From: Candidatus Saccharimonadales bacterium
Lineage (GTDB): Bacteria; Patescibacteriota; Saccharimonadia; Saccharimonadales; UBA4665
Direction: 5' to 3'
Length of the DNA stretch: 64,000 bases
NCBI GenBank assembly: GCA_041649215.1
Contig: JBAZNN010000001.1
Span: 700,366 to 764,365 of the forward strand
In this document: in pieces, positions 1 to 64,000 of the stretch
How positions within the stretch are numbered: position 1 is the first letter of the stretch
Layout: each line of letters begins with the position of its first letter
Translations under genes and position numbers: made by a program
Notes under the pieces: generated by a model
Told to the model about the DNA's origin: nothing
Databases searched by the model: none
What the model saw: only the letters and a program-made list of their open reading frames with translations

Positions 1-1
1 A

Positions 2-1150
2 GGCAAACGAACGTTTGAGCGCCAACAAGTTTTGAAGGACATAACTTTCAATATCAAGAAAGGTGAATTTTTTGGCATAGTTGGTCGCAATGGATCAGGC
101 AAAAGTACGCTCCTCAAAATGCTGGCCAATATATACACACCAACCGAAGGCAACATACAGGTTGAAGGTAAGCTTACGCCGTTCATTGAGCTGGGTGTTG
201 GCTTTAGCCCAGAGCTGACGGGTCGAGAAAACGTGTTTCTTAATGGTGCCCTGCTCGGCTTTAACCACAAAGAAATGGAAGCAATGTACGATGACATTGT
301 AGAATTTGCTGAAATTGATCGGTTCATGGACCAAAAGCTTAAAAACTATTCGTCGGGCATGCAGGTGAGGTTGGCATTCTCCATTGCTATTCGGGCGCAG
401 AGCGACATATTAGTGTTGGATGAAGTGTTGGCCGTCGGAGACGCCATATTTCAAAAAAAATGCTATGACTACTTCAAGACCCTTAAAAAGAACAAGCAGA
501 CCGTAGTATTCGTTAGCCACGATACTGGAGCGCTGCAGGAGTATTGCGATAAAGGGATTGTGGTTGAAAACGGCAGCATAGTCTACGAGGGCCCAATAGA
601 CCGTGTCGTGAACACCTATCTAGATATTCTTAATGAAACCGAAGAACGTCATGACGAACAGACCGCAAGACCCGAAACGGACAGCAGCAAAGACGACATA
701 AAGAATCGTTGGGGAACGGGAGAGATAAAGATCAACAAAGTATATGTCGGGAAAGAGGGGGGTGATGAAGCGAGATCATTTAAAGACGAGGATTCGCAAA
801 TCGTTATTAGGGTTCAATTTGAAGCCGTAAGCTCTGTAGAAAGACCGGTTTACGGAATCACCATAACGGACGTTTCGGGTCAGATTATATTTCAATCAAA
901 CACACTCTGGTGTGAGTATAAGACGAAAGATATAATCCCTGGCGAAGTAGTCAATATCGAATGGATTATTCCGAACGCTTTCAATACTGGGACATTGCAC
1001 ATATCTCCAGCAGCAGCAGACTCAGTCGGGAGCGTTATCTATGAATGGCTCGAAAACGCGGCCACATTTAAGGTGAGAAAAAGACAGAAAAGCCACGGTC
1101 ACATCAACACCACACATAAACTAAACGTAACTTATGAGCACGATAACTAA
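2..1150 (+). CDS. wzt: Polysaccharide/teichoic-acid-type ABC exporter ATP-binding protein (Wzt/TagH family) with C-terminal Wzt_C-like carbohydrate-binding domain; 5' end cut by window edge
   Basis: The frame stays open back to nt 2 (GKRTFERQQVLKD...), so the TTG at 32 is probably not the true start. Walker A GRNGSGKST, signature YSSGMQVRLAFS, Walker B ILVLDE, H-loop VSHD. An extra ~150-aa beta-rich C-terminal domain follows (NRWGTGEIKINKVYV...TFKVR). Confidence 0.88.
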   Translation, partial: GKRTFERQQVLKDITFNIKKGEFFGIVGRNGSGKSTLLKMLANIYTPTEGNIQVEGKLTPFIELGVGFSPELTGRENVFLNGALLGFNHKEMEAMYDDIVEFAEIDRFMDQKLKNYSSGMQVRLAFSIAIRAQSDILVLDEVLAVGDAIFQKKCYDYFKTLKKNKQTVVFVSHDTGALQEYCDKGIVVENGSIVYEGPIDRVVNTYLDILNETEERHDEQTARPETDSSKDDIKNRWGTGEIKINKVYVGKEGGDEARSFKDEDSQIVIRVQFEAVSSVERPVYGITITDVSGQIIFQSNTLWCEYKTKDIIPGEVVNIEWIIPNAFNTGTLHISPAAADSVGSVIYEWLENAATFKVRKRQKSHGHINTTHKLNVTYEHDN

Positions 1151-2276
1151 CAAAGACATCTTGCAGCTGGGGGATTACCTGCGGCCGAACAACGACTTTT
1201 CGGTCAAAAAGACCTCTGGTATATGTGACGCATGCGGGGCATTTGGGCCATACGCGTACAAGAAAATAATCAACCACAAGCTGGCAGAGGACTGGAACCT
1301 GGATAACGATGAGCGCGTTGCTTTTAGCTGCAGGGAGTCAATGTTCTGTCAGTTCTGCGGATGTTCGTATAGATTACGCGCACTAGCAAAAGCATTAAGC
1401 CTTCATGTATCCAGAGAAGATCCCATGAGCCTCAATGAAGCAATCGAAAATGGAAAGTTGCATAATCTAAAAGTGGCCGAGATTAATTCATGCGGCGTAT
1501 TACACGATATTCTTAAAAACATCCCTAATCTTTCTTATTCGGAATACGGGTCAACAGTTCCAGAAGTGCCCCATGAGGATCTCATGGCCTTATCGTATGC
1601 CGATGACTCGTTTGACATCGTATTAACCTCAGATACCCTAGAACATGTCCCTGACCCACTAAAGGCACTTGAAGAGATAAAGAGAGTGTTGAAGCCAAAC
1701 GGCATTCACCTATTTACGGTTCCACTGCGTCTCGAAAAAAACACCGTAGTAAGAGCAAGCTTGGCACAGAACGAAAAAAAGGAAAAGTTATTACCGTCAT
1801 CGTATCATGGATCGGGAGAGCAGGATTACTTTGTTTGGAATGAATTTGGTCGCGATTTTCTAACGCTCGTACAAGGAATATATTGTACTGTTTCGCTCCA
1901 GTTCCTAAATCCATTAAACATGTTAGATCCCGTAAGTGTTATATCCGCCAGCAATAAAACGACAAAGCAGAGCAATACCAAGACAGTCGACTGTAGCTAT
2001 GCAAGTACTACTGGAGTAGAGCGAGTCCAAGATATGTACGGCAAAGAAAAGGTTGTGCTTCTAGCTGAACCAACCATTAATCTTGATCATCAGTTGGAGC
2101 GAGAAGAGTATATTTTTAATAAGTTCCAGCTCACCGCCAGTCACATAGAGAACCTGGAGAGCATAACGCTTGGTCAACGGGAGCACATTGATTCACTGGA
2201 ATCAAAACTACAAAGAATCGAAAGAGCACTGCCCATTAAAATGTTTCTTAAGCTTAGGAGCCTGCTCAGGAAATAA
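1134..2276 (+). CDS. Class I SAM-dependent methyltransferase with N-terminal Cys4 zinc-ribbon-like motif and C-terminal coiled-coil tail
   Basis: Methyltransf_11-like block DSFDIVLTSDTLEHVPDPLKALEEIKRVLKPNGIHLFTVP. N-terminal CDACG...CQFCGC. The last ~70 aa are heptad-like (IENLESITLGQREHIDSLESKLQRIERAL). Overlaps wzt by 17 nt. Confidence 0.8.
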   Translation: MSTITNKDILQLGDYLRPNNDFSVKKTSGICDACGAFGPYAYKKIINHKLAEDWNLDNDERVAFSCRESMFCQFCGCSYRLRALAKALSLHVSREDPMSLNEAIENGKLHNLKVAEINSCGVLHDILKNIPNLSYSEYGSTVPEVPHEDLMALSYADDSFDIVLTSDTLEHVPDPLKALEEIKRVLKPNGIHLFTVPLRLEKNTVVRASLAQNEKKEKLLPSSYHGSGEQDYFVWNEFGRDFLTLVQGIYCTVSLQFLNPLNMLDPVSVISASNKTTKQSNTKTVDCSYASTTGVERVQDMYGKEKVVLLAEPTINLDHQLEREEYIFNKFQLTASHIENLESITLGQREHIDSLESKLQRIERALPIKMFLKLRSLLRK

Positions 2277-2277
2277 G

Positions 2278-3606
2278 CTAGAGGGCCTTAAGGCATGCCG
2301 ACAGACTAGCACTAAGAGTCTCTTCCCAGCTTTCCGGAACGGTTGACGGTATTGAAGTGGATACAGTTTTGGGCGCAACCAAGATGGCAGCATTTATCGC
2401 CCCAGCCATAGACTCGGCGTCCGTATCAGACATGAAAATGTGGGCTGAGTAGTTACTAAGGTCAGTTTTATTGGCATATCGTGTTGTAACTACCTGCGTA
2501 CCTATAGAGGCAAATTCCAGGGTTGGGTAGTTAGGGTGTGGGGCCATCATAGGTGAGACAGCTAAATCTATAGTTTTGCTGAACGCAACGTAGTCTTCCA
2601 TCTTCATTTTTCCCAAGTTAGTAATAACTGCGCCCGAGGTTAGTTTTATGTCTGGCAAGCTATCTTGTCCAGCCATGAAGAACTCCCATTCATTAGGATC
2701 TAGAAAATCCGCCTTGACGCTATAGTCTATTGCATTGAGCGCTGTAAAGAATAAGTTACGGTGAACATCAGGCCTACCGTACAAGAACAAGCGCCTCTTT
2801 TCATCTTTCTTTTTCTGCATCTTTGCGCCCGAGGCAAGTCGGGATACGGCAGGCTCAAACCACTGCGCAGCGTTCGTCATGAAAGCAGGATAACTACGCC
2901 CTCGCATAAAGTCGTACATCAGCTTAGTGTTGCATAGAGGCACGAAGTTATTCATTTTGTATGTTGATTCGGCGAGCACATACAGGTCGCTGTTATTGTA
3001 GAATATGGGTTCAAAATCCTGCACAAGGTAAATAAACTTCTTGGTTAATGGCAGCTGGCCGAGAAGATACGCATCCCACCAAGCTGAGGCTACATACACG
3101 TCATCTGGATGCATAGGAAGATAACCGTAAATGTTATAAGCTCTATCGGCTACACTCATTACTGTGATGTCTGATTCATTAAGCTCTACGCCAACACCCC
3201 TGAAGAAGCCTGACATATTCTCTGCATTGCCCGTTTTTAGCGTTTGCACTATCCTGAGAGGTTTCTTCTGTAGCACGGCAGCTCGTCCGGCCACAATCAA
3301 GGCTGTGGCTGTGCCACCATAGAACGATTTATCATCAAGTGTCGGTATTAGTAGTACGACGGACGCCTCCTGTCCAACCATCGGCAGGGCAGGGTTGACG
3401 GGTGTTATATATTTAAGGGAGTTGTAGTATATTTTTTCAAGTGGAGCGGTGGTCTCAACGAGAAAACTATAATCTGTGCCATCTAGTATTCGGGTCGCTT
3501 TGTTTTCTATGCGTGCCGTGAGGTGCAATGTTTTGTGCAGGATCTTATTGCTTATATGTGCCGATTTACGGGCTGCACGTATAGCAGTTCGTTTTACTTT
3601 ACTCAT
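2278..3606 (-). CDS. Glycosyltransferase, WsaF-like (putative rhamnosyltransferase)
   Basis: 442-aa ORF with two Rossmann-like halves (LLIPTLDDKSFYGGTATALIV ... YLVQDFEPIFY). By recollection it resembles the WsaF rhamnosyltransferase family. Sits in a rhamnose locus and overlaps the upstream GT2 by 8 nt. Confidence 0.55.
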   Translation of the reverse strand: MSKVKRTAIRAARKSAHISNKILHKTLHLTARIENKATRILDGTDYSFLVETTAPLEKIYYNSLKYITPVNPALPMVGQEASVVLLIPTLDDKSFYGGTATALIVAGRAAVLQKKPLRIVQTLKTGNAENMSGFFRGVGVELNESDITVMSVADRAYNIYGYLPMHPDDVYVASAWWDAYLLGQLPLTKKFIYLVQDFEPIFYNNSDLYVLAESTYKMNNFVPLCNTKLMYDFMRGRSYPAFMTNAAQWFEPAVSRLASGAKMQKKKDEKRRLFLYGRPDVHRNLFFTALNAIDYSVKADFLDPNEWEFFMAGQDSLPDIKLTSGAVITNLGKMKMEDYVAFSKTIDLAVSPMMAPHPNYPTLEFASIGTQVVTTRYANKTDLSNYSAHIFMSDTDAESMAGAINAAILVAPKTVSTSIPSTVPESWEETLSASLSACLKAL

Positions 3607-4438
3607 GAAATTCCTTAGTTATCTTGGGCAGGAACGGATCACCCTTTTTGGTATCAAAACCCTTAACATAGCTTAAATATGACCAGTAAAAGTCATTATA
3701 TGGGATTGGTGTAAATTTCCGCGACTGACTTTCTTTGTGCAAAATATATCCACCACCAACGTACCAGGTTTGTCTGCCCTTTGCATTGAGCCGAAGACAC
3801 AAGTCTACATCGCCACCGCAGATGATGAATCGTTCATCGAAGCCGCCTACCATATCGAACGCCTTACGTTGTACCACTTGTACCGCCCCTGTGACGGAGG
3901 ATAGAGGACGGTCTTTATCAATATCGTATGGGAACCGAGAGGTGCCTTTTTCTGCTCGGGCGCGATCGTAGTTCTCGGTAACGTAAAGGTGCTCCGCTTG
4001 GCCGCCTGGGCGTAAATATACTCCAGCGTGTTGTATAGTCTTTTCGCCACCAAATAATAACAGACAGCCCGTGATACCAACACTAGGGGACTGAGCTTTT
4101 TTGTACATTCTCTCAATAAGTCCGACCGAGCCTGGGCGTAACTCAGTATCGTTATTCAGAAACATGATGGTCTTGCCCGAAGACCTGCGGACTGCCCAGT
4201 TGTTTATTTTTTGATAGTTGAACGGTCGATTATAAATCAGTACTTTCGAGTTTGGGTAAGCGGCAATACCGGACTGTACAGCTTTAAGTTCCTCGGACGA
4301 AGAGTTGTTGCTGATTAGGATTATTTCCTTGACGGGGGGGCCAAACTCCAGCAGAGAACTGACTGCCTGCAAGGTCATTTTGGCTTTGTCTTTAAACGGA
4401 ATGATAACAGAAATATCAAGCTTGCTGTTTCTCGGCAT
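3599..4438 (-). CDS. Family 2 glycosyltransferase
   Basis: N-terminal ISVIIPFKDKAKMT, NNDTEL (DXD-like), GGDVDLCLR. Typical GT2 rhamnosyltransferase-like layout. Confidence 0.85.
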   Translation of the reverse strand: MPRNSKLDISVIIPFKDKAKMTLQAVSSLLEFGPPVKEIILISNNSSSEELKAVQSGIAAYPNSKVLIYNRPFNYQKINNWAVRRSSGKTIMFLNNDTELRPGSVGLIERMYKKAQSPSVGITGCLLLFGGEKTIQHAGVYLRPGGQAEHLYVTENYDRARAEKGTSRFPYDIDKDRPLSSVTGAVQVVQRKAFDMVGGFDERFIICGGDVDLCLRLNAKGRQTWYVGGGYILHKESQSRKFTPIPYNDFYWSYLSYVKGFDTKKGDPFLPKITKEFHE

Positions 4439-4464
4439 CAGAGTAATATTAACAGAAACCAGAT

Positions 4465-6858
4465 CTAATTAATAGAGTTTCCTAGAGTAACGTAGCTCAA
4501 GAAATCATCAGGTACGTCAACGGTATTATTGGCAGATCCACCCATTGAAAGAAAAGTAGAATAAGTAAGTATCTGGTGGGCAGCATTACCCTGGGCATAG
4601 TAAATTAGACCACTAGATAAACGTGCAAACGAAAAGGATTTACTATTTTGCGCAACCGGTAGTGTCCCAAGAAATACATTTGAGAAGCTGCAACGTGCCG
4701 CGGCACCTACCCCCCAGCTTGTGAGCGTTTGCGCCGAAACCGGTATACGTGTCCCACGGTACACTATGTAGGTTGCACCATCCTGCGCCTGGACGAGGCT
4801 TTGGAGGGCAGGCCCCATCACTGCCGAATCGCTGATACGGTACACGTTTGAAGCATCAAATCGGAATGCTCCTAGCTGATCTTGTGAACTGAGCGCACAA
4901 GCGGAGCCATCGATATCACGCAGAAATATCATTTGTTGCTTTGTGGGGTCAGTAAGTTGATATAGGGTTCCGCCGCCGGGAGTGATGTAGGGCGTGGTCA
5001 TGGACATGTTCTGCACCGCATCGCTAATTGCCAAAGGGCTTTTATTAAATGGAGACTTGAAAAAGTCGGCAAGATTATAAAAGGGAGTAATGGAAGACCC
5101 CTGTACTCTAAACAATAGACCAGTAGGCAACCTGAAGGTTGTGCTTGCGTCTACGATAGCCTGCGTAGGTTTGGCATCTATAATAGTGCCTAAAGCATCA
5201 AGCGCCTGCGCAGCCGGCCAGTCACTAGCAACGTTTGTTATATCGTACTTATAGCCCCCACTCAAAACGTACTTTTTTGTACCGCCTGCCGTGCTTACTA
5301 TTGATGGTATGATGCCTGCGGGCGTCGGTGGGGATGACACATAGAGAGACGCATTATCAGTCATAACAACCGAGCTAGGAGCTATAAGTGACCGAAGTAC
5401 ATCATACGAGTTAATCGCATAAAAAGCTCCACCACTGTAAGCGTAAAAAACTGGGCTAGCGCCAAACTTAACGAACGAATTATTCTCAGGCAATGAATAG
5501 CCGATCGGCTGGTTTGAGTTTATGGGACTGGTTACGGGTGTGATATCACTAGCTGTGAAACCGTTCTGCAGCAAGGCCGGGTACGTTAGGAAGGGGCGTT
5601 TGTTCCCCGACTGCATAAGATAAATAGCAGTGCCATTCAGCATGAGTCTCTTTAGGTCACCGCCATTCAGAATGAGGCTGAAAAGGTAGGGGCTGAGGGG
5701 TTTCGTAGTAGCTGTGGTTAAGCACGATGGCACTCCCCAGTCGGCGCATTGTTGTTGGGTAGAAAAGCCAAACCGGTATCCGTTATCAGCCAGATAAACT
5801 GCGCCTTGTCCTTCAACGGTGAATGTCGTCCCCAGCGTACCGCCATCGGTCAATGAGTTCATGTATGTGTCGCTGACGGGTGTCACTTTTGTTTTAGCGA
5901 AACCATAAGCTCTTAAAACGTCATACGAGGGAATCCCATAGCGCGTAGTTCCGCTTTGTAGATAGACTGCTGGACTAGCAGGAGACTGCAGAAGGAAGGT
6001 TCCTGAAGTGCTTCCAAACCAGTCATTAAAATATAACCAGAAATTACGGTTGCCGTAAGCACCACATGGTGGCGCAAGACCGTAACCTGCGGCCAAGGCG
6101 GCAGCGTTTGGTTGGTATGGTGTGTAGTCGTAAAGCGAGGCCGTGGCTTGATTTTGGATATTTAAGTACGACCCACCACAGCTAGACGAGGGGTTGTACA
6201 AGACGAAGTTGCCGGGTCCTGGAACGTAGTTAAAGCTATTCGGATAGTTGGCGTAGTTCCGGAACTGAGCGGCTGCGTGATTAACCTGGTTCCAAAATCC
6301 ATAATATTGAGAATTACACACCGCCGTATCTGGGCATCCGTAGCCGGTGGCTGCCTGGTATTGGTACGCAAATGGCCAATCGTCGGTTACTAATCCTTGC
6401 TCCTTTTGTAGTAAGACAATGAGAACCTGTGGGTTGATCCCATAATAAGTTGACGCTATAGATATTATTTGTGCGGCGCTTTGCGCCCCTGGTGGGATAG
6501 GAGCTGCCTGGCCGCTTACTTTTGTAAGGTTGTTTTCGTGAGTGCTTGGATTTTCGTAGTACCCTTTTAGGCATGTAAGTGGCAATAGTTGACCATTGTT
6601 TGCCGCGTAGTTAGCCCTACTTGTGCTCGTGCTGCCATTGGTTCCCCAGTTATCACACACGGGAACCTTGCTGTTTAAGAATGCCTGAATTTGGTCTACG
6701 GTCATAGACGAGCTGTTGTAAAACACCGAATCATCAATGATGCGCGTTGGATCGAATGCGGCAGTTGAGACCGCATGAACTTGTGGCGTAAATATAATTG
6801 CCAGAGAGCTCAAGGCTATACCAAGAACACCAAACAGCCAGAGGCTACGCTTCATCAC
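4465..6858 (-). CDS. Large secreted protein of unknown function (signal peptide; Cys-containing conserved N-terminal domain, beta-rich repeats)
   Basis: 797-aa ORF. Signal peptide MMKRSLWLFGVLGIALSSLAIIFTPQVHA. N-domain motif IIDDSVF...MTVDQIQAFL...LIVLLQKEQGLV. No catalytic motif that I can name. Confidence 0.75.
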   Translation of the reverse strand: MMKRSLWLFGVLGIALSSLAIIFTPQVHAVSTAAFDPTRIIDDSVFYNSSSMTVDQIQAFLNSKVPVCDNWGTNGSTSTSRANYAANNGQLLPLTCLKGYYENPSTHENNLTKVSGQAAPIPPGAQSAAQIISIASTYYGINPQVLIVLLQKEQGLVTDDWPFAYQYQAATGYGCPDTAVCNSQYYGFWNQVNHAAAQFRNYANYPNSFNYVPGPGNFVLYNPSSSCGGSYLNIQNQATASLYDYTPYQPNAAALAAGYGLAPPCGAYGNRNFWLYFNDWFGSTSGTFLLQSPASPAVYLQSGTTRYGIPSYDVLRAYGFAKTKVTPVSDTYMNSLTDGGTLGTTFTVEGQGAVYLADNGYRFGFSTQQQCADWGVPSCLTTATTKPLSPYLFSLILNGGDLKRLMLNGTAIYLMQSGNKRPFLTYPALLQNGFTASDITPVTSPINSNQPIGYSLPENNSFVKFGASPVFYAYSGGAFYAINSYDVLRSLIAPSSVVMTDNASLYVSSPPTPAGIIPSIVSTAGGTKKYVLSGGYKYDITNVASDWPAAQALDALGTIIDAKPTQAIVDASTTFRLPTGLLFRVQGSSITPFYNLADFFKSPFNKSPLAISDAVQNMSMTTPYITPGGGTLYQLTDPTKQQMIFLRDIDGSACALSSQDQLGAFRFDASNVYRISDSAVMGPALQSLVQAQDGATYIVYRGTRIPVSAQTLTSWGVGAAARCSFSNVFLGTLPVAQNSKSFSFARLSSGLIYYAQGNAAHQILTYSTFLSMGGSANNTVDVPDDFLSYVTLGNSIN

Positions 6859-7424
6859 TTTTGTACCGTTACTGACCCGGTAGCTTTGTTGGAAACAATA
6901 GAGCTACCTTGTTGTACATATATAGTGACCTGCCAAGTACCCTCAGAGCTAAATTCGCTGGACGATACATCTATAGGCTCACATGAATAGTAGGTCGGGC
7001 CATTCGCGATAGCCACGGTTCGAGTGATAGTTGTTTGGCCAGCAAGGCTGAATGTTGCCACACATTGTCCGGTGGCGCTATTGCTTATCAAAGTTGTGAG
7101 AGTAACCGATCCGCCACGCGCAGATTGCCCTAAACGAGTGATGGTTATGGTGTTTTGCTGAGTTGACGTACTAGAACTAGTGCCTGAAGTGGTCTGTGGC
7201 GCGCCCTGTTGCTTTATGATGTCACCGGCTTGCTTTTGCTGTGCAGAAGGGGGGCCGTAGTCGACCGAGTTTACCGGACGAGAATGGGCACCGGTAAGAT
7301 TAGTTTTTTGTTCGGCTTTATGAAAATGTTTAAAGGATAGGTATAAGCCGCCAACAAGAACAAGCAGCCCGCAGACAGCCAGTAAAAAAAATCTATGGTT
7401 GGTTATATTGTTCTTAATTCTCAT
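6855..7424 (-). CDS. Membrane-anchored Ser/Thr-rich protein, unknown function
   Basis: 189 aa with one N-terminal TM (FFLLAVCGLLVLVGGLYLSF), a TSGTSSSTSTQQ linker and a beta-rich C-domain. 4-nt overlap with the downstream gene. Confidence 0.65.
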   Translation of the reverse strand: MRIKNNITNHRFFLLAVCGLLVLVGGLYLSFKHFHKAEQKTNLTGAHSRPVNSVDYGPPSAQQKQAGDIIKQQGAPQTTSGTSSSTSTQQNTITITRLGQSARGGSVTLTTLISNSATGQCVATFSLAGQTTITRTVAIANGPTYYSCEPIDVSSSEFSSEGTWQVTIYVQQGSSIVSNKATGSVTVQK

Positions 7425-7508
7425 CTTGAGCCTATTACTGTGACCGATAAATAACCACTACAATTATAACATGTTCTTATGTCAAGCGGCCTGAGTTAGC
7501 CACTAAAT

Positions 7509-9518
7509 TTAGTGCTGAATCTTGTAAATATAAAAAGTTACAGCGGGGTACTGCACTGTTCTTTCAAGCGTTCGGCATGTAGTATCGAGGGGCATCGAGC
7601 TGAGTTCGTATTTAATAAACCTGGTTAGCTTTTGATCGCACCGGTACGATACCACGAATAAGTCCGCCTGAACGAGCCTTATACTTTGTGGCTGATCGAA
7701 TAGCAATACGTGAGCGTAGCGGTTATAAATAGATTCGTTAGACCCTCCAACATAGTTTTTCCAAAAGGCATTGTTCGGGTATAGGTCTACGCCAGTTACT
7801 GCTGGACGGTTTGACATCTGGGGTACATTCTCTAGATAGAAGTTGTCGACTGATCCCCAGACATCGGTGGCTGACGAGATATTCTGTAGCGCTGTTTGCA
7901 GGCGTTTGTCAATTACAGGACCTAGACCTCTATATATAGGGTGGATCCGCACAATGCTCACCAGGGAAAGCGCCGCTAGTATACCAAGCCCGAGCACAAA
8001 CTTTCGTGCAAAAACAAAGAACATCCCCAGACACAGAATGGTGTCGAGTGCGAGTATCAGCCAGAAGTTTGAAACGAACAAAGGGTATTCAGCCCTGGTC
8101 TCTAGGCCAGCCCACAGGCCCAAGGCCAGGTAAGTGATGGCATAACCCAAGGACACAAATACTAATACACGAGACCCTTTAAGGTACTCAGATAAGAGAT
8201 GAATGCTGTAAACAAGCGTTATTATACCTAGAAAACCGAGGCCTATCATGAGGCGTTGCTGGGGCACTAGATGCAGTAAGAATAGCTTCGTCAGTATATT
8301 GGCGGGCGGCAAGAATAGATGTGCGAGGAACAGGAGATTGCCGGCCACTAGAAGCAGAAGTACCCACTCAAGTTTCTTGTGTTTGATGTACAGGTATAGC
8401 AATAGTGCCACGGATGGTAAAAAGACGGCCACAGAAAGCAGTATGAAATTTGATGACTCGCTTTGATTGCTGACATATCTTGTCCCCCTGGTAGTTCTTT
8501 CGAGCTGGGGCTGCAGATAAGTTACAAGTAATTGCTTGAAATCATAGCCACCTGACGGGACGTCGCGCTTACCTGGATAGGCAGTGTTATTGACGGTACT
8601 AATAACCCCCGATCGGGTAGTGACAAATACCGCACCCACAATGACGGCCATCGCTGCTGCGATTATAAAAGGGGATAATAGCGTCAACCGTTGCGTCAAT
8701 TTTTTACCGCTAGTTATTTGTATGAAGTAACCGATCAAGAAAAAGGCCACAACTATAGCAACAGGAATCTGATAGGGCGGGTACAGATTCAGCCCGAAGG
8801 CTATCAGGAGGTAGGCCAGTAACAACGTCCTAAGGGTTATAAGCAATTTTCTGCCCAGCCTCCTACCAAGAAAGACAAAAGAGCGATTTTCTAGCATACT
8901 CGTTCCGACTAGTAATATAAAAAACCCGTAAAATAGGGTTGCTACCGTGCTGGTTTGATACCACCAAAAAACGAACGGACTTAGCGAAATGAGCATTGAA
9001 CTAAATATGGCCAGAAGAAGTTTACCGCGCAATATACGTAAGAAAAAATAGTAAGAACTCACCAATAGCATTACTATGAGGAACCACCACTTGAACGCGA
9101 AAGCAAATTCTAAGGGTAAAACAAAGAATGATAAATTCTGTGGCTTAAATACTGCCGACCAGTCCTTATACGGAGCATCTCCCAGGACGCTCATGTCTGT
9201 ACCGCCGTTTATGTTTACATTTACTCTATGGAAACCATTCTTTTGTTGAGCAATTGTTAACTGGGTGTTTACTAGCCATTCGTCTGAGCGAATTGGCTGC
9301 GGATTGCCAAAAAGCAGCCCGGGATCATGGCTGGTCTGCCCGTACAGATAAGAGTGGTAAACCCCAACGGAACTACCACTAATTTTAAGGGAGGTGAGTA
9401 AAAGTAGTGCACCAAAAAGAACTAGTGGAAATAGGTGTATCTTGTACGTGCGGAGTAGTCTGACAGTGTGTCGTGAACCAGACCGTATAAACCTGAGGAA
9501 GACGTTTACCATAATCAC
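7509..9518 (-). CDS. Large polytopic membrane protein, GT-C-like glycosyltransferase candidate
   Basis: 669 aa with at least 12 hydrophobic segments and a first extracytoplasmic loop bearing a SDEW motif. GTG start overlaps the stop of the upstream small transporter (GTGA). No soluble catalytic domain. Confidence 0.6.
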   Translation of the reverse strand: MIMVNVFLRFIRSGSRHTVRLLRTYKIHLFPLVLFGALLLLTSLKISGSSVGVYHSYLYGQTSHDPGLLFGNPQPIRSDEWLVNTQLTIAQQKNGFHRVNVNINGGTDMSVLGDAPYKDWSAVFKPQNLSFFVLPLEFAFAFKWWFLIVMLLVSSYYFFLRILRGKLLLAIFSSMLISLSPFVFWWYQTSTVATLFYGFFILLVGTSMLENRSFVFLGRRLGRKLLITLRTLLLAYLLIAFGLNLYPPYQIPVAIVVAFFLIGYFIQITSGKKLTQRLTLLSPFIIAAAMAVIVGAVFVTTRSGVISTVNNTAYPGKRDVPSGGYDFKQLLVTYLQPQLERTTRGTRYVSNQSESSNFILLSVAVFLPSVALLLYLYIKHKKLEWVLLLLVAGNLLFLAHLFLPPANILTKLFLLHLVPQQRLMIGLGFLGIITLVYSIHLLSEYLKGSRVLVFVSLGYAITYLALGLWAGLETRAEYPLFVSNFWLILALDTILCLGMFFVFARKFVLGLGILAALSLVSIVRIHPIYRGLGPVIDKRLQTALQNISSATDVWGSVDNFYLENVPQMSNRPAVTGVDLYPNNAFWKNYVGGSNESIYNRYAHVLLFDQPQSIRLVQADLFVVSYRCDQKLTRFIKYELSSMPLDTTCRTLERTVQYPAVTFYIYKIQH

Positions 9519-9868
9519 TTATGGGCGTTTAATAAAAGCACACCACCAAGTATTAGGATAATGCCCAGAATTTTTATTGTAGTAAATGATTCCTTGAACA
9601 CAATAAATGAGGCAAAAAAGATCAATATATAAACAAGTGCTGTAGCCAGTGGAATTATATAGCCGAGATCAAACTTTGAGATCAGGTAGATGTATAAAAA
9701 GAAACTTATACCATACAGCGCAAAACCGATAACAGTGTAGAAGTTTACGTTAAACTGGAGTTTGTTATCGAGGTAGTGAATTGGTGCTCCAGCTTTAGCG
9801 CCCAGCTTAAGAATTACAAGCCCAACAGAGGTTGTCAGGGCATACAATAACAGGATAATTTTAGACAC
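9515..9868 (-). CDS. Small 4-TM DMT/EamA-type membrane protein (ArnE/ArnF-like flippase subunit candidate)
   Basis: 117 aa with four hydrophobic helices. Size and topology match small multidrug-resistance-like polyprenyl-sugar flippases. Translationally coupled to the GT-C-like gene. Confidence 0.55.
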   Translation of the reverse strand: MSKIILLLYALTTSVGLVILKLGAKAGAPIHYLDNKLQFNVNFYTVIGFALYGISFFLYIYLISKFDLGYIIPLATALVYILIFFASFIVFKESFTTIKILGIILILGGVLLLNAHK

Positions 9869-9932
9869 TCCTGTATTGTATAGAATAACTAGCTAAAGAT
9901 AAATTGTGAAAATATTCTAGCTTGCACAGAAC

Positions 9933-10865
9933 TTACTTTACGACATTTTCTAGGTACCAGCCGTAAGTACGTTTTAGGCCTTCCTCGAAGCCTATTTTGT
10001 GGTGCCATCCGGCCTCGTGTAGTTTTGAGACATCGAGTAGCTTCTTTGGCATGCCATCGGGCTTGGATGAATCAAAGACTAACCGCCCCTCGTAGCCTAC
10101 AAGCTTTTGGATATACTCCGCCAATTCTTTAATTGAAATGTCTTCACCGGTACCGATATTAAGGAACTGTTTTTTATCGTAGTTGTTAAGCAGCCAGACC
10201 ACAGCATTCGCTAAGTCGTCGACATGCAGGAACTCACGGCGGCTGACACCCGTTCCCCAAATAATAACTTCTGGTACATTGCCAACTTTAGCCTCGTGCA
10301 TGCGGCGCAACAGGGAAGGGATAACGTGCGAGGTTTCTGGATCGAAGTTATCATTCTCTCCATATATGTTTGTCGGCATGCAAGACGTAAAGTTCATGCC
10401 AAACTCGTCGTAGATGTATTCGCACATTTTCATGCCAGAGATCTTGGCATAAGCATAAGCCTCATTGGTAGGCTCCGGCTTCCCATTCATAAAATACTCT
10501 TCCTTCATCGGTTGTGGGCACTCACGGGGGTAGATGCATGAGCTGCCCAGAAAAAGGAACTTCTTAACGCCCGCGTCTTTGGCAGACCAAATAAGATTAT
10601 TCTGAATCTGGAGATTCTCGTATAGGAATTCTGCTGGATAGGCCATGTTCGCTTTAATACCACCAACCTTGGCGGCGCTGTCTACGACGTATTCAGGTTT
10701 TTCTGTCATGAAGAAATTGTGAACCGCTGCTTGATTCATTAGGTCAAGCTCATTACGAGTTCTTAATAAGAGGCTGGTGTAGCCTTCATCTTGTAGCCGT
10801 CTTACGATAGCCGAGCCAACGAGGCCTTTATGTCCAGCCACATATATCTTTGCAGTTTTATCCAT
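9933..10865 (-). CDS. fcl: GDP-L-fucose synthase family epimerase/reductase (Fcl; may act as GDP-L-colitose synthase ColC here)
   Basis: KIYVAGHKGLVGSAIVRRL, LGSSCIYP, YAYAKI (YxxxK), VHVDDLA. Alignable end to end with E. coli Fcl as I recall it. Confidence 0.9.
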   Translation of the reverse strand: MDKTAKIYVAGHKGLVGSAIVRRLQDEGYTSLLLRTRNELDLMNQAAVHNFFMTEKPEYVVDSAAKVGGIKANMAYPAEFLYENLQIQNNLIWSAKDAGVKKFLFLGSSCIYPRECPQPMKEEYFMNGKPEPTNEAYAYAKISGMKMCEYIYDEFGMNFTSCMPTNIYGENDNFDPETSHVIPSLLRRMHEAKVGNVPEVIIWGTGVSRREFLHVDDLANAVVWLLNNYDKKQFLNIGTGEDISIKELAEYIQKLVGYEGRLVFDSSKPDGMPKKLLDVSKLHEAGWHHKIGFEEGLKRTYGWYLENVVK

Positions 10866-10877
10866 ACGAATCTCTCC

Positions 10878-12041
10878 TTATTTCGCTAGAAGACCACAGA
10901 GCATATCAAGCTCTTCATCAGTCATCTCTGGATTATTGCCAAAATAGAAGCCATTTGCATGCACCAAGTCCGAATTTGGACGAGCTGCAATATCTTGGAC
11001 ATATTTCTGATAAAACGGCTGTTTTGTCATGTTACCCGCAATAACTGGGCGGATTTCAACTTCTGCTGCTTCAAACTTTGCACGATATTGTCGGGCTAAC
11101 TCCGGAGTCTTACAGATTATTGGCATCGAAAAGTTCGACACGCTATCCATGTGCTCTAAGTCATATTGATAGAAATCATCGTTTTGAGCCATGGCTTTCT
11201 GAAATGTGTGAAAGTTACTGACCCGTTTTGCCACAATCTCGTCCCAGTATCCGATCTGAGTGTTACCAATAAATCCGTTTATCTCGGTTGGTCGGAAGTT
11301 TGAGGCAATATCGTAAAAAGTGTACTTTGCATAGAAAGCATCGGCCCCACTAGTTGCTCGCAGGCGCGTCTGTGTCTCCGGGCTCACGTTACGATCCCAG
11401 CCATGAGCTCGAGCCATAACCATCTGCTCATATAGCTCATCATCGTCAGTGCAAACCATGCCACCTTCAATCGTTGACATATGATGACCCACGAAGAACG
11501 AGAATGTCGAAGCGACACCAAAGTTACCAAGTAGGGTCTTGTTTGTTTGTGAGCCGAGCGACTCGCAGTTATCCTCCATAAGAATGACACCATGTTCGTC
11601 GCAGAGCTCTTTTATCTTTGGTAGGTTGTCACAGAAGCCAAGGACGTTGGTCAGGAAAAGACCTTTTAGATCATTGATGTATTCCTTGAGTTTTTCTGGC
11701 GAGACATTAAGTGTCTCAAGTTCACAATCAATTGCTACCGGCACGAGGCCAAGCTGAATAAGTGGCATAACGTTTGTTGGCCATGTGAGCGCAGAAAAGC
11801 CGATCTTATCCCCTTTTTTAAACCGTCCCAAGTTCATCATTGATTGGATAAGGAGCAGATTTGCGACACTACCGTTTGAGGCGTATACAGCGTGCTTTCG
11901 TTGCTGTTTTGCGGCAAAGGATTCTTCAAACATGCGGCATTGTTTGCCCATGCTCAATATATCTTCTTTTAGAATGAATTCGGCCAGAGCCTGTTTAGTT
12001 TCTGCTTCATGGTAGAAAGTAGATTTGATCAGTCTTATCAT
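10878..12041 (-). CDS. colD: GDP-4-keto-6-deoxy-D-mannose 3-dehydratase (ColD-like, DegT/DnrJ/EryC1 fold)
   Basis: EDNCESLGS...STFSFFVGHHMSTIEGGMVCTDDDELY...ARAHGWDRN closely parallels E. coli ColD. His-His (nt 11481-11486) sits where aminotransferases carry the Schiff-base Lys. Flanked by gmd and fcl. Confidence 0.78.
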   Translation of the reverse strand: MIRLIKSTFYHEAETKQALAEFILKEDILSMGKQCRMFEESFAAKQQRKHAVYASNGSVANLLLIQSMMNLGRFKKGDKIGFSALTWPTNVMPLIQLGLVPVAIDCELETLNVSPEKLKEYINDLKGLFLTNVLGFCDNLPKIKELCDEHGVILMEDNCESLGSQTNKTLLGNFGVASTFSFFVGHHMSTIEGGMVCTDDDELYEQMVMARAHGWDRNVSPETQTRLRATSGADAFYAKYTFYDIASNFRPTEINGFIGNTQIGYWDEIVAKRVSNFHTFQKAMAQNDDFYQYDLEHMDSVSNFSMPIICKTPELARQYRAKFEAAEVEIRPVIAGNMTKQPFYQKYVQDIAARPNSDLVHANGFYFGNNPEMTDEELDMLCGLLAK

Positions 12042-13096
12042 TATTTGATGTTTGCCTTTCTTTTCTCTTCTTTTAGGTCTTCCTCGGCCATTAGTTTTGC
12101 GAGCCCCTCAAAGGTTACTTTCGGTTTCCAGCCTAGTTTTTTCTCGGCCTTTGAGTAGTCGCCAATCAATAAATCAACTTCAGCTGGCCTGAAGTAACGA
12201 GGGTCTATTTTAATAATAACTTTACCTGTTTTGGTATCAAATCCTTCTTCCTCAAGATCTTTGCCCCTCCATTGCAAATCAAAACCCAACGTGCGAGCCG
12301 TTGCTTCTACAAATTCACGTACAGAATGTGTTTCGTTAGTGGCCAGCACGTAGTCATCTGGCTTATCCTGTTGCAACATCAGCCACATGCCTTCTACATA
12401 ATCTTTGGCATATCCCCAGTCACGTTTAGAATCAAGATTACCTAGGTAAAGTATCTCATCAATACCAAGTTTTATGCGTGCTAGCCCTCGCGTAATTTTG
12501 CGAGTGACGAAGGTCTCGCCGCGGCGTGGTGATTCATGGTTGAACAAGATCCCATTACAAGCAAACAGATTATAGCTTTCACGGTAGTTTTTTGTGATCC
12601 AATACCCGTAGAGCTTTGCGACTCCGTATGGTGATCGTGGGTAAAAGGGCGTTTCCTCGGTCTGGGGTATTTGCTGTACAAGCCCAAACATTTCCGAAGA
12701 TGATGCTTGATAAAATTTAGTTTTTACACCCGATTCACGGATAGCATCAAGTAGCCTTAACGTTCCCAGCGCGACTACGTCCCCAGTGTACTCGGGCATG
12801 TCAAAACTGACACGGACGTGGCTTTGCGCGCCAAGGTTATAAATCTCATCAGGCTTTATAGACTCGAGCAAACGTGAAAGGTTGCTGCTGTCCGTCAAGT
12901 CGCCATAGTGTAGAGAAAGTTGTTTTTGGCTCTCATGAGGATCTTGAAATATATGGTCGATACGACCCGTGTTGAAAGTTGACGACCTTCTGACTATTCC
13001 ATGAACTTCATAGCCTTTTTCTAGCAGAAGTTCTGCCAAGTATGATCCGTCCTGACCAGTAACACCTGTAATAAGCGCGGTTTTTTTCATGCGCAA
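12041..13096 (-). CDS. gmd: GDP-mannose 4,6-dehydratase
   Basis: [59 protein letters not shown]. Canonical Gmd. The start may be the MKK two codons in. Confidence 0.95.
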
Positions 13097-13149
13097 TGAT
13101 CTCCTAATGGGTTAAGTAAGTATGATTAATAATAAACCATATTTGCGCT

Positions 13150-13956
13150 CTAGGATAGGTTAGCCTTGCGCCTTGAAAGATTATTTACGCGCCTAACTGC
13201 CAAGGTTGTGGCAATGCGTACGGGTCTTTCCCAAAATGGAGCTATCAAACGCAACGGACGCGGTAAGTATTTGCGTTTTACCATCTCTGCCTCCTTAAGA
13301 ACCATGGGGCGATTTGAAACTGTCTGTGAGCCAGTATGCCACCGAAAGCATGCCAAAGTCTTTTTGGTGTTAACGAACTTGCCGCGCTTTCGTAATCGAA
13401 GAAACACGTCCAAATCCATCGACCACTTATTGTTTGTGTCGAATCCGCCAATTTGTTGTAATGTGGAGCATCGGAACAAAGATCCTGGTAGTGGTACAAG
13501 ATCGGGCCCCCAAGTCATTAGCCATGGGGCTAATCTTCCGGCATGACTTGTGAATATGACTCTTCCCACGTGGTCGATATAATCACAGTAACCAAAAGCC
13601 ACAACAGCTTGAGGGTTCGCATCTAGTGCCTTCGTGGATGCCTCAAGAGATCCCGGTGTTAGCATGTCATCGTCACCAATCCAAGTTATGTATTCATGGT
13701 GCGCCTTGGCTGTTGCTATACCAGCGTTCACTGCTGCCGACATACCACCCGGGTCTTCAACCACATCCGCCTTAAATCTTTTCGCCAGAGCCATAGTTTC
13801 TTTATTGTCCAACGGGAATATCATCACGATGTCATATTTAATGGGTTTTTGTTTAACTATAGACTCAAGTGTCAGCCGAAGCAGATCATTGCGCTTTCCG
13901 AGTGTAGCTATCACTACCAGTACACGGGCGTAGGGTTCCTGGTTATTTTTTTTCAT
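13150..13956 (-). CDS. Family 2 glycosyltransferase
   Basis: Start moved to the internal MKKNNQEPYARVLVVIATLG, which gives a 14-nt overlap with the upstream gene. GDDDML (DXD). GT2 fold. Confidence 0.8.
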   Translation of the reverse strand: MKKNNQEPYARVLVVIATLGKRNDLLRLTLESIVKQKPIKYDIVMIFPLDNKETMALAKRFKADVVEDPGGMSAAVNAGIATAKAHHEYITWIGDDDMLTPGSLEASTKALDANPQAVVAFGYCDYIDHVGRVIFTSHAGRLAPWLMTWGPDLVPLPGSLFRCSTLQQIGGFDTNNKWSMDLDVFLRLRKRGKFVNTKKTLACFRWHTGSQTVSNRPMVLKEAEMVKRKYLPRPLRLIAPFWERPVRIATTLAVRRVNNLSRRKANLS

Positions 13957-14320
13957 TCTCTCTCCTATACTCCGAAAGTGATATCGATAGCTCTTGGTGA
14001 AGATCCTTAACCCGGCGCTCGAGAGTTTCAAGTTTGATCCTAGAGCGGTTAGCCATGAAGAGCACTACAACGATACCCGTAATCTGTACGACATCAAACA
14101 AACTCAAGGGCTCAGTCTGCGTCAAGCCATTGGAGAACAAGAATTGGTAAATGAACTTTACTGATGCCAGGGCGCCTAAAATAAAGATCCATATAACCGT
14201 CTGCGACAGGTACTTTTTGCGGGTAAACTTGCCGAGCTTAAAATCGACAAGTGCGCTTAAAAGGGCAGCAAAAATTAGAGGAATATTCAATAGAACTAGC
14301 AGTACGTACCTACTCACCAA
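13943..14320 (-). CDS. Small membrane protein (DUF2304/GacJ-like partner of polyprenyl-phosphate GT2)
   Basis: 125 aa with 3-4 TM segments then a charged coiled tail. Overlaps the upstream GT2 by 11 nt. This pairing is typical of DUF2304 proteins. Confidence 0.55.
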   Translation of the reverse strand: MVSRYVLLVLLNIPLIFAALLSALVDFKLGKFTRKKYLSQTVIWIFILGALASVKFIYQFLFSNGLTQTEPLSLFDVVQITGIVVVLFMANRSRIKLETLERRVKDLHQELSISLSEYRRENEKK

Positions 14321-15032
14321 AGAACTCCACTAATCTCCTCGCAACCAAGGTTTTGACTATGTTAAATGCATTCCAGTTGTTCTGGCGGTGGGGTTTGCCG
14401 GTTGAATAATCTGTATAGATCGCTTTGATGGGGAACTCTCCTATGTTTAAGTTAATTTGTTTGGCACGCCATAACATCTCGGAGCAGAACTCGTAGCCAC
14501 TAGTTTTCCATTTAAGCTCTGCCAAGGCGCGTTTTGAAAATACACGTAGACCTGACTGTGAGTCCGTAACATTGATGCCAAAGAGAACGTATGTGATGAA
14601 ACTTAGACCCTTGTTCCCCAGAACCTTGACGCGTGACATGCCCGCATTATTGATCAGACGGCTACCAATGAGCAGATCGGCTTGTTTACGGGTGAGTTCT
14701 TCCACGCCTTTTAGGACATCTTCTGGATCGTGTTGACCGTCCGCATCGGAAGTAGTTGCGATGTCAAAACATTGTTGTTGGGCGTAGCTAAGTCCGGTGG
14801 CCGTGGCGCCACCGCTGCCCGTATTGAGTATGTGCTTTATGACGTGCGCACCTGCCAATTTTGCCTCAATACTAGTGTTGTCTTTTGAGCCGTCATCCAC
14901 GACCACAATCTGAAAATCGTATGGCGATTTCTTAAACACTTTATATAAATCGGTAACAACGCCACGCATAACCTCGCCTTCGTTGTAGGCAGGTATGACT
15001 AAAGCTACTCTTGTGCTCGCCAACTTAGACAT
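14310..15032 (-). CDS. Polyprenyl-phosphate glycosyltransferase (GT2, DPM1/GtrB/GacI-like)
   Basis: [41 protein letters not shown] short 240-aa soluble GT2 of the lipid-carrier sugar synthase type. Confidence 0.85.
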
Positions 15033-15894
15033 AATTATGAGTTAATTCTAGCAGATAGTGGCCATAGCCGGATTTTTTTAGTGGCTCGGCGAGAGTTTTT
15101 AATTGTTCGGTGGTTATGAAGCCTTCTTGGTAAGCCACTTCTTCTATGCAGCCTATCTTGTAGCCGGTGCGTTTTTCGATGACCTCTACGAACTGGCTGG
15201 CGCTGTTCATGCTCTCGAACGTACCGGTGTCGAGCCAGGCAGAGCCACGGCCCATGGTTTGCACTTTGAGTTTGCCGCTCTTTAGGTATTCTTCGTTCAC
15301 GGCGGTGATCTCTAGTTCACCACGGTCACTGGGTTTGATGTTTTTGGCGATTTCTACCACGTCGTTGTCGTAGAAATAGAGTCCAACGACGGCGAAGTTG
15401 CTCTTTGGCCGCCCAGGCTTTTCCTCTATAGAAATAGCATGGCGGTCTTTGTCGAATTCGACGACGCCGTAGCGTTCCGGATCAGAAACTTGATACGCGA
15501 AGATGATACCGCCGTCAGGATTGGTGCAGCGCTTGAGACTGTTGCCAAAGCCATGACCATAAAAAATGTTATCGCCTAGTACCAGTGCGACTTTGTCATA
15601 ACCAATAAACTCTTCACCGATGATGAATGCCTGAGCCAGTCCGTCTGGGCTGGGCTGTACGGCGTAACTAAACTGGCAACCGAGCTGCGATCCGTCACCC
15701 AGTAGGCGCCGGAATGAGTCTGAATCCTCTGGTGTGGTGATGATGAGGATTTCTTTTATGCCGGCCATCATAAGCGCGCTGAGCGGGTAGTAGACCATCG
15801 GTTTATCGTAAATGGGCATCAGCTGCTTGCTAATGCCTTTGGTAATGGGGTAGAGGCGTGTGCCAGACCCGCCGGCTAATATTATGCCCTTCAC
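15025..15894 (-). CDS. rfbA: Glucose-1-phosphate thymidylyltransferase
   Basis: [18 protein letters not shown]...[18 protein letters not shown]...LGDNIFYG. Canonical RmlA. Confidence 0.96.
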
Positions 15895-16744
15895 TTTTTT
15901 AACTCCTTTGCTATGTAATCTTTTAGGTCGTCGTGCCAGTCATGGGGTTCGAAGCTGGTGGATTCGAGTTTTGTGAGCTCTAATGTGCTACGAAGCGGCC
16001 GAGGGGCGATGCCGTCCTTGCCGGCATAATATTCGGCCGTAGTGGTGTCGGAAACTTGCAGGTCAAACCCAGCAAGCTTGAATATCTCGCGGGTGATATC
16101 CGCCCAACTAGCCGATTCACCACTGTTAGTGGCATTGTATGTGCCAAAGGCGGCTTTAGTCGTTAGTAGGTGGTCAATAACCCGTACTAGTTCGCTTGTG
16201 AATGTCAGCCGGCCGACTTGGTCGGCGACGACTGTTGGGGCGATGCCTCTTTTGCCAAGATCCAGCATGGTGCGTACGAAATTTTTGCCCTCGCCAATTA
16301 CCCAGCTGGTGCGCAGCAGGTAAAACTTTGGTGTTAGTGATACGGCCAAGTCACCAGCGGCTTTACTGGCGCCGTAAACCGACAATGGCGCGAAGCCTTC
16401 GTCTTCTAGATGGCTTTCTGCGGTGCCGTCAAACACGTAGTCTGTCGAAATATGTACAAGTGTGGCGTCGTACTGGGCAGCCACGGCCACGAGGTTAGCC
16501 ACGGCATCGGCATTAATTGCCCAAGCAGCCCTACGGCCTTCGGTTGTTTCGGCGCCGTCAACATTGGTATAGGCTGCGGCATTCACGATGATTTCTACGC
16601 CCGACCAATCATATGCTTCGACGGCTGCTCGGTCGGTAATATCAAGTTTGTCCGAATCAACTGCTCGCGCTTTGGGATACTTTTGGCAGAGGGCTGTGCC
16701 TAACTGGCCTTTGGCACCGATGATTAAGATTTTTGAATCGTCCA

Positions 16745-16748
<4 letters not shown>
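15891..16748 (-). CDS. rfbD: dTDP-4-dehydrorhamnose reductase
   Basis: [28 protein letters not shown]. RmlD family. 4-nt overlaps on both sides. Confidence 0.93.
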
Positions 16749-19676
<2,928 letters not shown>

Positions 19677-19905
19677 GGGGATTAATCCTTTGCTTACGTT
19701 TATGCCTTCAACTAGTTTTCACTAGCTACTATCACACTACCCGTCTGCGATAGTGGTGTCAAATTCGAGAATTGTTCGTGTTAAACTAGTTGGGAAATGA
19801 ATACCATTAGAACCCAGGAGACGACTAGTAATAAATTGACGGCTGAACACCAGCCGTATGTTCAAACGTTTGCAGATTGCGGAAAGGTTAGTGGGTTCTA
19901 GCGGG

Positions 19906-20343
19906 ATGAAAGTTGTAATCGTAAGTGGATACTTCAACCCGTTGCACGGCGGGCATTTGGACATGATTGAGTCAGCCCGTGCCATGGGCGATAAACTAAT
20001 CGTTATCGTAAACAACGACAAGCAGCAACTACTCAAAAAGGGCAAAATCATCCTTGATGAAAAGAATCGCTTGCGCCTAATGCGTGCCCTGCGTAACGTG
20101 AATGAGGTCGTACTGTCAATTGACGAAGACCCCGCCATCATAAAAACGCTAGAAATGATTGCTAGGCAACACCCCGGCGATGAGCTTATTTTTGCCAACG
20201 GCGGCGATCGTAATAGCGAAAAGGCGATTCCCGAAGCGGCCGTCTGCCATCAGTACAATATAGAGATGCGTTTTGACGCCGGGGAAGGCAAACCCGATTC
20301 CTCAACCCGTATCAATCAGGCTACCGGCCACGAAGTAGCCTAG
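19906..20343 (+). CDS. Cytidylyltransferase-fold nucleotidyltransferase (TagD / RfaE domain II-like)
   Basis: VVIVSGYFNPLHGGHLDMI (HxGH motif), NNDKQQLLKKGK, DSSTRI (ISST-like). Start placed at MKVV. The ORF is open from 19858, so the start is uncertain. Confidence 0.72.
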   Translation: MKVVIVSGYFNPLHGGHLDMIESARAMGDKLIVIVNNDKQQLLKKGKIILDEKNRLRLMRALRNVNEVVLSIDEDPAIIKTLEMIARQHPGDELIFANGGDRNSEKAIPEAAVCHQYNIEMRFDAGEGKPDSSTRINQATGHEVA

Positions 20344-20356
20344 ATCATTATTCGTC

Positions 20357-20373
20357 CAACCCTAGTAGGGTTG
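20357..20373. terminator. Hairpin between convergent genes (possible bidirectional terminator)
   Basis: CAACCCTA-G-TAGGGTTG is a perfect 8-bp stem in the 40-nt gap between convergent stops. There is no clear U-tract. Confidence 0.35.
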
Positions 20374-20383
20374 TTGACGCGTA

Positions 20384-21685
20384 CTAATAACACGCCGCTG
20401 AACAGGTCGTAGCATCGAGCCGATTTGAAAGCCAGGGCAGTGCGTCTTTAAAGCTTTGTTGCCAGACGGCAAAGGTGTGGTTACCGCCGATTGTTTCGTA
20501 AATGCTCTCTATACCAGCCGCTTTGGATTGCTGGTATAGCTGCCTAGTGGCAGCCGTCACCTTTAGAGAATCCTCCTTACCAACACTAAAGAAACCGCCC
20601 ATATCGGAATAATTATGCTGTTCTAAGAGTTGTGATGGTTGGTGCTCCGCCCACGCTGTCTCTGAGCCTCGAAAAAGCTCCGAAATAGTTTTTTGCTGCG
20701 AACCAACTTCCGGCCCAATCTCACCACCGAAATCCAAAAAATAGTGGTAGACATCGGTGTGCCGTAGAGCCAACATGATGCTACACATTCCACCCATACT
20801 AAGGCCGCCTATAGCCCAGTGGCCGGGGCCGTTTGCTACTTCAAAATGGCTCTTTATATAATTTGGGACATCGGTAGATAGGTATGTTTCGGCATTGCCT
20901 CGGGGGCTATCTACACACTCCGTATCGTTGGTGAGCGAACCAGTGTTATCGACCATAATAACCAAGGGGCTAATGCCACCATGATGTGATGCGAACTCGT
21001 CCATAGTTGCCTGTAAACCGCTGCCAAGCCAGTTGGCGGGCAAGCCCGGGAAGCCGGTAGACAGCACAAGCACCGGCAAATTTACTTTAGCTGGGCTGCT
21101 GGCAATTGCCGGTACATAGGCGTACGCCCCCCGCGTCTTAAACTTGGAAACAGTACCGGGTATATCTATGCTATAAACCGATCCGGTGGTGTTTTTATGT
21201 ACATCCTGCAGAGAACTTTCGATAGATTGTCGATTTGGTGCTTTGGTTCGCAGACTAAATTTTATGGACACGTCTTGGCTGGTTGCTAGTTGGCGCGCGT
21301 TATTTCTGTTAAAAACCGAGTACAAATTTGGATAGAATCGGTAGTAGCCATTAATCATGGCGAGTGTAAACAGTAAGTTGACGACTACCATAGAAAATGC
21401 AAAGACGCGCAGGCGTACTTTATGCGCAAAAACGACTATGAACAACCATACTGCCAAAACCGTCGGAAAGATCATAAAGAATAATGCCCCCGGCAGGCTA
21501 TCATCTAGGTAGTAAGATATAAGACGCTCAATCAGAAATGTTACCAAAAGGCTGATGGCTGCAGTTAATGGCAGATACTTCATGTGCCATTGCTTATCGA
21601 GGCGTGTCAAAACGTACACTAACGTTGCTACGGCTGCCGTGCAAAGAAACAATGAAACGTTCGGAGTTAGTAGGTCTATGTTCAT
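20384..21685 (-). CDS. Membrane-tethered alpha/beta hydrolase (esterase D / Ag85-type 'putative esterase' family)
   Basis: About four N-terminal TM helices, then an esterase domain with nucleophile elbow GGLSMGG and HTFAVW near the C-terminus. Confidence 0.72.
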   Translation of the reverse strand: MNIDLLTPNVSLFLCTAAVATLVYVLTRLDKQWHMKYLPLTAAISLLVTFLIERLISYYLDDSLPGALFFMIFPTVLAVWLFIVVFAHKVRLRVFAFSMVVVNLLFTLAMINGYYRFYPNLYSVFNRNNARQLATSQDVSIKFSLRTKAPNRQSIESSLQDVHKNTTGSVYSIDIPGTVSKFKTRGAYAYVPAIASSPAKVNLPVLVLSTGFPGLPANWLGSGLQATMDEFASHHGGISPLVIMVDNTGSLTNDTECVDSPRGNAETYLSTDVPNYIKSHFEVANGPGHWAIGGLSMGGMCSIMLALRHTDVYHYFLDFGGEIGPEVGSQQKTISELFRGSETAWAEHQPSQLLEQHNYSDMGGFFSVGKEDSLKVTAATRQLYQQSKAAGIESIYETIGGNHTFAVWQQSFKDALPWLSNRLDATTCSAACY

Positions 21686-21788
21686 TTAGTTTTTCTGAAT
21701 AAGTTTACTTACCATAAATAGTAACACGTCGCTCAAGGTAGGCAGAACAGCCCGGTGGGCTATTACTGTAGGCGCGGGGGAACCGTCA

Positions 21789-23618
21789 CTACTCTACAGT
21801 AACTGACTTCGCTAAATTGCGAGGCCGGTCGACGTTGTAGTCTTTGGCAACGGCTATGTAGTACGAAAAAAGTTGCATGGCTATGGCTACCAGCAACGGA
21901 CTAGTCTGCTCCAGTGTGTCTGGGATGTATATGACGTCGTCGGCCAGTTTTTTGATGGCTTTATTGCCTTCGGTGGCTACGGCCACTACCTTGCCTTTGC
22001 GGGCTCGGATTTCTTCTATGTTGCTACAGGTTTTTTCGAGGAGTGAATCGTTTGTGGCGATGGCAAAGCTGGGAAAATCTGGCTCTATCATGGCCAGCGG
22101 CCCGTGTTTCATTTCGCCGGCGGCATAACCCTCGGCGTGGATGTAGCTGATTTCTTTGAGTTTCAAAGCGCCTTCCAAGGCGCACGGGAAGCCATACTTT
22201 CGGCCGATGAATAGAAAATCACGGTAATCTTTGTACTTCAAGGCAATTTTTTTAATTGCCGCGGCTTGCTTAAGCACGGCCTCGGCCTTTTTGGGTAAGG
22301 CATCAAACTCCTCGAGTATTGGCCGGAATTTGTCACTGTTACCACCGCTTAAGTGCAAGGCGATCTCAGTCAGTACCGTTACTTGGGCGATGAACGCCTT
22401 GGTGCTGGCCACGGCCTGCTCCGGTCCGGCGTGACAGTACACGCCGGCATCGGTCATGCGGGCAATGGTGCTACCCACCGCGTTGACCACGCCAAGACGT
22501 AGCACGCCGTAATTTTCGACTTTTTTGAGAGCGGCGATAGTGTCGGCTGTTTCGCCGGACTGGGAAATGGCTATGAGGGCTGTGGAGCGCGAAAATGGCT
22601 CATCACGGTATTTGAATTCACTGGCTAATTGCACTTCTACTGGGATGCCGGCGATTTCCTCTATCAGATATTCGCCCACTAGTCCGGCGTAGTAGCTGGT
22701 TCCGCAGGCTACGATAACGATACGGTCGATGAACTTTAGCTGGTCGGCCACCATATCGAGGCCGTCCAGCCGAACGAGGCCTTTGTCTGGGCGGATGCGT
22801 CCCAGGCTGGCGGCGCGGATAGTTTGCGGTGCCTCGTAGATTTCTTTCAGCATGAAATGCGGGTAATCACCAAGTGAGGCGACCGAAGCGTCGTACTCGA
22901 GCGTTTCGGCCTCGCGTTTGACAGTCCGAACATTCTTGAAGTCTTTAATTGTGTAGCTGCCAGTCGCGTCAACCCGGACGAGTTCATAATCGTCTAAGTA
23001 AACGACCTGCTTAGTGTGCTCCAAGATGGCCGATGGGTCGGAGGCGATAATACAGGCGTCTCTGGCGATGCCTACTACCAGCGGGCTGGATAGTCGGGCG
23101 GCGTACAACGCGTCTGGCTCACGCGCGGTCATGACCAAAATGGCGTAAGCTCCGCGCAGCTGGTGCAGCGCTTGCTCAAATGCCTTTTGGAATGATTTTT
23201 CACTCCTCAGATAAAAGTCGATCAGGTGGGGGATGACCTCGGTGTCGGTTTGCGAGACAAATTTGTAACCAAGGCCTTCGAGGTGTTCGCGCAGATCGGC
23301 GTAGTTTTCGATAATTCCGTTGTGCGCCACCATGATGGTACGATCGGTGTTGAAGTGCGGGTGGGCATTCGTGATGGTCGGCATGCCATGGGTAGCCCAG
23401 CGGGTGTGGCCAATGGCGCTGGCCGACTTTTTGCCACTGCCAAGGCTACCGCGCAAGGCTTGCACTCGCCCAACTTGTTTATCAACGACGATTTTGCCCT
23501 GATCCATATAGGCTATGCCTGCCGAATCGTAGCCGCGGTATTCCAGGCTGGTCAGCCCATCGAGCACGGCACTTACCGCTTTTTGTTCCTTGCCAATATA
23601 TCCAACTATTCCACACAT
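21789..23618 (-). CDS. glmS: Glutamine--fructose-6-phosphate aminotransferase (isomerizing)
   Basis: MCGIVGYIG N-terminal Cys, two SIS domains, C-terminal AKSVTVE. 609 aa. Confidence 0.97.
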   Translation of the reverse strand: MCGIVGYIGKEQKAVSAVLDGLTSLEYRGYDSAGIAYMDQGKIVVDKQVGRVQALRGSLGSGKKSASAIGHTRWATHGMPTITNAHPHFNTDRTIMVAHNGIIENYADLREHLEGLGYKFVSQTDTEVIPHLIDFYLRSEKSFQKAFEQALHQLRGAYAILVMTAREPDALYAARLSSPLVVGIARDACIIASDPSAILEHTKQVVYLDDYELVRVDATGSYTIKDFKNVRTVKREAETLEYDASVASLGDYPHFMLKEIYEAPQTIRAASLGRIRPDKGLVRLDGLDMVADQLKFIDRIVIVACGTSYYAGLVGEYLIEEIAGIPVEVQLASEFKYRDEPFSRSTALIAISQSGETADTIAALKKVENYGVLRLGVVNAVGSTIARMTDAGVYCHAGPEQAVASTKAFIAQVTVLTEIALHLSGGNSDKFRPILEEFDALPKKAEAVLKQAAAIKKIALKYKDYRDFLFIGRKYGFPCALEGALKLKEISYIHAEGYAAGEMKHGPLAMIEPDFPSFAIATNDSLLEKTCSNIEEIRARKGKVVAVATEGNKAIKKLADDVIYIPDTLEQTSPLLVAIAMQLFSYYIAVAKDYNVDRPRNLAKSVTVE

Positions 23619-23679
23619 ATTATTTATCCTACTACGTTATAGTTATTTTCGTGATTATCTCGCCTTTTGGAGCCGTGCA

Positions 23680-24345
23680 CTAAGCAGTTTGTCGTAAAAG
23701 GATGTGTGTTCCCAGTAGTGCATCTTGCTCGGCATGTATAGCGGGCATCTCGCCTGCGAGATCTGCCTGTAAACGTGCCAATGTCTCTTCTGGCGATTCA
23801 TGAGGCTGCACAGGTATGCAGTGCGTACGTCCCGTCAAACCTTCTTTGAATTTTTGAAGTTCACGCTCGGCTCCGCTTGCACTCCAAGGTGCTTTACACT
23901 CTGCATGACCAATTATACCGGTTCCAGTTACGTGCGAAGCGAACGGAATAGCCAGCAGGAGACTCATGTTGGCTAGCGAAATGTTGCGGTCAAGCTGTGG
24001 CAAGGTCTTTGTAGTTAATCTACGGAGCAGGCCAGTAACTTCGATTTCGTTAACCGGCCTAAATGAGGCTTCGGTAAGAGCACTTTCCTTGGCAACCCCT
24101 GTAATCACTTCATCTGAAAACGTAGGCAAGTAGTCGTAAATAGTGTCAACCGAACCTTTGATCTGCAGGCGGGGCTCGTAGTCGGTTGGCAACAGCTCAC
24201 AGGCCAGGCCGAGCTTACCAAGTGTCGTCACAAATGCAGCACCATAGGCCTTTTCCGGCCGAGCAAGTTGCCATAATTGATGCGAGAGATCCAAAACCGC
24301 CTCGCCAGTATCGATAGTCCCCGCGTATATTTCAGCTACTGCCAT
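23680..24345 (-). CDS. Hypothetical protein (weak resemblance to the Lon/S16 proteolytic domain)
   Basis: 221 aa. The segments ITGVAKESALTEAS, DRNISLANMSLLLAI, HVTGTGIIG and GRTHCIPV line up by eye with Lon C-domain blocks VMKES.AA, DGPSAG, AMTGEI and IP. The similarity is weak. Confidence 0.5.
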   Translation of the reverse strand: MAVAEIYAGTIDTGEAVLDLSHQLWQLARPEKAYGAAFVTTLGKLGLACELLPTDYEPRLQIKGSVDTIYDYLPTFSDEVITGVAKESALTEASFRPVNEIEVTGLLRRLTTKTLPQLDRNISLANMSLLLAIPFASHVTGTGIIGHAECKAPWSASGAERELQKFKEGLTGRTHCIPVQPHESPEETLARLQADLAGEMPAIHAEQDALLGTHILLRQTA

Positions 24346-24350
24346 ACGTA

Positions 24351-24698
24351 CTATCCTTTTGCCACGATAACGCCCGGTCCGTATGGCCCCGTAGGCATAA
24401 CGTCGCGATTATCCAACACGTAGGTTGAATTACTGCCAGCATCTACGATGTGCACACAGAGTGATCCAAGTTCGAGAGTATGCTTTTCGCTGAGTGGTGG
24501 TTGGACCTCTACGTGCCGATACGAAACACTACCTTCGGGCGCTTCATGACGACTAATTGGGGAGATAGTATAGCCGCGATCCATGAAAAATTTGCGGAAT
24601 CCTTCATGATCCGGTGCATCACTTGCCCCGGCACTAAAGCCGATAATGTTTGTGTCTTTCTCGATCCCTGGGTAGAGACGTACGTAACGGTTCGCCAT
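24351..24698 (-). CDS. Hypothetical protein
   Basis: Start moved to MANRYVRLYPG, which has the SD-like AAAGGAA 6-7 nt upstream. 115 aa, 5 nt from the downstream gene. No recognisable motif. Confidence 0.5.
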   Translation of the reverse strand: MANRYVRLYPGIEKDTNIIGFSAGASDAPDHEGFRKFFMDRGYTISPISRHEAPEGSVSYRHVEVQPPLSEKHTLELGSLCVHIVDAGSNSTYVLDNRDVMPTGPYGPGVIVAKG

Positions 24699-24781
24699 AA
24701 TTATTCCTTTCGTTGTTATAGGATGAGCACTAGTTATACGCACATTGAGGTTTTATAGCAACAAATATTGGCAACATTTTA

Positions 24782-24810
24782 TTGACAAATTTATAGATAG
24801 AGCGTAAATT
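24782..24810 (+). promoter_or_regulatory. Sigma70-type promoter positioned for a leaderless trmB-like mRNA
   Basis: TTGACA (24782-87), 17-nt spacer, TAAATT (24805-10). The ATG lies at 24818, only 7 nt after the -10. Confidence 0.45.
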
Positions 24811-24817
24811 TTAGGAT

Positions 24818-25579
24818 ATGAATGATGACAAATTGACAATCCAGAAGTTGTTGCATGACCTAGATTTTTCTGATGTCGAGGCCGAAACCTACTGGGCGCT
24901 TTTAAACCTCGAAGCGGTATCAATTCGTAAAGTTGCAGACTTTAGCGGCATCAATCGTGGCACCACGTACGAGGCTATTAAAAACTTAGTGGCCGCCGGG
25001 CTGGCCAGTACTCGTAAAAGTGGTGAGCGTGAATACTACAGCGCCGAATCACCCGAAAAAGTGTACGACCTGATTCGTGACAAACGCAAAGAGTTATGGC
25101 ACACCCAGCAGCAGGCCCAAAAGCTTGTGCCCGAACTTTTGGCCCGAAAGGCCCGCCCGCAGGGCCGCCCACTCGTCAAATATTACGAAGACGATGAAGG
25201 CGTAGCGACGATTTTAAAAGACGTCCTGCAAACCTGCGGCCAACTAGACGAACCAGAATATTATGTATATTCATCACGGGCTTTGCGCCAGTCACTGTAC
25301 CGTAAGTTTCCAAATTTTACCGAGCGTCGAGTGGCCGAGGGGATTGCCGTGAAAGTAATTGCCCTTGGTGAGGGCAGTTATACAGAGGGTCTGAGTGAGC
25401 GCAAATGGTTGCCCGAACCAGCCGATGCCAAGCCCACCAGCTATATGATTATTTATGGCAACAAGGTAGCGCAAATCTCGATTTCAAACGATTTTATGCC
25501 GTACGGCGTGGTGGTCGAAGACACGGGTGTGGCCACCGTGCAGCGGCTGCTGTTTGAGCGGCTCTGGGCGACGCTTTAG
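24818..25579 (+). CDS. TrmB-family (sugar-responsive) transcriptional regulator
   Basis: N-terminal winged HTH LDFSDVEAETYWALLNLEAVSIRKVADFSGINRGTTYEAIKNLVAAGLA, plus a C-terminal effector-like domain. Confidence 0.78.
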   Translation: MNDDKLTIQKLLHDLDFSDVEAETYWALLNLEAVSIRKVADFSGINRGTTYEAIKNLVAAGLASTRKSGEREYYSAESPEKVYDLIRDKRKELWHTQQQAQKLVPELLARKARPQGRPLVKYYEDDEGVATILKDVLQTCGQLDEPEYYVYSSRALRQSLYRKFPNFTERRVAEGIAVKVIALGEGSYTEGLSERKWLPEPADAKPTSYMIIYGNKVAQISISNDFMPYGVVVEDTGVATVQRLLFERLWATL

Positions 25580-26823
25580 CCCGGCCCGCGGTCTGACAAA
25601 ATGACTTTTAGGAATTTTTCTAATTCCTCATCAAAAACTTTTGGAGCGAAAGCCATGGCTTTGGTGGCGATGCCCTCGTGGTTGAAGCTGCGTAGGTTGG
25701 ATCGATGCAGGGCATCTGCCAGACTTGCGGCCGTTGGCTCACTAAAGAATTCACCAGTTTTGCCTGGTACGACATAGTCGAGCGCACCACCAGCTTCGTA
25801 GGCTACGACTGGCGTGCCAGCGGCCAACGCCTCGACAGCGGTGATACCAAAATCATCGGTGCCAGGGAAGATAAGCGCCTTAGCATTGGCAAATTCTTCT
25901 TCGATCACTTCGTCGGAAACGCGACCTACGAAATTGACGGTCTTGCCAGCTAGTCTCCGCAAACGCATATTATCCGGGCCGTCGCCAATGACCGTTAGCG
26001 GGAAATTGAAGCGCGTGCAGGCTTTAACGGCTAGATCGAAACGCTTGTACGGCGTTTGTCTACCAGAAATAACGAAGCCGTGCCGAACGTGTCCGGCCGG
26101 TTTCTTTTTTTGAAAGCGTGCCACGTTAACTGGCGGAAAAATGACCACAGCATCGCGACCATAGTATTTCTTGATTTCTTTGGCCGTGTGGTTTGAGTTG
26201 GCAATCATATAATCCGGTCGTTGAGCGGCTTTATAATCCCAGCGTCTTAGTGGCCAGACAAGCGTTTTCAGGCCAAGTCGCGCCAACCAGTCGAACATAC
26301 CAAAACCAGGGTGCTCCATGTATTCATCGTAGCGGCTCCAGTAGTAGTGCGTCGGGGCATGGCAATAATTTACGTGCAGCGTATCGCGCGAAACTTTGAT
26401 GCCTTTAGCCTCGGCACCCGAGCTACTAATGACCAAGTCGTATTCTTTTAGATTGATGTGGGTAAACCACCAAACGCGCAAAAACGGGATGAATTTACGA
26501 ATTTTGCCCAAATGCTGCAGCCAGCCAGTCACGACCTTGTTGTCCAGCCGTTCACGCCACTCAGGAGTGCAGTACGAGGTGAAAATCGGCGCGTTGGGGA
26601 ATAGCTTGTGTAGCTCTTCTACTACCAGTTCGGCACCGCCGCCAATCAGCCAGTCATGGACGATGGCGACACGCATGCCTTTGGCGGTGTGGACAGAGCG
26701 TGCCCCTAGCAAGGCTTCTTTGCTCAAGCGCGGCTTTTGGCTGACATGCCTGTCGGCCGCTAGCGTGCGGCCGCGCACAAAACCCATTTTGTCGGCAGCG
26801 GCTACGGTTGGCTTAGTGGCCAT
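25576..26823 (-). CDS. Family 4 (GT-B) glycosyltransferase
   Basis: MRVAIVHDWLIGGGAE, and EX7E region DDFGITAVEALAAGTPVV. The true start may be the internal MRVAIVHDW at 26676. Confidence 0.85.
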   Translation of the reverse strand: MATKPTVAAADKMGFVRGRTLAADRHVSQKPRLSKEALLGARSVHTAKGMRVAIVHDWLIGGGAELVVEELHKLFPNAPIFTSYCTPEWRERLDNKVVTGWLQHLGKIRKFIPFLRVWWFTHINLKEYDLVISSSGAEAKGIKVSRDTLHVNYCHAPTHYYWSRYDEYMEHPGFGMFDWLARLGLKTLVWPLRRWDYKAAQRPDYMIANSNHTAKEIKKYYGRDAVVIFPPVNVARFQKKKPAGHVRHGFVISGRQTPYKRFDLAVKACTRFNFPLTVIGDGPDNMRLRRLAGKTVNFVGRVSDEVIEEEFANAKALIFPGTDDFGITAVEALAAGTPVVAYEAGGALDYVVPGKTGEFFSEPTAASLADALHRSNLRSFNHEGIATKAMAFAPKVFDEELEKFLKVILSDRGPG

Positions 26824-26825
26824 GA

Positions 26826-28265
26826 TTACTTTGCTCCGCGACGATCAAGCACGACCCGGATAGTTTTGACAAGGATGACGATATCAAGCCAAAAGCTCCA
26901 GTTCTGCACGTAGTACATATCGAGTTTGCGTCGTTCTTCGAATGGTATATCGCGGCGACCAGATACTACGGCCAGGCCAGTCAGGCCAGATTTAACACTT
27001 AGGATCATACTTTTCTTACCGTACTTTTCAAGCTCGAATGGTTCGAGCGCTCTTGGTCCAACCAAGCTTATATCGCCCCGTATGATGTTGATGATTTGCG
27101 GTAGTTCATCGAGACTTGTTTTTCTAAGGAAGCGTCCAAGTCGCGAAATCCGCGGGTCATTATCTAAAAAGTCGCCGTTTTCACGGTATTTCTTAGCCAG
27201 ATCCGGACGACCCATCTTGGCAAAACCTTCCTCAGGCGTCATGCGATTATACTTGTGCAGTTGCGTACGAAATTTATATATCTTTACCTTGGTTCCGAAC
27301 CGAGACAAACGAACCTGGCCAAAGATCGGGTCACCATGGTCAAAAACATACATTATTAAGCAGATAACGCCGATAATAGGCAGGGCGATGATCGAGAGCA
27401 AAAGTGCAAAAACAAGGTCGAACAAGCGCTTGATGATACGTCCCCAACCAAACAAGGCAGTTTGCCGCACGGCAATGACCGGAATGGAGTTGCGAAACAG
27501 CTCGACGTCGATGTTGCCCACAAACAGCTCAGTGTTGCCCGGTATGAACCTATAGCTAATATGGTGCTCCTGGGCATACTCCAGAACCTCGCGGTTCTTA
27601 TTCTCGTCGGCAAATAACTCGGTCTGGATGATACTGTGCAGCTCAGCTTCGTGTTTGCCCTCTAGAAACTCACCGAACGTGGAATAGACTTTTACGTGAT
27701 CCGGATGGCTGGATTTTGGTCGGCCGGTGACCACGGCTACAACTTTGTAGCCGGAGACGCGGCTATTTGATAAAGATTCGACAAGCTCCGCGGTCATGTT
27801 TGTATTGCCCACGATCAGCGCTTTGGTCAGACCAATCTTGTAGCTGAATAGCTCGGTACGGATCAGCCGGGCAAGGTTGCGGAATAGAGTTAAGAAGATG
27901 AAGCTGAGTCCAAACCCATAGATTGGCACTAATTTAGCCGGAAAGATTGGGTTTACGCTCAAAAAGTTCCAAAAAATCACAAACAGCAGGCCGATAAATG
28001 AACCAACAAACAGGCGGCCAAGTTCCGAGAAGCGGCGTTCGTAAATATTGCTGTTATACAGTCCAAGCAGTGCGAAAATTAGTATCCAGAAAGGCAACAA
28101 TACCAAGAAAATACCCAGATACGTAATTGCCCGGATGGGGTGTTCAATGGGCGCACCACTAACCGTCACACGCAAAATGTAAGCACCGACAAAGGCAGCA
28201 ACCAAAGCTAGAAAATCGCCGATTACGAGAAAGAAATTATAGATCAACGATGCATTTGATTTCAT
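26826..28265 (-). CDS. Polyprenyl-phosphate hexose-1-phosphate transferase (WbaP/CpsE-type priming sugar transferase)
   Basis: Four to five N-terminal TM segments. C-terminal bacterial sugar transferase domain KRLFDLVFALLL...KFRTQ...DELPQIINIIRGDISLVGPR. Confidence 0.9.
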   Translation of the reverse strand: MKSNASLIYNFFLVIGDFLALVAAFVGAYILRVTVSGAPIEHPIRAITYLGIFLVLLPFWILIFALLGLYNSNIYERRFSELGRLFVGSFIGLLFVIFWNFLSVNPIFPAKLVPIYGFGLSFIFLTLFRNLARLIRTELFSYKIGLTKALIVGNTNMTAELVESLSNSRVSGYKVVAVVTGRPKSSHPDHVKVYSTFGEFLEGKHEAELHSIIQTELFADENKNREVLEYAQEHHISYRFIPGNTELFVGNIDVELFRNSIPVIAVRQTALFGWGRIIKRLFDLVFALLLSIIALPIIGVICLIMYVFDHGDPIFGQVRLSRFGTKVKIYKFRTQLHKYNRMTPEEGFAKMGRPDLAKKYRENGDFLDNDPRISRLGRFLRKTSLDELPQIINIIRGDISLVGPRALEPFELEKYGKKSMILSVKSGLTGLAVVSGRRDIPFEERRKLDMYYVQNWSFWLDIVILVKTIRVVLDRRGAK

Positions 28266-28291
28266 ACGCTATATACTAAATTGTAACACTT

Positions 28292-29644
28292 ATGAAATCT
28301 ATACTGCGCCTAAAAACAGACCGGTTAGCAAACTATCTAGTAGCAGTCGTTCTGGTGTTAGTACCATTTCATGCCTTTTTGACTGTTTGGGGGTCGACGC
28401 TGCTTGGCCACTACACGACCCTCCGGCTGTGGGATGACGTGCTGCTCGGAGTATTAGTAATCGTAGTCAGCGGTTGGTTGGTGCGTGACAAATCACTACG
28501 AAATCATCTGTTCGGAAGTTTGCTGTTCCGGCTGATAGCGCTGTATGTAGTGCTTACGTTTGGGCTGGGTCTGGTAGCGTTCACCAAACACGAAGTTACT
28601 GCCAAAGCCCTGGGCTACGCTTTGCTAGTCAATCTGCGTTTTCTGGTGTGGTTTTTGGCAGTCTGGGCCGTAGCTACCCGCAGTAATTGGCTGCGAGCGC
28701 ACTGGAAACAGTTCGTTTTTTGGCCACTGCTTCTCGTGGTGATATTCGCCGTGTTGCAATGCCTAGTGCTACCACACGATTTTCTGACCCACTTTGGCTA
28801 CGACAAGACCTTGACTATCGCACCGACCACAACTATTAACCAGAATACCAACACCATCCGGGCGCAGTCGTTCTTGCGTGGCCCGAACCCCTTGGGCGCA
28901 TATCTAGTAGTTGGCTTTGGTTTATTAGCTACGATGGTGGCCTTTTCGAAACGAGCGTGGCGTACCTGGGCGCTTGGTGGGCTGGCTAGCTTGGCATTGC
29001 TGCTCAGCTTTTCACGGAGTGCCTGGATCGGCGCGTTTGTGGCAGTGGTTGTAGCTCTATGGCTACGCTTACATACGAAACGTGCCAGGTATATAACCCT
29101 AACCGTCACCGGCCTGATATTGATTATTTTTGCTGGCAGCCTGGCGATATTCCATAAAAACAGTGGTGTCCAAGACGCGGTTTTTCATGTAAATGCCGGT
29201 TCGACGGCCAATGTCACCTCAAATGCTGGTCATGCCAGCGCTTTTAAGTCGGGCTTGCGCGACATAACGCATGAACCATTTGGCCGCGGACCCGGCACGG
29301 CTGGGCCGGCTTCGTGGTACAACACGGAGCACAGTGTTCGTAATAGCGAGAACTACTTTCTAGAGATAGGCCAAGAAGTCGGCTGGGCCGGGCTGATCGT
29401 ATTTATAACCATTAACGTGGCTTTGGGCTTTGAGCTTTGGAGTAGGCGTGGCGAAACGCTGGTGCTTGGCGTGTTCGCCAGCTTGATCGGTTTGAGTCTT
29501 TTGAACCAATTCGCTTATGGCTGGGCCGACGACACGCTAGCCTACCTGTGGTGGGGCTTAGCGGGAATCGCTTTAGCACCAAAGTCCTATATACTAAAAT
29601 CAAGGCCATCATCTGATGAAACAAAAACAAAAACGCGAAGTTAA
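28292..29644 (+). CDS. O-antigen ligase/polymerase-like (Wzy_C) membrane protein
   Basis: 450 aa with ~11 TM segments. Periplasmic loop after LSFSRSAWIG has the GHASAF...H.E motif typical of the Wzy_C family. Confidence 0.72.
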   Translation: MKSILRLKTDRLANYLVAVVLVLVPFHAFLTVWGSTLLGHYTTLRLWDDVLLGVLVIVVSGWLVRDKSLRNHLFGSLLFRLIALYVVLTFGLGLVAFTKHEVTAKALGYALLVNLRFLVWFLAVWAVATRSNWLRAHWKQFVFWPLLLVVIFAVLQCLVLPHDFLTHFGYDKTLTIAPTTTINQNTNTIRAQSFLRGPNPLGAYLVVGFGLLATMVAFSKRAWRTWALGGLASLALLLSFSRSAWIGAFVAVVVALWLRLHTKRARYITLTVTGLILIIFAGSLAIFHKNSGVQDAVFHVNAGSTANVTSNAGHASAFKSGLRDITHEPFGRGPGTAGPASWYNTEHSVRNSENYFLEIGQEVGWAGLIVFITINVALGFELWSRRGETLVLGVFASLIGLSLLNQFAYGWADDTLAYLWWGLAGIALAPKSYILKSRPSSDETKTKTRS

Positions 29645-30038
29645 ACGTATCACCGAATATCTGGTAAGCGGCGGTGCTTATTTCTGGTCGGGTTACGGCA
29701 TGTTCTTTGTGCTAGACAAGGGTCTGCACCTAAATTTGTGGTGGGCAAAGTTGCTGGCCAACGTCACCGGGTGGCTAGTGAATTATGCGTTGCAACGCTA
29801 CTGGGTGTTCAATAACCCCAAGTTAGCCAAGCACAAACTGGAGGTTACCGGCCACTACGCCGTAATTACGCTAGCCGATTTCCTGATAGATTATTTGATC
29901 GTGGCCGGGCTTAAGCACCTCGGCATAACACCGTACATTGGTCAGTTCGCCTCGTCAGGGTTCTTTACGGTCTGGAACTATTTTTGGTACAAATTCTGGG
30001 TCTTTCCGGACAAATATCCAAGGAAGAAACGATCATGA
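29616..30038 (+). CDS. GtrA-family membrane protein (polyprenyl-sugar translocation)
   Basis: 140 aa, 4 TM, YLVSGGAYFW...ALQRYWVF...FWVF. GtrA-like signature. Overlaps the upstream gene by 29 nt. Confidence 0.78.
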   Translation: MKQKQKREVKRITEYLVSGGAYFWSGYGMFFVLDKGLHLNLWWAKLLANVTGWLVNYALQRYWVFNNPKLAKHKLEVTGHYAVITLADFLIDYLIVAGLKHLGITPYIGQFASSGFFTVWNYFWYKFWVFPDKYPRKKRS

Positions 30039-30508
30039 ATGAAGCGACGGTTAGACCGACCAAAAAACAGAAAGAACTTCTAGAATTTATCGAGCGATTC
30101 ATAGCCGAGCGGGGCTATAGCCCGAGTTACCGCGAGATTATGGCCGGGCTCAACTATACTTCGGTGGCGACAGTGGCACTGCACGTCGGTAATCTTATAA
30201 AAAGAGGTCATTTAATAAAGCGCGATCACAGTGCTCGTTCACTCGAGGTAGTCAATTCTTCATCGGACGCGGCACCTGGTAAATTGCCCACCAATCAGGT
30301 GGCTCCAACCGACGAAAAATGGCTGGTCGACAAGATCGAATACTTTTTGGGTCAGGCAGAAGCCATGCCACAACCAGACCCACTGCAAGTAGATGATCTG
30401 TATGTGTTGGTTGGAGCGCTGAAAGTCTTGGGACTTGACGGCGCGGCCCAAAGTTTTATGCCGCGTCTCACGGCACTCAAAGCCCGCGGTTTACCACCGT
30501 CGGCTTAA
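30035..30508 (+). CDS. LexA N-terminal DNA-binding-domain protein lacking the S24 peptidase domain
   Basis: Start at MNEATV (ATGA overlap with the gtrA stop). KKQKELLEFIERFIAERGYSPSYREIMAGLNYTSVATVALHVGNLIKRGHL matches the LexA wHTH. The remaining ~90 aa show no Ser-Lys dyad motifs. Confidence 0.62.
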   Translation: MNEATVRPTKKQKELLEFIERFIAERGYSPSYREIMAGLNYTSVATVALHVGNLIKRGHLIKRDHSARSLEVVNSSSDAAPGKLPTNQVAPTDEKWLVDKIEYFLGQAEAMPQPDPLQVDDLYVLVGALKVLGLDGAAQSFMPRLTALKARGLPPSA

Positions 30509-30539
30509 AACCATAAGTGGTATAATTACCGCGTAAACT

Positions 30540-31223
30540 ATGTATCAACTTGGTAAGCGGGCTAGGCATCACCAACTGCTCATAGTAGCGGGCGTATTGC
30601 TGGTGCTTGGGGGCATAAGTTTTGGTACGTACAAATTGCTTCACCTGACACTTAGCCCCCTAGAAACCATTACAAACCCACCGGCCAGCACCACTCCGTA
30701 TTCGCCCGAAAAGTTGGCCAATAGTTTCGTAAACGAAACGTACTTTACCACCCAGCTGCCATTTGGCTGGAAGCGAGTAAGCTTTCAGACCTCGCCTAAT
30801 ATCATGTACACCTACCAGGGTGGCAAGGCCAACACCCAGATACTCAGCATATATATAGATAATTTACCCACAACGCTGGCCGTGAACCGGGTGCTACCCC
30901 TGGAGGTTCAGGGCGGCCGGCTGGTGCACGGTACGTTATCCGATAATTGTGTCGATTTTTTGTCACCGAGCATTCTCAATACGCCGCAAGCTCAAACCAA
31001 AAAAGTGGTTGATGCCAAATGGCAAAACGTGGAGTTTTACTGCGATATCGGTAACTTCCAACGAAATGTTACCGGCACTAGCTCGGAAGCGGGCATAAAT
31101 AAACTCGTTTTGGGCGGCTCGACCACTGGTGCGCATAACGTGTTCTTTACCTATACCGATAACGGGTCGAGCCCTGATTATAGTGTCTTCTACAGTGTCC
31201 TAGACAGCTTCAAACTCAAGTAA
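30540..31223 (+). CDS. Membrane-anchored hypothetical protein
   Basis: 227 aa with one N-terminal TM (LLIVAGVLLVLGGISFGTY) and an extracytoplasmic beta-rich domain. Confidence 0.6.
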   Translation: MYQLGKRARHHQLLIVAGVLLVLGGISFGTYKLLHLTLSPLETITNPPASTTPYSPEKLANSFVNETYFTTQLPFGWKRVSFQTSPNIMYTYQGGKANTQILSIYIDNLPTTLAVNRVLPLEVQGGRLVHGTLSDNCVDFLSPSILNTPQAQTKKVVDAKWQNVEFYCDIGNFQRNVTGTSSEAGINKLVLGGSTTGAHNVFFTYTDNGSSPDYSVFYSVLDSFKLK

Positions 31224-31329
31224 AAATTACTATATGTAGCGTGCAAGCCAGGTGCTATGCTACTACTAGCATATCCTACGGATATACTTATCAGTACTCA
31301 GAAAATATGAGCAAGCTCCTATTTTCCTC

Positions 31330-31489
31330 CGTGCTTCCATTATTAACAACATGAGCTGGAAGTGAGCGAAATTCTCACACTGTGCCGCAACGGTTAAAGT
31401 CCGATACAGCTACTAAAAGTCTTCCGAGCAGAAGCGTCTGAAATAGCATTTCAAACCCTCTGCTCACCAAAAGACAGAGGGTTTATTTT
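31330..31489 (+). promoter_or_regulatory. Candidate cobalamin riboswitch (compact class-II-like aptamer 31354-31411) plus RBS-sequestering/terminator-like hairpin (31453-31484)
   Basis: P3 AGCUG/CAGCU. P4 GUGAG/CUCAC with loop CGAAAUU. Junction ACUGUGCCGCAACGGU. P6 CGG/CCG with loop UUAAAGU. A 10-bp hairpin AAACCCUCUG/CAGAGGGUUU covers the SD GAGGG just before the ATG at 31490. Confidence 0.5.
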
Positions 31490-32677
31490 ATGGAAACGTT
31501 GGCCGCGCAGCCGTCACACGAAAAACTAAAAAGCTTTGATCCGCTGGCCAGTGTCGACATGTTTCGATTCGATATTGAGCGCTTTGGTAGGGTGCTGCCA
31601 GAGACCAGATATCGAGTACACGATGAAGAGCTCAGCCACCTAACAGAGGCGGTGGACAGAGCGGCTTGCACTGAATTCATACTGCGTAAGCGGGATGACC
31701 AGATCGAGTATTTTGATAAGGGAAACTGGCGACCATATATCGGCTCTCTTTTAACAGCGCTAGAAGTTGCGAAGCAGGAGGCTACAGAAGACCCCCGTCG
31801 GGCGTTCCTGGCAGAACGAGCGGTAACTGATTTATGGCACGGTTACAAGTTACAGTCATTAAAACCCGGCGAGCAGCACGTTTGGTATTCGCCGTACCCA
31901 AAAGAGGAAGCCGCGAGGTTTGGCGAAGCATTTGTGCGAGAGCTTGGGTTTTCGCCGGAAAGAGAAATGGGCTTTTTATACCGCGCCTACTGTGACGATC
32001 AAGGCGACGTGGTCTTAGAATCACAAACCGTCGATCATAGCGATGACGAGGCTTTTTCCGCGGCTATGAACTTAGCTGAGAGTGACCACGGAACAGATAC
32101 AGACGCACTTGTAAATGCTTACGATGAAACGCTCGCCCAAAAATACGGCGGTAATTTTTATGCCGGTCGACGAGATGCCGAGATCCGTGAAAACGCATGG
32201 AACACGATTCGTGACCAACGGGACCTAGTTGAATATCTACTGGCTAAACTCGAGACTATCGCAAAGCTATCTTTGCCGCGTCACGAACTCGAACGAGCCG
32301 CAAAAAAACATGTTTACGGAGTCTGGGCGCTATTTAAAAAGCGGCTGGACGGTGAAGTTCAAACGTATACTCCGCTTTGGCACGAAGCCATGCCGCTGGC
32401 GCATTTTGCGCTATTAGACCAGCAGGTTATGACGGCCTTCAATGAATTTGCTGCCCGCGGAGCGGTTATGCCAGGTTGTGGTGGTGCTATCCACATGCAA
32501 GGCGAGGAATCTATTCTGGGCGCGGAAGGTAGCGAGGTGTTCAAATCGATTTTCGGAAAAGACGAAGATAGGTATGGATCATTGGAATTCAAATGTCCCA
32601 AAGGACATAACAATCGTCGCCCCCACGGCAAGCTTATCGAAACCTGCCAAAAATGCGGCGTTAGCGTTAGATGCTAA
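31490..32677 (+). CDS. Hypothetical cytoplasmic protein with C-terminal zinc-ribbon-like motif
   Basis: 395 aa, no TM or signal peptide. C-terminus is FKCPKGHNNRRPHGKLIETCQKCGVSVRC. No family that I can name. It is the only gene downstream of the candidate riboswitch. Confidence 0.68.
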   Translation: METLAAQPSHEKLKSFDPLASVDMFRFDIERFGRVLPETRYRVHDEELSHLTEAVDRAACTEFILRKRDDQIEYFDKGNWRPYIGSLLTALEVAKQEATEDPRRAFLAERAVTDLWHGYKLQSLKPGEQHVWYSPYPKEEAARFGEAFVRELGFSPEREMGFLYRAYCDDQGDVVLESQTVDHSDDEAFSAAMNLAESDHGTDTDALVNAYDETLAQKYGGNFYAGRRDAEIRENAWNTIRDQRDLVEYLLAKLETIAKLSLPRHELERAAKKHVYGVWALFKKRLDGEVQTYTPLWHEAMPLAHFALLDQQVMTAFNEFAARGAVMPGCGGAIHMQGEESILGAEGSEVFKSIFGKDEDRYGSLEFKCPKGHNNRRPHGKLIETCQKCGVSVRC

Positions 32678-32696
32678 TTCGCCAGACCAAATTTTC

Positions 32697-34409
32697 CTAA
32701 ACAGCCTCTTCGGCCAGTGATAACGGGTGGTTTGATTCCATTTGTTGCAAGTGGCGGCTGCGGTAACGGTCAAAGTGCTGTCTTTCGATGCCGTTTTTCT
32801 GGATGAGCGCACTCAAGCGCTCGCTGCTGGCGTGATGGGGGATCATCACGTAGCCACAGCCTAGCTCGTATAGTTGCATAGCCTCTTCGTAGCCGTTTGC
32901 ATTGCAGACAACCACGGCATCCGGGTTATAAAAGTTGATGTGCTTGACCAGTTCTTGGTTAGTTTCGAAGTCGCTGATGGTGCTGACTATCAGTTTGGCG
33001 CGCGTCACGCCGACTTCCTCGAGCAATTCGGTGTCGGTTGCATCGCCGTACAGACAGGGTATCTGTTGATGCTGTAGCAGCTCAATTACCGACGGGTCGT
33101 AATCGACTACCAGGTAACGTTTTTTGAGCTTTTGGAAGGTACGCAAGAACTCATGGCCGCCCCTGTGGTAACCGAACAGAACCAGCTCATAACCGGTTCT
33201 GGTCTTTTTGTCGGCGTGTTTGCGCTCGCTATCGAAGAGCCCGTAAAACAACTTCAATTTATCAAAATACTCGAATAGCTGGTTATCGTATTTCATAAGA
33301 TAGGTCGAAGATGTAATAGTGATCAAGGCTACAAGTGTTATGACGGTGCTTAGGTGGGTGCTAATGAGCCCAGTGCTGACCGCCAACACGATTAATACGA
33401 TGGAAAACTCACTAATCTGCGACAAGTTTATGCCGGCCTTAAAGCTAACGCGCTTTGGGTAGCCCAACATGCCAAGTGTGACGGTTACGGCTGCCGGCTT
33501 AAGGATGATAACGATAGCCGAGAGCAGGAGTGCCGGCACCAAAGCGGTATGCGCGTTGGCAAAGCTCAGGCTCTCACCTAGCGAAATAAAGAACAGAACG
33601 ATAAAGAAATCTCGAAGTGGTTTGAGCCTTGACTCAATCTCTTGAGCATAGGGCAGGCCGGCCATGCTGATGCCGGCGAACAGTGCACCAACCTCGATCG
33701 AAAAGCCGGCGTATTGAAACAAGCTAGCTATGCCAAAACCCCAAGCAATAGCAAACAAGAACAGACTTTCTTGACTGGCGGCAATTGTTTTGGCGATTCG
33801 CGGCAACACAAGCTTGCTGGCAAAGATTAAGATAGCAAACAGGCCGACGCCCTTGGCTGCCAGGAGACCCAATGCTTGTAGGCCGATGGCATTGTCTTTG
33901 CCGGCGGCCACAAACAAAAGTGCCAAAGTGGCGATGATATCGTCCAAGATGATAACACCGATAGCAATCTGTCCGTACAGGCGATTCTGTTCCTTTTTGT
34001 CGGTCAAGACCTTGACGATGATAATAGTGCTACTAAAGAACAAACTAAGCCCCACGATGTACGATTCGGTCAGCGAGAGCCCGAGCAGTAGATTGCCCAC
34101 CAGAACACCAATGCTACCTACGGTGACCAGCACCGCGCCAGACGTTATAAAGATAGACTTACCGACGCGTCGGATAACACCGAGGTTCATACCTAGGCCG
34201 ATGATCAGTAGCAGCAGAGCGATGCCAATGCTCGAAAAGCTGGTGAAGGCGTCTTTGGAGTGAATCAAGTGTAGTGCCGATGGTCCAACAATAATGCCGG
34301 TTATGATGTAGCCGAGAATCAGAGGCTGGCGAAACAGGCGCATTACCAACGACACCAGCGTTGCGACGACGATGACAAGACTTAGTTCAGTAAAGGCGGT
34401 ATCGAGCAT
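32697..34409 (-). CDS. Cation:proton antiporter (CPA2, KefB/KefC-like) with C-terminal RCK/TrkA-N domain
   Basis: About 12 TM segments of the Na_H_Exchanger type (GYIITGIIVGPS), then the Rossmann-like LVLFGYHRGGHEFLRTF...YGDATD. Confidence 0.88.
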   Translation of the reverse strand: MLDTAFTELSLVIVVATLVSLVMRLFRQPLILGYIITGIIVGPSALHLIHSKDAFTSFSSIGIALLLLIIGLGMNLGVIRRVGKSIFITSGAVLVTVGSIGVLVGNLLLGLSLTESYIVGLSLFFSSTIIIVKVLTDKKEQNRLYGQIAIGVIILDDIIATLALLFVAAGKDNAIGLQALGLLAAKGVGLFAILIFASKLVLPRIAKTIAASQESLFLFAIAWGFGIASLFQYAGFSIEVGALFAGISMAGLPYAQEIESRLKPLRDFFIVLFFISLGESLSFANAHTALVPALLLSAIVIILKPAAVTVTLGMLGYPKRVSFKAGINLSQISEFSIVLIVLAVSTGLISTHLSTVITLVALITITSSTYLMKYDNQLFEYFDKLKLFYGLFDSERKHADKKTRTGYELVLFGYHRGGHEFLRTFQKLKKRYLVVDYDPSVIELLQHQQIPCLYGDATDTELLEEVGVTRAKLIVSTISDFETNQELVKHINFYNPDAVVVCNANGYEEAMQLYELGCGYVMIPHHASSERLSALIQKNGIERQHFDRYRSRHLQQMESNHPLSLAEEAV

Positions 34410-34448
34410 ATTTATTTTGGTTAACTACACCTACAGTTTACTACAGCC

Positions 34449-34478
34449 TTGACAAGACCGTAAGCGTTTTGCTACAGT
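34449..34478 (+). promoter_or_regulatory. Orphan sigma70-type promoter with extended -10
   Basis: TTGACA (34449-54), 18-nt spacer ending TGc, TACAGT (34473-78). It points into a 384-nt gap with no tracked ORF. Confidence 0.4.
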
Positions 34479-34593
34479 GACCTTACTTTAGGCGACGCAG
34501 CGAGAGCGTACGCGAGAGATAAAAACTTAAAAACAAAATAGTGCGACAGATAACCCTTGTAGTGGTGGAGTTATTGGTCGCCAAGGGGTATTA

Positions 34594-34686
34594 ATGTCTA
34601 TAAACGTAAAAATCGAGCACGATCGACCTACCAGAGTAGTTGTGCATGTGCGACGCCCTGCTTGGCAGCAGTTCCTACACATCTAG
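34594..34686 (+). CDS. Possible 30-aa small ORF (MSINVKIEHDRPTRVVVHVRRPAWQQFLHI)
   Basis: ATG has the SD-like AAGGGG 6 nt upstream. It lies ~110 nt downstream of the orphan promoter and directly after a 12-bp stem-loop (34543-34581). Below the ORF-track cutoff. Confidence 0.25.
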   Translation: MSINVKIEHDRPTRVVVHVRRPAWQQFLHI

Positions 34687-34793
34687 AAGCCTGAGACAAA
34701 CCTACGGTTTTTCTCAACGCGCGGAACAATGAAATTCATCGTTCCGGCTGCTCTTTTCCTTTGGCTACACTTGGTTGAGGAGGCTGAAGCGAG

Positions 34794-35249
34794 TTATTTG
34801 GCGGGGCAGGTAAGAGCGCGGTTGTGAGCAGCCAGTTTCTCGATGATAACCACGAACTCATGGGCTTCTTCGTGCGTCAATGAATCAAACAAAAAGCCAT
34901 TATTGATCGCCAGTTGCTTGGTAATTTCGCCTTGTAGCTTTTTGCCCGCTGAGGTCAGGCGAATAACCTTGATGCGTCGATCTTGTGGATCTTCGTGCCT
35001 TGAAACCAGACCTTTTTGCTCCAAGCCATCCACTATGCCGGTTACGTTCGAGGGGTCACAATTGTACAGTTTGCAAAAGTTGCTCATCGGCCTTGGCTTG
35101 TCGGCCTCAGTCAGTAGCAGAGTCATAGCCTGCATGGCAGTGAGACCAAAGCCAGAGCTAATAACGACCATCTGCTGTTTGGAATTCATGAGAAATTCAA
35201 GTAGCGAGTGGTAGAACGTAGCGGGTATTTTCGTGTCGGAGTGATTCAT
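34794..35249 (-). CDS. MarR-family transcriptional regulator
   Basis: 151 aa. wHTH region LTAMQAMTLLLT...PSNVTGIVDGLEQKGLVSRHEDPQDRRIKVIRLTSAGKK. Confidence 0.88.
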   Translation of the reverse strand: MNHSDTKIPATFYHSLLEFLMNSKQQMVVISSGFGLTAMQAMTLLLTEADKPRPMSNFCKLYNCDPSNVTGIVDGLEQKGLVSRHEDPQDRRIKVIRLTSAGKKLQGEITKQLAINNGFLFDSLTHEEAHEFVVIIEKLAAHNRALTCPAK

Positions 35250-35264
35250 GATTTTATAAAATAG

Positions 35265-35294
35265 TTGACATTGTCAATCATTGAGCTTTACAAT
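35265..35294. promoter_or_regulatory. Perfect palindrome TTGACAtTGTCAA (likely MarR operator) overlapping the -35 of the MFS promoter
   Basis: TTGACATTGTCAA at 35265-35277. As a promoter it reads TTGACA, 18-nt spacer, TACAAT (35289-94), with SD AAAGGAG ahead of the ATG at 35353. Confidence 0.5.
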
Positions 35295-35352
35295 TAATCG
35301 CATTGGCATTTTATAACGTAAATCAGAAAATTCAAAGGAGCTCGCTCACAGT

Positions 35353-36807
35353 ATGGTAGATAAGGCAAAAAATCATTGGCTAATTTTGATCATTCTGGCA
35401 CTCGCCCAGTTTATGGTCGTGCTTGATGTATCAATTGTAAACGTAGCTTTGCCGGCCATGGAACACGCCTTCCACATGTCCCAGTCGAGTCTGCAATGGA
35501 TAGTTACGGCTTACACGCTGGCTTTTGGTGGCTTCTTGCTGCTTGGTGGACGGGCAGCCGACTTGTATGGACGACGCAAGCTTTTCCTGATCGGTACGGC
35601 GCTGTTTGGTCTGGCCTCTCTGGCCGATGGCTTCGCGCAATCTGGCAGCATGTTGATTGCCCTAAGGGCAGCCCAGGGCTTGGCGGCAGCATTGATGTCA
35701 CCGGCAGCTTTGTCGATCGTACTCGTTACCTACAAAGAAGGCCATGAACGCAACTTAGCACTGAGTGTATGGGGCGCGGTGGCCTCTGGTGGTGCGGCTG
35801 CCGGTGTACTGCTGGGTGGAATAATTACTGAGTATCTTGGTTGGCGCTGGAACTTCTTTGTTAACGTGCCTGTTTCTATCGCGGTATTCTACGCAGCCTG
35901 GAAACTGGTGCCTGTTCACGAATCTGAAGAAACTCATAACGAATTAGACTTGCCGGGTGCCATTTCTATTACTGCCGCCCTGATGATGTTGGTCTACGGC
36001 CTGGTCGAAGCGCCAGCGCACGGCTGGACGTCTATCAGTTCGCTAGGTTACTTTGCAGGCAGCATCGCGCTGGTAGCGTTCTTTATATTTAACGAACGGC
36101 GCGCCAAACACCCGCTGGTACCTCTCGAGATTTTCCGTATCCGTAACGTCACGGCCGCTAACCTGACCATGATGCCGATTACGGCCGGCATGTTTTCGGT
36201 GTTTTTCTTCACTTCACTGTATGTCCAGACCGTGCTCGGCTACTCACCGGTTAGAACGGGCTTTAGCTTCTTGGTGATTCCATTCGTTATCGGTATAGCT
36301 GCTACCAATGTTCCGCGGCTAGTCCAAAAGATAGGTTACAAGCCAATTCTAATGGTGGCGCCACTATTTACGGCTACGGCGCTTTTCTTGTTTGCTCACA
36401 TACGGGTAAACGGCAACTACGTACACGATCTGTTGCCCGGTTTCATATTTATGGGTCTAGGAATGGGCGCGACATTTGTGGCGATCACCATCGCCGCTAC
36501 CAGTGGTGTTGAAGGTAGAGAATCAGGCTTAGCTTCTGGCCTTTTGAATACCTCGCAGCAAGTTGGTGGCGCGTTGGGTCTGGCAATTTTGACCGGCTTG
36601 GCAACATCTAGCGCCGGTAAGTTTTCCCGGGCTGCGACACACCCCAATGCCCTGACGCCACTTGCCGCCGAAGTTCACGGTTTCCATACTGCCTTTTATG
36701 TCGGATCAACCTTTATGGTAGGTGCCGCCGTGTTGGCAACGGTGCTAATCAAGCAGCCAAAGCAGCCTGCTCCAAAGGATGCTGCGCCAGTTGCAGCGAT
36801 GCACTAA
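35353..36807 (+). CDS. MFS transporter, DHA2 (EmrB/QacA, 14-TM) drug:H+ antiporter family
   Basis: LAQFMVVLDVSIVNVALP, GGRAADLYGRRKLF (motif A), 14 hydrophobic segments. Divergent from marR. Confidence 0.9.
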   Translation: MVDKAKNHWLILIILALAQFMVVLDVSIVNVALPAMEHAFHMSQSSLQWIVTAYTLAFGGFLLLGGRAADLYGRRKLFLIGTALFGLASLADGFAQSGSMLIALRAAQGLAAALMSPAALSIVLVTYKEGHERNLALSVWGAVASGGAAAGVLLGGIITEYLGWRWNFFVNVPVSIAVFYAAWKLVPVHESEETHNELDLPGAISITAALMMLVYGLVEAPAHGWTSISSLGYFAGSIALVAFFIFNERRAKHPLVPLEIFRIRNVTAANLTMMPITAGMFSVFFFTSLYVQTVLGYSPVRTGFSFLVIPFVIGIAATNVPRLVQKIGYKPILMVAPLFTATALFLFAHIRVNGNYVHDLLPGFIFMGLGMGATFVAITIAATSGVEGRESGLASGLLNTSQQVGGALGLAILTGLATSSAGKFSRAATHPNALTPLAAEVHGFHTAFYVGSTFMVGAAVLATVLIKQPKQPAPKDAAPVAAMH

Positions 36808-36809
36808 AT

Positions 36810-37472
36810 CTAGTTTGTAGCTTTTTTAGCTAACTCAGCGTCGAGTAGTTTTGCGAAAGCATCAAAACTTGGCTGGTTTGAAGCATCGAGCAGGTTGCTG
36901 TTACTGATGTAGGTTCCATTCAGGAAGTAGGTCGGTGTTGCCTCTTGCTGACCGGTCTTTTTAAAGGCCGCGATGTCAGCGTTGATACTGTCGTTCACCG
37001 CGCTGCTCGCGAAGTCGGCTTTGAACGTGGTGACATTCAACCCCAGTTGCTGCGCGTACTGCTCAAAGAATGGGTTCGGGTCTTTGCTGGTTGACCACTG
37101 GCTCCAGTTGCTGTTTTGATACAGCGCTTCGTGCATCTGCCAGAATTTACCTTGTTTATCGGCGGCTTCGGCTGCTCGCGCACCAGCAAAGGCGTTCGGG
37201 TGAATGCTGCTGAGCGGCAAGTTGCGGAACTGGAACTTTACGCGGTCAGAATATTTGGCGGTGATTTGGTTCACGACGGGTTGGAAGCTCTCACAGGCGG
37301 GACATTCGTAGTCACCATACTCAACCAGTGTGACGCTGCTCGTAGTCTTGCCGGTAGTGTGGTTAGTCGGTTGCGCGTTGCCGGTAGACGGAGTTTTGTT
37401 GCCGGTAAAGGCCACAACACCGACAAAAATGATTAAAATTGCTGCGATAATTCCCAAAAAACGCTTGTCCAT
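36810..37472 (-). CDS. DsbA-family thiol:disulfide oxidoreductase, membrane-anchored
   Basis: N-terminal TM, thioredoxin fold with the CPAC active site (YGDYECPACESF), and a cis-Pro region TPTYFLNG. Confidence 0.85.
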   Translation of the reverse strand: MDKRFLGIIAAILIIFVGVVAFTGNKTPSTGNAQPTNHTTGKTTSSVTLVEYGDYECPACESFQPVVNQITAKYSDRVKFQFRNLPLSSIHPNAFAGARAAEAADKQGKFWQMHEALYQNSNWSQWSTSKDPNPFFEQYAQQLGLNVTTFKADFASSAVNDSINADIAAFKKTGQQEATPTYFLNGTYISNSNLLDASNQPSFDAFAKLLDAELAKKATN

Positions 37473-37572
37473 ACCGATAATACCCCTCAGTTACTTTCTA
37501 AAACATAGTAGCACGAAACGTTGGCATGGAGTGCGGCTTTGAAAAGAGGCGGTGAAATCGTAAGATAAGAGC

Positions 37573-38643
37573 ATGATATCGTATCTCTTTGGCTCGGCTC
37601 TGGCGCTACTGGCGCTGCTTTGTTTGGCGCTACTCAAAACGTACCGGCACATGCCGGCGAAAGAGCTCAAGCGTTTGGCTCGGCACGGTGATCATCTGGC
37701 AGAATTGCTGTATAAGCCGGTGGCGTACGGCGCGAGTTTGGCAGCACTGCTCTGGTTACTCATTGGCCTTTCGACGGCAGGCAGCGTGGTGTTGTTTGCC
37801 GGTGTTTTGCCGGCTTGGCTGGCGGTAATTGTTGTGGCGCTTATCATATGGGTTGGCTTTGTCTGGATTCCGAGCGGTGATCTGAGCCGTACCGGAGTTT
37901 GGTTTGCCCGCTCGTCCGCTCCAGTGTTTGCCTGGTTGCTCGAGCGGTTGCATCCGCTCCTCTCGTATATTCAGCGTGTCGTTCGTCACTATCGTCCGGT
38001 CACTATTCACACTGGTCTGTACGAAAAAGAAGATGTGATTGAGCTGTTAGAGCGGCAAAAACATCAGCCCGACAACCGGATTAAGCCAGGCGAAATCGAA
38101 TTGCTGGTCCACGCCCTCAGTTTTGGCGATAAACTGGTGTCCGAAGTGCTCGTACCCAAACGCGTCGTGACGTTCGTAAATGCTAGCGACTCGATCGGCC
38201 CAGTGCTGACCGACGAACTGCACAAGAGTGGCCACAGCCGCTTCCCGGTGTTTGAAGGCAAGCGCGACAACCTGGTCGGCATTCTGTATCTGAAAGATTT
38301 GATTATGACGCACAAAACGGGCAGTGTGCGCGACCTAATGCAGCCGCATCTGTCGTATGTACACGAAGACTTCACGCTATATCAAACGCTGCAAGCGTTT
38401 CTAAAGACCAAGCACCACCTGTTTTTGGTGGTCAACAACTTCGAAGAGTTTGTGGGCATTATTACTATCGAGGATATTGTGGAGCAGATGGTCGGTAAGC
38501 CGATTGTCGATGAATTCGATAAATACGATGACTTGCGTGCCGTCGCGGCTGCCGCTGCCAAAAAAGATCATGCCGACCACGAAAAAGACAAAACCGAGCC
38601 CAAACCCGAACCAGAGCAGGCGAAACCAGAAGCCTCCGACTAG
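37573..38643 (+). CDS. CNNM/DUF21-CBS pair membrane protein (HlyC/CorC-type divalent-cation transporter family, no CorC_HlyC tail)
   Basis: Four N-terminal TM segments, then two CBS motifs (LVSEVLVPKRVV..., VGIITIEDIVEQMVG), then an acidic/Lys-rich tail. Confidence 0.82.
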   Translation: MISYLFGSALALLALLCLALLKTYRHMPAKELKRLARHGDHLAELLYKPVAYGASLAALLWLLIGLSTAGSVVLFAGVLPAWLAVIVVALIIWVGFVWIPSGDLSRTGVWFARSSAPVFAWLLERLHPLLSYIQRVVRHYRPVTIHTGLYEKEDVIELLERQKHQPDNRIKPGEIELLVHALSFGDKLVSEVLVPKRVVTFVNASDSIGPVLTDELHKSGHSRFPVFEGKRDNLVGILYLKDLIMTHKTGSVRDLMQPHLSYVHEDFTLYQTLQAFLKTKHHLFLVVNNFEEFVGIITIEDIVEQMVGKPIVDEFDKYDDLRAVAAAAAKKDHADHEKDKTEPKPEPEQAKPEASD

Positions 38644-38653
38644 TTTTCATTTC

Positions 38654-38681
38654 TTGCAAATAAAAATAATAAAGGTATAGT
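38654..38681 (+). promoter_or_regulatory. Sigma70-type promoter positioned for a (near-)leaderless transcript
   Basis: TTGCAA (38654-59), 16-nt spacer, TATAGT (38676-81). The ATG of the downstream ORF is at 38691. Confidence 0.4.
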
Positions 38682-38690
38682 GTCAAAACT

Positions 38691-39314
38691 ATGGGACATA
38701 TAAATGGGCGGAATGAAAGAATTCGTCGGTTGAGCGAAGTTGTGCCGGTCATTTTTGCCGATGAACGCAAACTACAACGTGAGTTTAGCCGCGGTATTGG
38801 TGCGAGAACATTCCACTTGCTGCAGAGAATAGGCCAGATAGATAGTTCAACATTTTGCCAGCCAATTTCACGCGAGCGTATCAACACGGTGCGCACCTCA
38901 AAGCCTTTGGACTTCACGGTGCCGAATACTGACGCAAACTTTAGCCTGCGTCTTGAAGTTAGCCATATGGCACAGTCCCCCTTGCTCAAAATGCTTCGCC
39001 CTCGCACATTCTTTGGAGTGGGTGCTGAGCTGGCTCGAAATGACCAGAGCGGTGAGCGCACACAAAAGCTCGAGCTTGACGTAGATGAATTTGTGAACGG
39101 TACCTCGATAAACAACGAGGATGTCGGCTATAGCCGCGGAGCCGTCTTGAGATATAGCCAGCGAACCGCAAGATTTATTAACTTACTCGATTTTACCGAA
39201 GAGTTACTTGACGGTAAGGCGCCCACAAATGTTCCCGAAGAGTCAATTATATTTTCAGCGGGTGCGCACTTGTTTACACTTGATGGTAGGGATATCCCTG
39301 AGATAGAAGCGTAA
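38691..39314 (+). CDS. Hypothetical protein
   Basis: 207 aa of ordinary composition. Preferred over the overlapping antisense ORF 38465-39115 (Ser/Arg-rich) because of the promoter immediately upstream. Confidence 0.5.
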   Translation: MGHINGRNERIRRLSEVVPVIFADERKLQREFSRGIGARTFHLLQRIGQIDSSTFCQPISRERINTVRTSKPLDFTVPNTDANFSLRLEVSHMAQSPLLKMLRPRTFFGVGAELARNDQSGERTQKLELDVDEFVNGTSINNEDVGYSRGAVLRYSQRTARFINLLDFTEELLDGKAPTNVPEESIIFSAGAHLFTLDGRDIPEIEA

Positions 39315-39499
39315 TCCCAGAATCTTATATTTCTAAAACCGTAACCCCCAAAGTGGGGAAACGGTGGTAAAATAGCTTCGATGACAGGTTTTACGGTCCA
39401 AGCAAATATGAATCAACGGATCGGCAGCAAATAGCTGGCGCTGTTTGTTGTGCATCCGATCCACTGACGAGCCGCAGCAACCTAAGTAAGGAAACATCC

Positions 39500-40804
39500 A
39501 TGAGAATTTTAAGTAGTGAAGTAGTAAAACACATCGGCGAAACTGTCCACGTCGAAGGCTGGTTGCACAAAAAGCGACTACTCGGCGGCCTGACTTTTTT
39601 GAACGTCCGTGACCGCGGCGGCCTAGTGCAGCTGGTGGTAAAAGACAAAGATGAAGTCGAAAAACTGCGCGGTCTGCAAATTGGAACTGTTCTGGCTGTC
39701 GATGGTCTGGTAGTCGAAGAACCACGCGCCCCCGGTGGTGCCGAGCTGCACGATGCCAAGCTGGAAGTGCTAGTGCCGGTGACAGACGAATCCCCAATCG
39801 AAATAGACAAGCCACTCAGCCACAAACCCGACAACCTCGACACGTTGTTTGATAACCGTGTGATTGGCTTGCGCAACCTACAAGAAGCCTCGATATTTAA
39901 GATCCGCAGCGAAATCCTAAAGTACGTCCGCGAATTTTTGTACGGCCGCGACTTCGTAGAAATCAACACGCCAAAGCTTGTAGCTGGTGCGGCCGAGGGC
40001 GGCGCTGAAGTCTTCAAGCTCGATTATTTTGGCAAAGAAGCGACCCTGGCTCAAAGCCCGCAGTTATATAAGCAGATTATGGTTGGTGTGTTCGAGCGCG
40101 TGTTCGAGATCGCCCCGGCTTTTCGCGCCGAACTTAGTGCCACAACCCGCCACGTATCCGAAGTAACCATGCTTGATGTCGAGATGGGCTTTATACAGGG
40201 GCACGACGACGTGCTGAACTTGCTGCAAGATTTGGTGTATGACGTGCTGACCCGCTTGTACAAAGAGCATGACACCGAGCTCAAAAGTTTACGTGCCCCC
40301 GATCTGGTGCTGAAGCCAGAATTCCCGCGCTACAGCATGAAGCAAATTCACGAAATGTACCAAAAAGAGACAGGTAAAGATGTTAGCCAGGAAATCGATT
40401 TGACACCGGACGAGGAGCGCTGGATCTGCGAGTACGCTAAAGAGCACGATGGCTGCGAAGCCGTCTTCGCAACTGGTTTACCGGCTAGCAAGATGAAGTT
40501 CTACCACATGAAGGGCGAAGATGACACTGCCCGTAGCGCCGATTTACTCTTCCGCGGCATCGAAATATCGACTGTTCCGCAGCGCGAACACCGCCACGAA
40601 AACCTTGTCGAACAGATGAAAGCCGCTGGTGTTGACCCCGAAGCTCCGGGCTTCGCTGCTTATGTCACTGCCTTCAAGCACGGCTTACCAGCCCACGGCG
40701 GCTTCGGCTTTGGCATTGACCGCCTGACCGAAAAAACTATCGGCCTAGCCAACGTCAAAGAAGCCATCCTCTTCCCCCGCGATATCAACCGCCTTGCCCC
40801 CTAG
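39500..40804 (+). CDS. aspS: Aspartate--tRNA ligase, short archaeal/class IIb type (AsnRS cannot be fully excluded)
   Basis: 434 aa. N-terminal OB fold (VHVEGWLHKKRLLGGLTFLNVRD), motif 2 FRAELSATTRHVSE, motif 3 GFGFGIDRL. No bacterial-type insertion domain. Confidence 0.85.
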   Translation: MRILSSEVVKHIGETVHVEGWLHKKRLLGGLTFLNVRDRGGLVQLVVKDKDEVEKLRGLQIGTVLAVDGLVVEEPRAPGGAELHDAKLEVLVPVTDESPIEIDKPLSHKPDNLDTLFDNRVIGLRNLQEASIFKIRSEILKYVREFLYGRDFVEINTPKLVAGAAEGGAEVFKLDYFGKEATLAQSPQLYKQIMVGVFERVFEIAPAFRAELSATTRHVSEVTMLDVEMGFIQGHDDVLNLLQDLVYDVLTRLYKEHDTELKSLRAPDLVLKPEFPRYSMKQIHEMYQKETGKDVSQEIDLTPDEERWICEYAKEHDGCEAVFATGLPASKMKFYHMKGEDDTARSADLLFRGIEISTVPQREHRHENLVEQMKAAGVDPEAPGFAAYVTAFKHGLPAHGGFGFGIDRLTEKTIGLANVKEAILFPRDINRLAP

Positions 40805-41355
40805 TTAGTGGACGGCGTTTTGTCCAGAGTAAGTTTTTGCAAACCCAAGACTAGTAGAGTGCCGAAGGCGAATTGGAAGATTGCCTGGCTCTGAATCAGG
40901 AAGCCGCTCGTCGGGTTCAAGTAACTTGCCGAGAGTACGCCGGCACCGAACTCAATGGCAAAAAGTACGATACCCCACCAAGGGAGCTTTAGTTTCCATA
41001 CCACCCAGCCGCTCAGAACAAGCTGTAGCGAAAACAGTGCCGAGCCAAAGGCGGTGTGCAAGTAGTCCACCCAGCTGGCTACGGCATAGGGCGTAACCAC
41101 GATGCCTACGATAAGCAGGGCAGAAATCCTAAGAGCTGTGTTGAGTGGCGAAGGAAGTTTGTCGGCAGCCCGCGAACAAAAATATGCCGCGCCCAGCAAA
41201 CCCAACATATAGGGCACAACTGTTTGGTGGAATATACCGTAATAGCTGATGCCGTTGTTTGTAGTCAAACCTTCCGGCCGAATTATGGCGCACAGAGCCA
41301 GTCCAACAAGCAGACAGAGCTGACCCCAAAGAATGGTTTTGGCTGCGGGCTTCAT
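40801..41355 (-). CDS. Polytopic membrane protein, unknown function
   Basis: 184 aa with 5-6 hydrophobic helices. Its stop overlaps the aspS stop (CTAG). Confidence 0.58.
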   Translation of the reverse strand: MKPAAKTILWGQLCLLVGLALCAIIRPEGLTTNNGISYYGIFHQTVVPYMLGLLGAAYFCSRAADKLPSPLNTALRISALLIVGIVVTPYAVASWVDYLHTAFGSALFSLQLVLSGWVVWKLKLPWWGIVLFAIEFGAGVLSASYLNPTSGFLIQSQAIFQFAFGTLLVLGLQKLTLDKTPSTN

Positions 41356-41447
41356 ACTTGCATTATATGCTCACCATACAAACCGTTGCTATTATTACAG
41401 CTCGCAAAACCTAAAAAAGGTCGTATGATTAGCAAAAGGACTGTGAA

Positions 41448-42113
41448 ATGTCGGAGATTCAACACCCGTCGGTGGACTTGGGCATAATACGCAATGTAAG
41501 TTTGGAGCGAACTCTGGCCGAAGAGGCATTTCGCATAGTGATGGCGCACGGCTGCGAAACCTACACATGGCTCGAAGACGTTAGGTATTCATTGCCAACA
41601 ACCGAACCGGTTGACTTGTCGACCGAAGATGATGACGAAGTATCCTTCCGTATTAAAGCGATGCCAGTACTCAATATAGACAAGTCGCCGTTCCCGCCGT
41701 CGGCCGATTATTTTGTTATGGAGCTACAACACGGCAGGTTCGATATGAAGCTCGCCGATACGGCCGAAGACCCGTACAATTGGCAGCCATATATTCGCAT
41801 GATTGTAAATACCGAGGAATGCGATGATGTAACGATTTTAGACGCGCGTACCTTTCAAGAACTCGAGGATAATGATCTTGCGCAGGTCAATTTCCTCCTG
41901 ACCGTTATGCAGCAGGAATATCGCGGCATGCAAATGGAAGATGAAATTGGTGATGCGGCAGGCACCATTTGTGCCGGCTCAGTATTTACAACCAAGCTCG
42001 GCAATCGTACGCTCAAAGCATATAACTCTATTGATTTCTTCGACCTAAGTTCCTGTGATAAGTGTAGTACCGACAACCAGGCCTGCAAACACAATCCGTA
42101 CACCTTACAGTAA
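41448..42113 (+). CDS. Acidic hypothetical protein with Cys-rich C-terminus
   Basis: 221 aa, Asp/Glu-rich, C-terminal SSCDKCSTDNQACKHNP. No recognisable family. Confidence 0.55.
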   Translation: MSEIQHPSVDLGIIRNVSLERTLAEEAFRIVMAHGCETYTWLEDVRYSLPTTEPVDLSTEDDDEVSFRIKAMPVLNIDKSPFPPSADYFVMELQHGRFDMKLADTAEDPYNWQPYIRMIVNTEECDDVTILDARTFQELEDNDLAQVNFLLTVMQQEYRGMQMEDEIGDAAGTICAGSVFTTKLGNRTLKAYNSIDFFDLSSCDKCSTDNQACKHNPYTLQ

Positions 42114-42119
42114 GGGCAT

Positions 42120-43259
42120 TTAACGTATAACCGCGGCGATTTTTGGCACCAACTGGTCGTTGAAAACGGATGGGATTATTTCGTCTTTTGATGGTTTGGC
42201 AACGAGGCTAGCGATGACTTCGGCGGCGGCGATTTTGTGGTCATCGGTTATTTGGCCGACGTGATTATCGAGCGCGCCCCGGAAAATGCCCGGAAAGGCC
42301 AGGGCGTTATTGACCTGGTTTGGGTAGTCGCTACGGCCAGTGGCCACCACGGCGGCACCGGCGGCGTAGGCATCGGTTGGCACAATCTCGGGGTTGGGGT
42401 TCGCCAGGGCAAAAATAATCGGGTCTTTGGCCATACTGCGTACCATGTCTTGGCTGAGCAGGTTCGGTGACGACACACCAATGAACACATCGGCATCACG
42501 CACGGCGTCTTCTAGTGATCCGGTTACATTCGCTTGGTTGGTGAATTGTAAAAGCAACTGCTTCGATTCGTTGAGGTCGGTGCGTTCGCGGCTGATGATG
42601 CCCTTGCTGTCGACGGCCACAATGTTTGGGTTGGCATATTTTTGCAACAGTTTTGCAATTGCCACGCCTGCGGCACCGGCGCCAACTATCACGATCTTGG
42701 CGTCCTGTAGGTTCCGGCCAGTGAGCTTGGCGGCGTTGATAAGCCCGGCCAAAACCACCGTGGCAGTGCCGTGTTGGTCGTCGTGCATGACGGGTATGTG
42801 TAGTTCGCTTTTTAGCCGTTCTTCAACTTCAAAACAAACGGGCGCGGCAATGTCCTCGAGGTTGATGGCACCAAAACTCGGGGCAATGGCCTTTACGGTG
42901 GCCACAATTTCATCTGCCGAGTGCACATTGAGCACAATTGGCACGCTGTCAATATCGGCAAAACGTTTGAACAGCAAGGCCTTGCCTTCCATGACCGGCA
43001 TGGCGCCTTCGGGGCCGAGATTTCCCAGGCCAAGCACAGCCGAGCCGTCAGAAATCACAGCTACCAAGTTGTTTGTCCAGGTGTACTCAGGTAGTTTGCT
43101 CGGGTCTTCAGCCACAGCTTTGCTTATAGCTCCGACGCCCGGCGTGTAGTAGGCACTTAGCTTTTCACGGTCGAGCTCGCTCGTATCACGCAAGGAAATG
43201 GTAATCTTGCCTTTGTATTTTTTGTGCAGTTCAAATGCTAAATTGTCGTAATTCATCAT
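42120..43259 (-). CDS. NAD(P)-dependent malic enzyme (short, ~380-aa type)
   Basis: Start moved to MMNYDNLAFELHKKYKGKI. YTPGV, VISDGSAVLGLGNLG, VVGAGAAGVAIAKLL, LANPNPE. The 30-aa upstream extension looks non-coding. Confidence 0.92.
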   Translation of the reverse strand: MMNYDNLAFELHKKYKGKITISLRDTSELDREKLSAYYTPGVGAISKAVAEDPSKLPEYTWTNNLVAVISDGSAVLGLGNLGPEGAMPVMEGKALLFKRFADIDSVPIVLNVHSADEIVATVKAIAPSFGAINLEDIAAPVCFEVEERLKSELHIPVMHDDQHGTATVVLAGLINAAKLTGRNLQDAKIVIVGAGAAGVAIAKLLQKYANPNIVAVDSKGIISRERTDLNESKQLLLQFTNQANVTGSLEDAVRDADVFIGVSSPNLLSQDMVRSMAKDPIIFALANPNPEIVPTDAYAAGAAVVATGRSDYPNQVNNALAFPGIFRGALDNHVGQITDDHKIAAAEVIASLVAKPSKDEIIPSVFNDQLVPKIAAVIR

Positions 43260-43360
43260 TCCAGTATACCAACATAGCGAAAAAGTGCCGCGGTGTGGTA
43301 TAACCCATAGTAAGTATCGGTGGTTGGTACGGCAGGGTAACGTAACCAAAGGAGATAAGT

Positions 43361-44275
43361 GTGCTACACATTCTTTCGGCGCGGCAATTTGACGCGGAGC
43401 AGCTCAACAATTTTTTTGACGATACGGAAGCTTTACGCGACCTTGCCGCGAGCGATCCTGACCAACTGAGCAGACTTGGTGCAGGCGCCATTGCCGCAAC
43501 TCTCTTTTATGAAGCATCAACCCGTACTCGTCTTAGTTTTGAATCGGCCGCGCTAAGGCTGGGCATGGGCGTTATTAGTACCGAGAACGCTGCCTTGTTC
43601 TCGTCGGCCATCAAGGGCGAATCTATAGAAGATACTGCCCGTGTTGTTGGGGAGTACGCCAGCACCATTATCATCAGACACAAGGTGAACGGCATGCCAG
43701 AGAAGGCAGCCGCGGTCAGCAAGGTGCCGATCATCAACGCCGGCGATGGTACCAACGAGCACCCGACTCAATCACTCCTCGACGCGTATACCATTCGCCG
43801 CGAAAAAGGTCGGCTCGATGGGCTGAATGTTGTCATTGGTGGTGACCTCAAACACGGTCGCACCGTTCGCTCGCTCGCTCGGGTGCTTAGTATGTACCCC
43901 GGGAACAAGATATCTTTCGTATCGGTAGATGAACTGCAAATCGGCGACGATATAACAACTCATTTGCACGGTACAGGCACAAAATATGAAAAGACCGACG
44001 ATATGTTTGGCGCCCTTCATGATGCCGACGTAGTCTACTGGACACGCCTGCAAAAAGAGCGCCAAGCTGACCCATCCGTCGAGACGGGCTTTGTGATTGA
44101 TCAAGCTGCACTGCAGGTTATGAAGGAGGATGCAATTATTCTTCACCCCTTGCCGCGAGTAGGCGAAATCGACCCGAGTATAGACGGTGACCCACGCGCC
44201 AAATACTTCGAACAAGCAGCAAACGGTCTACACGTACGCACCGCACTGCTCAAGATGGTTCTCGAATCCGTATAA
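43361..44275 (+). CDS. pyrB: Aspartate carbamoyltransferase catalytic subunit
   Basis: GTG start. EASTRTRLSFE, EHPTQSLLD, GDLKHGRTVRS, ILHPLPRV. These ATCase motifs, not OTCase motifs, are present. Confidence 0.92.
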   Translation: MLHILSARQFDAEQLNNFFDDTEALRDLAASDPDQLSRLGAGAIAATLFYEASTRTRLSFESAALRLGMGVISTENAALFSSAIKGESIEDTARVVGEYASTIIIRHKVNGMPEKAAAVSKVPIINAGDGTNEHPTQSLLDAYTIRREKGRLDGLNVVIGGDLKHGRTVRSLARVLSMYPGNKISFVSVDELQIGDDITTHLHGTGTKYEKTDDMFGALHDADVVYWTRLQKERQADPSVETGFVIDQAALQVMKEDAIILHPLPRVGEIDPSIDGDPRAKYFEQAANGLHVRTALLKMVLESV

Positions 44276-44345
44276 GCAACTCGCCGTAGGTTATTAGTGA
44301 GCAGTTGCATAGCCAAGCTTCAACCATGCCTGTTAGAATGTAGAC

Positions 44346-44603
44346 ATGAAAGTAATAGACGTCCGATCCAAATCAGAATACGACCGTCAACACGTGAACG
44401 GGGCTCTGTGGTTCGACGTTGAGCGGATTGCTGCCGGCGAGATGCCCGATGTACCCAGAGACGAAGAAATAGTCTTGTATTGCCGAAGCGGTGCACGCTC
44501 CAGTGCAGCTATGTACATCATGCAGCAACACGGTTTTACGAATGTTACGAGTGGTGGCGGGCTAGCCAACATGGCCGCTCGTGGGTACGAGCTCGTCCGC
44601 TAG
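44346..44603 (+). CDS. Single-domain rhodanese-like sulfurtransferase
   Basis: 85 aa with active-site loop YCRSGARS. Confidence 0.85.
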   Translation: MKVIDVRSKSEYDRQHVNGALWFDVERIAAGEMPDVPRDEEIVLYCRSGARSSAAMYIMQQHGFTNVTSGGGLANMAARGYELVR

Positions 44604-44647
44604 TGCTACAACGCCAAGTTTTAGAATCAAGAGCGCAACAGTAAACT

Positions 44648-44677
44648 AAAACAGCCCGGTATAAACCGGGCTGTTTT
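44648..44677. terminator. Bidirectional intrinsic terminator
   Basis: Perfect 13-bp stem AAAACAGCCCGGT / ACCGGGCTGTTTT with loop ATAA. The A-run and T-run flanks serve both convergent genes. Confidence 0.85.
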
Positions 44678-44695
44678 ATGTTTCGCTGGCTAGAA

Positions 44696-44863
44696 CTACC
44701 AGTGGAACGTTTGGCCGAGTATCCAGATGGTGAAGGCTACGGAAATAAACCATAGTCCCAAACCAACCGGCGAGCCCCAACTGAACCACGAGCCCCACGA
44801 GCGCCAGTGTTTTAGGTGGTCGTCGTAGTAATTTTTTAGCTCTTGTTCTGACATTTTTGTCAT
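44696..44863 (-). CDS. Untracked 55-aa Trp-rich small membrane protein
   Basis: MTKMSEQELKNYYDDHLKHWRSWGSWFSWGSPVGLGLWFISVAFTIWILGQTFHW. SD AAAGAGGA lies 7 nt upstream of the ATG, and the ORF ends 19 nt before the bidirectional terminator. Confidence 0.5.
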   Translation of the reverse strand: MTKMSEQELKNYYDDHLKHWRSWGSWFSWGSPVGLGLWFISVAFTIWILGQTFHW

Positions 44864-45076
44864 TTTTTAGTCCTCTTTATAAGTTTAGAGTAAAACACCC
44901 GTTGTTTTCGGTTCGACCTTGCCAAAATTACGTTGTGCTTTCGCTCCAAGTGGTTATTAGTGCCGAACTATGTCGTTCGCCCGAGCGGTAGGGCGCATAG
45001 CGCTGTGTGGCAGCCACATTAAGAATATATAACCATTAATTGAATCACAATGCAATACGCGCTAGTATGGAGGCAC

Positions 45077-45397
45077 ATGAATATCTATGTGCCACCACTT
45101 AATATTGAAGCAAGCTCTGAGCAATATGCGGCGCACGAAGATATCTTAAAAGCCGTTCAGGCACGTCACAATATACACTTACTGCAAGCTCCAGAAGAAA
45201 GGGGTAATGACCTAAATTGGCTCACGCCAGCCGACGCCATGATCGCCGAAGCGACCAATCTCGATGGCCAAACCCGCCGCGAATCACTATTTATGGCGCG
45301 CGATCTTGGCCGGCACGTACTCCTGCTGTGTATGGATCCAGCGGAGCGTACACGTTTACAAATGAGCTTTGGCGAGCTGGGCCCAAATGACCCTTGA
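45077..45397 (+). CDS. Hypothetical protein
   Basis: Start moved to MNIYVPP, with GGAGG 5 nt upstream. 106 aa. Only a faint nucleoside 2-deoxyribosyltransferase-like pattern (ADAMIAEATNLDG...ESLFMARDLGRHVLLL). Confidence 0.5.
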   Translation: MNIYVPPLNIEASSEQYAAHEDILKAVQARHNIHLLQAPEERGNDLNWLTPADAMIAEATNLDGQTRRESLFMARDLGRHVLLLCMDPAERTRLQMSFGELGPNDP

Positions 45398-45490
45398 GTA
45401 GTCTCTGCTAGCACCGAGACATTTCGACATTCTGCAATCAACGTTATTATCGATAGCTACCGTATTCACGCGCACAATCTCGGCAAATAG

Positions 45491-46105
45491 CTATTTGGTT
45501 CTGCGAAGTTGTGGTAATTGGGCTATGACGAGTGCGAGCACAACTGCTGCAACGGCCACAACCGCGCTATTTATGGCAACGGCTGCATAGCCAAGTTTAT
45601 CGACATTAACGAAGGGGTACGGATACCAGTGGGCAAAGTGGCCACGGATCAGGCTGTAGCCTAAGTAGGCCACAGGAAAGCTAAGCCATAGCAGTGATTT
45701 TTTGATCGACAGTTTTCGACTTGGTCGGTCAAAAACCCAGTCGAGCAAAATAGCTACCGGGAAGATATAGTGAAGTACCGAATTGACCCATAGCAGTGGC
45801 GTTTGCACGTCAGTGCCAGCCAGCAGTATGGCGTAGACAATCCCCGTAACTACCATGTAGAGCGTAGCCCCGCCTCGCAGATAGTCGAGCGCGCGGTCTT
45901 GGGTTCCCAGCGCCTTGGCTTTGGCCGCCACCAAAAAGACTGCAGCCGCAAAGACGTTACTTTCGATAGTAAAAAAGCTAAAGAAATTGGCCGGCGAAAA
46001 CCCCGGTATATGCCGCCGGCTATATGCTAATTGTGCCAGAACCGCCGCGATAACCAAAAGTGCAAACCCAACTCGGTACCAAGTAACCAAAAGCTTTTTA
46101 TTCAT
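45491..46105 (-). CDS. Pr6Pr/FAR-17a-AIG1-like polytopic membrane protein
   Basis: Start at MNKKLL. Six TM segments. Motif FFSFFTIESN...YHYIFP-like (LHYIFPVAILLDW). Confidence 0.6.
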   Translation of the reverse strand: MNKKLLVTWYRVGFALLVIAAVLAQLAYSRRHIPGFSPANFFSFFTIESNVFAAAVFLVAAKAKALGTQDRALDYLRGGATLYMVVTGIVYAILLAGTDVQTPLLWVNSVLHYIFPVAILLDWVFDRPSRKLSIKKSLLWLSFPVAYLGYSLIRGHFAHWYPYPFVNVDKLGYAAVAINSAVVAVAAVVLALVIAQLPQLRRTK

Positions 46106-46112
46106 GCGTACA

Positions 46113-46164
46113 TCATAACAAAGCACGACCAAAATATGTTACATTATGCATAAGCATGAAAAAA
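46113..46164 (+). repeat. Upstream flank, copy A, of the 832-bp tandem duplication
   Basis: TCATAACAAAGCACGACCAAAATATGTTACATTATGCATAAGCATGAAAAAA is ~87% identical to 46945-46996. Confidence 0.85.
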
Positions 46165-46809
46165 CCAAACCCAAAGCCGAAAAAACACACAAAGAATAAT
46201 AAGAAACGAGTATTCCTCACAATACTTGTGGTGCTAGTTGCTTTTGTGGGAGCATTATCTATCCGAGCGTATGTGCACAACGTGCAAACAAATAAACAAT
46301 TTGCCGCCGACAAAATACGCTTCGCAAACACCGAAAAAGATATGGCCGACGCATACAATGCGATAGTAAAAGCCGTAGGTCAACCGTATGACGCTAATGT
46401 CACAAAGATTTGTGCCTATGGTGCATTGAAATATGCCCGTGGCCCACTAGGGTGCATGATTACATATGGTTTTGCATATAGTGTTAATGATAGGCCAGCG
46501 AGTAAGGTTAACGGAACAGTAGTTAATGATGTATTAGCCAACGACTTCGGGCTTGGTAATGGCACAATTTCGTATGGTATCAGTGAGTTTGATCAACAAA
46601 GTGGCCAATATTTTGAAGACTTTGATAATGCACATGGTCTAGGGTGTACACTTAACCACGAAACTTACACAGCCAACGAATACAATTCATATGGCAAGCA
46701 ATCCTCAGGGCTAAAAAGTATGGCTACAACATCCATGTCTACATTTATGTTTGAGTGTGAGAAGAATACACCAAGGGCTGTTTACTACATAAATAAAAGC
46801 ACCGAGTAG
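46156..46809 (+). CDS. Membrane-anchored 4-Cys secreted protein, paralog A (217 aa)
   Basis: Lys-rich N-terminus plus a TM segment. Blocks shared with paralog B: GQPY, YGALK.ARGPLGC.I.Y.FA.SV, GLGC, FEC, KSTE. Confidence 0.7.
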   Translation: MKKPNPKPKKHTKNNKKRVFLTILVVLVAFVGALSIRAYVHNVQTNKQFAADKIRFANTEKDMADAYNAIVKAVGQPYDANVTKICAYGALKYARGPLGCMITYGFAYSVNDRPASKVNGTVVNDVLANDFGLGNGTISYGISEFDQQSGQYFEDFDNAHGLGCTLNHETYTANEYNSYGKQSSGLKSMATTSMSTFMFECEKNTPRAVYYINKSTE

Positions 46810-46918
46810 ATTGCAAATCGTTGTGTTTAGTGGTACGGTGTGCCTGAATCTAGGAGATGGAAGTGTCGGCTCACAAGCGGTCCATAAATCTATTCGCACT
46901 CGTCGGATCGCTGCTGGC
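46796..46918 (+). repeat. Downstream flank, copy A (last codons of the paralog, intergenic SD, first ~18 codons of the SGNH gene)
   Basis: By direct comparison there are ~9 mismatches in ~121 nt versus 47628-47750. Confidence 0.88.
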
Positions 46919-46940
46919 AGGCTATACACAATACACTTAG
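46863..46940 (+). pseudogene. Remnant 5' fragment of the SGNH surface-protein gene (25 codons, VSAHKRSINLFALVGSLLAGYTQYT*)
   Basis: Same GTG, SD and first 16 codons as the intact gene start at 47695. Diverges and stops at the duplication junction. Confidence 0.6.
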
Positions 46941-46944
46941 TTCT

Positions 46945-46996
46945 TCATAACAAACCACAACCAAAATATGGTACATTAATCTTAAGTATGAAAAAA
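46945..46996 (+). repeat. Upstream flank, copy B, of the tandem duplication
   Basis: TCATAACAAACCACAACCAAAATATGGTACATTAATCTTAAGTATGAAAAAA, offset exactly 832 nt from copy A. Confidence 0.85.
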
Positions 46997-47641
46997 TCTA
47001 CGCAAGCGCGAAAACAGCTACCAAAAAGCAACCATAATATGCGCACTTACAAGTCACTCGGTATTGTGATCGCTATTTTTGCTGTGCCATTTTTTGTGTT
47101 TGGGGCGATACATATTGTCCAAATCAATGCGCAATTTTCTAAAGACAAAAAAAACTTTGCCCAGGTAGAAAAAAATATGGCAGCAGCACTTAGTTCTATA
47201 TCACAGGCGGCAGGTCAGCCGTATGAGATCAAGACGGAAAAGGGTTGTGGTTATGGTGCGCTCAAGTTCGCAAGAGGACCACTAGGGTGCACTATTGCGT
47301 ATACATTTGCCTTTAGTGTTAGCAATCCCGAAGAGAGTAGACAAAACGGGGAATTAGTTTACAGGGCAATAGCGGGAAAGTTTGGATTTAGTGAGGGTTT
47401 TATAAGTTATGGCCTTAGTAGTCTATCCGAAGAGAGTGGTCAGTTCGAATTCCATACAAGCAGTAACGGACTAGGATGTGATTTGCGACATGATCCGTAC
47501 ACGGCGGCAGATTACAATATTTTTGGTAGGCAAACCATACGCCTTCAGCGTAACACGGCAACGTATATGTCTTCATATTCATTTGAGTGTACGAGAACTG
47601 TGCCAAGAGCACTCTACACGATAGAAAAAAGCACCGAGTAG
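46988..47641 (+). CDS. Membrane-anchored 4-Cys secreted protein, paralog B (217 aa)
   Basis: Start at MKKSTQARKQ. The tracked ORF from 46811 is a spurious 5' extension across the duplication junction. Same length as paralog A, ~40% aa identity by eye. Confidence 0.7.
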   Translation: MKKSTQARKQLPKSNHNMRTYKSLGIVIAIFAVPFFVFGAIHIVQINAQFSKDKKNFAQVEKNMAAALSSISQAAGQPYEIKTEKGCGYGALKFARGPLGCTIAYTFAFSVSNPEESRQNGELVYRAIAGKFGFSEGFISYGLSSLSEESGQFEFHTSSNGLGCDLRHDPYTAADYNIFGRQTIRLQRNTATYMSSYSFECTRTVPRALYTIEKSTE

Positions 47642-47750
47642 ATTGTAAATCGTTGTGTTTAGTGGTACGGTATGCCTAAATCTAGGAGATGTAAGTGTCG
47701 GCTCACAAGCGATCCATAAATCTATTCGCACTCGTCGGATCGTTATTGGC
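47628..47750 (+). repeat. Downstream flank, copy B
   Basis: See 46796-46918. Here it continues into the full-length gene. Confidence 0.88.
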
Positions 47751-48822
47751 GATCGCTTTTTTAGTGGCCTCATCTTTACGTCCAACCGTTCGTGCGAGCG
47801 GTAGTGGCTGGCTAAGTGGTGGCCCACAAATCGCCAAAATTGCAGACGCTACACAGGCAGACGAACAAGGAGGTCCAAACTGTACACTTATGACCATTCC
47901 AGTTGTCAGAGCCTCTTACCAGCAATTATTCACAAATAACGAACAGCATTGTATGGTAGAAACTGACGAAGGGCTTGTCGACGATCGAGTGTCGGTTATC
48001 CAATCATTCGGGGCTAAGGGATACGTTATAAATTCGGGTTTTGGAGGTGGACATGTACTTGTGCCGACGCCAAACTACCCAGGCGCAATGCTTTTTAGCG
48101 GTGATTCGAATTACCCGGGTTCAGACGTTGGCCTGTACGAGCTACTAACCAATCACCTGAAGTTTAATAACAACTTGCTAGCGCCAGCATATAATCTGAC
48201 GGCACCAGACTTGTATTTCAAGTATCCTAACGGTCACTTGATGGCGTTTAATGGTACTGGTAGTTTCTCTAGTAGCGGGACTTACTGGGTTGTTCAAGCG
48301 GTTTATTATGGATTTGTGCGCGTGAATCTGACGACATTGCAAATAACGGCATTTGCCGACAACACAATGCTTGATAGTGGGGGATATCCACAGGGCGCAA
48401 TAACTGCAGTGAGTCCTACGGGAAAGTACGCCGCCCTCGCCTACAATGCTCCTGGTGACTGGGGAAGCAAATACTTTAAGATCGTAGATGTCGACTCTTG
48501 TGGCAATGCCGAGGGTGCTTATGTAAAGAGCACCTCAACATGCAAAACGATAGATTACTTTGCAAACCTAAAACAGGCAATCCCGGGTATTGTTGAAATA
48601 GGCGGTGTGCAGTTTGCAAACGATAACTCGCTCAATTTTGTGGCAGCTATACAGAGCGGATCAACGTATAAATATGCCCGTTACTCAGTTACTGCAGCCG
48701 GACAACCGCAGCGCCTAGAGCAGTACCTAGCGCTAGGCGATTCCTTCGCCTCTGGTGAAGGTACGTTTAACTATACGTCCGGCACAGATGAATTAGAGAA
48801 CAAATGTCACCAGTCAATTTAA
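47695..48822 (+). CDS. SGNH/GDSL-hydrolase surface protein, N-terminal part (signal peptide, beta-rich domain, SGNH block I), ending at an in-frame TAA
   Basis: GTG start with SD AGGAGA. Signal peptide SINLFALVGSLLAIAFLVASS. Ends ...YLALGDSFASGEG...NKCHQSI*. Confidence 0.75.
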   Translation: MSAHKRSINLFALVGSLLAIAFLVASSLRPTVRASGSGWLSGGPQIAKIADATQADEQGGPNCTLMTIPVVRASYQQLFTNNEQHCMVETDEGLVDDRVSVIQSFGAKGYVINSGFGGGHVLVPTPNYPGAMLFSGDSNYPGSDVGLYELLTNHLKFNNNLLAPAYNLTAPDLYFKYPNGHLMAFNGTGSFSSSGTYWVVQAVYYGFVRVNLTTLQITAFADNTMLDSGGYPQGAITAVSPTGKYAALAYNAPGDWGSKYFKIVDVDSCGNAEGAYVKSTSTCKTIDYFANLKQAIPGIVEIGGVQFANDNSLNFVAAIQSGSTYKYARYSVTAAGQPQRLEQYLALGDSFASGEGTFNYTSGTDELENKCHQSI

Positions 48823-48837
48823 TCCTATCCATTTCTT

Positions 48838-50448
48838 ATGACTACACAAGCTGGTACAACCGAATCCGTAGCCTGCTCGGGCGCTGTGATAGATAACATT
48901 ATTGGCAATGACGCAAGCAATAATGATTTTCAGGTAAGGAACATTGATGTAACACAACAGACCATACAAATGGCAGCGTATGCCTTGCACATGCCGGGCG
49001 TTCTGCAGCAACAAGAGTTTGTTTCGAAGGACAACCCACAGGTAGTAACCGTCTCCATTGGTGGCAACGATTTCGGGTTCAAAGATATTATTCGAAAATG
49101 TGCAGCGCCGTTTAATAGCTTCTCGTCTGCGTCACAGAACTGCTATCAAACCTACGAGGATCGCAGGGAACTCGTCGATACAATTAACGGGCAATTCAAG
49201 AATCTCGTGGGCACCTACGGTAAGCTCAAACAAAATGATCCCACACGGCGGGTGTATGTTATCGGCTATCCGCAGATCGTGAAATCGGACGGAGATTGCG
49301 GAGACAATGTTCGGCTCAGCAAGCCAGATACAGAATTTGCAAGCACACTTGTAGACTACATGGATTCGGTAATAGCGCGAGCGGCTGCCAGTGCGGGAGT
49401 GGAGTATGTAGATACGCAACACGCTTTTGACGGGCATAGATTATGTGAAACGGGGGAAAAAGCCGTGAACGGTCTGACGGCCGGTAAAGACGCCAATCTT
49501 AGTGCTTTAAGTGCATGGCAAAGCGTGATTGGCAACGAGAGTTATCATCCCACTAAGGTTGGTCACGAACTGCTGGCTGACACCATTCTCGCGCAGACAC
49601 ATAATCTGACCGTTCCAATGCCAGGGGCGCAAAATGTTAACTCCCCAAGTTTTACGGACGCAGAGGCCAGCGCCATTTTGAATGTGCCAAAAACCAATCG
49701 TGTCATATACGAGGTTAAAAGTGCCGGGAATGATCTGCTCAGCGTCGTTGCGGGCTTAAATCCACTGACCCTTGGTCTGCAAGGACTTATTTTGCCAAGC
49801 AGCCAAGTTCAGGCAGTGCTACATTCCGACCCTATAAACGTCGGCACACTACAGGCAGACGACAGTGGAGTTCTAACCGGAAGTCTGCAAATCCCGACAG
49901 GAACAACGCCTGGTTTTCACACGCTTCACCTGTATGGCAAAGATATCTTTGGCAATCCGCTGGATGTGCAGGAATCGGTCTATCTTGAGGCTTCGGCGAC
50001 TGATTACGACGGTGATGGCATCCCCAACATCAGTGACTCTTGCCAGACCATACCAAATAGCGGGCATGATGTTGACCAAGATGGAATAGACGATGCTTGT
50101 GACCCCATAATCGGCGCCGCACCACCAGTAGTTCTGGGCAATGTTACTGGCACGACTGACCTAGCGCCAAACATGCCAGGCACCAATTTTGCGGCTGGTA
50201 ATAAAACGGCCAGCGTACTCCAAGCATCGTCTGGGCAACAAGGCGAGTCAAATTTCGTACAACAGGGTAGCCCGCAAGCTTTAGTAGAACCTAACGCATC
50301 AGTGCTAGGTGCTCGTGATATGAGTAAGAGCACGCCAACTTCAAACACATCGGCTAACAAATCGCTGGGCATTATCGCGGTAATTTCGGTTGTAGCCATT
50401 GGCGCACTACTGGTTCGCTGGAGATTAGCTAGTACTGTTAAGCACTAG
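48838..50448 (+). CDS. SGNH/GDSL-hydrolase surface protein, C-terminal part (blocks II-V, TSP3-like Ca-binding repeats, C-terminal TM anchor)
   Basis: Same frame as 47695-48822. ACSGA, VTVSIGGNDFGF, ESYHPT (DxxH-type block V). DYDGDGIPNISDSC...DVDQDGIDDACDP. C-terminal LGIIAVISVVAIGALLV. Confidence 0.75.
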   Translation: MTTQAGTTESVACSGAVIDNIIGNDASNNDFQVRNIDVTQQTIQMAAYALHMPGVLQQQEFVSKDNPQVVTVSIGGNDFGFKDIIRKCAAPFNSFSSASQNCYQTYEDRRELVDTINGQFKNLVGTYGKLKQNDPTRRVYVIGYPQIVKSDGDCGDNVRLSKPDTEFASTLVDYMDSVIARAAASAGVEYVDTQHAFDGHRLCETGEKAVNGLTAGKDANLSALSAWQSVIGNESYHPTKVGHELLADTILAQTHNLTVPMPGAQNVNSPSFTDAEASAILNVPKTNRVIYEVKSAGNDLLSVVAGLNPLTLGLQGLILPSSQVQAVLHSDPINVGTLQADDSGVLTGSLQIPTGTTPGFHTLHLYGKDIFGNPLDVQESVYLEASATDYDGDGIPNISDSCQTIPNSGHDVDQDGIDDACDPIIGAAPPVVLGNVTGTTDLAPNMPGTNFAAGNKTASVLQASSGQQGESNFVQQGSPQALVEPNASVLGARDMSKSTPTSNTSANKSLGIIAVISVVAIGALLVRWRLASTVKH

Positions 50449-50475
50449 CATAGCAAGCGGCGTATACTGAAAAGC

Positions 50476-51306
50476 ATGGAGATTAAGGATTATTTTCCAG
50501 ACGGCTCCGATATTGACGAAGAGGAATATAAAACGCTGCATCCGCAGGCAGGGTATCAGTCGATTCATGGCAAAAAGGGTGGCGGCAAAAAGTGGCTACT
50601 GATACTTTTGGCCGTGCTGCTTTTGGCTGGCCTGGGCTTCGGAGCCTATAAACTACTCAGCCACAAAACAACCAAGGCTTCTACCAAGGGCAATCAATCC
50701 CAAAACATACCGAAACCCAGCGAAGTAACCGGCAACGGCCTCACCACCTACACCGCACCGACCGACGGTCTTGGCCTGTCGTTTGATTATCCATCGAGCT
50801 GGGTGGTTACGCCTACTAGCGGTCAGCCCGGGACAACCATAACGGCCACTTCGCTGTTAGTGAGCCTGACCGATGCTACGGGATCCAAGGCAACCGGAAA
50901 AGTAGTCGTAACTGTTAGCGCCAGCGCGACAAACCCTACGGGCAAAGGCCCGGTAGCAGCTAAGGCCGCACAGGACTCCGTACAATACGCGTACACCGCG
51001 CCGACCCCCATACAGCACCAATATTACTACGTTAGCTTTTTGCATTTTCCAAACGCTGCGGCTACGGTTGGAGCGTTCGAAGAGGTAGCGATCACAGGCA
51101 TAAACCTCATGCCCAAAGATACGGCCATAACGAGCGATTTGCTGGGCAGCGTCAACCCGGTCATATCAGCCGTGTTTTACAAATGTTCAACCCAAGATTG
51201 CACTGGCACCGGCCAATCACTCCTAAGCATTAGTAACTCTACCTGGCAAAGCAACGCCACCATGCAAGCCGTCCAAAAACTGTTCGAATCGTTTAAGTTT
51301 AACTAG
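50476..51306 (+). CDS. Membrane-anchored hypothetical protein
   Basis: 276 aa with a cytoplasmic acidic N-terminus, one TM (WLLILLAVLLLAGLGFGAY), a Thr/Ser linker and a beta-rich ectodomain. Confidence 0.6.
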   Translation: MEIKDYFPDGSDIDEEEYKTLHPQAGYQSIHGKKGGGKKWLLILLAVLLLAGLGFGAYKLLSHKTTKASTKGNQSQNIPKPSEVTGNGLTTYTAPTDGLGLSFDYPSSWVVTPTSGQPGTTITATSLLVSLTDATGSKATGKVVVTVSASATNPTGKGPVAAKAAQDSVQYAYTAPTPIQHQYYYVSFLHFPNAAATVGAFEEVAITGINLMPKDTAITSDLLGSVNPVISAVFYKCSTQDCTGTGQSLLSISNSTWQSNATMQAVQKLFESFKFN

Positions 51307-51337
51307 TTATAACAAGCGGGACGATTTTTGCATGTAA

Positions 51338-51907
51338 TTAGCTTAGTTCCAAGACGCACTCAACTTCGTGCGAGGCAGAGCCCACAACCATGCCATTGTT
51401 GACCTGTTGGAATGAATTGAGATAGTCTGCCGTCTCGTCGCTGCTCATTAAATGTGGATGATTGTTGAACTGCCGTGTCGGCAAAACGTCTACCAGTTTT
51501 CCGTCTTTCAAAGGACTTAATGCGTATCTGACGTTTGTAATTAGCCCAGTTTGCCCAATTTTTCTAAAAACTGTTAATACTTTTGGGTTTTCTACCTCCA
51601 TGCGTGCAACTCGAAAGCCTCGCTTTTTTGCTTCTTCCAAAGCTCTGGTTATTAAAGCCGTTCCCACGCCCTTATTGCGCTCATTAAATACATTTACCCA
51701 AGAAATATAGAAGGTATCTGCTTCGATGTCCTCGGTACCATTGGCATCGGTTGCCACACGATAACCTTCGAGACATCTCGCGTACGGAGAAGGTTCACCA
51801 AAGTTTGCGCATACAAAAAAGCCTGCCCGTATTGTGGGCTCTTCGTCTAATTCATAACTTGCAAAGTCTTCAACTAAATAATCTTCCGGATTTCCCTCTG
51901 GATTCAT
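51338..51907 (-). CDS. GNAT-family N-acetyltransferase
   Basis: Motif A region ERNKGVGTALITRALEEAKKRGF. 189 aa. Confidence 0.78.
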   Translation of the reverse strand: MNPEGNPEDYLVEDFASYELDEEPTIRAGFFVCANFGEPSPYARCLEGYRVATDANGTEDIEADTFYISWVNVFNERNKGVGTALITRALEEAKKRGFRVARMEVENPKVLTVFRKIGQTGLITNVRYALSPLKDGKLVDVLPTRQFNNHPHLMSSDETADYLNSFQQVNNGMVVGSASHEVECVLELS

Positions 51908-51952
51908 AGGGTATTCTTATCACTAAATATTACCCATGTCTACTTGTCTGGT

Positions 51953-52594
51953 CTATAGTACGGGGGTGTTTTCGAGGGATTGCCAGACGTACCAACAGGC
52001 AATGGTTTCGTAGGGGTGCCAATGGTGTTTGGTGGCGATTTTGGCTACTTGCTGCGGCGCCGGCACATCTTTGAGTCCGTAAAGAGCTCGCACGCCGTTT
52101 CGAATACCCAAATCGCCAGTCGCCAGCACATCCGCTCGCCCCATGCAGAACATCAAAAACATGTGTACCGTCCATTCGCCAATGCCTTTAACAGCCGTCA
52201 GTTCTTGGATGATTTCTTCGTTACTGAGACTATCAAGATGGTCAAATTTGACGCTGCCGTCGATTACGTGTTGGGCGAGATCTTGGACGTAGCGAGCCTT
52301 AGCATAACTAAGCCCGGCAGCGCGAAACTCCTCAGGTGATTTAGCTAAAATGGCCTTGGGCTCCGGAAATTTACCACCGAATATATCAAGAAACCGTTTA
52401 AAGATGGTGCTGGCGGCTTTAACGCTCAGCTGTTGGCTAACAATGCTATCGACCAGCTCTTGATAGTAATTCCTATGTGGCTGAATAGTACACAGACCAA
52501 CCTCGGCGATTATCGGCGCCAGAAACGGGTCATGCGCGCTCAAATGCTTGGCGGCCATGCGGGCGGTGTCACTATTTATGGTTTTCGGGGGCAT
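51953..52594 (-). CDS. DNA-3-methyladenine glycosylase II family (HhH-GPD, AlkA-like)
   Basis: HhH LTAVKGIGEWTVHMFLMF, with the catalytic Asp in ADVLATGDLGIRNG. Confidence 0.83.
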   Translation of the reverse strand: MPPKTINSDTARMAAKHLSAHDPFLAPIIAEVGLCTIQPHRNYYQELVDSIVSQQLSVKAASTIFKRFLDIFGGKFPEPKAILAKSPEEFRAAGLSYAKARYVQDLAQHVIDGSVKFDHLDSLSNEEIIQELTAVKGIGEWTVHMFLMFCMGRADVLATGDLGIRNGVRALYGLKDVPAPQQVAKIATKHHWHPYETIACWYVWQSLENTPVL

Positions 52595-52660
52595 CTAGTT
52601 AGTATATTCTGATTGCTCCATATTTCTGATAGAATGTGCCCAAAGGATAAGCAGTATAAA

Positions 52661-54595
52661 ATGAACCCCACAGAACCTCCAAAGCTTCCAAGCCAACCTA
52701 CCGGCGCTCCCGACCTCGATGAAGCAGCCGAACAACACGTTAAGCAGTTGATGGACACCAAACCGTCGAACGTCGCGTCCGGTACAGCAGTCGAACCAGC
52801 CGCAGAACCATATTCTATGGCTCCACTCAACATATTTGAGGATAACCCAGATCAAGAGCCAACAGACAACACGGTAGGACTTACGCCGGATGAATCACCG
52901 AATACTACTGATGAAACGGCCGATCCGGAGATAGATAAGGCCGTAGATGATATCGCCAAAGCCGAAAGCGACGAAGTACTGAAGGCTCAAGACCAGGCGG
53001 CCGAACCAGCCGTGGTTATGAAGCCAAGTTTCTGGGAGCGTTTCAAAAATGGCGCAGCTGATTGGTGGGGTGATCCACGCAAGCGCTACGTGACACTTGC
53101 CGCTCTGGCATTTATCGTGGTCGCGACCATCAGCATCCCGACAAGTCGGTATTTTGTACTAAATGGCGTAGGTGTGCGTAGCCATTTGTCGATGAAAGTG
53201 CTCGATAGTACGACCAGCCTGCCGCTCAAAAACGTCAACGTATCTTTAGCTGGCCAAACCGCCAAGACGGACGTTGACGGTCGTGTGACGCTCAACCACC
53301 TTAAGCTTGGCAAACAGGTTTTGACCATACACAAACAAGCCTTTGCCGATTATACAAAGACCGTGACGGTAGGTCTGAGCGGGGTCAGCCTAAGCGACGT
53401 AGAACTGAAGGCGGTCGGCAGCCAATTCACATTCAATCTGGTAGATTTTGTGTCGGGCAAACCAGTCACCGGTGCCCAGGTTGCTAGCGGTGATGCTAGC
53501 GCGTTGTCGGACAAAAACGGCAAGGCAATCTTGACGGTTCAGCCCAGTGACAGTCAAAAGTTGACGGTTCACGCCAGTGGCGACGGCTATCGTACCGATT
53601 CCATCGATATAAACCCCACGCTTAGCACGCCGACGGCCGTGAGACTGGTCAGCTCAGCCAAAGAAGTCTTTGTGAGCAAACAAAGTGGTAAATACGATCT
53701 GTACACCATAGATATAGACGGTAAAAATCGTAAAGTCTTGCTGGCTGGTACGGGGCTGGAAACACAGAATATCGGCCTGACCGTCAGCCCGGACAATAAT
53801 CAGGTCGCACTAGTCTCGAGCCGTGATAATCAACGCAATAACGATGGCTATTTGCTCAGCACACTGACGCTCATCAACCTGGCTACCGAGGCTAGCGTAA
53901 CGCTCGATCATGCCGAACAAATCAACCTAGTCGGTTGGGTAAACGGCCGGTTGGTCTATCAATTGACCGTCGCCAGCGCCAGCGCCGCCAACCCAAATCG
54001 CCAGCGCATCTATTCGTATGATTTCGCGTCTAACAAACGTCAGCAGATAGCCTCCGCTAATTATTTCAACGGCCCATTGATTATAGGTAACTCTATCTAT
54101 TACGCTACGGCAGCGTCTGGCCCCGGCAGCACTCCAGGCTTCAACACGATTAAACCCGACGGAACTGGCAAACAGGTACTAGCAAATAAAGAAGTCTGGA
54201 GCATTTTGCGCACTGGCTACAACGCCCTAACGCTGCAAACATCCAGCGGCTGGGTAAGTTATACCGTCGGCGACAACTCTGTAAAAACAGCCACCGCGCC
54301 AGCTAATTTCACATCTCATGACTACGTGGACAACCGCGATGCCAGCCACAGTCTGTGGGTTGAAACCCGCGATGGTCGTGGCGTCTTGATCGACTACAAC
54401 CTTAGCACCAGCAAGGATACCGTACTTGTAACTCAAAGTGGCCTTTATATAGCTACTCGCTGGATTAGTAATGACACAGCCATTTACCGGGTTGTTGATA
54501 CGCATGAATCATCGGACTACGTAGTTAGCCTGAGCGGTGGCCAGCCAAAGAAGATCACCGACGTAACCAATACCGCGAACGCCGCGGGCTATTAG
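52661..54595 (+). CDS. Membrane-anchored surface protein (disordered N-terminus, TM, Ig/carboxypeptidase-regulatory-like repeats, TolB-like beta-propeller)
   Basis: The ORF is open from TTG 52613. Start chosen at MNPTEPP, downstream of the extended -10-like TGATAGAAT (52627-35). TM LAALAFIVVATISI. Propeller-like SPDNNQVALVSSRD. Confidence 0.62.
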   Translation: MNPTEPPKLPSQPTGAPDLDEAAEQHVKQLMDTKPSNVASGTAVEPAAEPYSMAPLNIFEDNPDQEPTDNTVGLTPDESPNTTDETADPEIDKAVDDIAKAESDEVLKAQDQAAEPAVVMKPSFWERFKNGAADWWGDPRKRYVTLAALAFIVVATISIPTSRYFVLNGVGVRSHLSMKVLDSTTSLPLKNVNVSLAGQTAKTDVDGRVTLNHLKLGKQVLTIHKQAFADYTKTVTVGLSGVSLSDVELKAVGSQFTFNLVDFVSGKPVTGAQVASGDASALSDKNGKAILTVQPSDSQKLTVHASGDGYRTDSIDINPTLSTPTAVRLVSSAKEVFVSKQSGKYDLYTIDIDGKNRKVLLAGTGLETQNIGLTVSPDNNQVALVSSRDNQRNNDGYLLSTLTLINLATEASVTLDHAEQINLVGWVNGRLVYQLTVASASAANPNRQRIYSYDFASNKRQQIASANYFNGPLIIGNSIYYATAASGPGSTPGFNTIKPDGTGKQVLANKEVWSILRTGYNALTLQTSSGWVSYTVGDNSVKTATAPANFTSHDYVDNRDASHSLWVETRDGRGVLIDYNLSTSKDTVLVTQSGLYIATRWISNDTAIYRVVDTHESSDYVVSLSGGQPKKITDVTNTANAAGY

Positions 54596-55428
54596 ACTAG
54601 TTCACAGATGGTCATGCGACCATCACTTAGCAAAAACCCGCGCCAGGCACGATTTGCCAAACGGTAGGGGCGGGTAATAATGACGTCATGCTTACGAACG
54701 ATTCGCTTGCTTTTTTCCAGGTCGGCCACGATTAGCTCGCGTTCGGCATTGGTGTCCGGGTCTATCATGTGCGTTAGTTGGGCATTGTGACGAATCGGCG
54801 CGAAGCCGACGTCTTTGCTGGCGGCACCAACCCAAAGTTGACGATCGGACTTTCTGTGGTGTGGCCGATAGAGGTGCTGCCAGAAATGTGTGTGATGGGT
54901 GAAGCTTTCGGGCGTTTCGGCATCGGTTGACCAAAAGCGGACGTGGTGTCGATAGCCGCGCGAGTTCTCGATCTCGAGCTCAAAACCAAGGTCCTGCTTT
55001 CGGCCAAACAAAAATAGGCTGCTCATGGGTGCGGCTGGGTAAGATTGACCAAGGAAAGTCAAAATCAAAGCTTGTGCCATGGTGCGCAAGGATTTGTGAT
55101 CAGCTAACTGCCAGCCCGCGGCCTCCATGGCCAGGATGACTTGTGGCCGCGTGCCTACCAGACCGATATTAACCGGGTCACTGGCAAAGCCATCGGGCGT
55201 TACCGAGTACAGGGGGATGTGGCTGGGGCGCCAAAAGAATCGGATGCCTCGGAACAGCGCCGGTATGGCCGCGTAAGCCATAATCACATACGTTGTGAAC
55301 AGGGCAAGTGCCAGCGGCAAACGGCGGTCAAAAATAGGAAATACGTGGTAAACGGCCATATACACAACCAGTAGACCGACGGCTAAAACCATCAGTCTTT
55401 TGATGACACGTACGAGCAGGGGAATCAT
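54592..55428 (-). CDS. LssY C-terminal-domain-like membrane protein
   Basis: Two N-terminal TM segments, then NIGLVGTRPQVILAMEAAGWQLAD...RHHVRFW...LWVGAASKDVGF. This resembles the LssY_C family as I recall it. Confidence 0.55.
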   Translation of the reverse strand: MIPLLVRVIKRLMVLAVGLLVVYMAVYHVFPIFDRRLPLALALFTTYVIMAYAAIPALFRGIRFFWRPSHIPLYSVTPDGFASDPVNIGLVGTRPQVILAMEAAGWQLADHKSLRTMAQALILTFLGQSYPAAPMSSLFLFGRKQDLGFELEIENSRGYRHHVRFWSTDAETPESFTHHTHFWQHLYRPHHRKSDRQLWVGAASKDVGFAPIRHNAQLTHMIDPDTNAERELIVADLEKSKRIVRKHDVIITRPYRLANRAWRGFLLSDGRMTICELV

Positions 55429-55498
55429 TTGTTTATCATTCTCTTACTAGTATCATAACAGGGAGTGGAGCTAACCAACCAGCGTGTTAAAATAAACG

Positions 55499-55780
55499 GT
55501 GATGGAACCAACAAAAACCCCAGTCGAACCTTCGCCAAAGCCCCCCGTACCGGTCATGGACGTTGTTGTGCCACCAAAACCGTCGGATCCACCGGTAATT
55601 GATGCCACGCCGGAAGTAGCTAACCAGCCCGCGCTGCCCGACAAAAAGCCGGAAAAGCCAAACCTGCCACCCAAATCGCCAAAACAATCTAGCACACCTA
55701 CGCTTGCTATCTTCTTAGCGGTTGTCGTCTTTCTAGCCCTGGCAGGCCTAAGTTACTACGCCTACTCGAAAACAAAATGA
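55499..55780 (+). CDS. Small Pro-rich protein with C-terminal TM anchor
   Basis: 93 aa, PxP-rich, C-terminal LAIFLAVVVFLALAGLSYYAY. ATGA overlap with tsaC. Confidence 0.5.
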   Translation: MMEPTKTPVEPSPKPPVPVMDVVVPPKPSDPPVIDATPEVANQPALPDKKPEKPNLPPKSPKQSSTPTLAIFLAVVVFLALAGLSYYAYSKTK

Positions 55781-56373
55781 CACATATAGCTGATTCGATA
55801 ACCGACACAGAGCTTGTGTCGCTGCTAAAAGGCGGTGGCGTCGGTGTGATACCGACTGACACCGTGTACGGCTTAGTTTGTAGCGCGGCTGACCCCGTGG
55901 CAGTGAAGCGTCTATACGCCTTGAAGCACCGCGAGCATAAACCAGGAACCGTTATCGCTGCCAAAGTTCAGCAATTTATCGATCTGGGCATCCGTCCTAG
56001 GTATGTCAAGGCGGTCGAAGATTTTTGGCCAAACCCACTTAGCGTCGTTATCCCGTGCGATGAAACACATGCCTACCTGCATCTTGGTAAACATTCGTTG
56101 GCTGTTCGGGTCCCAAGTGACAAAATGCTCAGGAGTCTATTATTGCAGACGGGACCACTCGTGACGACCAGCGCGAATCTGCCCGGTGAGCCTGTGGCGA
56201 CGAATATCGACGAAGCGCAAAAGTACTTTGGTAATCAGATCGATTTCTACGTAAACGGTGGCGATATCGCCAAGCCCGTGCCGTCAACTATCATCCGAAT
56301 TGTTGATGACGCCATAGAAATTATTCGTCCAGGGGCGGTCAAGATCGACGAAAATGGTCGGTTGTCGCAGTAA
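55777..56373 (+). CDS. tsaC: L-threonylcarbamoyladenylate synthase (TsaC/YrdC/Sua5 family)
   Basis: GGVGVIPTDTVYGLVC, KHREHKP, TTSANLPGEP. YrdC domain only (198 aa). Confidence 0.88.
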   Translation: MTHIADSITDTELVSLLKGGGVGVIPTDTVYGLVCSAADPVAVKRLYALKHREHKPGTVIAAKVQQFIDLGIRPRYVKAVEDFWPNPLSVVIPCDETHAYLHLGKHSLAVRVPSDKMLRSLLLQTGPLVTTSANLPGEPVATNIDEAQKYFGNQIDFYVNGGDIAKPVPSTIIRIVDDAIEIIRPGAVKIDENGRLSQ

Positions 56374-56432
56374 TTGATGTCCGAAAATCATTGTAAAAAC
56401 TATATAAATATTGTATAAATTAGGTATTCACT

Positions 56433-57791
56433 ATGGAGATATCACCCCCCAATCGTTACGAAGCGACCACGCCTGACAAGCCGGAAGATAAAAAGACAAA
56501 GCGCAAAAAGCGCACCGGTAGTCATGTATTAAACGCGCACCTGACTAGTGAGCCGAAGAAACTAATCAACCCCAAAGAGTCAAAGCCTATAGACGCGACG
56601 CTGGCCGAGCTATTGCTGAAGAAAAAACAAGACAAGGAAGAGGTTGCAGAACCCGAAGAGCCGGTCGCGACTGAAAAAACCGAAGTTGTCCTGACGGAAG
56701 AGGTAACCCATGAGCTACGACCCGACCAACTATATGTCGGCGAGGGGATTCTGCAACTAGACGAAGCCGAGGTCGAGCACGAGATACCGCTGCGGACGCC
56801 GGAAACTGAGACACCAAGATCGTACGAGCGGTGGTTTGATGAAATAGTATTGCCAAGGAATGAACCGGAAGAAGCCGCAACTCTAGCGCCAACCTATGAG
56901 TCGGTGGCCAATTATACAGAGCTGTCGTCAATGGATAGCCAGGAAACCAAACCGCCGGTCACTGCGCACGAAGTTGAACAGCCAATACCAATAGTCCAAC
57001 CAGAAATAACTCCAGTTGAACGAGCCGAACGCGTTGAGCAGGGTTGGGCACAGACCAGCCCGGTGGCTATCGAGCAACCAGCTACCAAAAAAGAGGTTGA
57101 TGACGCATTGCATGCGGTCGAAAAAGCTGGCCAAAACCGTGGTCTTCTAACCGGTTTAATGGTTGGTGGTGGCTATGAGCACCTCAAGCACAAACATCGT
57201 GAAAAGAGGCAGTCAAGGGTTTTTGAGCACCAAGAGAAGCGCTCAAAGTCTCAAGAAATCAGCCAAAATGAACTATGGCATGAGTTTGACAAAGAAAGAC
57301 AAACTACTCAGGTGGAACTCAACCGCCTAGATAAACGTTTTGAACAGAATCGATTCGAAAATAAACCGGAAAAAAAACCAGAAGCCCCGCTACCAGAGGC
57401 CCCCGAGCAACCAGAGCTACCAGCCGACCGGCGGGTGGAAACCAGCGCTTGGCACCGGATTGAGCTCGATGTCAAAACTGGCAAACCGGTTGATAAGCCG
57501 ACGCTCGAATATGGTCGGGAGTATTACCGTGAGCGCCAACAAGAGACCGCTCCGCTCGACACCGACACCACCGCCGCGGCCGGCGAGATCGCCCTAGTAG
57601 CGGCAGCGTTAGGTAAATCGAGCCCTCAGAGTGCGCTGCCGAATATCCCAAGCGCGGCTACTCAAAAGCCAGTTGGACCAACTGTTCTGGTGCGGCCTGG
57701 CCTTAACAAAGTTGCACCAGCCGGTCCACTTTGGCCCTACGTTGTCACGTTAATTATCGTCGTTATCGCGCTTATTTTTGCTCTGCGTTAG
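56433..57791 (+). CDS. Highly charged, low-complexity protein with C-terminal TM anchor
   Basis: 452 aa, Glu/Lys/Pro-rich. C-terminal WPYVVTLIIVVIALIFAL. Confidence 0.55.
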   Translation: MEISPPNRYEATTPDKPEDKKTKRKKRTGSHVLNAHLTSEPKKLINPKESKPIDATLAELLLKKKQDKEEVAEPEEPVATEKTEVVLTEEVTHELRPDQLYVGEGILQLDEAEVEHEIPLRTPETETPRSYERWFDEIVLPRNEPEEAATLAPTYESVANYTELSSMDSQETKPPVTAHEVEQPIPIVQPEITPVERAERVEQGWAQTSPVAIEQPATKKEVDDALHAVEKAGQNRGLLTGLMVGGGYEHLKHKHREKRQSRVFEHQEKRSKSQEISQNELWHEFDKERQTTQVELNRLDKRFEQNRFENKPEKKPEAPLPEAPEQPELPADRRVETSAWHRIELDVKTGKPVDKPTLEYGREYYRERQQETAPLDTDTTAAAGEIALVAAALGKSSPQSALPNIPSAATQKPVGPTVLVRPGLNKVAPAGPLWPYVVTLIIVVIALIFALR

Positions 57792-58581
57792 GTGGTATAT
57801 AGGGCGCGGCGGCTGAATCGACTTGCATTATTGGTTTTAATTTGTGGCATACTAGATACCCGGCTCGTCTAACGTAGCGTATCGCAGTAGTTGGCGCATT
57901 GGCCGGAAAATCTTGACCTTCTTCTAGAAAAGGCCCTTCGGCATGACCGGTTTTGCCAGGCACATTGGGACCATACTTATTCCCATCCGACACAGTTTTA
58001 CGATCACCAAAAACCGACACGGATATGTTGTATACATTGGCTGCCGTGGGGTCTGTGTTCACTAAAAACTGCGCGGCACACGCATCGTCGACCTTAATTA
58101 TGAACTGCTGAGGAGTGTTTACGGGGTTAGACTCACTCGTGTTTACAGGGTTAATTATCGGTATATTTTCGCGCTTCATAACTGGTTTCAGTACGGTATT
58201 GAGATATTTTTTGGCTTTGTAGCGCTGAATCTTTTCTGGCGCGGACACGGGTATATCAACGGTCTTTGAAGGGTGCTGCGTGGCGGTCTGGTTCGGTAAG
58301 ATTGCAGTCTCATGGCGCAGCGAAGGAAGCATAGTCGGGGGAGACGGAGTTTCTGACGGTGGTCTTAAAGGGGCTGGAGACGCATCTGGCATGTTCTGTA
58401 GTGCCGCGCTTGAAAGGATAGACGTGGCGTAGGGTGAAAGTTCCAGCGAACGGCTTGAGCTACTTTCGGTTACGGAGTGTGCTGGATGTGGAGCTTGTTC
58501 ACTACCGCTACAGGAGGCTGCAGGCAACACAAGACCGATCAAGCCCACAGTAGCAATAGCTGTCTTTGCCTCCATCCGCAT
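57772..58581 (-). CDS. Putative lipoprotein, unknown function
   Basis: Signal peptide with a lipobox-like LPAASC. Ser/Pro-rich linker. 20-nt convergent overlap with the preceding gene. Confidence 0.55.
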   Translation of the reverse strand: MRMEAKTAIATVGLIGLVLPAASCSGSEQAPHPAHSVTESSSSRSLELSPYATSILSSAALQNMPDASPAPLRPPSETPSPPTMLPSLRHETAILPNQTATQHPSKTVDIPVSAPEKIQRYKAKKYLNTVLKPVMKRENIPIINPVNTSESNPVNTPQQFIIKVDDACAAQFLVNTDPTAANVYNISVSVFGDRKTVSDGNKYGPNVPGKTGHAEGPFLEEGQDFPANAPTTAIRYVRRAGYLVCHKLKPIMQVDSAAAPYIPPNAEQK

Positions 58582-58651
58582 TACTTGTAGTTGACCACAA
58601 ACGAAACAAAAGTTCTAGTGTTTAGTGTTGCGGTATTAACAGCTAGTTAGA

Positions 58652-59947
58652 TTAAGTTTGGAATTGCTGGCGGAGCCATTCGTCAAGACTATTGCCTCCA
58701 CCAGCGGTCAGACACAGTACAGTGTCGCCAGCTTCTAGGTGTTTGCGGATGGTTTGAGCGAGGTTTTTGTCGAGCTGGGAAACCTCGGTTATCGTTTGTG
58801 CCTCAGCACTTAAGAGTAGTTTCAAATCAGCTGGCATCAATAATTTAAGCGATTCGTCCTCACGCGCCAGATAACTAGGCACGATATAGAGCTTTTTGAC
58901 ACCGTCAAACAAGTTGACCAGCTCAGCTTTTATGAAGTGCTGCCGGGTGTTGTGCAGGCCTTCGTAAACAACCACTACATTGTCGCCGGCTACCTCATGG
59001 GCTAACTGCAAGGCGCCACGGATTTTGGGCGGGGTGTGGGCGTAATCACTGTACAAACCAGGTATGATTTGCTCAAAACGGCGCGAGACACCAGGGAAGT
59101 TGTTTAAATGTTCTACGAGCTCAGCCAGCGATTTACCGGTGAGTTTATGCACTGCCTGAGCCACTTCCCAAGCGTTCTGACGGTTGACGATACCATCCAG
59201 AGTTAGTTTTTGGCCGATATCTGGGTTTGACTCATCAAGAACCAGCTGTGTTTCGTTGGGTTCTACCTCTAGCCGATCGGCATCACCTTGCCAAATCACG
59301 GCGCTATCACTTTGCTCCAAAAAGTCACGAAAAGCGGCATTGTACTCTTCACGTGTTGGGTAGATATCAGGATGATCCCAGTCAACACCAGTAATTAGGC
59401 TGATGGCTGGCTCAAAGCTCAAGAAATTGCGATCGAACTCGTCAGCTTCATAAACAAAGTATTCAGCATCCGGTTCGTAAGCGCCCATTTCGGCGAAGCT
59501 GCTTTTGGCAGGCAAAATGTAGCCGATAGGCAAGCCGAGCCGCTTCATGAGCCACACGGTCATGGCGGTAGCGGTAGTTTTGCCGTGAGTGCCGGCGACA
59601 GCAATTAGCTTAAGGTGTTTGTCCCGCAAAATTTGGTTTAGTAGCTCGTCGCGCTTCGATAGTTTTATGCGTTGCTCACGGCAGAATTGCAGTTCTGGAG
59701 CATCGGGCTGCTCGATGGCCACCGCCGATGAATAAACGAACCAATCTATGGAGTTTTTGGCATGAGCGGCAGCAATATCTTCGTAGGATTGGCCGATATG
59801 AATGTCGGTAATACCGTGTTTTTTTAGATAATCAATGTACTGCGAATCTTGTTTGTCGGATCCGGATACGTCATAGCCAGCCTGTTTGGCCACAAGCGCT
59901 AGCGGGCCTATCCCGGCTCCACCAATACCCGAAAAGAAAATATGCAT
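58652..59947 (-). CDS. murC: Mur ligase family: UDP-N-acetylmuramate--L-alanine ligase (MurC; Mpl-like alternative)
   Basis: MHIFFSGIGGAGIGPLALVAKQAGYDVSGSD, and P-loop AVAGTHGKTTATAM. 431 aa. Confidence 0.78.
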   Translation of the reverse strand: MHIFFSGIGGAGIGPLALVAKQAGYDVSGSDKQDSQYIDYLKKHGITDIHIGQSYEDIAAAHAKNSIDWFVYSSAVAIEQPDAPELQFCREQRIKLSKRDELLNQILRDKHLKLIAVAGTHGKTTATAMTVWLMKRLGLPIGYILPAKSSFAEMGAYEPDAEYFVYEADEFDRNFLSFEPAISLITGVDWDHPDIYPTREEYNAAFRDFLEQSDSAVIWQGDADRLEVEPNETQLVLDESNPDIGQKLTLDGIVNRQNAWEVAQAVHKLTGKSLAELVEHLNNFPGVSRRFEQIIPGLYSDYAHTPPKIRGALQLAHEVAGDNVVVVYEGLHNTRQHFIKAELVNLFDGVKKLYIVPSYLAREDESLKLLMPADLKLLLSAEAQTITEVSQLDKNLAQTIRKHLEAGDTVLCLTAGGGNSLDEWLRQQFQT

Positions 59948-60075
59948 GTCCTAATAGTAACGAGTAAGTAGTAAATAGAAAATAGCATTCGCTTCCAGGG
60001 TTCTCTGTTTTGCCCCAAAACCACGAGTTTCTATTTCCTAATTGCTGGTTCCTAGCCCTATAATCATAAGCAGCG

Positions 60076-60573
60076 ATGAATAAACGACGTCTTCACCACG
60101 CCTGGACAAAATTTAGAAAGATTCACCCTTGGTATTTTTTGGTTATAGCTATCATCAGCAGTGCCTTTTGCTTGGTTAGCCTGCGACGCAACAACGAGCA
60201 CATGGTAGTGCTGCGCGACGCGGTCTACGCGGCTGACAAAAATGCTGGTGACGTCGAAGGCGCTCTGCAAAATTTGCGGCACTACGTCTATTCGCATATG
60301 AATACTGGTCTGGCTAGTGGCTCGAACGCCGTTCACCCGCCAATTCAGCTGAAGTACACCTACGACCGGCTGGTAGCTGCCCAGCCTAAGCAAACCGCAA
60401 CAAATGGTGTTCAGTTCGCACCCATCCCAGACGCGCTTTACAAGTTTGATTTTACGGCCGCCAAATGGTCACCTGACACTGCTGGCTGGACTATGGTTAT
60501 AGCTGTTGTATCTATAATTTTATTCCTAGCTAGTGCCGTTTATCACTGGTGGATAAAGCGGTATCTACTCTAA
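60076..60573 (+). CDS. Two-TM membrane protein, unknown function
   Basis: 165 aa with TM helices near both ends. TATAAT at 60059-64 lies 11 nt before the ATG. Confidence 0.55.
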   Translation: MNKRRLHHAWTKFRKIHPWYFLVIAIISSAFCLVSLRRNNEHMVVLRDAVYAADKNAGDVEGALQNLRHYVYSHMNTGLASGSNAVHPPIQLKYTYDRLVAAQPKQTATNGVQFAPIPDALYKFDFTAAKWSPDTAGWTMVIAVVSIILFLASAVYHWWIKRYLL

Positions 60574-60574
60574 T

Positions 60575-60603
60575 AAAATAGCTCCCACCAGGGGAGCTAT
60601 TTT
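60575..60603. terminator. Bidirectional intrinsic terminator
   Basis: AAAATAGCTCCC-ACCAG-GGGAGCTATTTT is a 12-bp stem with A/T runs on both sides, between convergent genes. Confidence 0.8.
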
Positions 60604-60620
60604 AGAATCATGAACCGGGG

Positions 60621-61241
60621 CTACTTCTTAGGTGCGGTACCAGTAGCTTGGGTGGTGGCATCGGCGGCTGCCTGGGTCTGATTACTGACCTGAGTACAGT
60701 CTGGACCGTTCGGGAAGCTCTTCTTGAACTCGTTGATCTTGGACACGACAGTGCCCTTATCTACAAGATTCTCCCAGAAGGTGACTTGATCGCGGTTGAT
60801 GACCATTTGGTCATATGGGTCATGGATTTGCTGACAACCTAGTTTGACCAGCGTGTAACCGTTGTTTGTTGTTACGCCTTTGGCGTCAGTAGCGCTGTTC
60901 TGAGTAAGGTAGTAGACGTGTGTCAGGTTGATGTATTTGCTGTTCAGGGCTGTGACGTTACCAAAATATACCTGGCCGTTGTTCAGGAACACCGCCTGAT
61001 ATTTGCTGCCATCGACGAGTTTAGACTCAGCACTGGTTTCGCTGCGGGTGAAGGCAAAAGCAACAGCCGCTATCAAAATAGCGATCCCAAAAAGCACAAC
61101 AGCACTCAAAAGACGCGACCATTTGGCCTCAGAATCCTTGCCGTTTACTTTTTTATCTTGTTTTGGTGCTTCTGCACCTACCTCTGCACCTACGCTGCTT
61201 GTGGGACGAACCGTAGATTGTGAGTTTTGACGAAAGTCCAT
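60621..61241 (-). CDS. Membrane-anchored hypothetical protein
   Basis: 206 aa. Basic N-terminus, TM LLSAVVLFGIAILIAAVAFAF, conserved-looking ectodomain (YQAVFLNNGQVYFG...). Confidence 0.58.
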   Translation of the reverse strand: MDFRQNSQSTVRPTSSVGAEVGAEAPKQDKKVNGKDSEAKWSRLLSAVVLFGIAILIAAVAFAFTRSETSAESKLVDGSKYQAVFLNNGQVYFGNVTALNSKYINLTHVYYLTQNSATDAKGVTTNNGYTLVKLGCQQIHDPYDQMVINRDQVTFWENLVDKGTVVSKINEFKKSFPNGPDCTQVSNQTQAAADATTQATGTAPKK

Positions 61242-61379
61242 GTTTAACCACCTTCTTAGAGTTTACTATCCCCACCAGTGTAATACATAAGCATATTCGT
61301 ACGCAACAGCGCATTGTGAGTAGCTCTGAATAGAGAGCTCCAAATCGGGCATAAGATACGAATAATCAAGGTGTAGGTG

Positions 61380-61409
61380 TTGACAAAGGAAAACCACCGG
61401 GAGTATGTT
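61380..61409 (+). promoter_or_regulatory. Sigma70-type promoter of the small basic protein gene
   Basis: TTGACA (61380-85), 18-nt spacer, TATGTT (61404-09). SD AAAGAGGGGA precedes the ATG at 61449. Confidence 0.4.
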
Positions 61410-61448
61410 AGGGGTACTAACATTAAGTTAAAGAGGGGAACAGTGAGC

Positions 61449-61646
61449 ATGGCATACAAGCACACGAACTCAAAAGGTGTTACTTACTACTTAAACTCAA
61501 AGAAAGTAACCCTTCGCGGTGGCAAAGAACAAACAATCTACTATTTCTCTAAGGACGAGCGTCCAGAGGCATCTGACCTGCCAGCAGGTTTCAGTGTCAA
61601 CGAGAACCCACGCAACGGCTTTTTGACCGTCAAGCGCGGCGTCTAA
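61449..61646 (+). CDS. Small basic hypothetical protein (65 aa)
   Basis: Start at MAYKHTNSKGVTYYLNSKKV, which has a strong SD. The tracked start at 61377 overlaps the promoter. Followed by a strong terminator. Confidence 0.6.
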   Translation: MAYKHTNSKGVTYYLNSKKVTLRGGKEQTIYYFSKDERPEASDLPAGFSVNENPRNGFLTVKRGV

Positions 61647-61657
61647 GTAAAAATACT

Positions 61658-61694
61658 AAAAAGCACCTCGGTAGCGATATCGAGGTGCTTTTTT
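61658..61694 (+). terminator. Intrinsic terminator
   Basis: Stem AAAAAGCACCTCG / CGAGGTGCTTTTT (8-bp GC-rich core GCACCTCG/CGAGGTGC) with a 10-nt loop, ending in the T-run TTTTTT. Confidence 0.8.
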
Positions 61695-61725
61695 GTTTGA
61701 CCAAAGTTAAAACAGTCTGCTAAGG

Positions 61726-62493
61726 TTGAGTGGTATGTCTGAAATGATTTTAAGAGTAAAAGATCTCCGCAAAAGCTATGGCGACAACGAAGCCGTCAAA
61801 GGTGTTAGTTTTGAGGTCAAAAAGGGTGAAATATTTGGTATTTTAGGACCCAATGGCGCCGGCAAAACCACGACCTTGGAAATGATTGAGACTCTGCGTG
61901 AAATCGATGGCGGTACGGCGACCATAGACGGTATCGACGTTGCTAAAAATCCCTACGAAATCCGAGCTATTATCGGCGTTCAACCACAAACACCCGGGTT
62001 TCAGGACAAAACTAAACTAACTGAGCTTATACAGATGTTCGCGGCCGCATACGGCGAAAAGGTCGACCCCAAAAAATTTCTGGACGAAGTTGATTTAGGC
62101 GAAAAGGCCAACAGCTTTGTAGAGGATCTTTCTGGCGGCCAAAAGCAGCGTTTTAGCATTGTGGCAGCACTAGTACACAGTCCAAAAGTATTCTTCCTGG
62201 ACGAGCCAACTACCGGCCTCGATCCGCAAGCGCGGCGTAACCTGTGGAAACTTATTGAAGAAGTCCGTGACCGGGGTATCAGCGTCATCTTGACAACGCA
62301 CTATATGGACGAGGCCGAAGTTCTCTGTGACAGGGTTGCCATTATGGATCAAGGCAAGATCATCGCTCTCGATACTCCCAAAAAACTCATCAAGCAATTA
62401 CTCGAAAGAGGGTTTAAAAAGGAGCAACACGTCGAGCAGGCTAATCTCGAAGACGTATTTATCGACATGACCGGAAAGGGGTTGCACGAATGA
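61726..62493 (+). CDS. ABC transporter ATP-binding protein (ABC-2/DrrA-type exporter)
   Basis: Walker A GPNGAGKTT, signature LSGGQKQR, Walker B VFFLDEPTTGLD, H-loop TTHYMDE. The start may be the ATG at 61735. Confidence 0.92.
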   Translation: MSGMSEMILRVKDLRKSYGDNEAVKGVSFEVKKGEIFGILGPNGAGKTTTLEMIETLREIDGGTATIDGIDVAKNPYEIRAIIGVQPQTPGFQDKTKLTELIQMFAAAYGEKVDPKKFLDEVDLGEKANSFVEDLSGGQKQRFSIVAALVHSPKVFFLDEPTTGLDPQARRNLWKLIEEVRDRGISVILTTHYMDEAEVLCDRVAIMDQGKIIALDTPKKLIKQLLERGFKKEQHVEQANLEDVFIDMTGKGLHE

Positions 62494-63605
62494 CAACCAA
62501 ACAAAAATTCTACACTGTCTGGGCCTTTTTCGCGATCAACATCAAACGCTTGTTCCGCGATCGCCTAGCGCTGTTTTTTACTTTCCTATTCCCCTTAATC
62601 TTCCTCTTCGTATTCGGTAGCCTGAACAGCAGTAATAAGACAGTCTCGTTCAATATAGCGGTTATAAATGAGTCAAAGACGCCGTTCGCGCAACAATTTG
62701 TAGACCAAATGGGTAGCCAAAAGGCGCTTAAGGTCGACAAAAACGTGACTACTTTTAAGGCTGCTAATGAAAAAATGAGCCGCGGCGAACTAGAGGCTAC
62801 CATTGAGTTACCGAGCAGCTTCGGTTCCATTCAACCGGGTCAAAATGCTCCATCCGGCCAGGCCGTTGTCCACTACACGCAGAATAATCAAAGCGCCGCC
62901 ATAACGCTGACAACGGTGTTGCAGGCCGAAATGCAGTCCATAAACTCCAAATTAGTGAGCACCTCAACGCCGTTCACGGTTACCAGCAAACAGAACAATG
63001 AGCGCTCTCTGAGTGCTTTTGACTATACCTTCACCGGTTTACTAGGCTTCTCCATACTGGGTGCCGGCATATTTGGTCCAATCAACGTCTTCCCGGAGCT
63101 CAAGAAGATGGGTATTTTGCGCCGTTTGCATACTACGCCGCTAAGAGTCTGGCAATATTTCCTATCGGTGATGTTTGGTAATGCCGTTTCTGGTCTGATG
63201 TCGATTGCGGTGATGTTTGTCGTGGCGATGGCCGTCTTCCATTTGCACGTAGTCGGTAATTACTTCGAACTTTCACTGTTCTTGGCATTTGGAATTGTCA
63301 TGATTCTTGGGATTGGTCTGGCTATTGGTGGTTGGGCGAAGAACGAACGACAGGCGGCACCGCTGGCAAACATCATCGTCTTTCCTATGATGTTTCTCTC
63401 TGGCACCTTTTTCCCCCGTTTTTTGATGCCCCACTGGTTACAAAATATCTCAGGGTTTTTGCCTCTGAGCCCAGTAATTGATGGCGCGCGGTTGATAGCT
63501 ACCGAGGGCCAACATCTTTGGAACATTGGCTCACAGCTCAGCGTTATGGCCGCTTGGCTGGCTGTAGTCTACGTGCTTGCTTTCCGCGTCTTCCGCTGGG
63601 AATAG
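62490..63605 (+). CDS. ABC-2 type transporter permease
   Basis: 371 aa. One N-terminal TM, a large extracytoplasmic loop, and five C-terminal TM segments. ATGA overlap with the ATPase gene. Confidence 0.87.
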   Translation: MTTKQKFYTVWAFFAINIKRLFRDRLALFFTFLFPLIFLFVFGSLNSSNKTVSFNIAVINESKTPFAQQFVDQMGSQKALKVDKNVTTFKAANEKMSRGELEATIELPSSFGSIQPGQNAPSGQAVVHYTQNNQSAAITLTTVLQAEMQSINSKLVSTSTPFTVTSKQNNERSLSAFDYTFTGLLGFSILGAGIFGPINVFPELKKMGILRRLHTTPLRVWQYFLSVMFGNAVSGLMSIAVMFVVAMAVFHLHVVGNYFELSLFLAFGIVMILGIGLAIGGWAKNERQAAPLANIIVFPMMFLSGTFFPRFLMPHWLQNISGFLPLSPVIDGARLIATEGQHLWNIGSQLSVMAAWLAVVYVLAFRVFRWE

Positions 63606-63611
63606 ATCTAA

Positions 63612-64000
63612 CTAAACCATGTAGCTTTGCAGCAAGGTATTGTTGGTGGCCCAGGTCTTGAACTGTGTGATGATTGCCGGAGTGGCGGCGGCTGCCATCA
63701 TCGAGGTGTTGTTGTCCACTTTATCTAACAGATACCCACCGAGCATCTGAGCGGTCCACTCCTGCATGCCGCCATTGTTGGCTCCGCCACCGACACCGGA
63801 AGGGCCGTAGACGTAGTAACTATTGATAGACGTGCCGCCACCATCAAAGGCTGCCTTGCTAGCTAACCACATGTTTTGAATAGCCGGGTCATCATGGATT
63901 AGGTATGCCGTACGGGTTGATCCAGCTGCTGCCGTAACCTGGTTATTTACGCCAAAAGGGAAATATCTTGACGGTGCCCAGTAGTACGAGGCCGCGTCCG
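63612..64000 (-). CDS. Hypothetical protein, C-terminal part only (gene continues beyond the window)
   Basis: By manual translation the frame is open upstream of the tracked Met through nt 64000 (...SYYWAPSRYFPFGVNNQVTAAAGSTRTAYLIHDDPAIQNMWLAS...). Gly/Asn/Ala-rich, probably secreted. Confidence 0.5.
   Translation of the reverse strand, partial: DAASYYWAPSRYFPFGVNNQVTAAAGSTRTAYLIHDDPAIQNMWLASKAAFDGGGTSINSYYVYGPSGVGGGANNGGMQEWTAQMLGGYLLDKVDNNTSMMAAAATPAIITQFKTWATNNTLLQSYMV

Follow-up and report, generated by a model that had tools for sequence, protein, structure and literature searches.

The window, a 64,000-nucleotide stretch of a closed, 99.98%-complete Saccharimonadales genome of 805 kb (CPR, Saccharibacteria), carries three adjacent genes that probably form a GDP-deoxyhexose module, leading from GDP-mannose to GDP-L-colitose for a wall polysaccharide. 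An earlier note, made from the DNA letters, had proposed such a colitose-type module, and the proposal is supported by sequence and structure comparisons, the alignment of the active site, the absence of an Fe-S loop and the monoderm context; we infer the substrate, product, stereochemistry and transfer route of the module. The colitose annotation is most likely sound but fairly ordinary, and the odd point is a complete genome without any known gene for GDP-mannose synthesis.

Colitose has been described chiefly in Gram-negative O antigens, and Saccharibacteria epibionts have to recognise actinobacterial hosts and attach to them. A colitose-type sugar, as predicted here for their wall polysaccharide, would extend knowledge of the epibiont surface and provide a chemical marker to seek in cultured strains.

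Re-inspection bore out the head-to-tail layout given in the earlier note, with all its coordinates and sequence details. The genes lie on the minus strand in the order gmd (13090..12041), a DegT-fold gene that we call colD (12041..10878) and an fcl-type gene (10865..9933). One base is shared by the gmd stop and the colD start (TAATG, a 1-nt overlap), and 12 nt separate colD from fcl, a gap that holds GGAG immediately 3' of the colD stop. For gmd, an alternative TTG start exists at 13096, but the ATG at 13090, with AGGAG about 10 nt upstream of it, is more likely. A promoter and terminator scan of 9400-13600 gave no signal above chance and revealed no intergenic terminator in the module. The features discussed below are:

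12041..13090, minus strand: gmd, GDP-mannose 4,6-dehydratase (TIGR01472; identity to E. coli O55 Gmd)
10878..12041, minus strand: ColD-like PMP/PLP-dependent sugar 3-dehydratase, 387 aa, predicted GDP-4-keto-6-deoxy-D-mannose 3-dehydratase (PF01041; ColD 2gms; Foldseek; tree)
11481..11486, minus strand: codons of His186-His187 (alignments)
9933..10865, minus strand: predicted Fcl-type GDP-4-keto-6-deoxyhexose 3,5-epimerase/4-reductase (Fcl 1bsv; identity; tree)
13150..14031, minus strand: GT2 glycosyltransferase immediately upstream of gmd (PF00535)
14310..15032, minus strand: PpgS/DPM1-like polyprenyl-phosphate sugar synthase, GT2 (NF058614 PpgS, below its cut-off)
9515..9868, minus strand: small ArnE/F-like (EamA) protein with 4 TM segments, immediately downstream of fcl (weak ArnF and EamA matches)
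7509..9518, minus strand: polytopic DUF7657/DUF7654 protein, 669 aa (PF24677, 299 bits)
15025..19676, minus strand: pmm/pgm-rmlB-rmlC-rmlD-rmlA block (Pfam and NCBIfam matches)
32..1150, plus strand: Wzt-type ABC exporter ATPase with a C-terminal glycan-binding domain (PF00005 and PF14524 Wzt_C)

The ColD-like protein and its active site

The middle gene encodes the sole DegT-family protein of the genome (PF01041, 202 bits), which from its sequence is most likely a ColD-type PMP-dependent 3-dehydratase. Its top match in the PDB is E. coli O55 ColD (2gms, E = 4e-58, 32-33% identity), and phmmer places ColD (200 bits) above E1 (136 bits) and above aminotransferases including Per (at most 83 bits), in agreement with the assignment to ColD in the earlier note. 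Structure comparison agrees as well: with an AlphaFold (AF2) model of pLDDT 94.1, Foldseek returns ColD at TM 0.89-0.91, then E1, then GDP-perosamine synthase. A tree split with support of 100/97 separates the clade of the window protein together with E. coli ColD from E1 and the aminotransferases; within it, the window protein belongs to a deep sister clade of ColD, joined by a very long branch. This ColD-like clade comprises at least 591 relatives, mostly from CPR and Bacteroidota, and a literature search found no assayed member.

ColD is a PLP/PMP-dependent GDP-4-keto-6-deoxy-D-mannose 3-dehydratase that uses His instead of Lys. The corresponding motif of the window protein reads SFFVGHHMSTIEGG, within the stretch TFSFFVGHHMSTIEGG that holds His186 and His187 (nt 11486-11481), and the E. 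coli ColD motif is SFYSHHIATMEGG, as the earlier note had given it. The placement of the His pair in the slot of the Schiff-base Lys is borne out by alignments and by the PDB variants H188N (3b8x) and H188K (2r0t), which identify the first His of the ColD pair as the catalytic His188; His186 of the window protein aligns with it, at the position of the aminotransferase Schiff-base Lys. The flanking blocks match too (EDNCESLG in the window protein vs EDNCESMG in ColD; RAHGWDRN vs RAHGWTRN). The pair is invariant in a 37-sequence alignment of the clade and occurs in 82 of the 84 sequences examined, the other two giving no match to the search pattern; given this and the phmmer E value, the motif match is far above chance. 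D159, E162, S183, H188, R219, N248, R250, E329 and R331 of E. coli ColD are all kept in the window protein and the clade; of these, R219, E329 and R331 are reportedly GDP contacts of ColD (work of Cook and Holden). ColD Ser187 is replaced by Gly. A Lys-type aminotransferase with a misaligned His-His pair is excluded by three independent alignments and the structure model.

The resemblance to E. coli ColD thus extends over the same fold, near-equal length (387 vs 388 aa), the His-His motif with His for the Schiff-base Lys, the EDNCES and RAHGW.RN motif blocks, residues for the cofactor and the presumed GDP contacts, the lack of an Fe-S motif and a gene that adjoins gmd and an Fcl-family reductase. 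The window protein differs in its sequence identity, its separate deep clade and its Gly for Ser187, and the window module would serve the wall glycan of a monoderm, not the O antigen of an LPS, and is not accompanied by a ManC/ManB/Gmm set.

E1 (RfbH/DdhC/AscC; CDP-6-deoxy-L-threo-D-glycero-4-hexulose 3-dehydrase, PDB 3bcx) likewise has His-His for Lys and deoxygenates C3 in a PMP-dependent manner, but it depends on the reductase E3 and has a Cys4 [2Fe-2S] loop, both of which the window protein lacks. In the alignment, the Cys loop of E1 (RDWGRDCYCAPGCDNTC) faces a stretch free of Cys in the window protein (RAHGWDRNVSPETQTRL), as in ColD, and absence of the [2Fe-2S] cysteine motif distinguishes ColD from E1 and SpnQ (PMC8987622). 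An E1/RfbH identity is rejected by the score against NF011936 (203 bits, under the cut-off of 423), the absent Fe-S loop and the position on the opposite side of the tree. Curvibacter has both an E1 ortholog and this ColD-like gene, so the two have distinct functions.

Public annotation does not recognise this clade of at least 591 loci: even for authentic E. coli ColD, RefSeq gives 'DegT/DnrJ/EryC1/StrS family aminotransferase', and in JGI the relatives appear as CDP-hexulose dehydrase E1.

The clade might instead use another nucleotide sugar (a CDP- or dTDP-hexose, or a GDP-heptose in the manner of C. jejuni HS:5) or yield a different 3,6-dideoxy isomer, for instance ascarylose, which we consider very improbable. 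C. jejuni ColD homologs act on GDP-heptose, characterised ones accepting GDP-6-deoxy-4-keto-heptose (PMC10440746), identity of the clade to ColD is just 32-33%, and in about one-third of relatives at about 50% identity neither gmd nor fcl lies within 6 kb. On the other hand, the neighbouring gene here encodes an equivalog-level Gmd and not a heptose dehydratase or dehydrogenase; the genome holds no HddC-type or CDP-glucose nucleotidyltransferase, its PF00483 members being only RmlA and a GalU-like protein; the presumed GDP contacts are kept; and an Fcl so near that of E. coli should reduce with fucose stereochemistry. The GDP-heptose reading in particular is not supported, given the Gmd partner and the missing HddC-type transferase. 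The HS:5 and HS:11 C3-dehydratases of C. jejuni resemble the window protein in being ColD-family enzymes that act after a GDP-sugar 4,6-dehydratase (PMC10440746); they fall in the classical clade, as judged by 62-67% identity to E. coli ColD, and differ in working with a cupin epimerase and a separate C4-reductase on a heptose substrate, for which no activation genes were found in this genome.

The Fcl-type reductase and the predicted product

Gmd is assigned at equivalog level: the single gmd copy of the genome encodes a protein scoring 588 bits against TIGR01472 (equivalog cut-off 415) and 63-64% identical to each of the two E. coli O55 Gmd copies. The overlap of gmd with colD, the conserved adjacency of the genes and the presence of Gmd in each of the order's 12 genomes with ColD give the dehydratase the GDP-sugar context of a ColD type; among relatives with at least 55% identity, in CPR phyla as well as Streptomyces, nearly all keep gmd, colD and fcl adjacent.

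The third protein matches E. coli Fcl (1bsv) with E = 1.4e-111 and is 54% identical to it, compared with 41% to E. coli O55 ColC. A clade with support of 99 holds the window gene with E. coli Fcl nested in it and leaves ColC outside, so that ColC orthology is ruled out and the earlier description as very Fcl-like stands: the gene is a genuine Fcl type. The score against NF047922 (453.4 bits) lies below the Fcl equivalog cut-off of 500. Equivalents of Fcl Ser107, Cys109, Tyr136, Lys140 and His179 (the SDR triad and epimerisation pair) are kept. ColC (WbdJ, the GDP-L-colitose synthase of E. coli O55) is a non-ortholog that resembles the window protein in being an Fcl-family SDR encoded directly beside a 3-dehydratase gene, with identical expected chemistry (C5 epimerisation and C4 reduction). 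Fcl-type by descent, the third enzyme is predicted to finish GDP-L-colitose and possibly GDP-L-fucose too.

In the proposed pathway, Gmd would convert GDP-D-mannose to GDP-4-keto-6-deoxy-D-mannose, from which the ColD-like protein, with His186 in place of the Schiff-base Lys acting as acid/base, would take off the 3-OH to give GDP-4-keto-3,6-dideoxy-D-mannose. As the ColD-like protein has no Fe-S cluster, we propose that PMP is regenerated from glutamate as in ColD. The single Fcl-type enzyme would then epimerise C5 and reduce C4 with the stereochemistry of fucose synthesis; colitose being 3-deoxy-L-fucose, GDP-L-colitose is still the expected product despite the enzyme type. Some GDP-L-fucose might form from intermediate escaping ColD.

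Because the reductase is of Fcl and not ColC type, GDP-L-fucose could even be the main product, with Fcl outcompeting the ColD-like protein or refusing its 3-deoxy intermediate and the ColD-like product being minor or different. The 54% identity and the exclusion of ColC from the clade fit this reading, as does the sister genus G244, which has the same fcl without colD; we nevertheless regard it as unlikely. This Fcl type lies beside a ColD-like gene in six of the seven genomes of the order that have it, whereas other Saccharimonadales without ColD use different Fcl types; colD and fcl are translationally close-packed and co-evolve, with congruent ColD and Fcl trees; and a conserved, tightly linked dehydratase whose product goes unused would be surprising. 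In G244, the slot between gmd and fcl of the same locus holds a sugar C-methyltransferase, which shows that the colD slot is for an enzyme that works on the product of Gmd ahead of Fcl.

Further features that speak against a colitose product are the 32-33% identity to ColD, the long branch, Gly for Ser187 and the missing ManC and PMI.

Envelope context and transfer of the sugar

The monoderm-style envelope claimed in the earlier note agrees with the gene content: no LpxC was found in the closed genome, which has two LCP ligases, a WsaF-like rhamnosyltransferase and the Wzt exporter. The lack of LpxC together with the LCP ligases indicates that the locus serves a wall glycan and not LPS. RmlA scores 482 bits against TIGR01207, over the cut-off, and by sequence the pmm/pgm-rml block would supply dTDP-L-rhamnose and a hexose-1-phosphate mutase.

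We envisage that colitose would enter a rhamnose-containing wall polysaccharide that is exported through an ABC system of the Wzm/Wzt type and anchored on peptidoglycan. It could be transferred directly by the GT2 beside gmd (13150..14031), a candidate transferase for the GDP-sugar; homologous GT2 genes adjoin gmd in G179 (55% identity) and G244 (63%), and a GT2 also adjoins gmd in loci L003-L005. Alternatively, transfer might run over a polyprenyl-phosphate carrier, with a PpgS-like synthase, an ArnE/F-like flippase and a GT-C-like transferase. The PpgS-like GT2 (1.6e-42 against NF058614, under the cut-off), with homologs in several related loci, may be tied to the colitose module. The ArnE/F-like protein is a candidate flippase for a lipid-linked sugar, and its position next to fcl is kept in L004, L005, L006, L008, G179 and G244. 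A candidate GT-C-type extracytoplasmic transferase is the DUF7657/DUF7654 protein, two homologs of which follow the ArnF-like gene in G244.

This arrangement, in which a rhamnan/ABC-exporter locus contains a PpgS/DPM1-like GT2 with an overlapping gene for a small membrane protein, a small flippase-like protein and also a large polytopic transferase, resembles the lipid-carrier systems for side-chain decoration of Gram-positive rhamnose polysaccharides (streptococcal GacI/J/K/L; mycobacterial PpgS/Rv3779). We know of no GDP-derived 3,6-dideoxyhexose on a lipid carrier of the GacI/J/K/L or PpgS type.

The source of GDP-mannose

The earlier note had reported no manC in the window, and the observation is correct and extends to the whole closed genome, in which TIGR01479, PF00483 and a Saccharimonadales ManC query found no ManC. 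There is also no class I PMI and no ManC pseudogene remnant in the genome, whereas a PMM/PGM is present. ManC is therefore lacking from what would be a complete E. coli O55-type colitose pathway (ManB, ManC, Gmd, ColD, ColC), and without it and a PMI the starting substrate has no known source. The GalU-like protein is an unlikely stand-in because ManC-positive relatives have it as well.

The module might then be idle or being lost, GDP-mannose being out of reach. ManC occurs in 10 of the 12 ColD-bearing relatives of the order, usually within 20 kb, and adjoins rmlB in the syntenic G244. We nonetheless hold decay to be decidedly unlikely: none of the three ORFs is disrupted, their starts are coupled and every catalytic residue is in place, and 26 of the 99 Gmd-bearing genomes of the order also lack ManC of this type, G179 and G028 lacking any PF00483 member. 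Together with the absent remnant, this suggests another supply route. The missing ManC of a closed genome raises a testable question about nucleotide-sugar supply in reduced epibionts.

Actinobacterial hosts are rich in GDP-mannose. As a speculation to which we give little weight, the epibiont and several ManC-less, Gmd-bearing Saccharimonadales might take GDP-mannose, or a precursor for an unrecognised enzyme, from their host and convert it to a 3,6-dideoxy sugar of their own surface, and the same close association might be reflected in Streptomyces, two genomes of which have a colD-fcl pair nested inside the Saccharibacteria clade. The GC content of the Streptomyces contigs, 64-72%, excludes Saccharibacteria contamination.

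A predicted ColD-type enzyme between gmd and fcl

The gmd–colD–fcl module of this closed genome (805,326 bp, 99.98% complete) supports a colitose-type reading, which is a functional prediction for an uncharacterised clade of ColD-like proteins. The setting, the envelope of Saccharibacteria, is new and the system is not a new kind; our additions are a third gene of the Fcl rather than the ColC type, a cassette swap in a sister genus, a link to Streptomyces and the lack of ManC in a closed genome. The window spans C1:700366-764365 of that genome. Close relatives of its proteins carry the labels Candidatus Saccharimonadales/Saccharimonadia, and the trio is laid out as follows:

13096/13090..12041, minus strand: gmd
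12041..10878, minus strand: DegT-fold gene (colD)
11486-11481, minus strand: codons of His186/His187 in the DegT-fold gene, motif SFFVGHHMSTIEGG
10865..9933, minus strand: fcl-like gene

Read on the sequence, the head-to-tail junctions are as the earlier note described them, with one base common to the gmd stop and the colD start (TAATG) and then a 12-nt gap before fcl, with GGAG directly after the colD stop; SFFVGHHMSTIEGG with its His186-His187 was likewise found where it had been placed. Nothing resembling a promoter or terminator is conspicuous between the three genes, which thus form part of a long unit on the minus strand.

The genome has a single DegT-family gene, the middle one of the trio. 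Among solved structures the protein it encodes matches E. coli O55 ColD best (200 bits, E = 4e-58), ahead of E1 (CDP-hexulose 3-dehydrase, 136 bits), a SpnQ-like 3-dehydratase (112 bits) and the Lys-type sugar aminotransferases, including GDP-perosamine synthase (at most 83 bits). An AlphaFold2 model built from 37 homologues (pLDDT 94.1) ranks them in the same order by Foldseek, with TM scores of 0.89–0.91 for ColD, 0.87/0.81 for E1 and 0.82–0.86 for aminotransferases, and in a tree a 100/97 split groups E. coli ColD with the query clade, opposite E1, its Curvibacter orthologue and Lys-type paralogues. Bit scores, fold comparison and tree thus agree with the ColD-type assignment first made by eye.

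Taking the authentic E. coli O55:H7 CB9615 genes as reference, pairwise identity to ColD is 32–33%. The PDB variants H188N and H188K mark the catalytic His188 as the first of the E. coli His-His pair, and query His186 aligns with it, so that the pair does take the slot of the Schiff-base Lys, as had been proposed. The query also keeps E. coli ColD G56, S57, W88, D159, E162, S183, H188, H189, R219, N248, R250, E329 and R331, with Ser187 replaced by Gly; R219, E329 and R331 are GDP-binding residues in the Holden-lab structures of ColD. A four-Cys [2Fe-2S] motif is present in E1 and SpnQ but absent from ColD (PMC8987622), and against the E1 loop RDWGRDCYCAPGCDNTC the query aligns a Cys-free RAHGWDRNVSPETQTRL, like RAHGWTRNLPK of ColD.

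A Curvibacter sp. MAG encodes an E1 orthologue and a member of the ColD-like clade in one locus (L066, 613-2007 and 5995-7164), with fcl and gmd near the latter. The orthologue is 68% identical to Y. pseudotuberculosis E1 and carries the motif SFYPAHHITMGEGG. As both types are present, E1 and the ColD-like protein have separate functions, which would imply two separate 3,6-dideoxyhexose routes within one organism.

A deep sister clade with an Fcl-type partner

The middle protein has at least 591 relatives in GTDB species genomes, and the best 80 of these (49–81% identity) are spread over many CPR phyla, Bacteroidota, Verrucomicrobiota and some Proteobacteria MAGs, with two cultured Streptomyces among them. 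A very long branch separates all 80 from E. coli ColD, and characterised ColDs and C. jejuni heptose C3-dehydratases share 62–67% identity with one another (PMC10440746); the window protein therefore lies in a large, deep sister clade of classical ColD. We found no assayed member of this clade, and in the papers searched nothing connects colitose with Saccharibacteria or Patescibacteria. JGI labels the relatives 'CDP-6-deoxy-D-xylo-4-hexulose-3-dehydrase' and NCBI 'DegT/DnrJ/EryC1/StrS aminotransferase', while in RefSeq even the crystallised E. coli ColD is a 'DegT/DnrJ/EryC1/StrS family aminotransferase' (CB9615, NC_013941; L087:8701-10787) and O55 ColC a 'GDP-L-fucose synthase family protein'. 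With no NCBIfam model for ColD matched, these generic names indicate a systematically under-annotated family.

The third protein, described earlier as very Fcl-like, indeed shares 54% identity with E. coli Fcl (WcaG) and 41% with O55 ColC, which are themselves 39% identical. E. coli Fcl is nested in a 99-supported clade with the window gene, with ColC outside on a long branch, and the equivalents of Fcl S107, C109, Y136, K140 and H179 are kept, at a score below the NF047922 cut-off (453 against 500 bits). Identity and tree together show that this single-copy gene is not a ColC orthologue. Colitose is 3-deoxy-L-fucose, and for this reason an Fcl acting with its usual stereochemistry on the 3-deoxy intermediate would be expected to yield GDP-L-colitose; GDP-fucose may be an additional product, depending on how the intermediate is partitioned.

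The window's Fcl type occurs in seven sampled genomes of the order, adjoining the ColD-like gene in six; different Fcl types occur in other genomes. The same 10-member clade is recovered in the ColD and Fcl trees, and hence colD and fcl travel together. Both cultured Streptomyces (sp. NPDC007856, L010:4903-8137, and NPDC093261, L011) have gmd–colD–fcl at native G+C (64–72%), with ColD 67–71%, Fcl 73–75% and Gmd only 62–63% identical to the window proteins, and their ColD and Fcl are nested in the Saccharibacteria clade in both trees (99 support). Saccharibacteria have their known hosts in the phylum of Streptomyces, and the nesting suggests that colD–fcl was transferred between this epibiont lineage and the host phylum; under present sampling, it favours the direction towards Streptomyces.

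GDP-sugar context and supply

Gmd passes the TIGR01472 cut-off of 415 bits with a score of 588. The order gmd–colD–fcl is almost universal among relatives of at least 55% identity, Bacteroidota relatives have fcl–colD with gmd nearby, and about a third of those near 50% identity have neither gmd nor fcl within 6 kb. Across 301 sampled genomes of the order, the ColD-like gene occurs in 12, all among the 99 with Gmd, which makes the module a patchy accessory trait; this context supports a GDP-sugar as the probable substrate.

The reported absence of manC from the window was borne out and extends to the whole closed genome: a TIGR01479 search gave nothing, a Saccharimonadales ManC query found nothing better than E = 0.3, and the only PF00483 members are RmlA (TIGR01207, 482 bits) and a GalU-like protein. 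Class I phosphomannose isomerase is also absent from the genome; PMM/PGM is present as its only mutase (18309-19676). ManC occurs in 10 of 12 ColD-bearing relatives, usually within 20 kb (adjoining rmlB in G244, a genome of the sister genus), and its association with Gmd across the order is strong (odds ratio 7.9, p = 5e-15). This ManC type is nonetheless missing from 26 of the 99 Gmd-bearing genomes, and neither G179 (gmd–colD–fcl, 96% complete) nor the Gmd-bearing G028 has any PF00483 member. The GalU-like protein was rejected as a specific ManC substitute, since ManC-positive genomes have it too:

C1:240629-241426 / L002:1486-2376: GalU-like gene

GDP-mannose could possibly come from an unrecognised guanylyltransferase, a promiscuous RmlA or uptake from the host. 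It is also possible that the module is idle in this genome, though decay is made less likely by the complete reading frames and the conservation of their catalytic residues.

The envelope locus and an exchangeable slot

The wall-polysaccharide-type monoderm locus recognised earlier is corroborated by the absence of LpxC from the genome, two LCP ligases, and rhamnose and ABC-export genes. The locus encodes dTDP-rhamnose synthesis, a WsaF-like rhamnosyltransferase, several GT2 glycosyltransferases, a Wzt ATPase with a glycan-binding C-domain, a PpgS/DPM1-like GT2 whose gene overlaps that of a small membrane protein, an ArnE/F-like small protein and a 669-aa DUF7657 polytopic protein. G+C is low in the variable part of the locus (0.44–0.47), with values of 0.37–0.48 across the glycosyltransferase, exporter and gmd–colD–fcl part (1-15032), against 0.50–0.54 for the rml, pmm and glmS genes (15025-23618) and 0.496 for the genome. 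This pattern is in keeping with horizontal exchange of a variable surface-glycan region.

A GT2 adjoins gmd in most close relatives, and the fcl–ArnF-like adjacency recurs in L004, L005, L006, L008, G179 and G244. Gene content and conserved neighbours thus make two transfer routes possible: a GT2 could transfer the sugar directly, in which case an inverting enzyme using GDP-beta-L-colitose would probably form alpha-L linkages, or the sugar could pass to a polyprenyl-phosphate carrier and be transferred outside the membrane.

G244, of a different genus in the same family, has a syntenic locus (rmlBCDA, PpgS-like, small TM, GT2, gmd, X, fcl, ArnF-like, DUF7657) in which X, in place of colD, is a 431-aa sugar C-methyltransferase (PF08484, 148 bits; L090:11113-12408, on G244:C3). 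The gmd–fcl slot thus varies in content, holding the enzyme that acts on the 4-keto intermediate ahead of Fcl-type finishing, and the predicted G244 product is a 3-C-methyl-6-deoxyhexose.

Within the glycan operon of the window, 4465-7424 holds ORFs of 797 and 189 aa whose sole match is a faint EccB-like one (E = 0.005).

Follow-up and report, generated by a model that had tools for sequence, protein, structure and literature searches.

A compact cobalamin riboswitch in the leader of an orphan protein gene of Candidatus Saccharimonadales

The window, i.e. the whole stretch of 64,000 nucleotides that was analysed, belongs to an 805-kb contig of a Candidatus Saccharimonadales MAG. It contains a gap bounded by an ORF end at 31223 and an ORF start at 31490, and no ORF of at least 40 aa is present inside it (31224-31489). 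The gene 3' of the gap encodes a 395 aa protein, and its start codon, ATG 31490, is supported by the conserved N-terminus ME-LAEQP...KSFDPLASV of the family. Between the two ORFs lie, in 5' to 3' direction, a palindromic box, a putative extended -10 element, an extra leader segment, a cobalamin aptamer, a small hairpin (P13) and a perfect hairpin that includes the Shine-Dalgarno-like (SD) element (Table 1).

Table 1. Features of the leader and of the regulated gene, with positions in the window
Feature	Position	Strand	Evidence
16-bp palindromic operator-like box TTACTATATGTAGCGT (NrdR-box-like), overlapping the -35 region	31227-31242	.	6/6 highly conserved NrdR-box positions
Putative extended -10 TGCTATGCT (TGnTAnnnT)	31252-31260	+	TGCTAnnnT kept 11-13 nt after the box in aligned leaders
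Window-specific extra leader (~70-80 nt) between promoter and aptamer, with 15-codon uORF (ATG 31307 to TGA 31352-54)	31261-31339	+	uORF not conserved
Cobalamin aptamer	31340-31416	+	RF01689 match, 44.2 bits; lineage model R1, 90.6 bits at 31354-31437
Four-way junction core P3-P6	31354-31411	+	structural register and pair counts from leader alignment
P3 AGCUG/CAGCU	31354-58/31407-11	+	4/5 pairs with changes on both sides
J3/4 GAA	31359-61	+	sequence
P4 GUGAG/CUCAC, L4 CGAAAUU	31362-66/31374-78	+	4/5 pairs with changes on both sides
Junction ACUGUGCCGCAACGGU	31379-94	+	sequence
Long-range pseudoknot-type pair A (J4/5) - U (last base of L6)	31379/31400	+	covarying: A-U 20 sequences, G-C 7, G-U 1
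P5 UGU/GCA, L5 GCC (31384-86)	31381-83/31387-89	+	1/3 pairs with changes on both sides
Putative strand of the L5 kissing loop, UGCCG	31383-31387	+	invariant in 30 leaders; complementary to L13
P6 CGG/CCG, L6 UUAAAGU, without extension	31391-93/31401-03	+	1/3 pairs with changes on both sides
J6/3 AUA	31404-06	+	sequence
P13 hairpin, stem CUUC (31421-24)/GAAG (31431-34), loop L13 CGAGCA (31425-30)	31421-31434	+	loop invariant in 29/30 leaders; 4/4 stem pairs covary
Anti-sequestor (ON-state) pairing GAGCAGA (31426-32)/UCUGCUC (31459-65)	31426-31465	+	duplex -12.4 kcal/mol
SD-sequestering hairpin, perfect 10 bp, AAACCCUCUG (31453-62)/CAGAGGGUUU (31475-84), then AUUUU (31485-89)	31453-31484	+	SD paired in 25/26 platforms
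Shine-Dalgarno-like GAGGG, 8 nt before start codon	31477-31481	+	equivalent G-rich SD in hairpin 3' arm of orthologs
Regulated gene, 395-aa soluble protein, uncharacterised Saccharimonadia family	31490-32677	+	start codon backed by conserved N-terminus

The sole gathering-level Rfam match in the whole window (cmscan, both strands, 64 kb) is RF01689 (AdoCbl-II), a member of the cobalamin clan CL00101. The match at 31340-31416 covers model positions 1-81 of 81, and its score of 44.2 bits lies above the gathering cut-off, which is 36.5 (E = 2.4e-7). The original prediction, made from the letters of the stretch, had proposed at this position a cobalamin riboswitch of compact, class-II-like type, together with a hairpin that sequesters the SD. 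It is borne out by the RF01689 score above the gathering cut-off, by compensatory changes in orthologous leaders (both sides change in 4/5 pairs of P3, 4/5 of P4 and 1/3 of P6, and P5 changes as well) and by the location of the SD inside a hairpin in 25 of 26 related platforms. All elements that it named are present in the sequence where it had placed them, namely P3, GAA, P4, the junction, P6, the B12-box-like segment AGUCCGAUAC, the 10-bp hairpin, GAGGG and the ATG. Its register for P3 (AGCUG/CAGCU) is the one that pairs and covaries, although the cmscan alignment marks P3 as non-canonical. The RNA thus appears, as judged from its sequence, to be a genuine cobalamin riboswitch of a known class and a member of the cobalamin clan.

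Loci with homologs of the downstream protein were fetched by protein similarity alone, 15 from species-representative genomes and 19 from metagenomes. The 15 species-representative loci all belong to Saccharibacteria/Patescibacteria MAGs, except for one 'uncultured bacterium' record. The homologs at the fetched loci share 35-57% identity with the window protein, and the core motif CUGUGCCGCAAC is found upstream of the homolog in 30/30 loci that contain 5' sequence. Rfam gathering thresholds detect 11 of the 31 riboswitch instances: RF01689 is called in the window, L001, L003, L022, L025 and at a second site in L008, and RF00174, the classic form, in L009, L011, L014, L018 and L021. A covariance model (R1) was built from the curated leader alignment, with the copy preceding nrdAB in L008 kept outside the training set. 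R1 detects a single copy in the window (31354-31437, 90.6 bits), one copy upstream of the homolog in each locus with 5' sequence and, furthermore, the nrdAB-associated copy of L008 (49.9 bits, E about 5e-11).

A plain MAFFT alignment of the leaders left four rows one column off in P3 and was replaced by an anchor-based register on invariant motifs. P6 extensions and the linkers between P3 and P13 were cut out, as was a single surplus unpaired base in the junctions of four or five rows; all paired bases were left unaltered. The final alignment comprises 30 rows and 81 columns, and the structure tested consists of P3, P4, P5, P6, P13 and one long-range pair. In this 30-leader alignment pairing holds in 96.8% of the cells, 15 of the 21 pairs show changes in both partners, and 102 cells are compensatory. 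The covariation score is 0.508 compared with 0.172 for shuffled alignments, and 0/500 shuffles reach the real value, a count that is not a probability because the aligned sequences are related; a control unaffected by relatedness, in which the 3' partners are slid by 1-3 columns, lowers pairing to 30-45%. P6 alternates between CGG/CCG and CUG/CAG, with the change present in 8 sequences, and P5 displays one swap of U-A to A-U. The long-range pair A31379-U31400, which was unexpected, is never unpaired among the aligned leaders.

Membership in the family is assigned here by the covariance-model score and the helices by covariation. A chance resemblance, or a decayed and non-functional riboswitch relic, is effectively refuted by this conservation and covariation: the Rfam match has an E-value of 2.4e-7, the RNA persists in 30/30 loci with proteins at 35-57% identity, and its helices contain the 102 compensatory cells. 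We consider nucleotides 31340-31489 to form a riboswitch in the 5' leader of the gene that starts at 31490, operating by the kissing-loop/anti-sequestor mechanism proposed below, with a probability of roughly 85%.

The P6 extension ranges from 0 to 171 nt over one common core. It is lacking in the window and in four others, and extensions of 12-171 nt are present in 25/30 orthologous leaders. With its P6 extensions of intermediate length, the lineage occupies a place between RF01689 and RF00174. Like env8HyCbl and RF01689 (AdoCbl-II, 'AdoCbl-variant', class II), the window RNA is a compact four-way junction without P6 extension, and conserved J3/4, the L4 T-loop and J6/3 are common to both. 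It differs from RF01689 in L5, which is aCCU in the family and GCC/UGCCG in the window, and from env8HyCbl in the position of the SD, which lies within P13 in env8HyCbl, as it does in L019 and L020, but in a second hairpin in the window. Furthermore, the orthologs of the window RNA carry P6 extensions, some of them matching RF00174, the host is a CPR bacterium, and the gene is an orphan. The resemblance to env8-type class II aptamers that had been pointed out earlier therefore extends to the missing P6 extension (L6 of 7 nt) and to the full-length RF01689 match, but not to the ribosome binding site, which is located outside L13 and P13.

The aptamer could instead belong to a classic, Cbl-I-like lineage that senses AdoCbl and has a P6 reduced to its core, rather than to the true env8-type class II with MeCbl/HyCbl selectivity, in which case the Rfam label would not predict ligand preference; we give this somewhat less than an even chance. 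Orthologous leaders with the same core and P6 extensions of 12-171 nt point in this direction, as do the five orthologs that pass RF00174 rather than RF01689, although their scores are marginal (31.6-34.8 against a cut-off of 31.5), whereas the window sequence itself scores best with RF01689 over the full model and lacks a P6 extension, with an L6 of just 7 nt. L5 (UGCCG) is closer to the published clan consensus, UCCCG, than to the RF01689 consensus aCCU, the ribosome binding site of the window is not in L13, and NrdJ, probably the likeliest B12 enzyme in such cells, uses AdoCbl. With the ribosome binding site outside L13 and a lineage mostly equipped with P6 extensions, ligand preference is not to be inferred from the family name.

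P13 starts 9 nt after P3 and is a weak stem of 4 bp, which varies among the leaders (CUUC/GAAG, CUCC/GGAG, CUCU/AGAG and others). The P13 hairpin with an identical loop is present also in the independent nrdAB switch of L008. The linker to P13 is single-stranded, with 9 nt in the window compared with 7 nt in env8HyCbl, and short linkers are optimal in published work. The original prediction had reported no obvious L5-L13 kissing partner; the hairpin at 31421-31434 provides a candidate, as the loop CGAGCA matches L5 (UGCCG) by complementarity once a single A is bulged out. L5 UGCCG and L13 CG[A]GCA would form 5 bp, and since both loops are invariant they yield no covariation signal; the single L13 variant (L022, CGUACA) is uncompensated in L5. 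In published cobalamin switches, unpaired nucleotides in the L5-L13 kissing loop are conserved and functionally required, and P13 of the window could likewise kiss L5 with a bulged nucleotide.

Downstream of P13, the SD of the window is located in a separate hairpin, 43 nt 3' of P13. The 3' half of P13 is complementary to the 5' arm of this hairpin, and across 24 non-redundant platforms its pairing with the downstream region has a mean of -11.15 kcal/mol for cognate and -10.16 kcal/mol for non-cognate combinations (permutation p = 1.5e-4, with phylogeny ignored), a small preference of about 1 kcal/mol. The anti-sequestor helix is the MFE structure of the platform alone in 8 loci, and the complementarity is weak in L003, L007, L010 and L022. 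As in the tested metE switch of P. megaterium, the two states of the window are nearly isoenergetic: -18.8 kcal/mol for OFF (P13 and SD hairpin) and -19.3 kcal/mol for ON (anti-sequestor). For all transcripts truncated at 31466-74, ahead of the 3' arm, the MFE is the ON pairing, and the unconstrained MFE of the whole leader contains the SD hairpin, so that the ON state would rely on co-transcriptional kinetics.

For this platform we infer ligand binding, the L5-L13 kissing loop and the direction of control, off with B12. With cobalamin bound, L5 (UGCCG) would kiss L13 (CG[A]GCA) and lock P13; the 5' arm of the downstream hairpin would then be free for its 3' arm, the SD would be hidden and the gene would be off. 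In versions bearing a U-tract, the cobalamin-bound state may also terminate transcription. Without cobalamin P13 would not be held, GAGCAGA would pair with UCUGCUC, and the SD would be exposed and the gene translated. The corrinoid riboswitch of Priestia megaterium metE (PMC10327014) follows the same platform logic: P13 is stabilised by the kissing loop, its 3' side forms a helix with the 5' side of a downstream hairpin (as an anti-terminator there, as an anti-sequestor here), and this alternative helix is more stable than the weak P13. It differs in its classic long aptamer and in being a pure terminator, whereas the hairpin of the window lineage contains the SD (25/26), with a U-tract in some loci; the metE model was tested by mutagenesis, and its counterpart here is inferred. 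By this analogy, the platform would work like the metE-type P13/anti-terminator, adapted to SD sequestration. In L019 and L020 P13 lies directly next to the start codon, with GGAG, the 3' strand of its stem, being the SD.

A different coupling had been suggested earlier, in which the loop CUCAC(C) of the SD hairpin (31463-68) competes with the P4 3' strand for GUGAG (31362-66) and thereby links aptamer folding to the SD hairpin. The 5-nt identity is real in the window (duplex -5.7 kcal/mol), but it is not conserved: P4 varies among the orthologs without a matching change downstream, the loops of the hairpin show no sequence relationship among the orthologs, and cognate combinations (-4.64 kcal/mol) compare with -4.38 kcal/mol for non-cognate ones (permutation p = 0.17). 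This coupling is very improbable.

The hairpin might also act mainly in transcription termination, the 10 bp stem and UUUAUUUU being an intrinsic terminator and the burial of the SD incidental. AAA and UUU flank the stem, AUUUU comes after it, clearly U-rich tails follow the hairpin in 8/26 platforms, the nrdAB switch of L008 has a clear terminator CCGCCUCGAGGCGGUUUUUU well upstream of its SD, and the tested metE model (PMC10327014) is transcriptional. However, 18/26 platforms lack a U-rich tail, yet the SD is found in the hairpin in 25/26, which makes translational sequestration the conserved output and termination an optional addition. The hairpin has a loop of 12 nt and was not called by a consensus terminator/promoter scan of 31000-32900, a scan that is uninformative, having called neither this hairpin nor a leader promoter. 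We regard a mainly terminating leader as unlikely, but termination and SD sequestration are not mutually exclusive, and the SD-sequestering hairpin may act as an intrinsic terminator as well.

The 5' part of the gap contains promoter-like elements. The NrdR box is defined as a 16-bp partial palindrome with C4, A6, A8, T9, T11 and G13 (PMC13584703), and 27/31 leaders, that of nrdAB in L008 among them, have a box of this type; in most cases it lies about 80-83 nt 5' of the aptamer core. Its consensus among the leaders is ATACTATATSTAGCGT. As the putative extended -10 is located 11-13 nt after the box, the box overlaps the -35 region; in the nrdAB leader of L008 it is found just downstream of a TTGACA-N17-TATAGT promoter. 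The motif is found a single time in each locus and in the 64-kb window. The canonical NrdR operator consists of two boxes 15-16 bp (or 26-27 bp) apart (PMC13584703). A second box is weakly enriched, with at least 4/6 matches at start offsets +30/+33 in 4-7 of 25 leaders, and a candidate for it in the window, identified by eye, matches 4/6 positions with a 14-bp linker. An NrdR gene (Zn-ribbon and ATP-cone) was not found in the 359 kb of sequence searched with an E. coli NrdR query, compared with 805 kb for the genome, and this search is uninformative. We therefore treat the box as a lead towards a possible NrdR operator, not as a finding, and the syntenic LexA-like protein (29984-30508 in the window), which has a LexA-DNA-binding domain, as a rival candidate for its binding. 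The distance from box to core is 153 nt in the window compared with about 80-83 nt in the orthologs. No second copy of the extra leader segment is present in the window or in the loci, and its interpretation as a repeat element was rejected.

The 395 aa protein does not match any Pfam or NCBIfam family, even at E = 10, and has no PDB relative by sequence or profile. An identical protein is annotated as 'hypothetical protein' in a Candidatus Saccharimonadales MAG, and about 130 homologs with 41-57% identity are all unnamed or derive from Saccharibacteria/Patescibacteria MAGs. An exhaustive profile search of 1.84 billion representative proteins retrieved only 326 relatives, all about 380-460 aa long, and ten distant family members do not possess any Pfam domain. 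The GCGG motif of the protein is invariant; a Cys/His cluster resembling a zinc ribbon lies at its C-terminal end, and there is no P-loop. AlphaFold (AF2) models reach pLDDT 80.7 and pTM 0.70 with 22 sequences, and pLDDT 87.3 and pTM 0.76 with 117 sequences. Foldseek searches with both models found no significant PDB neighbour (best E 0.27 and 0.52) and none in BFVD. A LasR/GAF-like fold was considered and dismissed, as the Foldseek matches are weak (probability at most 0.3, TM below 0.35). By sequence as well as by fold, the regulated gene is therefore an orphan.

The synteny around the orphan gene is very stable and consists of GtrA, a LexA-like HTH protein, sometimes a 227-aa protein, the box with the riboswitch, and the orphan. 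Downstream, a Cys-rich protein of ~90 aa is a frequent neighbour, and a NadD-like protein and a convergent Kef-type antiporter follow; the window has neither the Cys-rich nor the NadD-like gene. In L006, L023 and L024, genes for a DUF4430 protein and a DUF6580 membrane protein lie between riboswitch and orphan, and their gaps of 15-18 nt, or overlaps, indicate one operon. Transcobalamins carry DUF4430 at their C-terminus (transcobalamin beta-domain family). Control by B12 is accepted logic both for DUF4430 and for the class I RNR genes nrdAB, which the switch precedes at other loci. PDB sequence searches with DUF6580 and DUF4430 yielded nothing significant, the top match of DUF4430 being, at a non-significant score, transcobalamin-1. 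L008 has one riboswitch before nrdA and nrdB and a second one before the orphan, and its nrdA passes the NCBIfam equivalog NF005101 (1297 bits vs 988). Other B12-linked genes were not found in the window, either by searches for nrdA/B, DUF4430, DUF6580, Cys-rich and NadD-like genes or by Pfam on the ten largest other ORFs. On gene neighbourhood, the orphan would accordingly belong at every locus to a B12 regulon, to which RNR and a probable B12 uptake system are added elsewhere.

As far as the work of Borovok et al. 2006 is cited in PMC13584703, B12 repression of class I RNR is an established logic where a B12-dependent RNR is also present. In the Streptomyces nrdABS case cited there, a B12 riboswitch precedes a B12-independent class I RNR operon, as in L008, and riboswitch and NrdR control are combined; L008 likewise has a riboswitch and a palindromic, NrdR-type promoter box. 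Measured against the same cited account, the doubly controlled gene of the window is an orphan and not an RNR, and it has one strong box compared with the canonical pair. Our literature search found nothing on DUF6580, nor on B12, riboswitches or RNR regulation in Saccharibacteria, and no paper on natural cobalamin riboswitches in Saccharimonadia.

We see about even odds that the orphan family (~400 aa, GCGG loop, zinc ribbon) is an obligate member of a B12/deoxynucleotide regulon, as either a new cytoplasmic cobalamin-handling enzyme or a new B12-independent substitute for a B12-dependent function. The former could be, e.g., a non-orthologous adenosyltransferase, a reductase or a chaperone serving a B12-dependent RNR, and fits the operon that the orphan forms with DUF4430-DUF6580 in three loci. 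The latter fits the riboswitch and the NrdR-like box that are common to orphan and nrdAB.

The RNA itself is ordinary, one more member of a widespread riboswitch class, and the novelty lies in the regulated protein. Its linkage to a riboswitch in 30/30 loci is the only functional clue for the orphan family and makes the family directly testable, and the apparent dual control by riboswitch and NrdR-like box, common to orphan and RNR genes, adds to its interest. For riboswitch annotation, the 11/31 detected instances expose a blind spot of Rfam between RF01689 and RF00174, and the orthologous leaders, which have or lack a P6 extension while the core is otherwise the same, are a natural series that could serve to study the part of the extension in ligand selectivity. 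Environmental Saccharimonadia, CPR episymbionts with reduced genomes under about 1 Mb, would sense cobalamin and thereby control a class I RNR, a putative B12 uptake pair (DUF4430/DUF6580) and the orphan protein. This points to a B12 dependency, which would be relevant to the ecology and cultivation of Saccharimonadia.

The aptamer core of the riboswitch contains a long-range pair that is absent from the Rfam consensus structure as displayed by cmscan. Base 31379 (J4/5, directly after P4) and base 31400 (the last of loop L6) covary and form a pair that is pseudoknotted relative to helix P6. Across the leaders this pair is A-U in 20, G-C in seven and G-U in one, and in none of them are the two bases unpaired. 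Among the orthologous riboswitches (leaders of the homologous loci L002-L030) the core is identical and P6 carries extensions of 0 to 171 nt. The Rfam gathering thresholds catch just 11 of 31 instances, divided between RF01689 and RF00174, and the lineage therefore falls between both models.

The platform attached to this aptamer varies between loci. In L019 and L020 the start codon directly abuts the small hairpin P13 (CUCUCGAGCAGGAGCACAUG), so that the 3' strand of P13 (GGAG) serves as Shine-Dalgarno sequence, an arrangement that would correspond to an env8-like direct kissing-loop sequestration inside the same orthologous family. In L008 the P13 loop recurs in the riboswitch preceding nrdAB (UCU CGAGCA AGA); downstream of it come another CGAGCA motif and a strong terminator, CCGCCUCGAGGCGGUUUUUU. 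The latter sits well upstream of the Shine-Dalgarno sequence; the same aptamer type is thus combined with a purely transcriptional platform there.

The leader promoter possesses a palindromic box that matches all six conserved NrdR-box positions. It occurs as a single copy within the 64-kb window, with one site per locus, and in L008 a box of this type also accompanies the nrdAB genes that are under riboswitch control. At canonical spacing, a second NrdR-type box is weak. Candidate binders are NrdR or a syntenic LexA-like protein, whose gene is conserved across Saccharimonadia directly 5' of the riboswitch locus. The LexA DNA-binding domain is the sole match of this protein; no peptidase S24 domain was detected.

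The distance from box to core is 153 nt in the window versus about 81 nt in the orthologs, which lack a segment between promoter and aptamer. This segment folds into two small hairpins and, checked as a repeat, is not repeated. The stop codon of a short uORF in the window leader overlaps the first base of P3.

Coordinates of features in the window and in homologous loci (L numbers)
Feature	Position	Strand	Remark
Palindromic 16-bp box, NrdR-box-like	31227-31242		leader promoter, overlapping -35 region; consensus ATACTATATSTAGCGT
Same box type, nrdAB	L008 1721-1736
Window-specific leader segment, ~70-80 nt	31261-31339		between promoter and aptamer; missing in orthologs
uORF, 15 codons	ATG 31307 to TGA 31352-54		window leader
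nrdAB riboswitch	L008 1855-1935
P13 abutting start codon	L019 4268-4287; L020 4984-5003
Example leaders, P6-extension series	L026 4668-4923; L023 3726-3916
LexA-like protein gene	29984-30508; L006 4108-4791; L008 1043-1642
Upstream gene, 227 aa	30540-31223
Cys-rich ~90-aa gene	L003 5206-5394; L005 7202-7435; L006 7237-7512; L008 7251-7430; and others
Large ORF, 797 aa	4465-6858	-	no Pfam family
Large ORF, 452 aa	56433-57791	+	no Pfam family

Neither Pfam nor NCBIfam has a family for the 227-aa upstream protein; synteny of its gene is conserved in about ten loci (31-43% identity). Likewise without a family in both databases is a Cys-rich protein (CDxCMxYP..HGHFMCPxC..KCCEG). About half of the loci encode it 3' of the orphan gene, in many cases with stop and start codons that overlap, and a NadD-like nucleotidyltransferase gene comes after it. 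The window possesses neither of these two genes. Around the two large ORFs, genes for cell-envelope polysaccharides predominate in the window (WsaF-like, Wzy_C, sugar transferase, GtrA, GlmS-like, PGM/PMM).

The orphan protein of the window ends in ...SVRC, without LAA. An ...LAA ending (ALAA, VLAA, KLAA) is present in 18 of the 117 aligned orphan-family homologs (e.g. P0025, P0056, P0077 and P0092), located on C-terminal extensions that are otherwise dissimilar in sequence. It resembles the terminus of the ssrA tag, as recognised by ClpXP, and hints that orphan homologs may be under proteolytic control.
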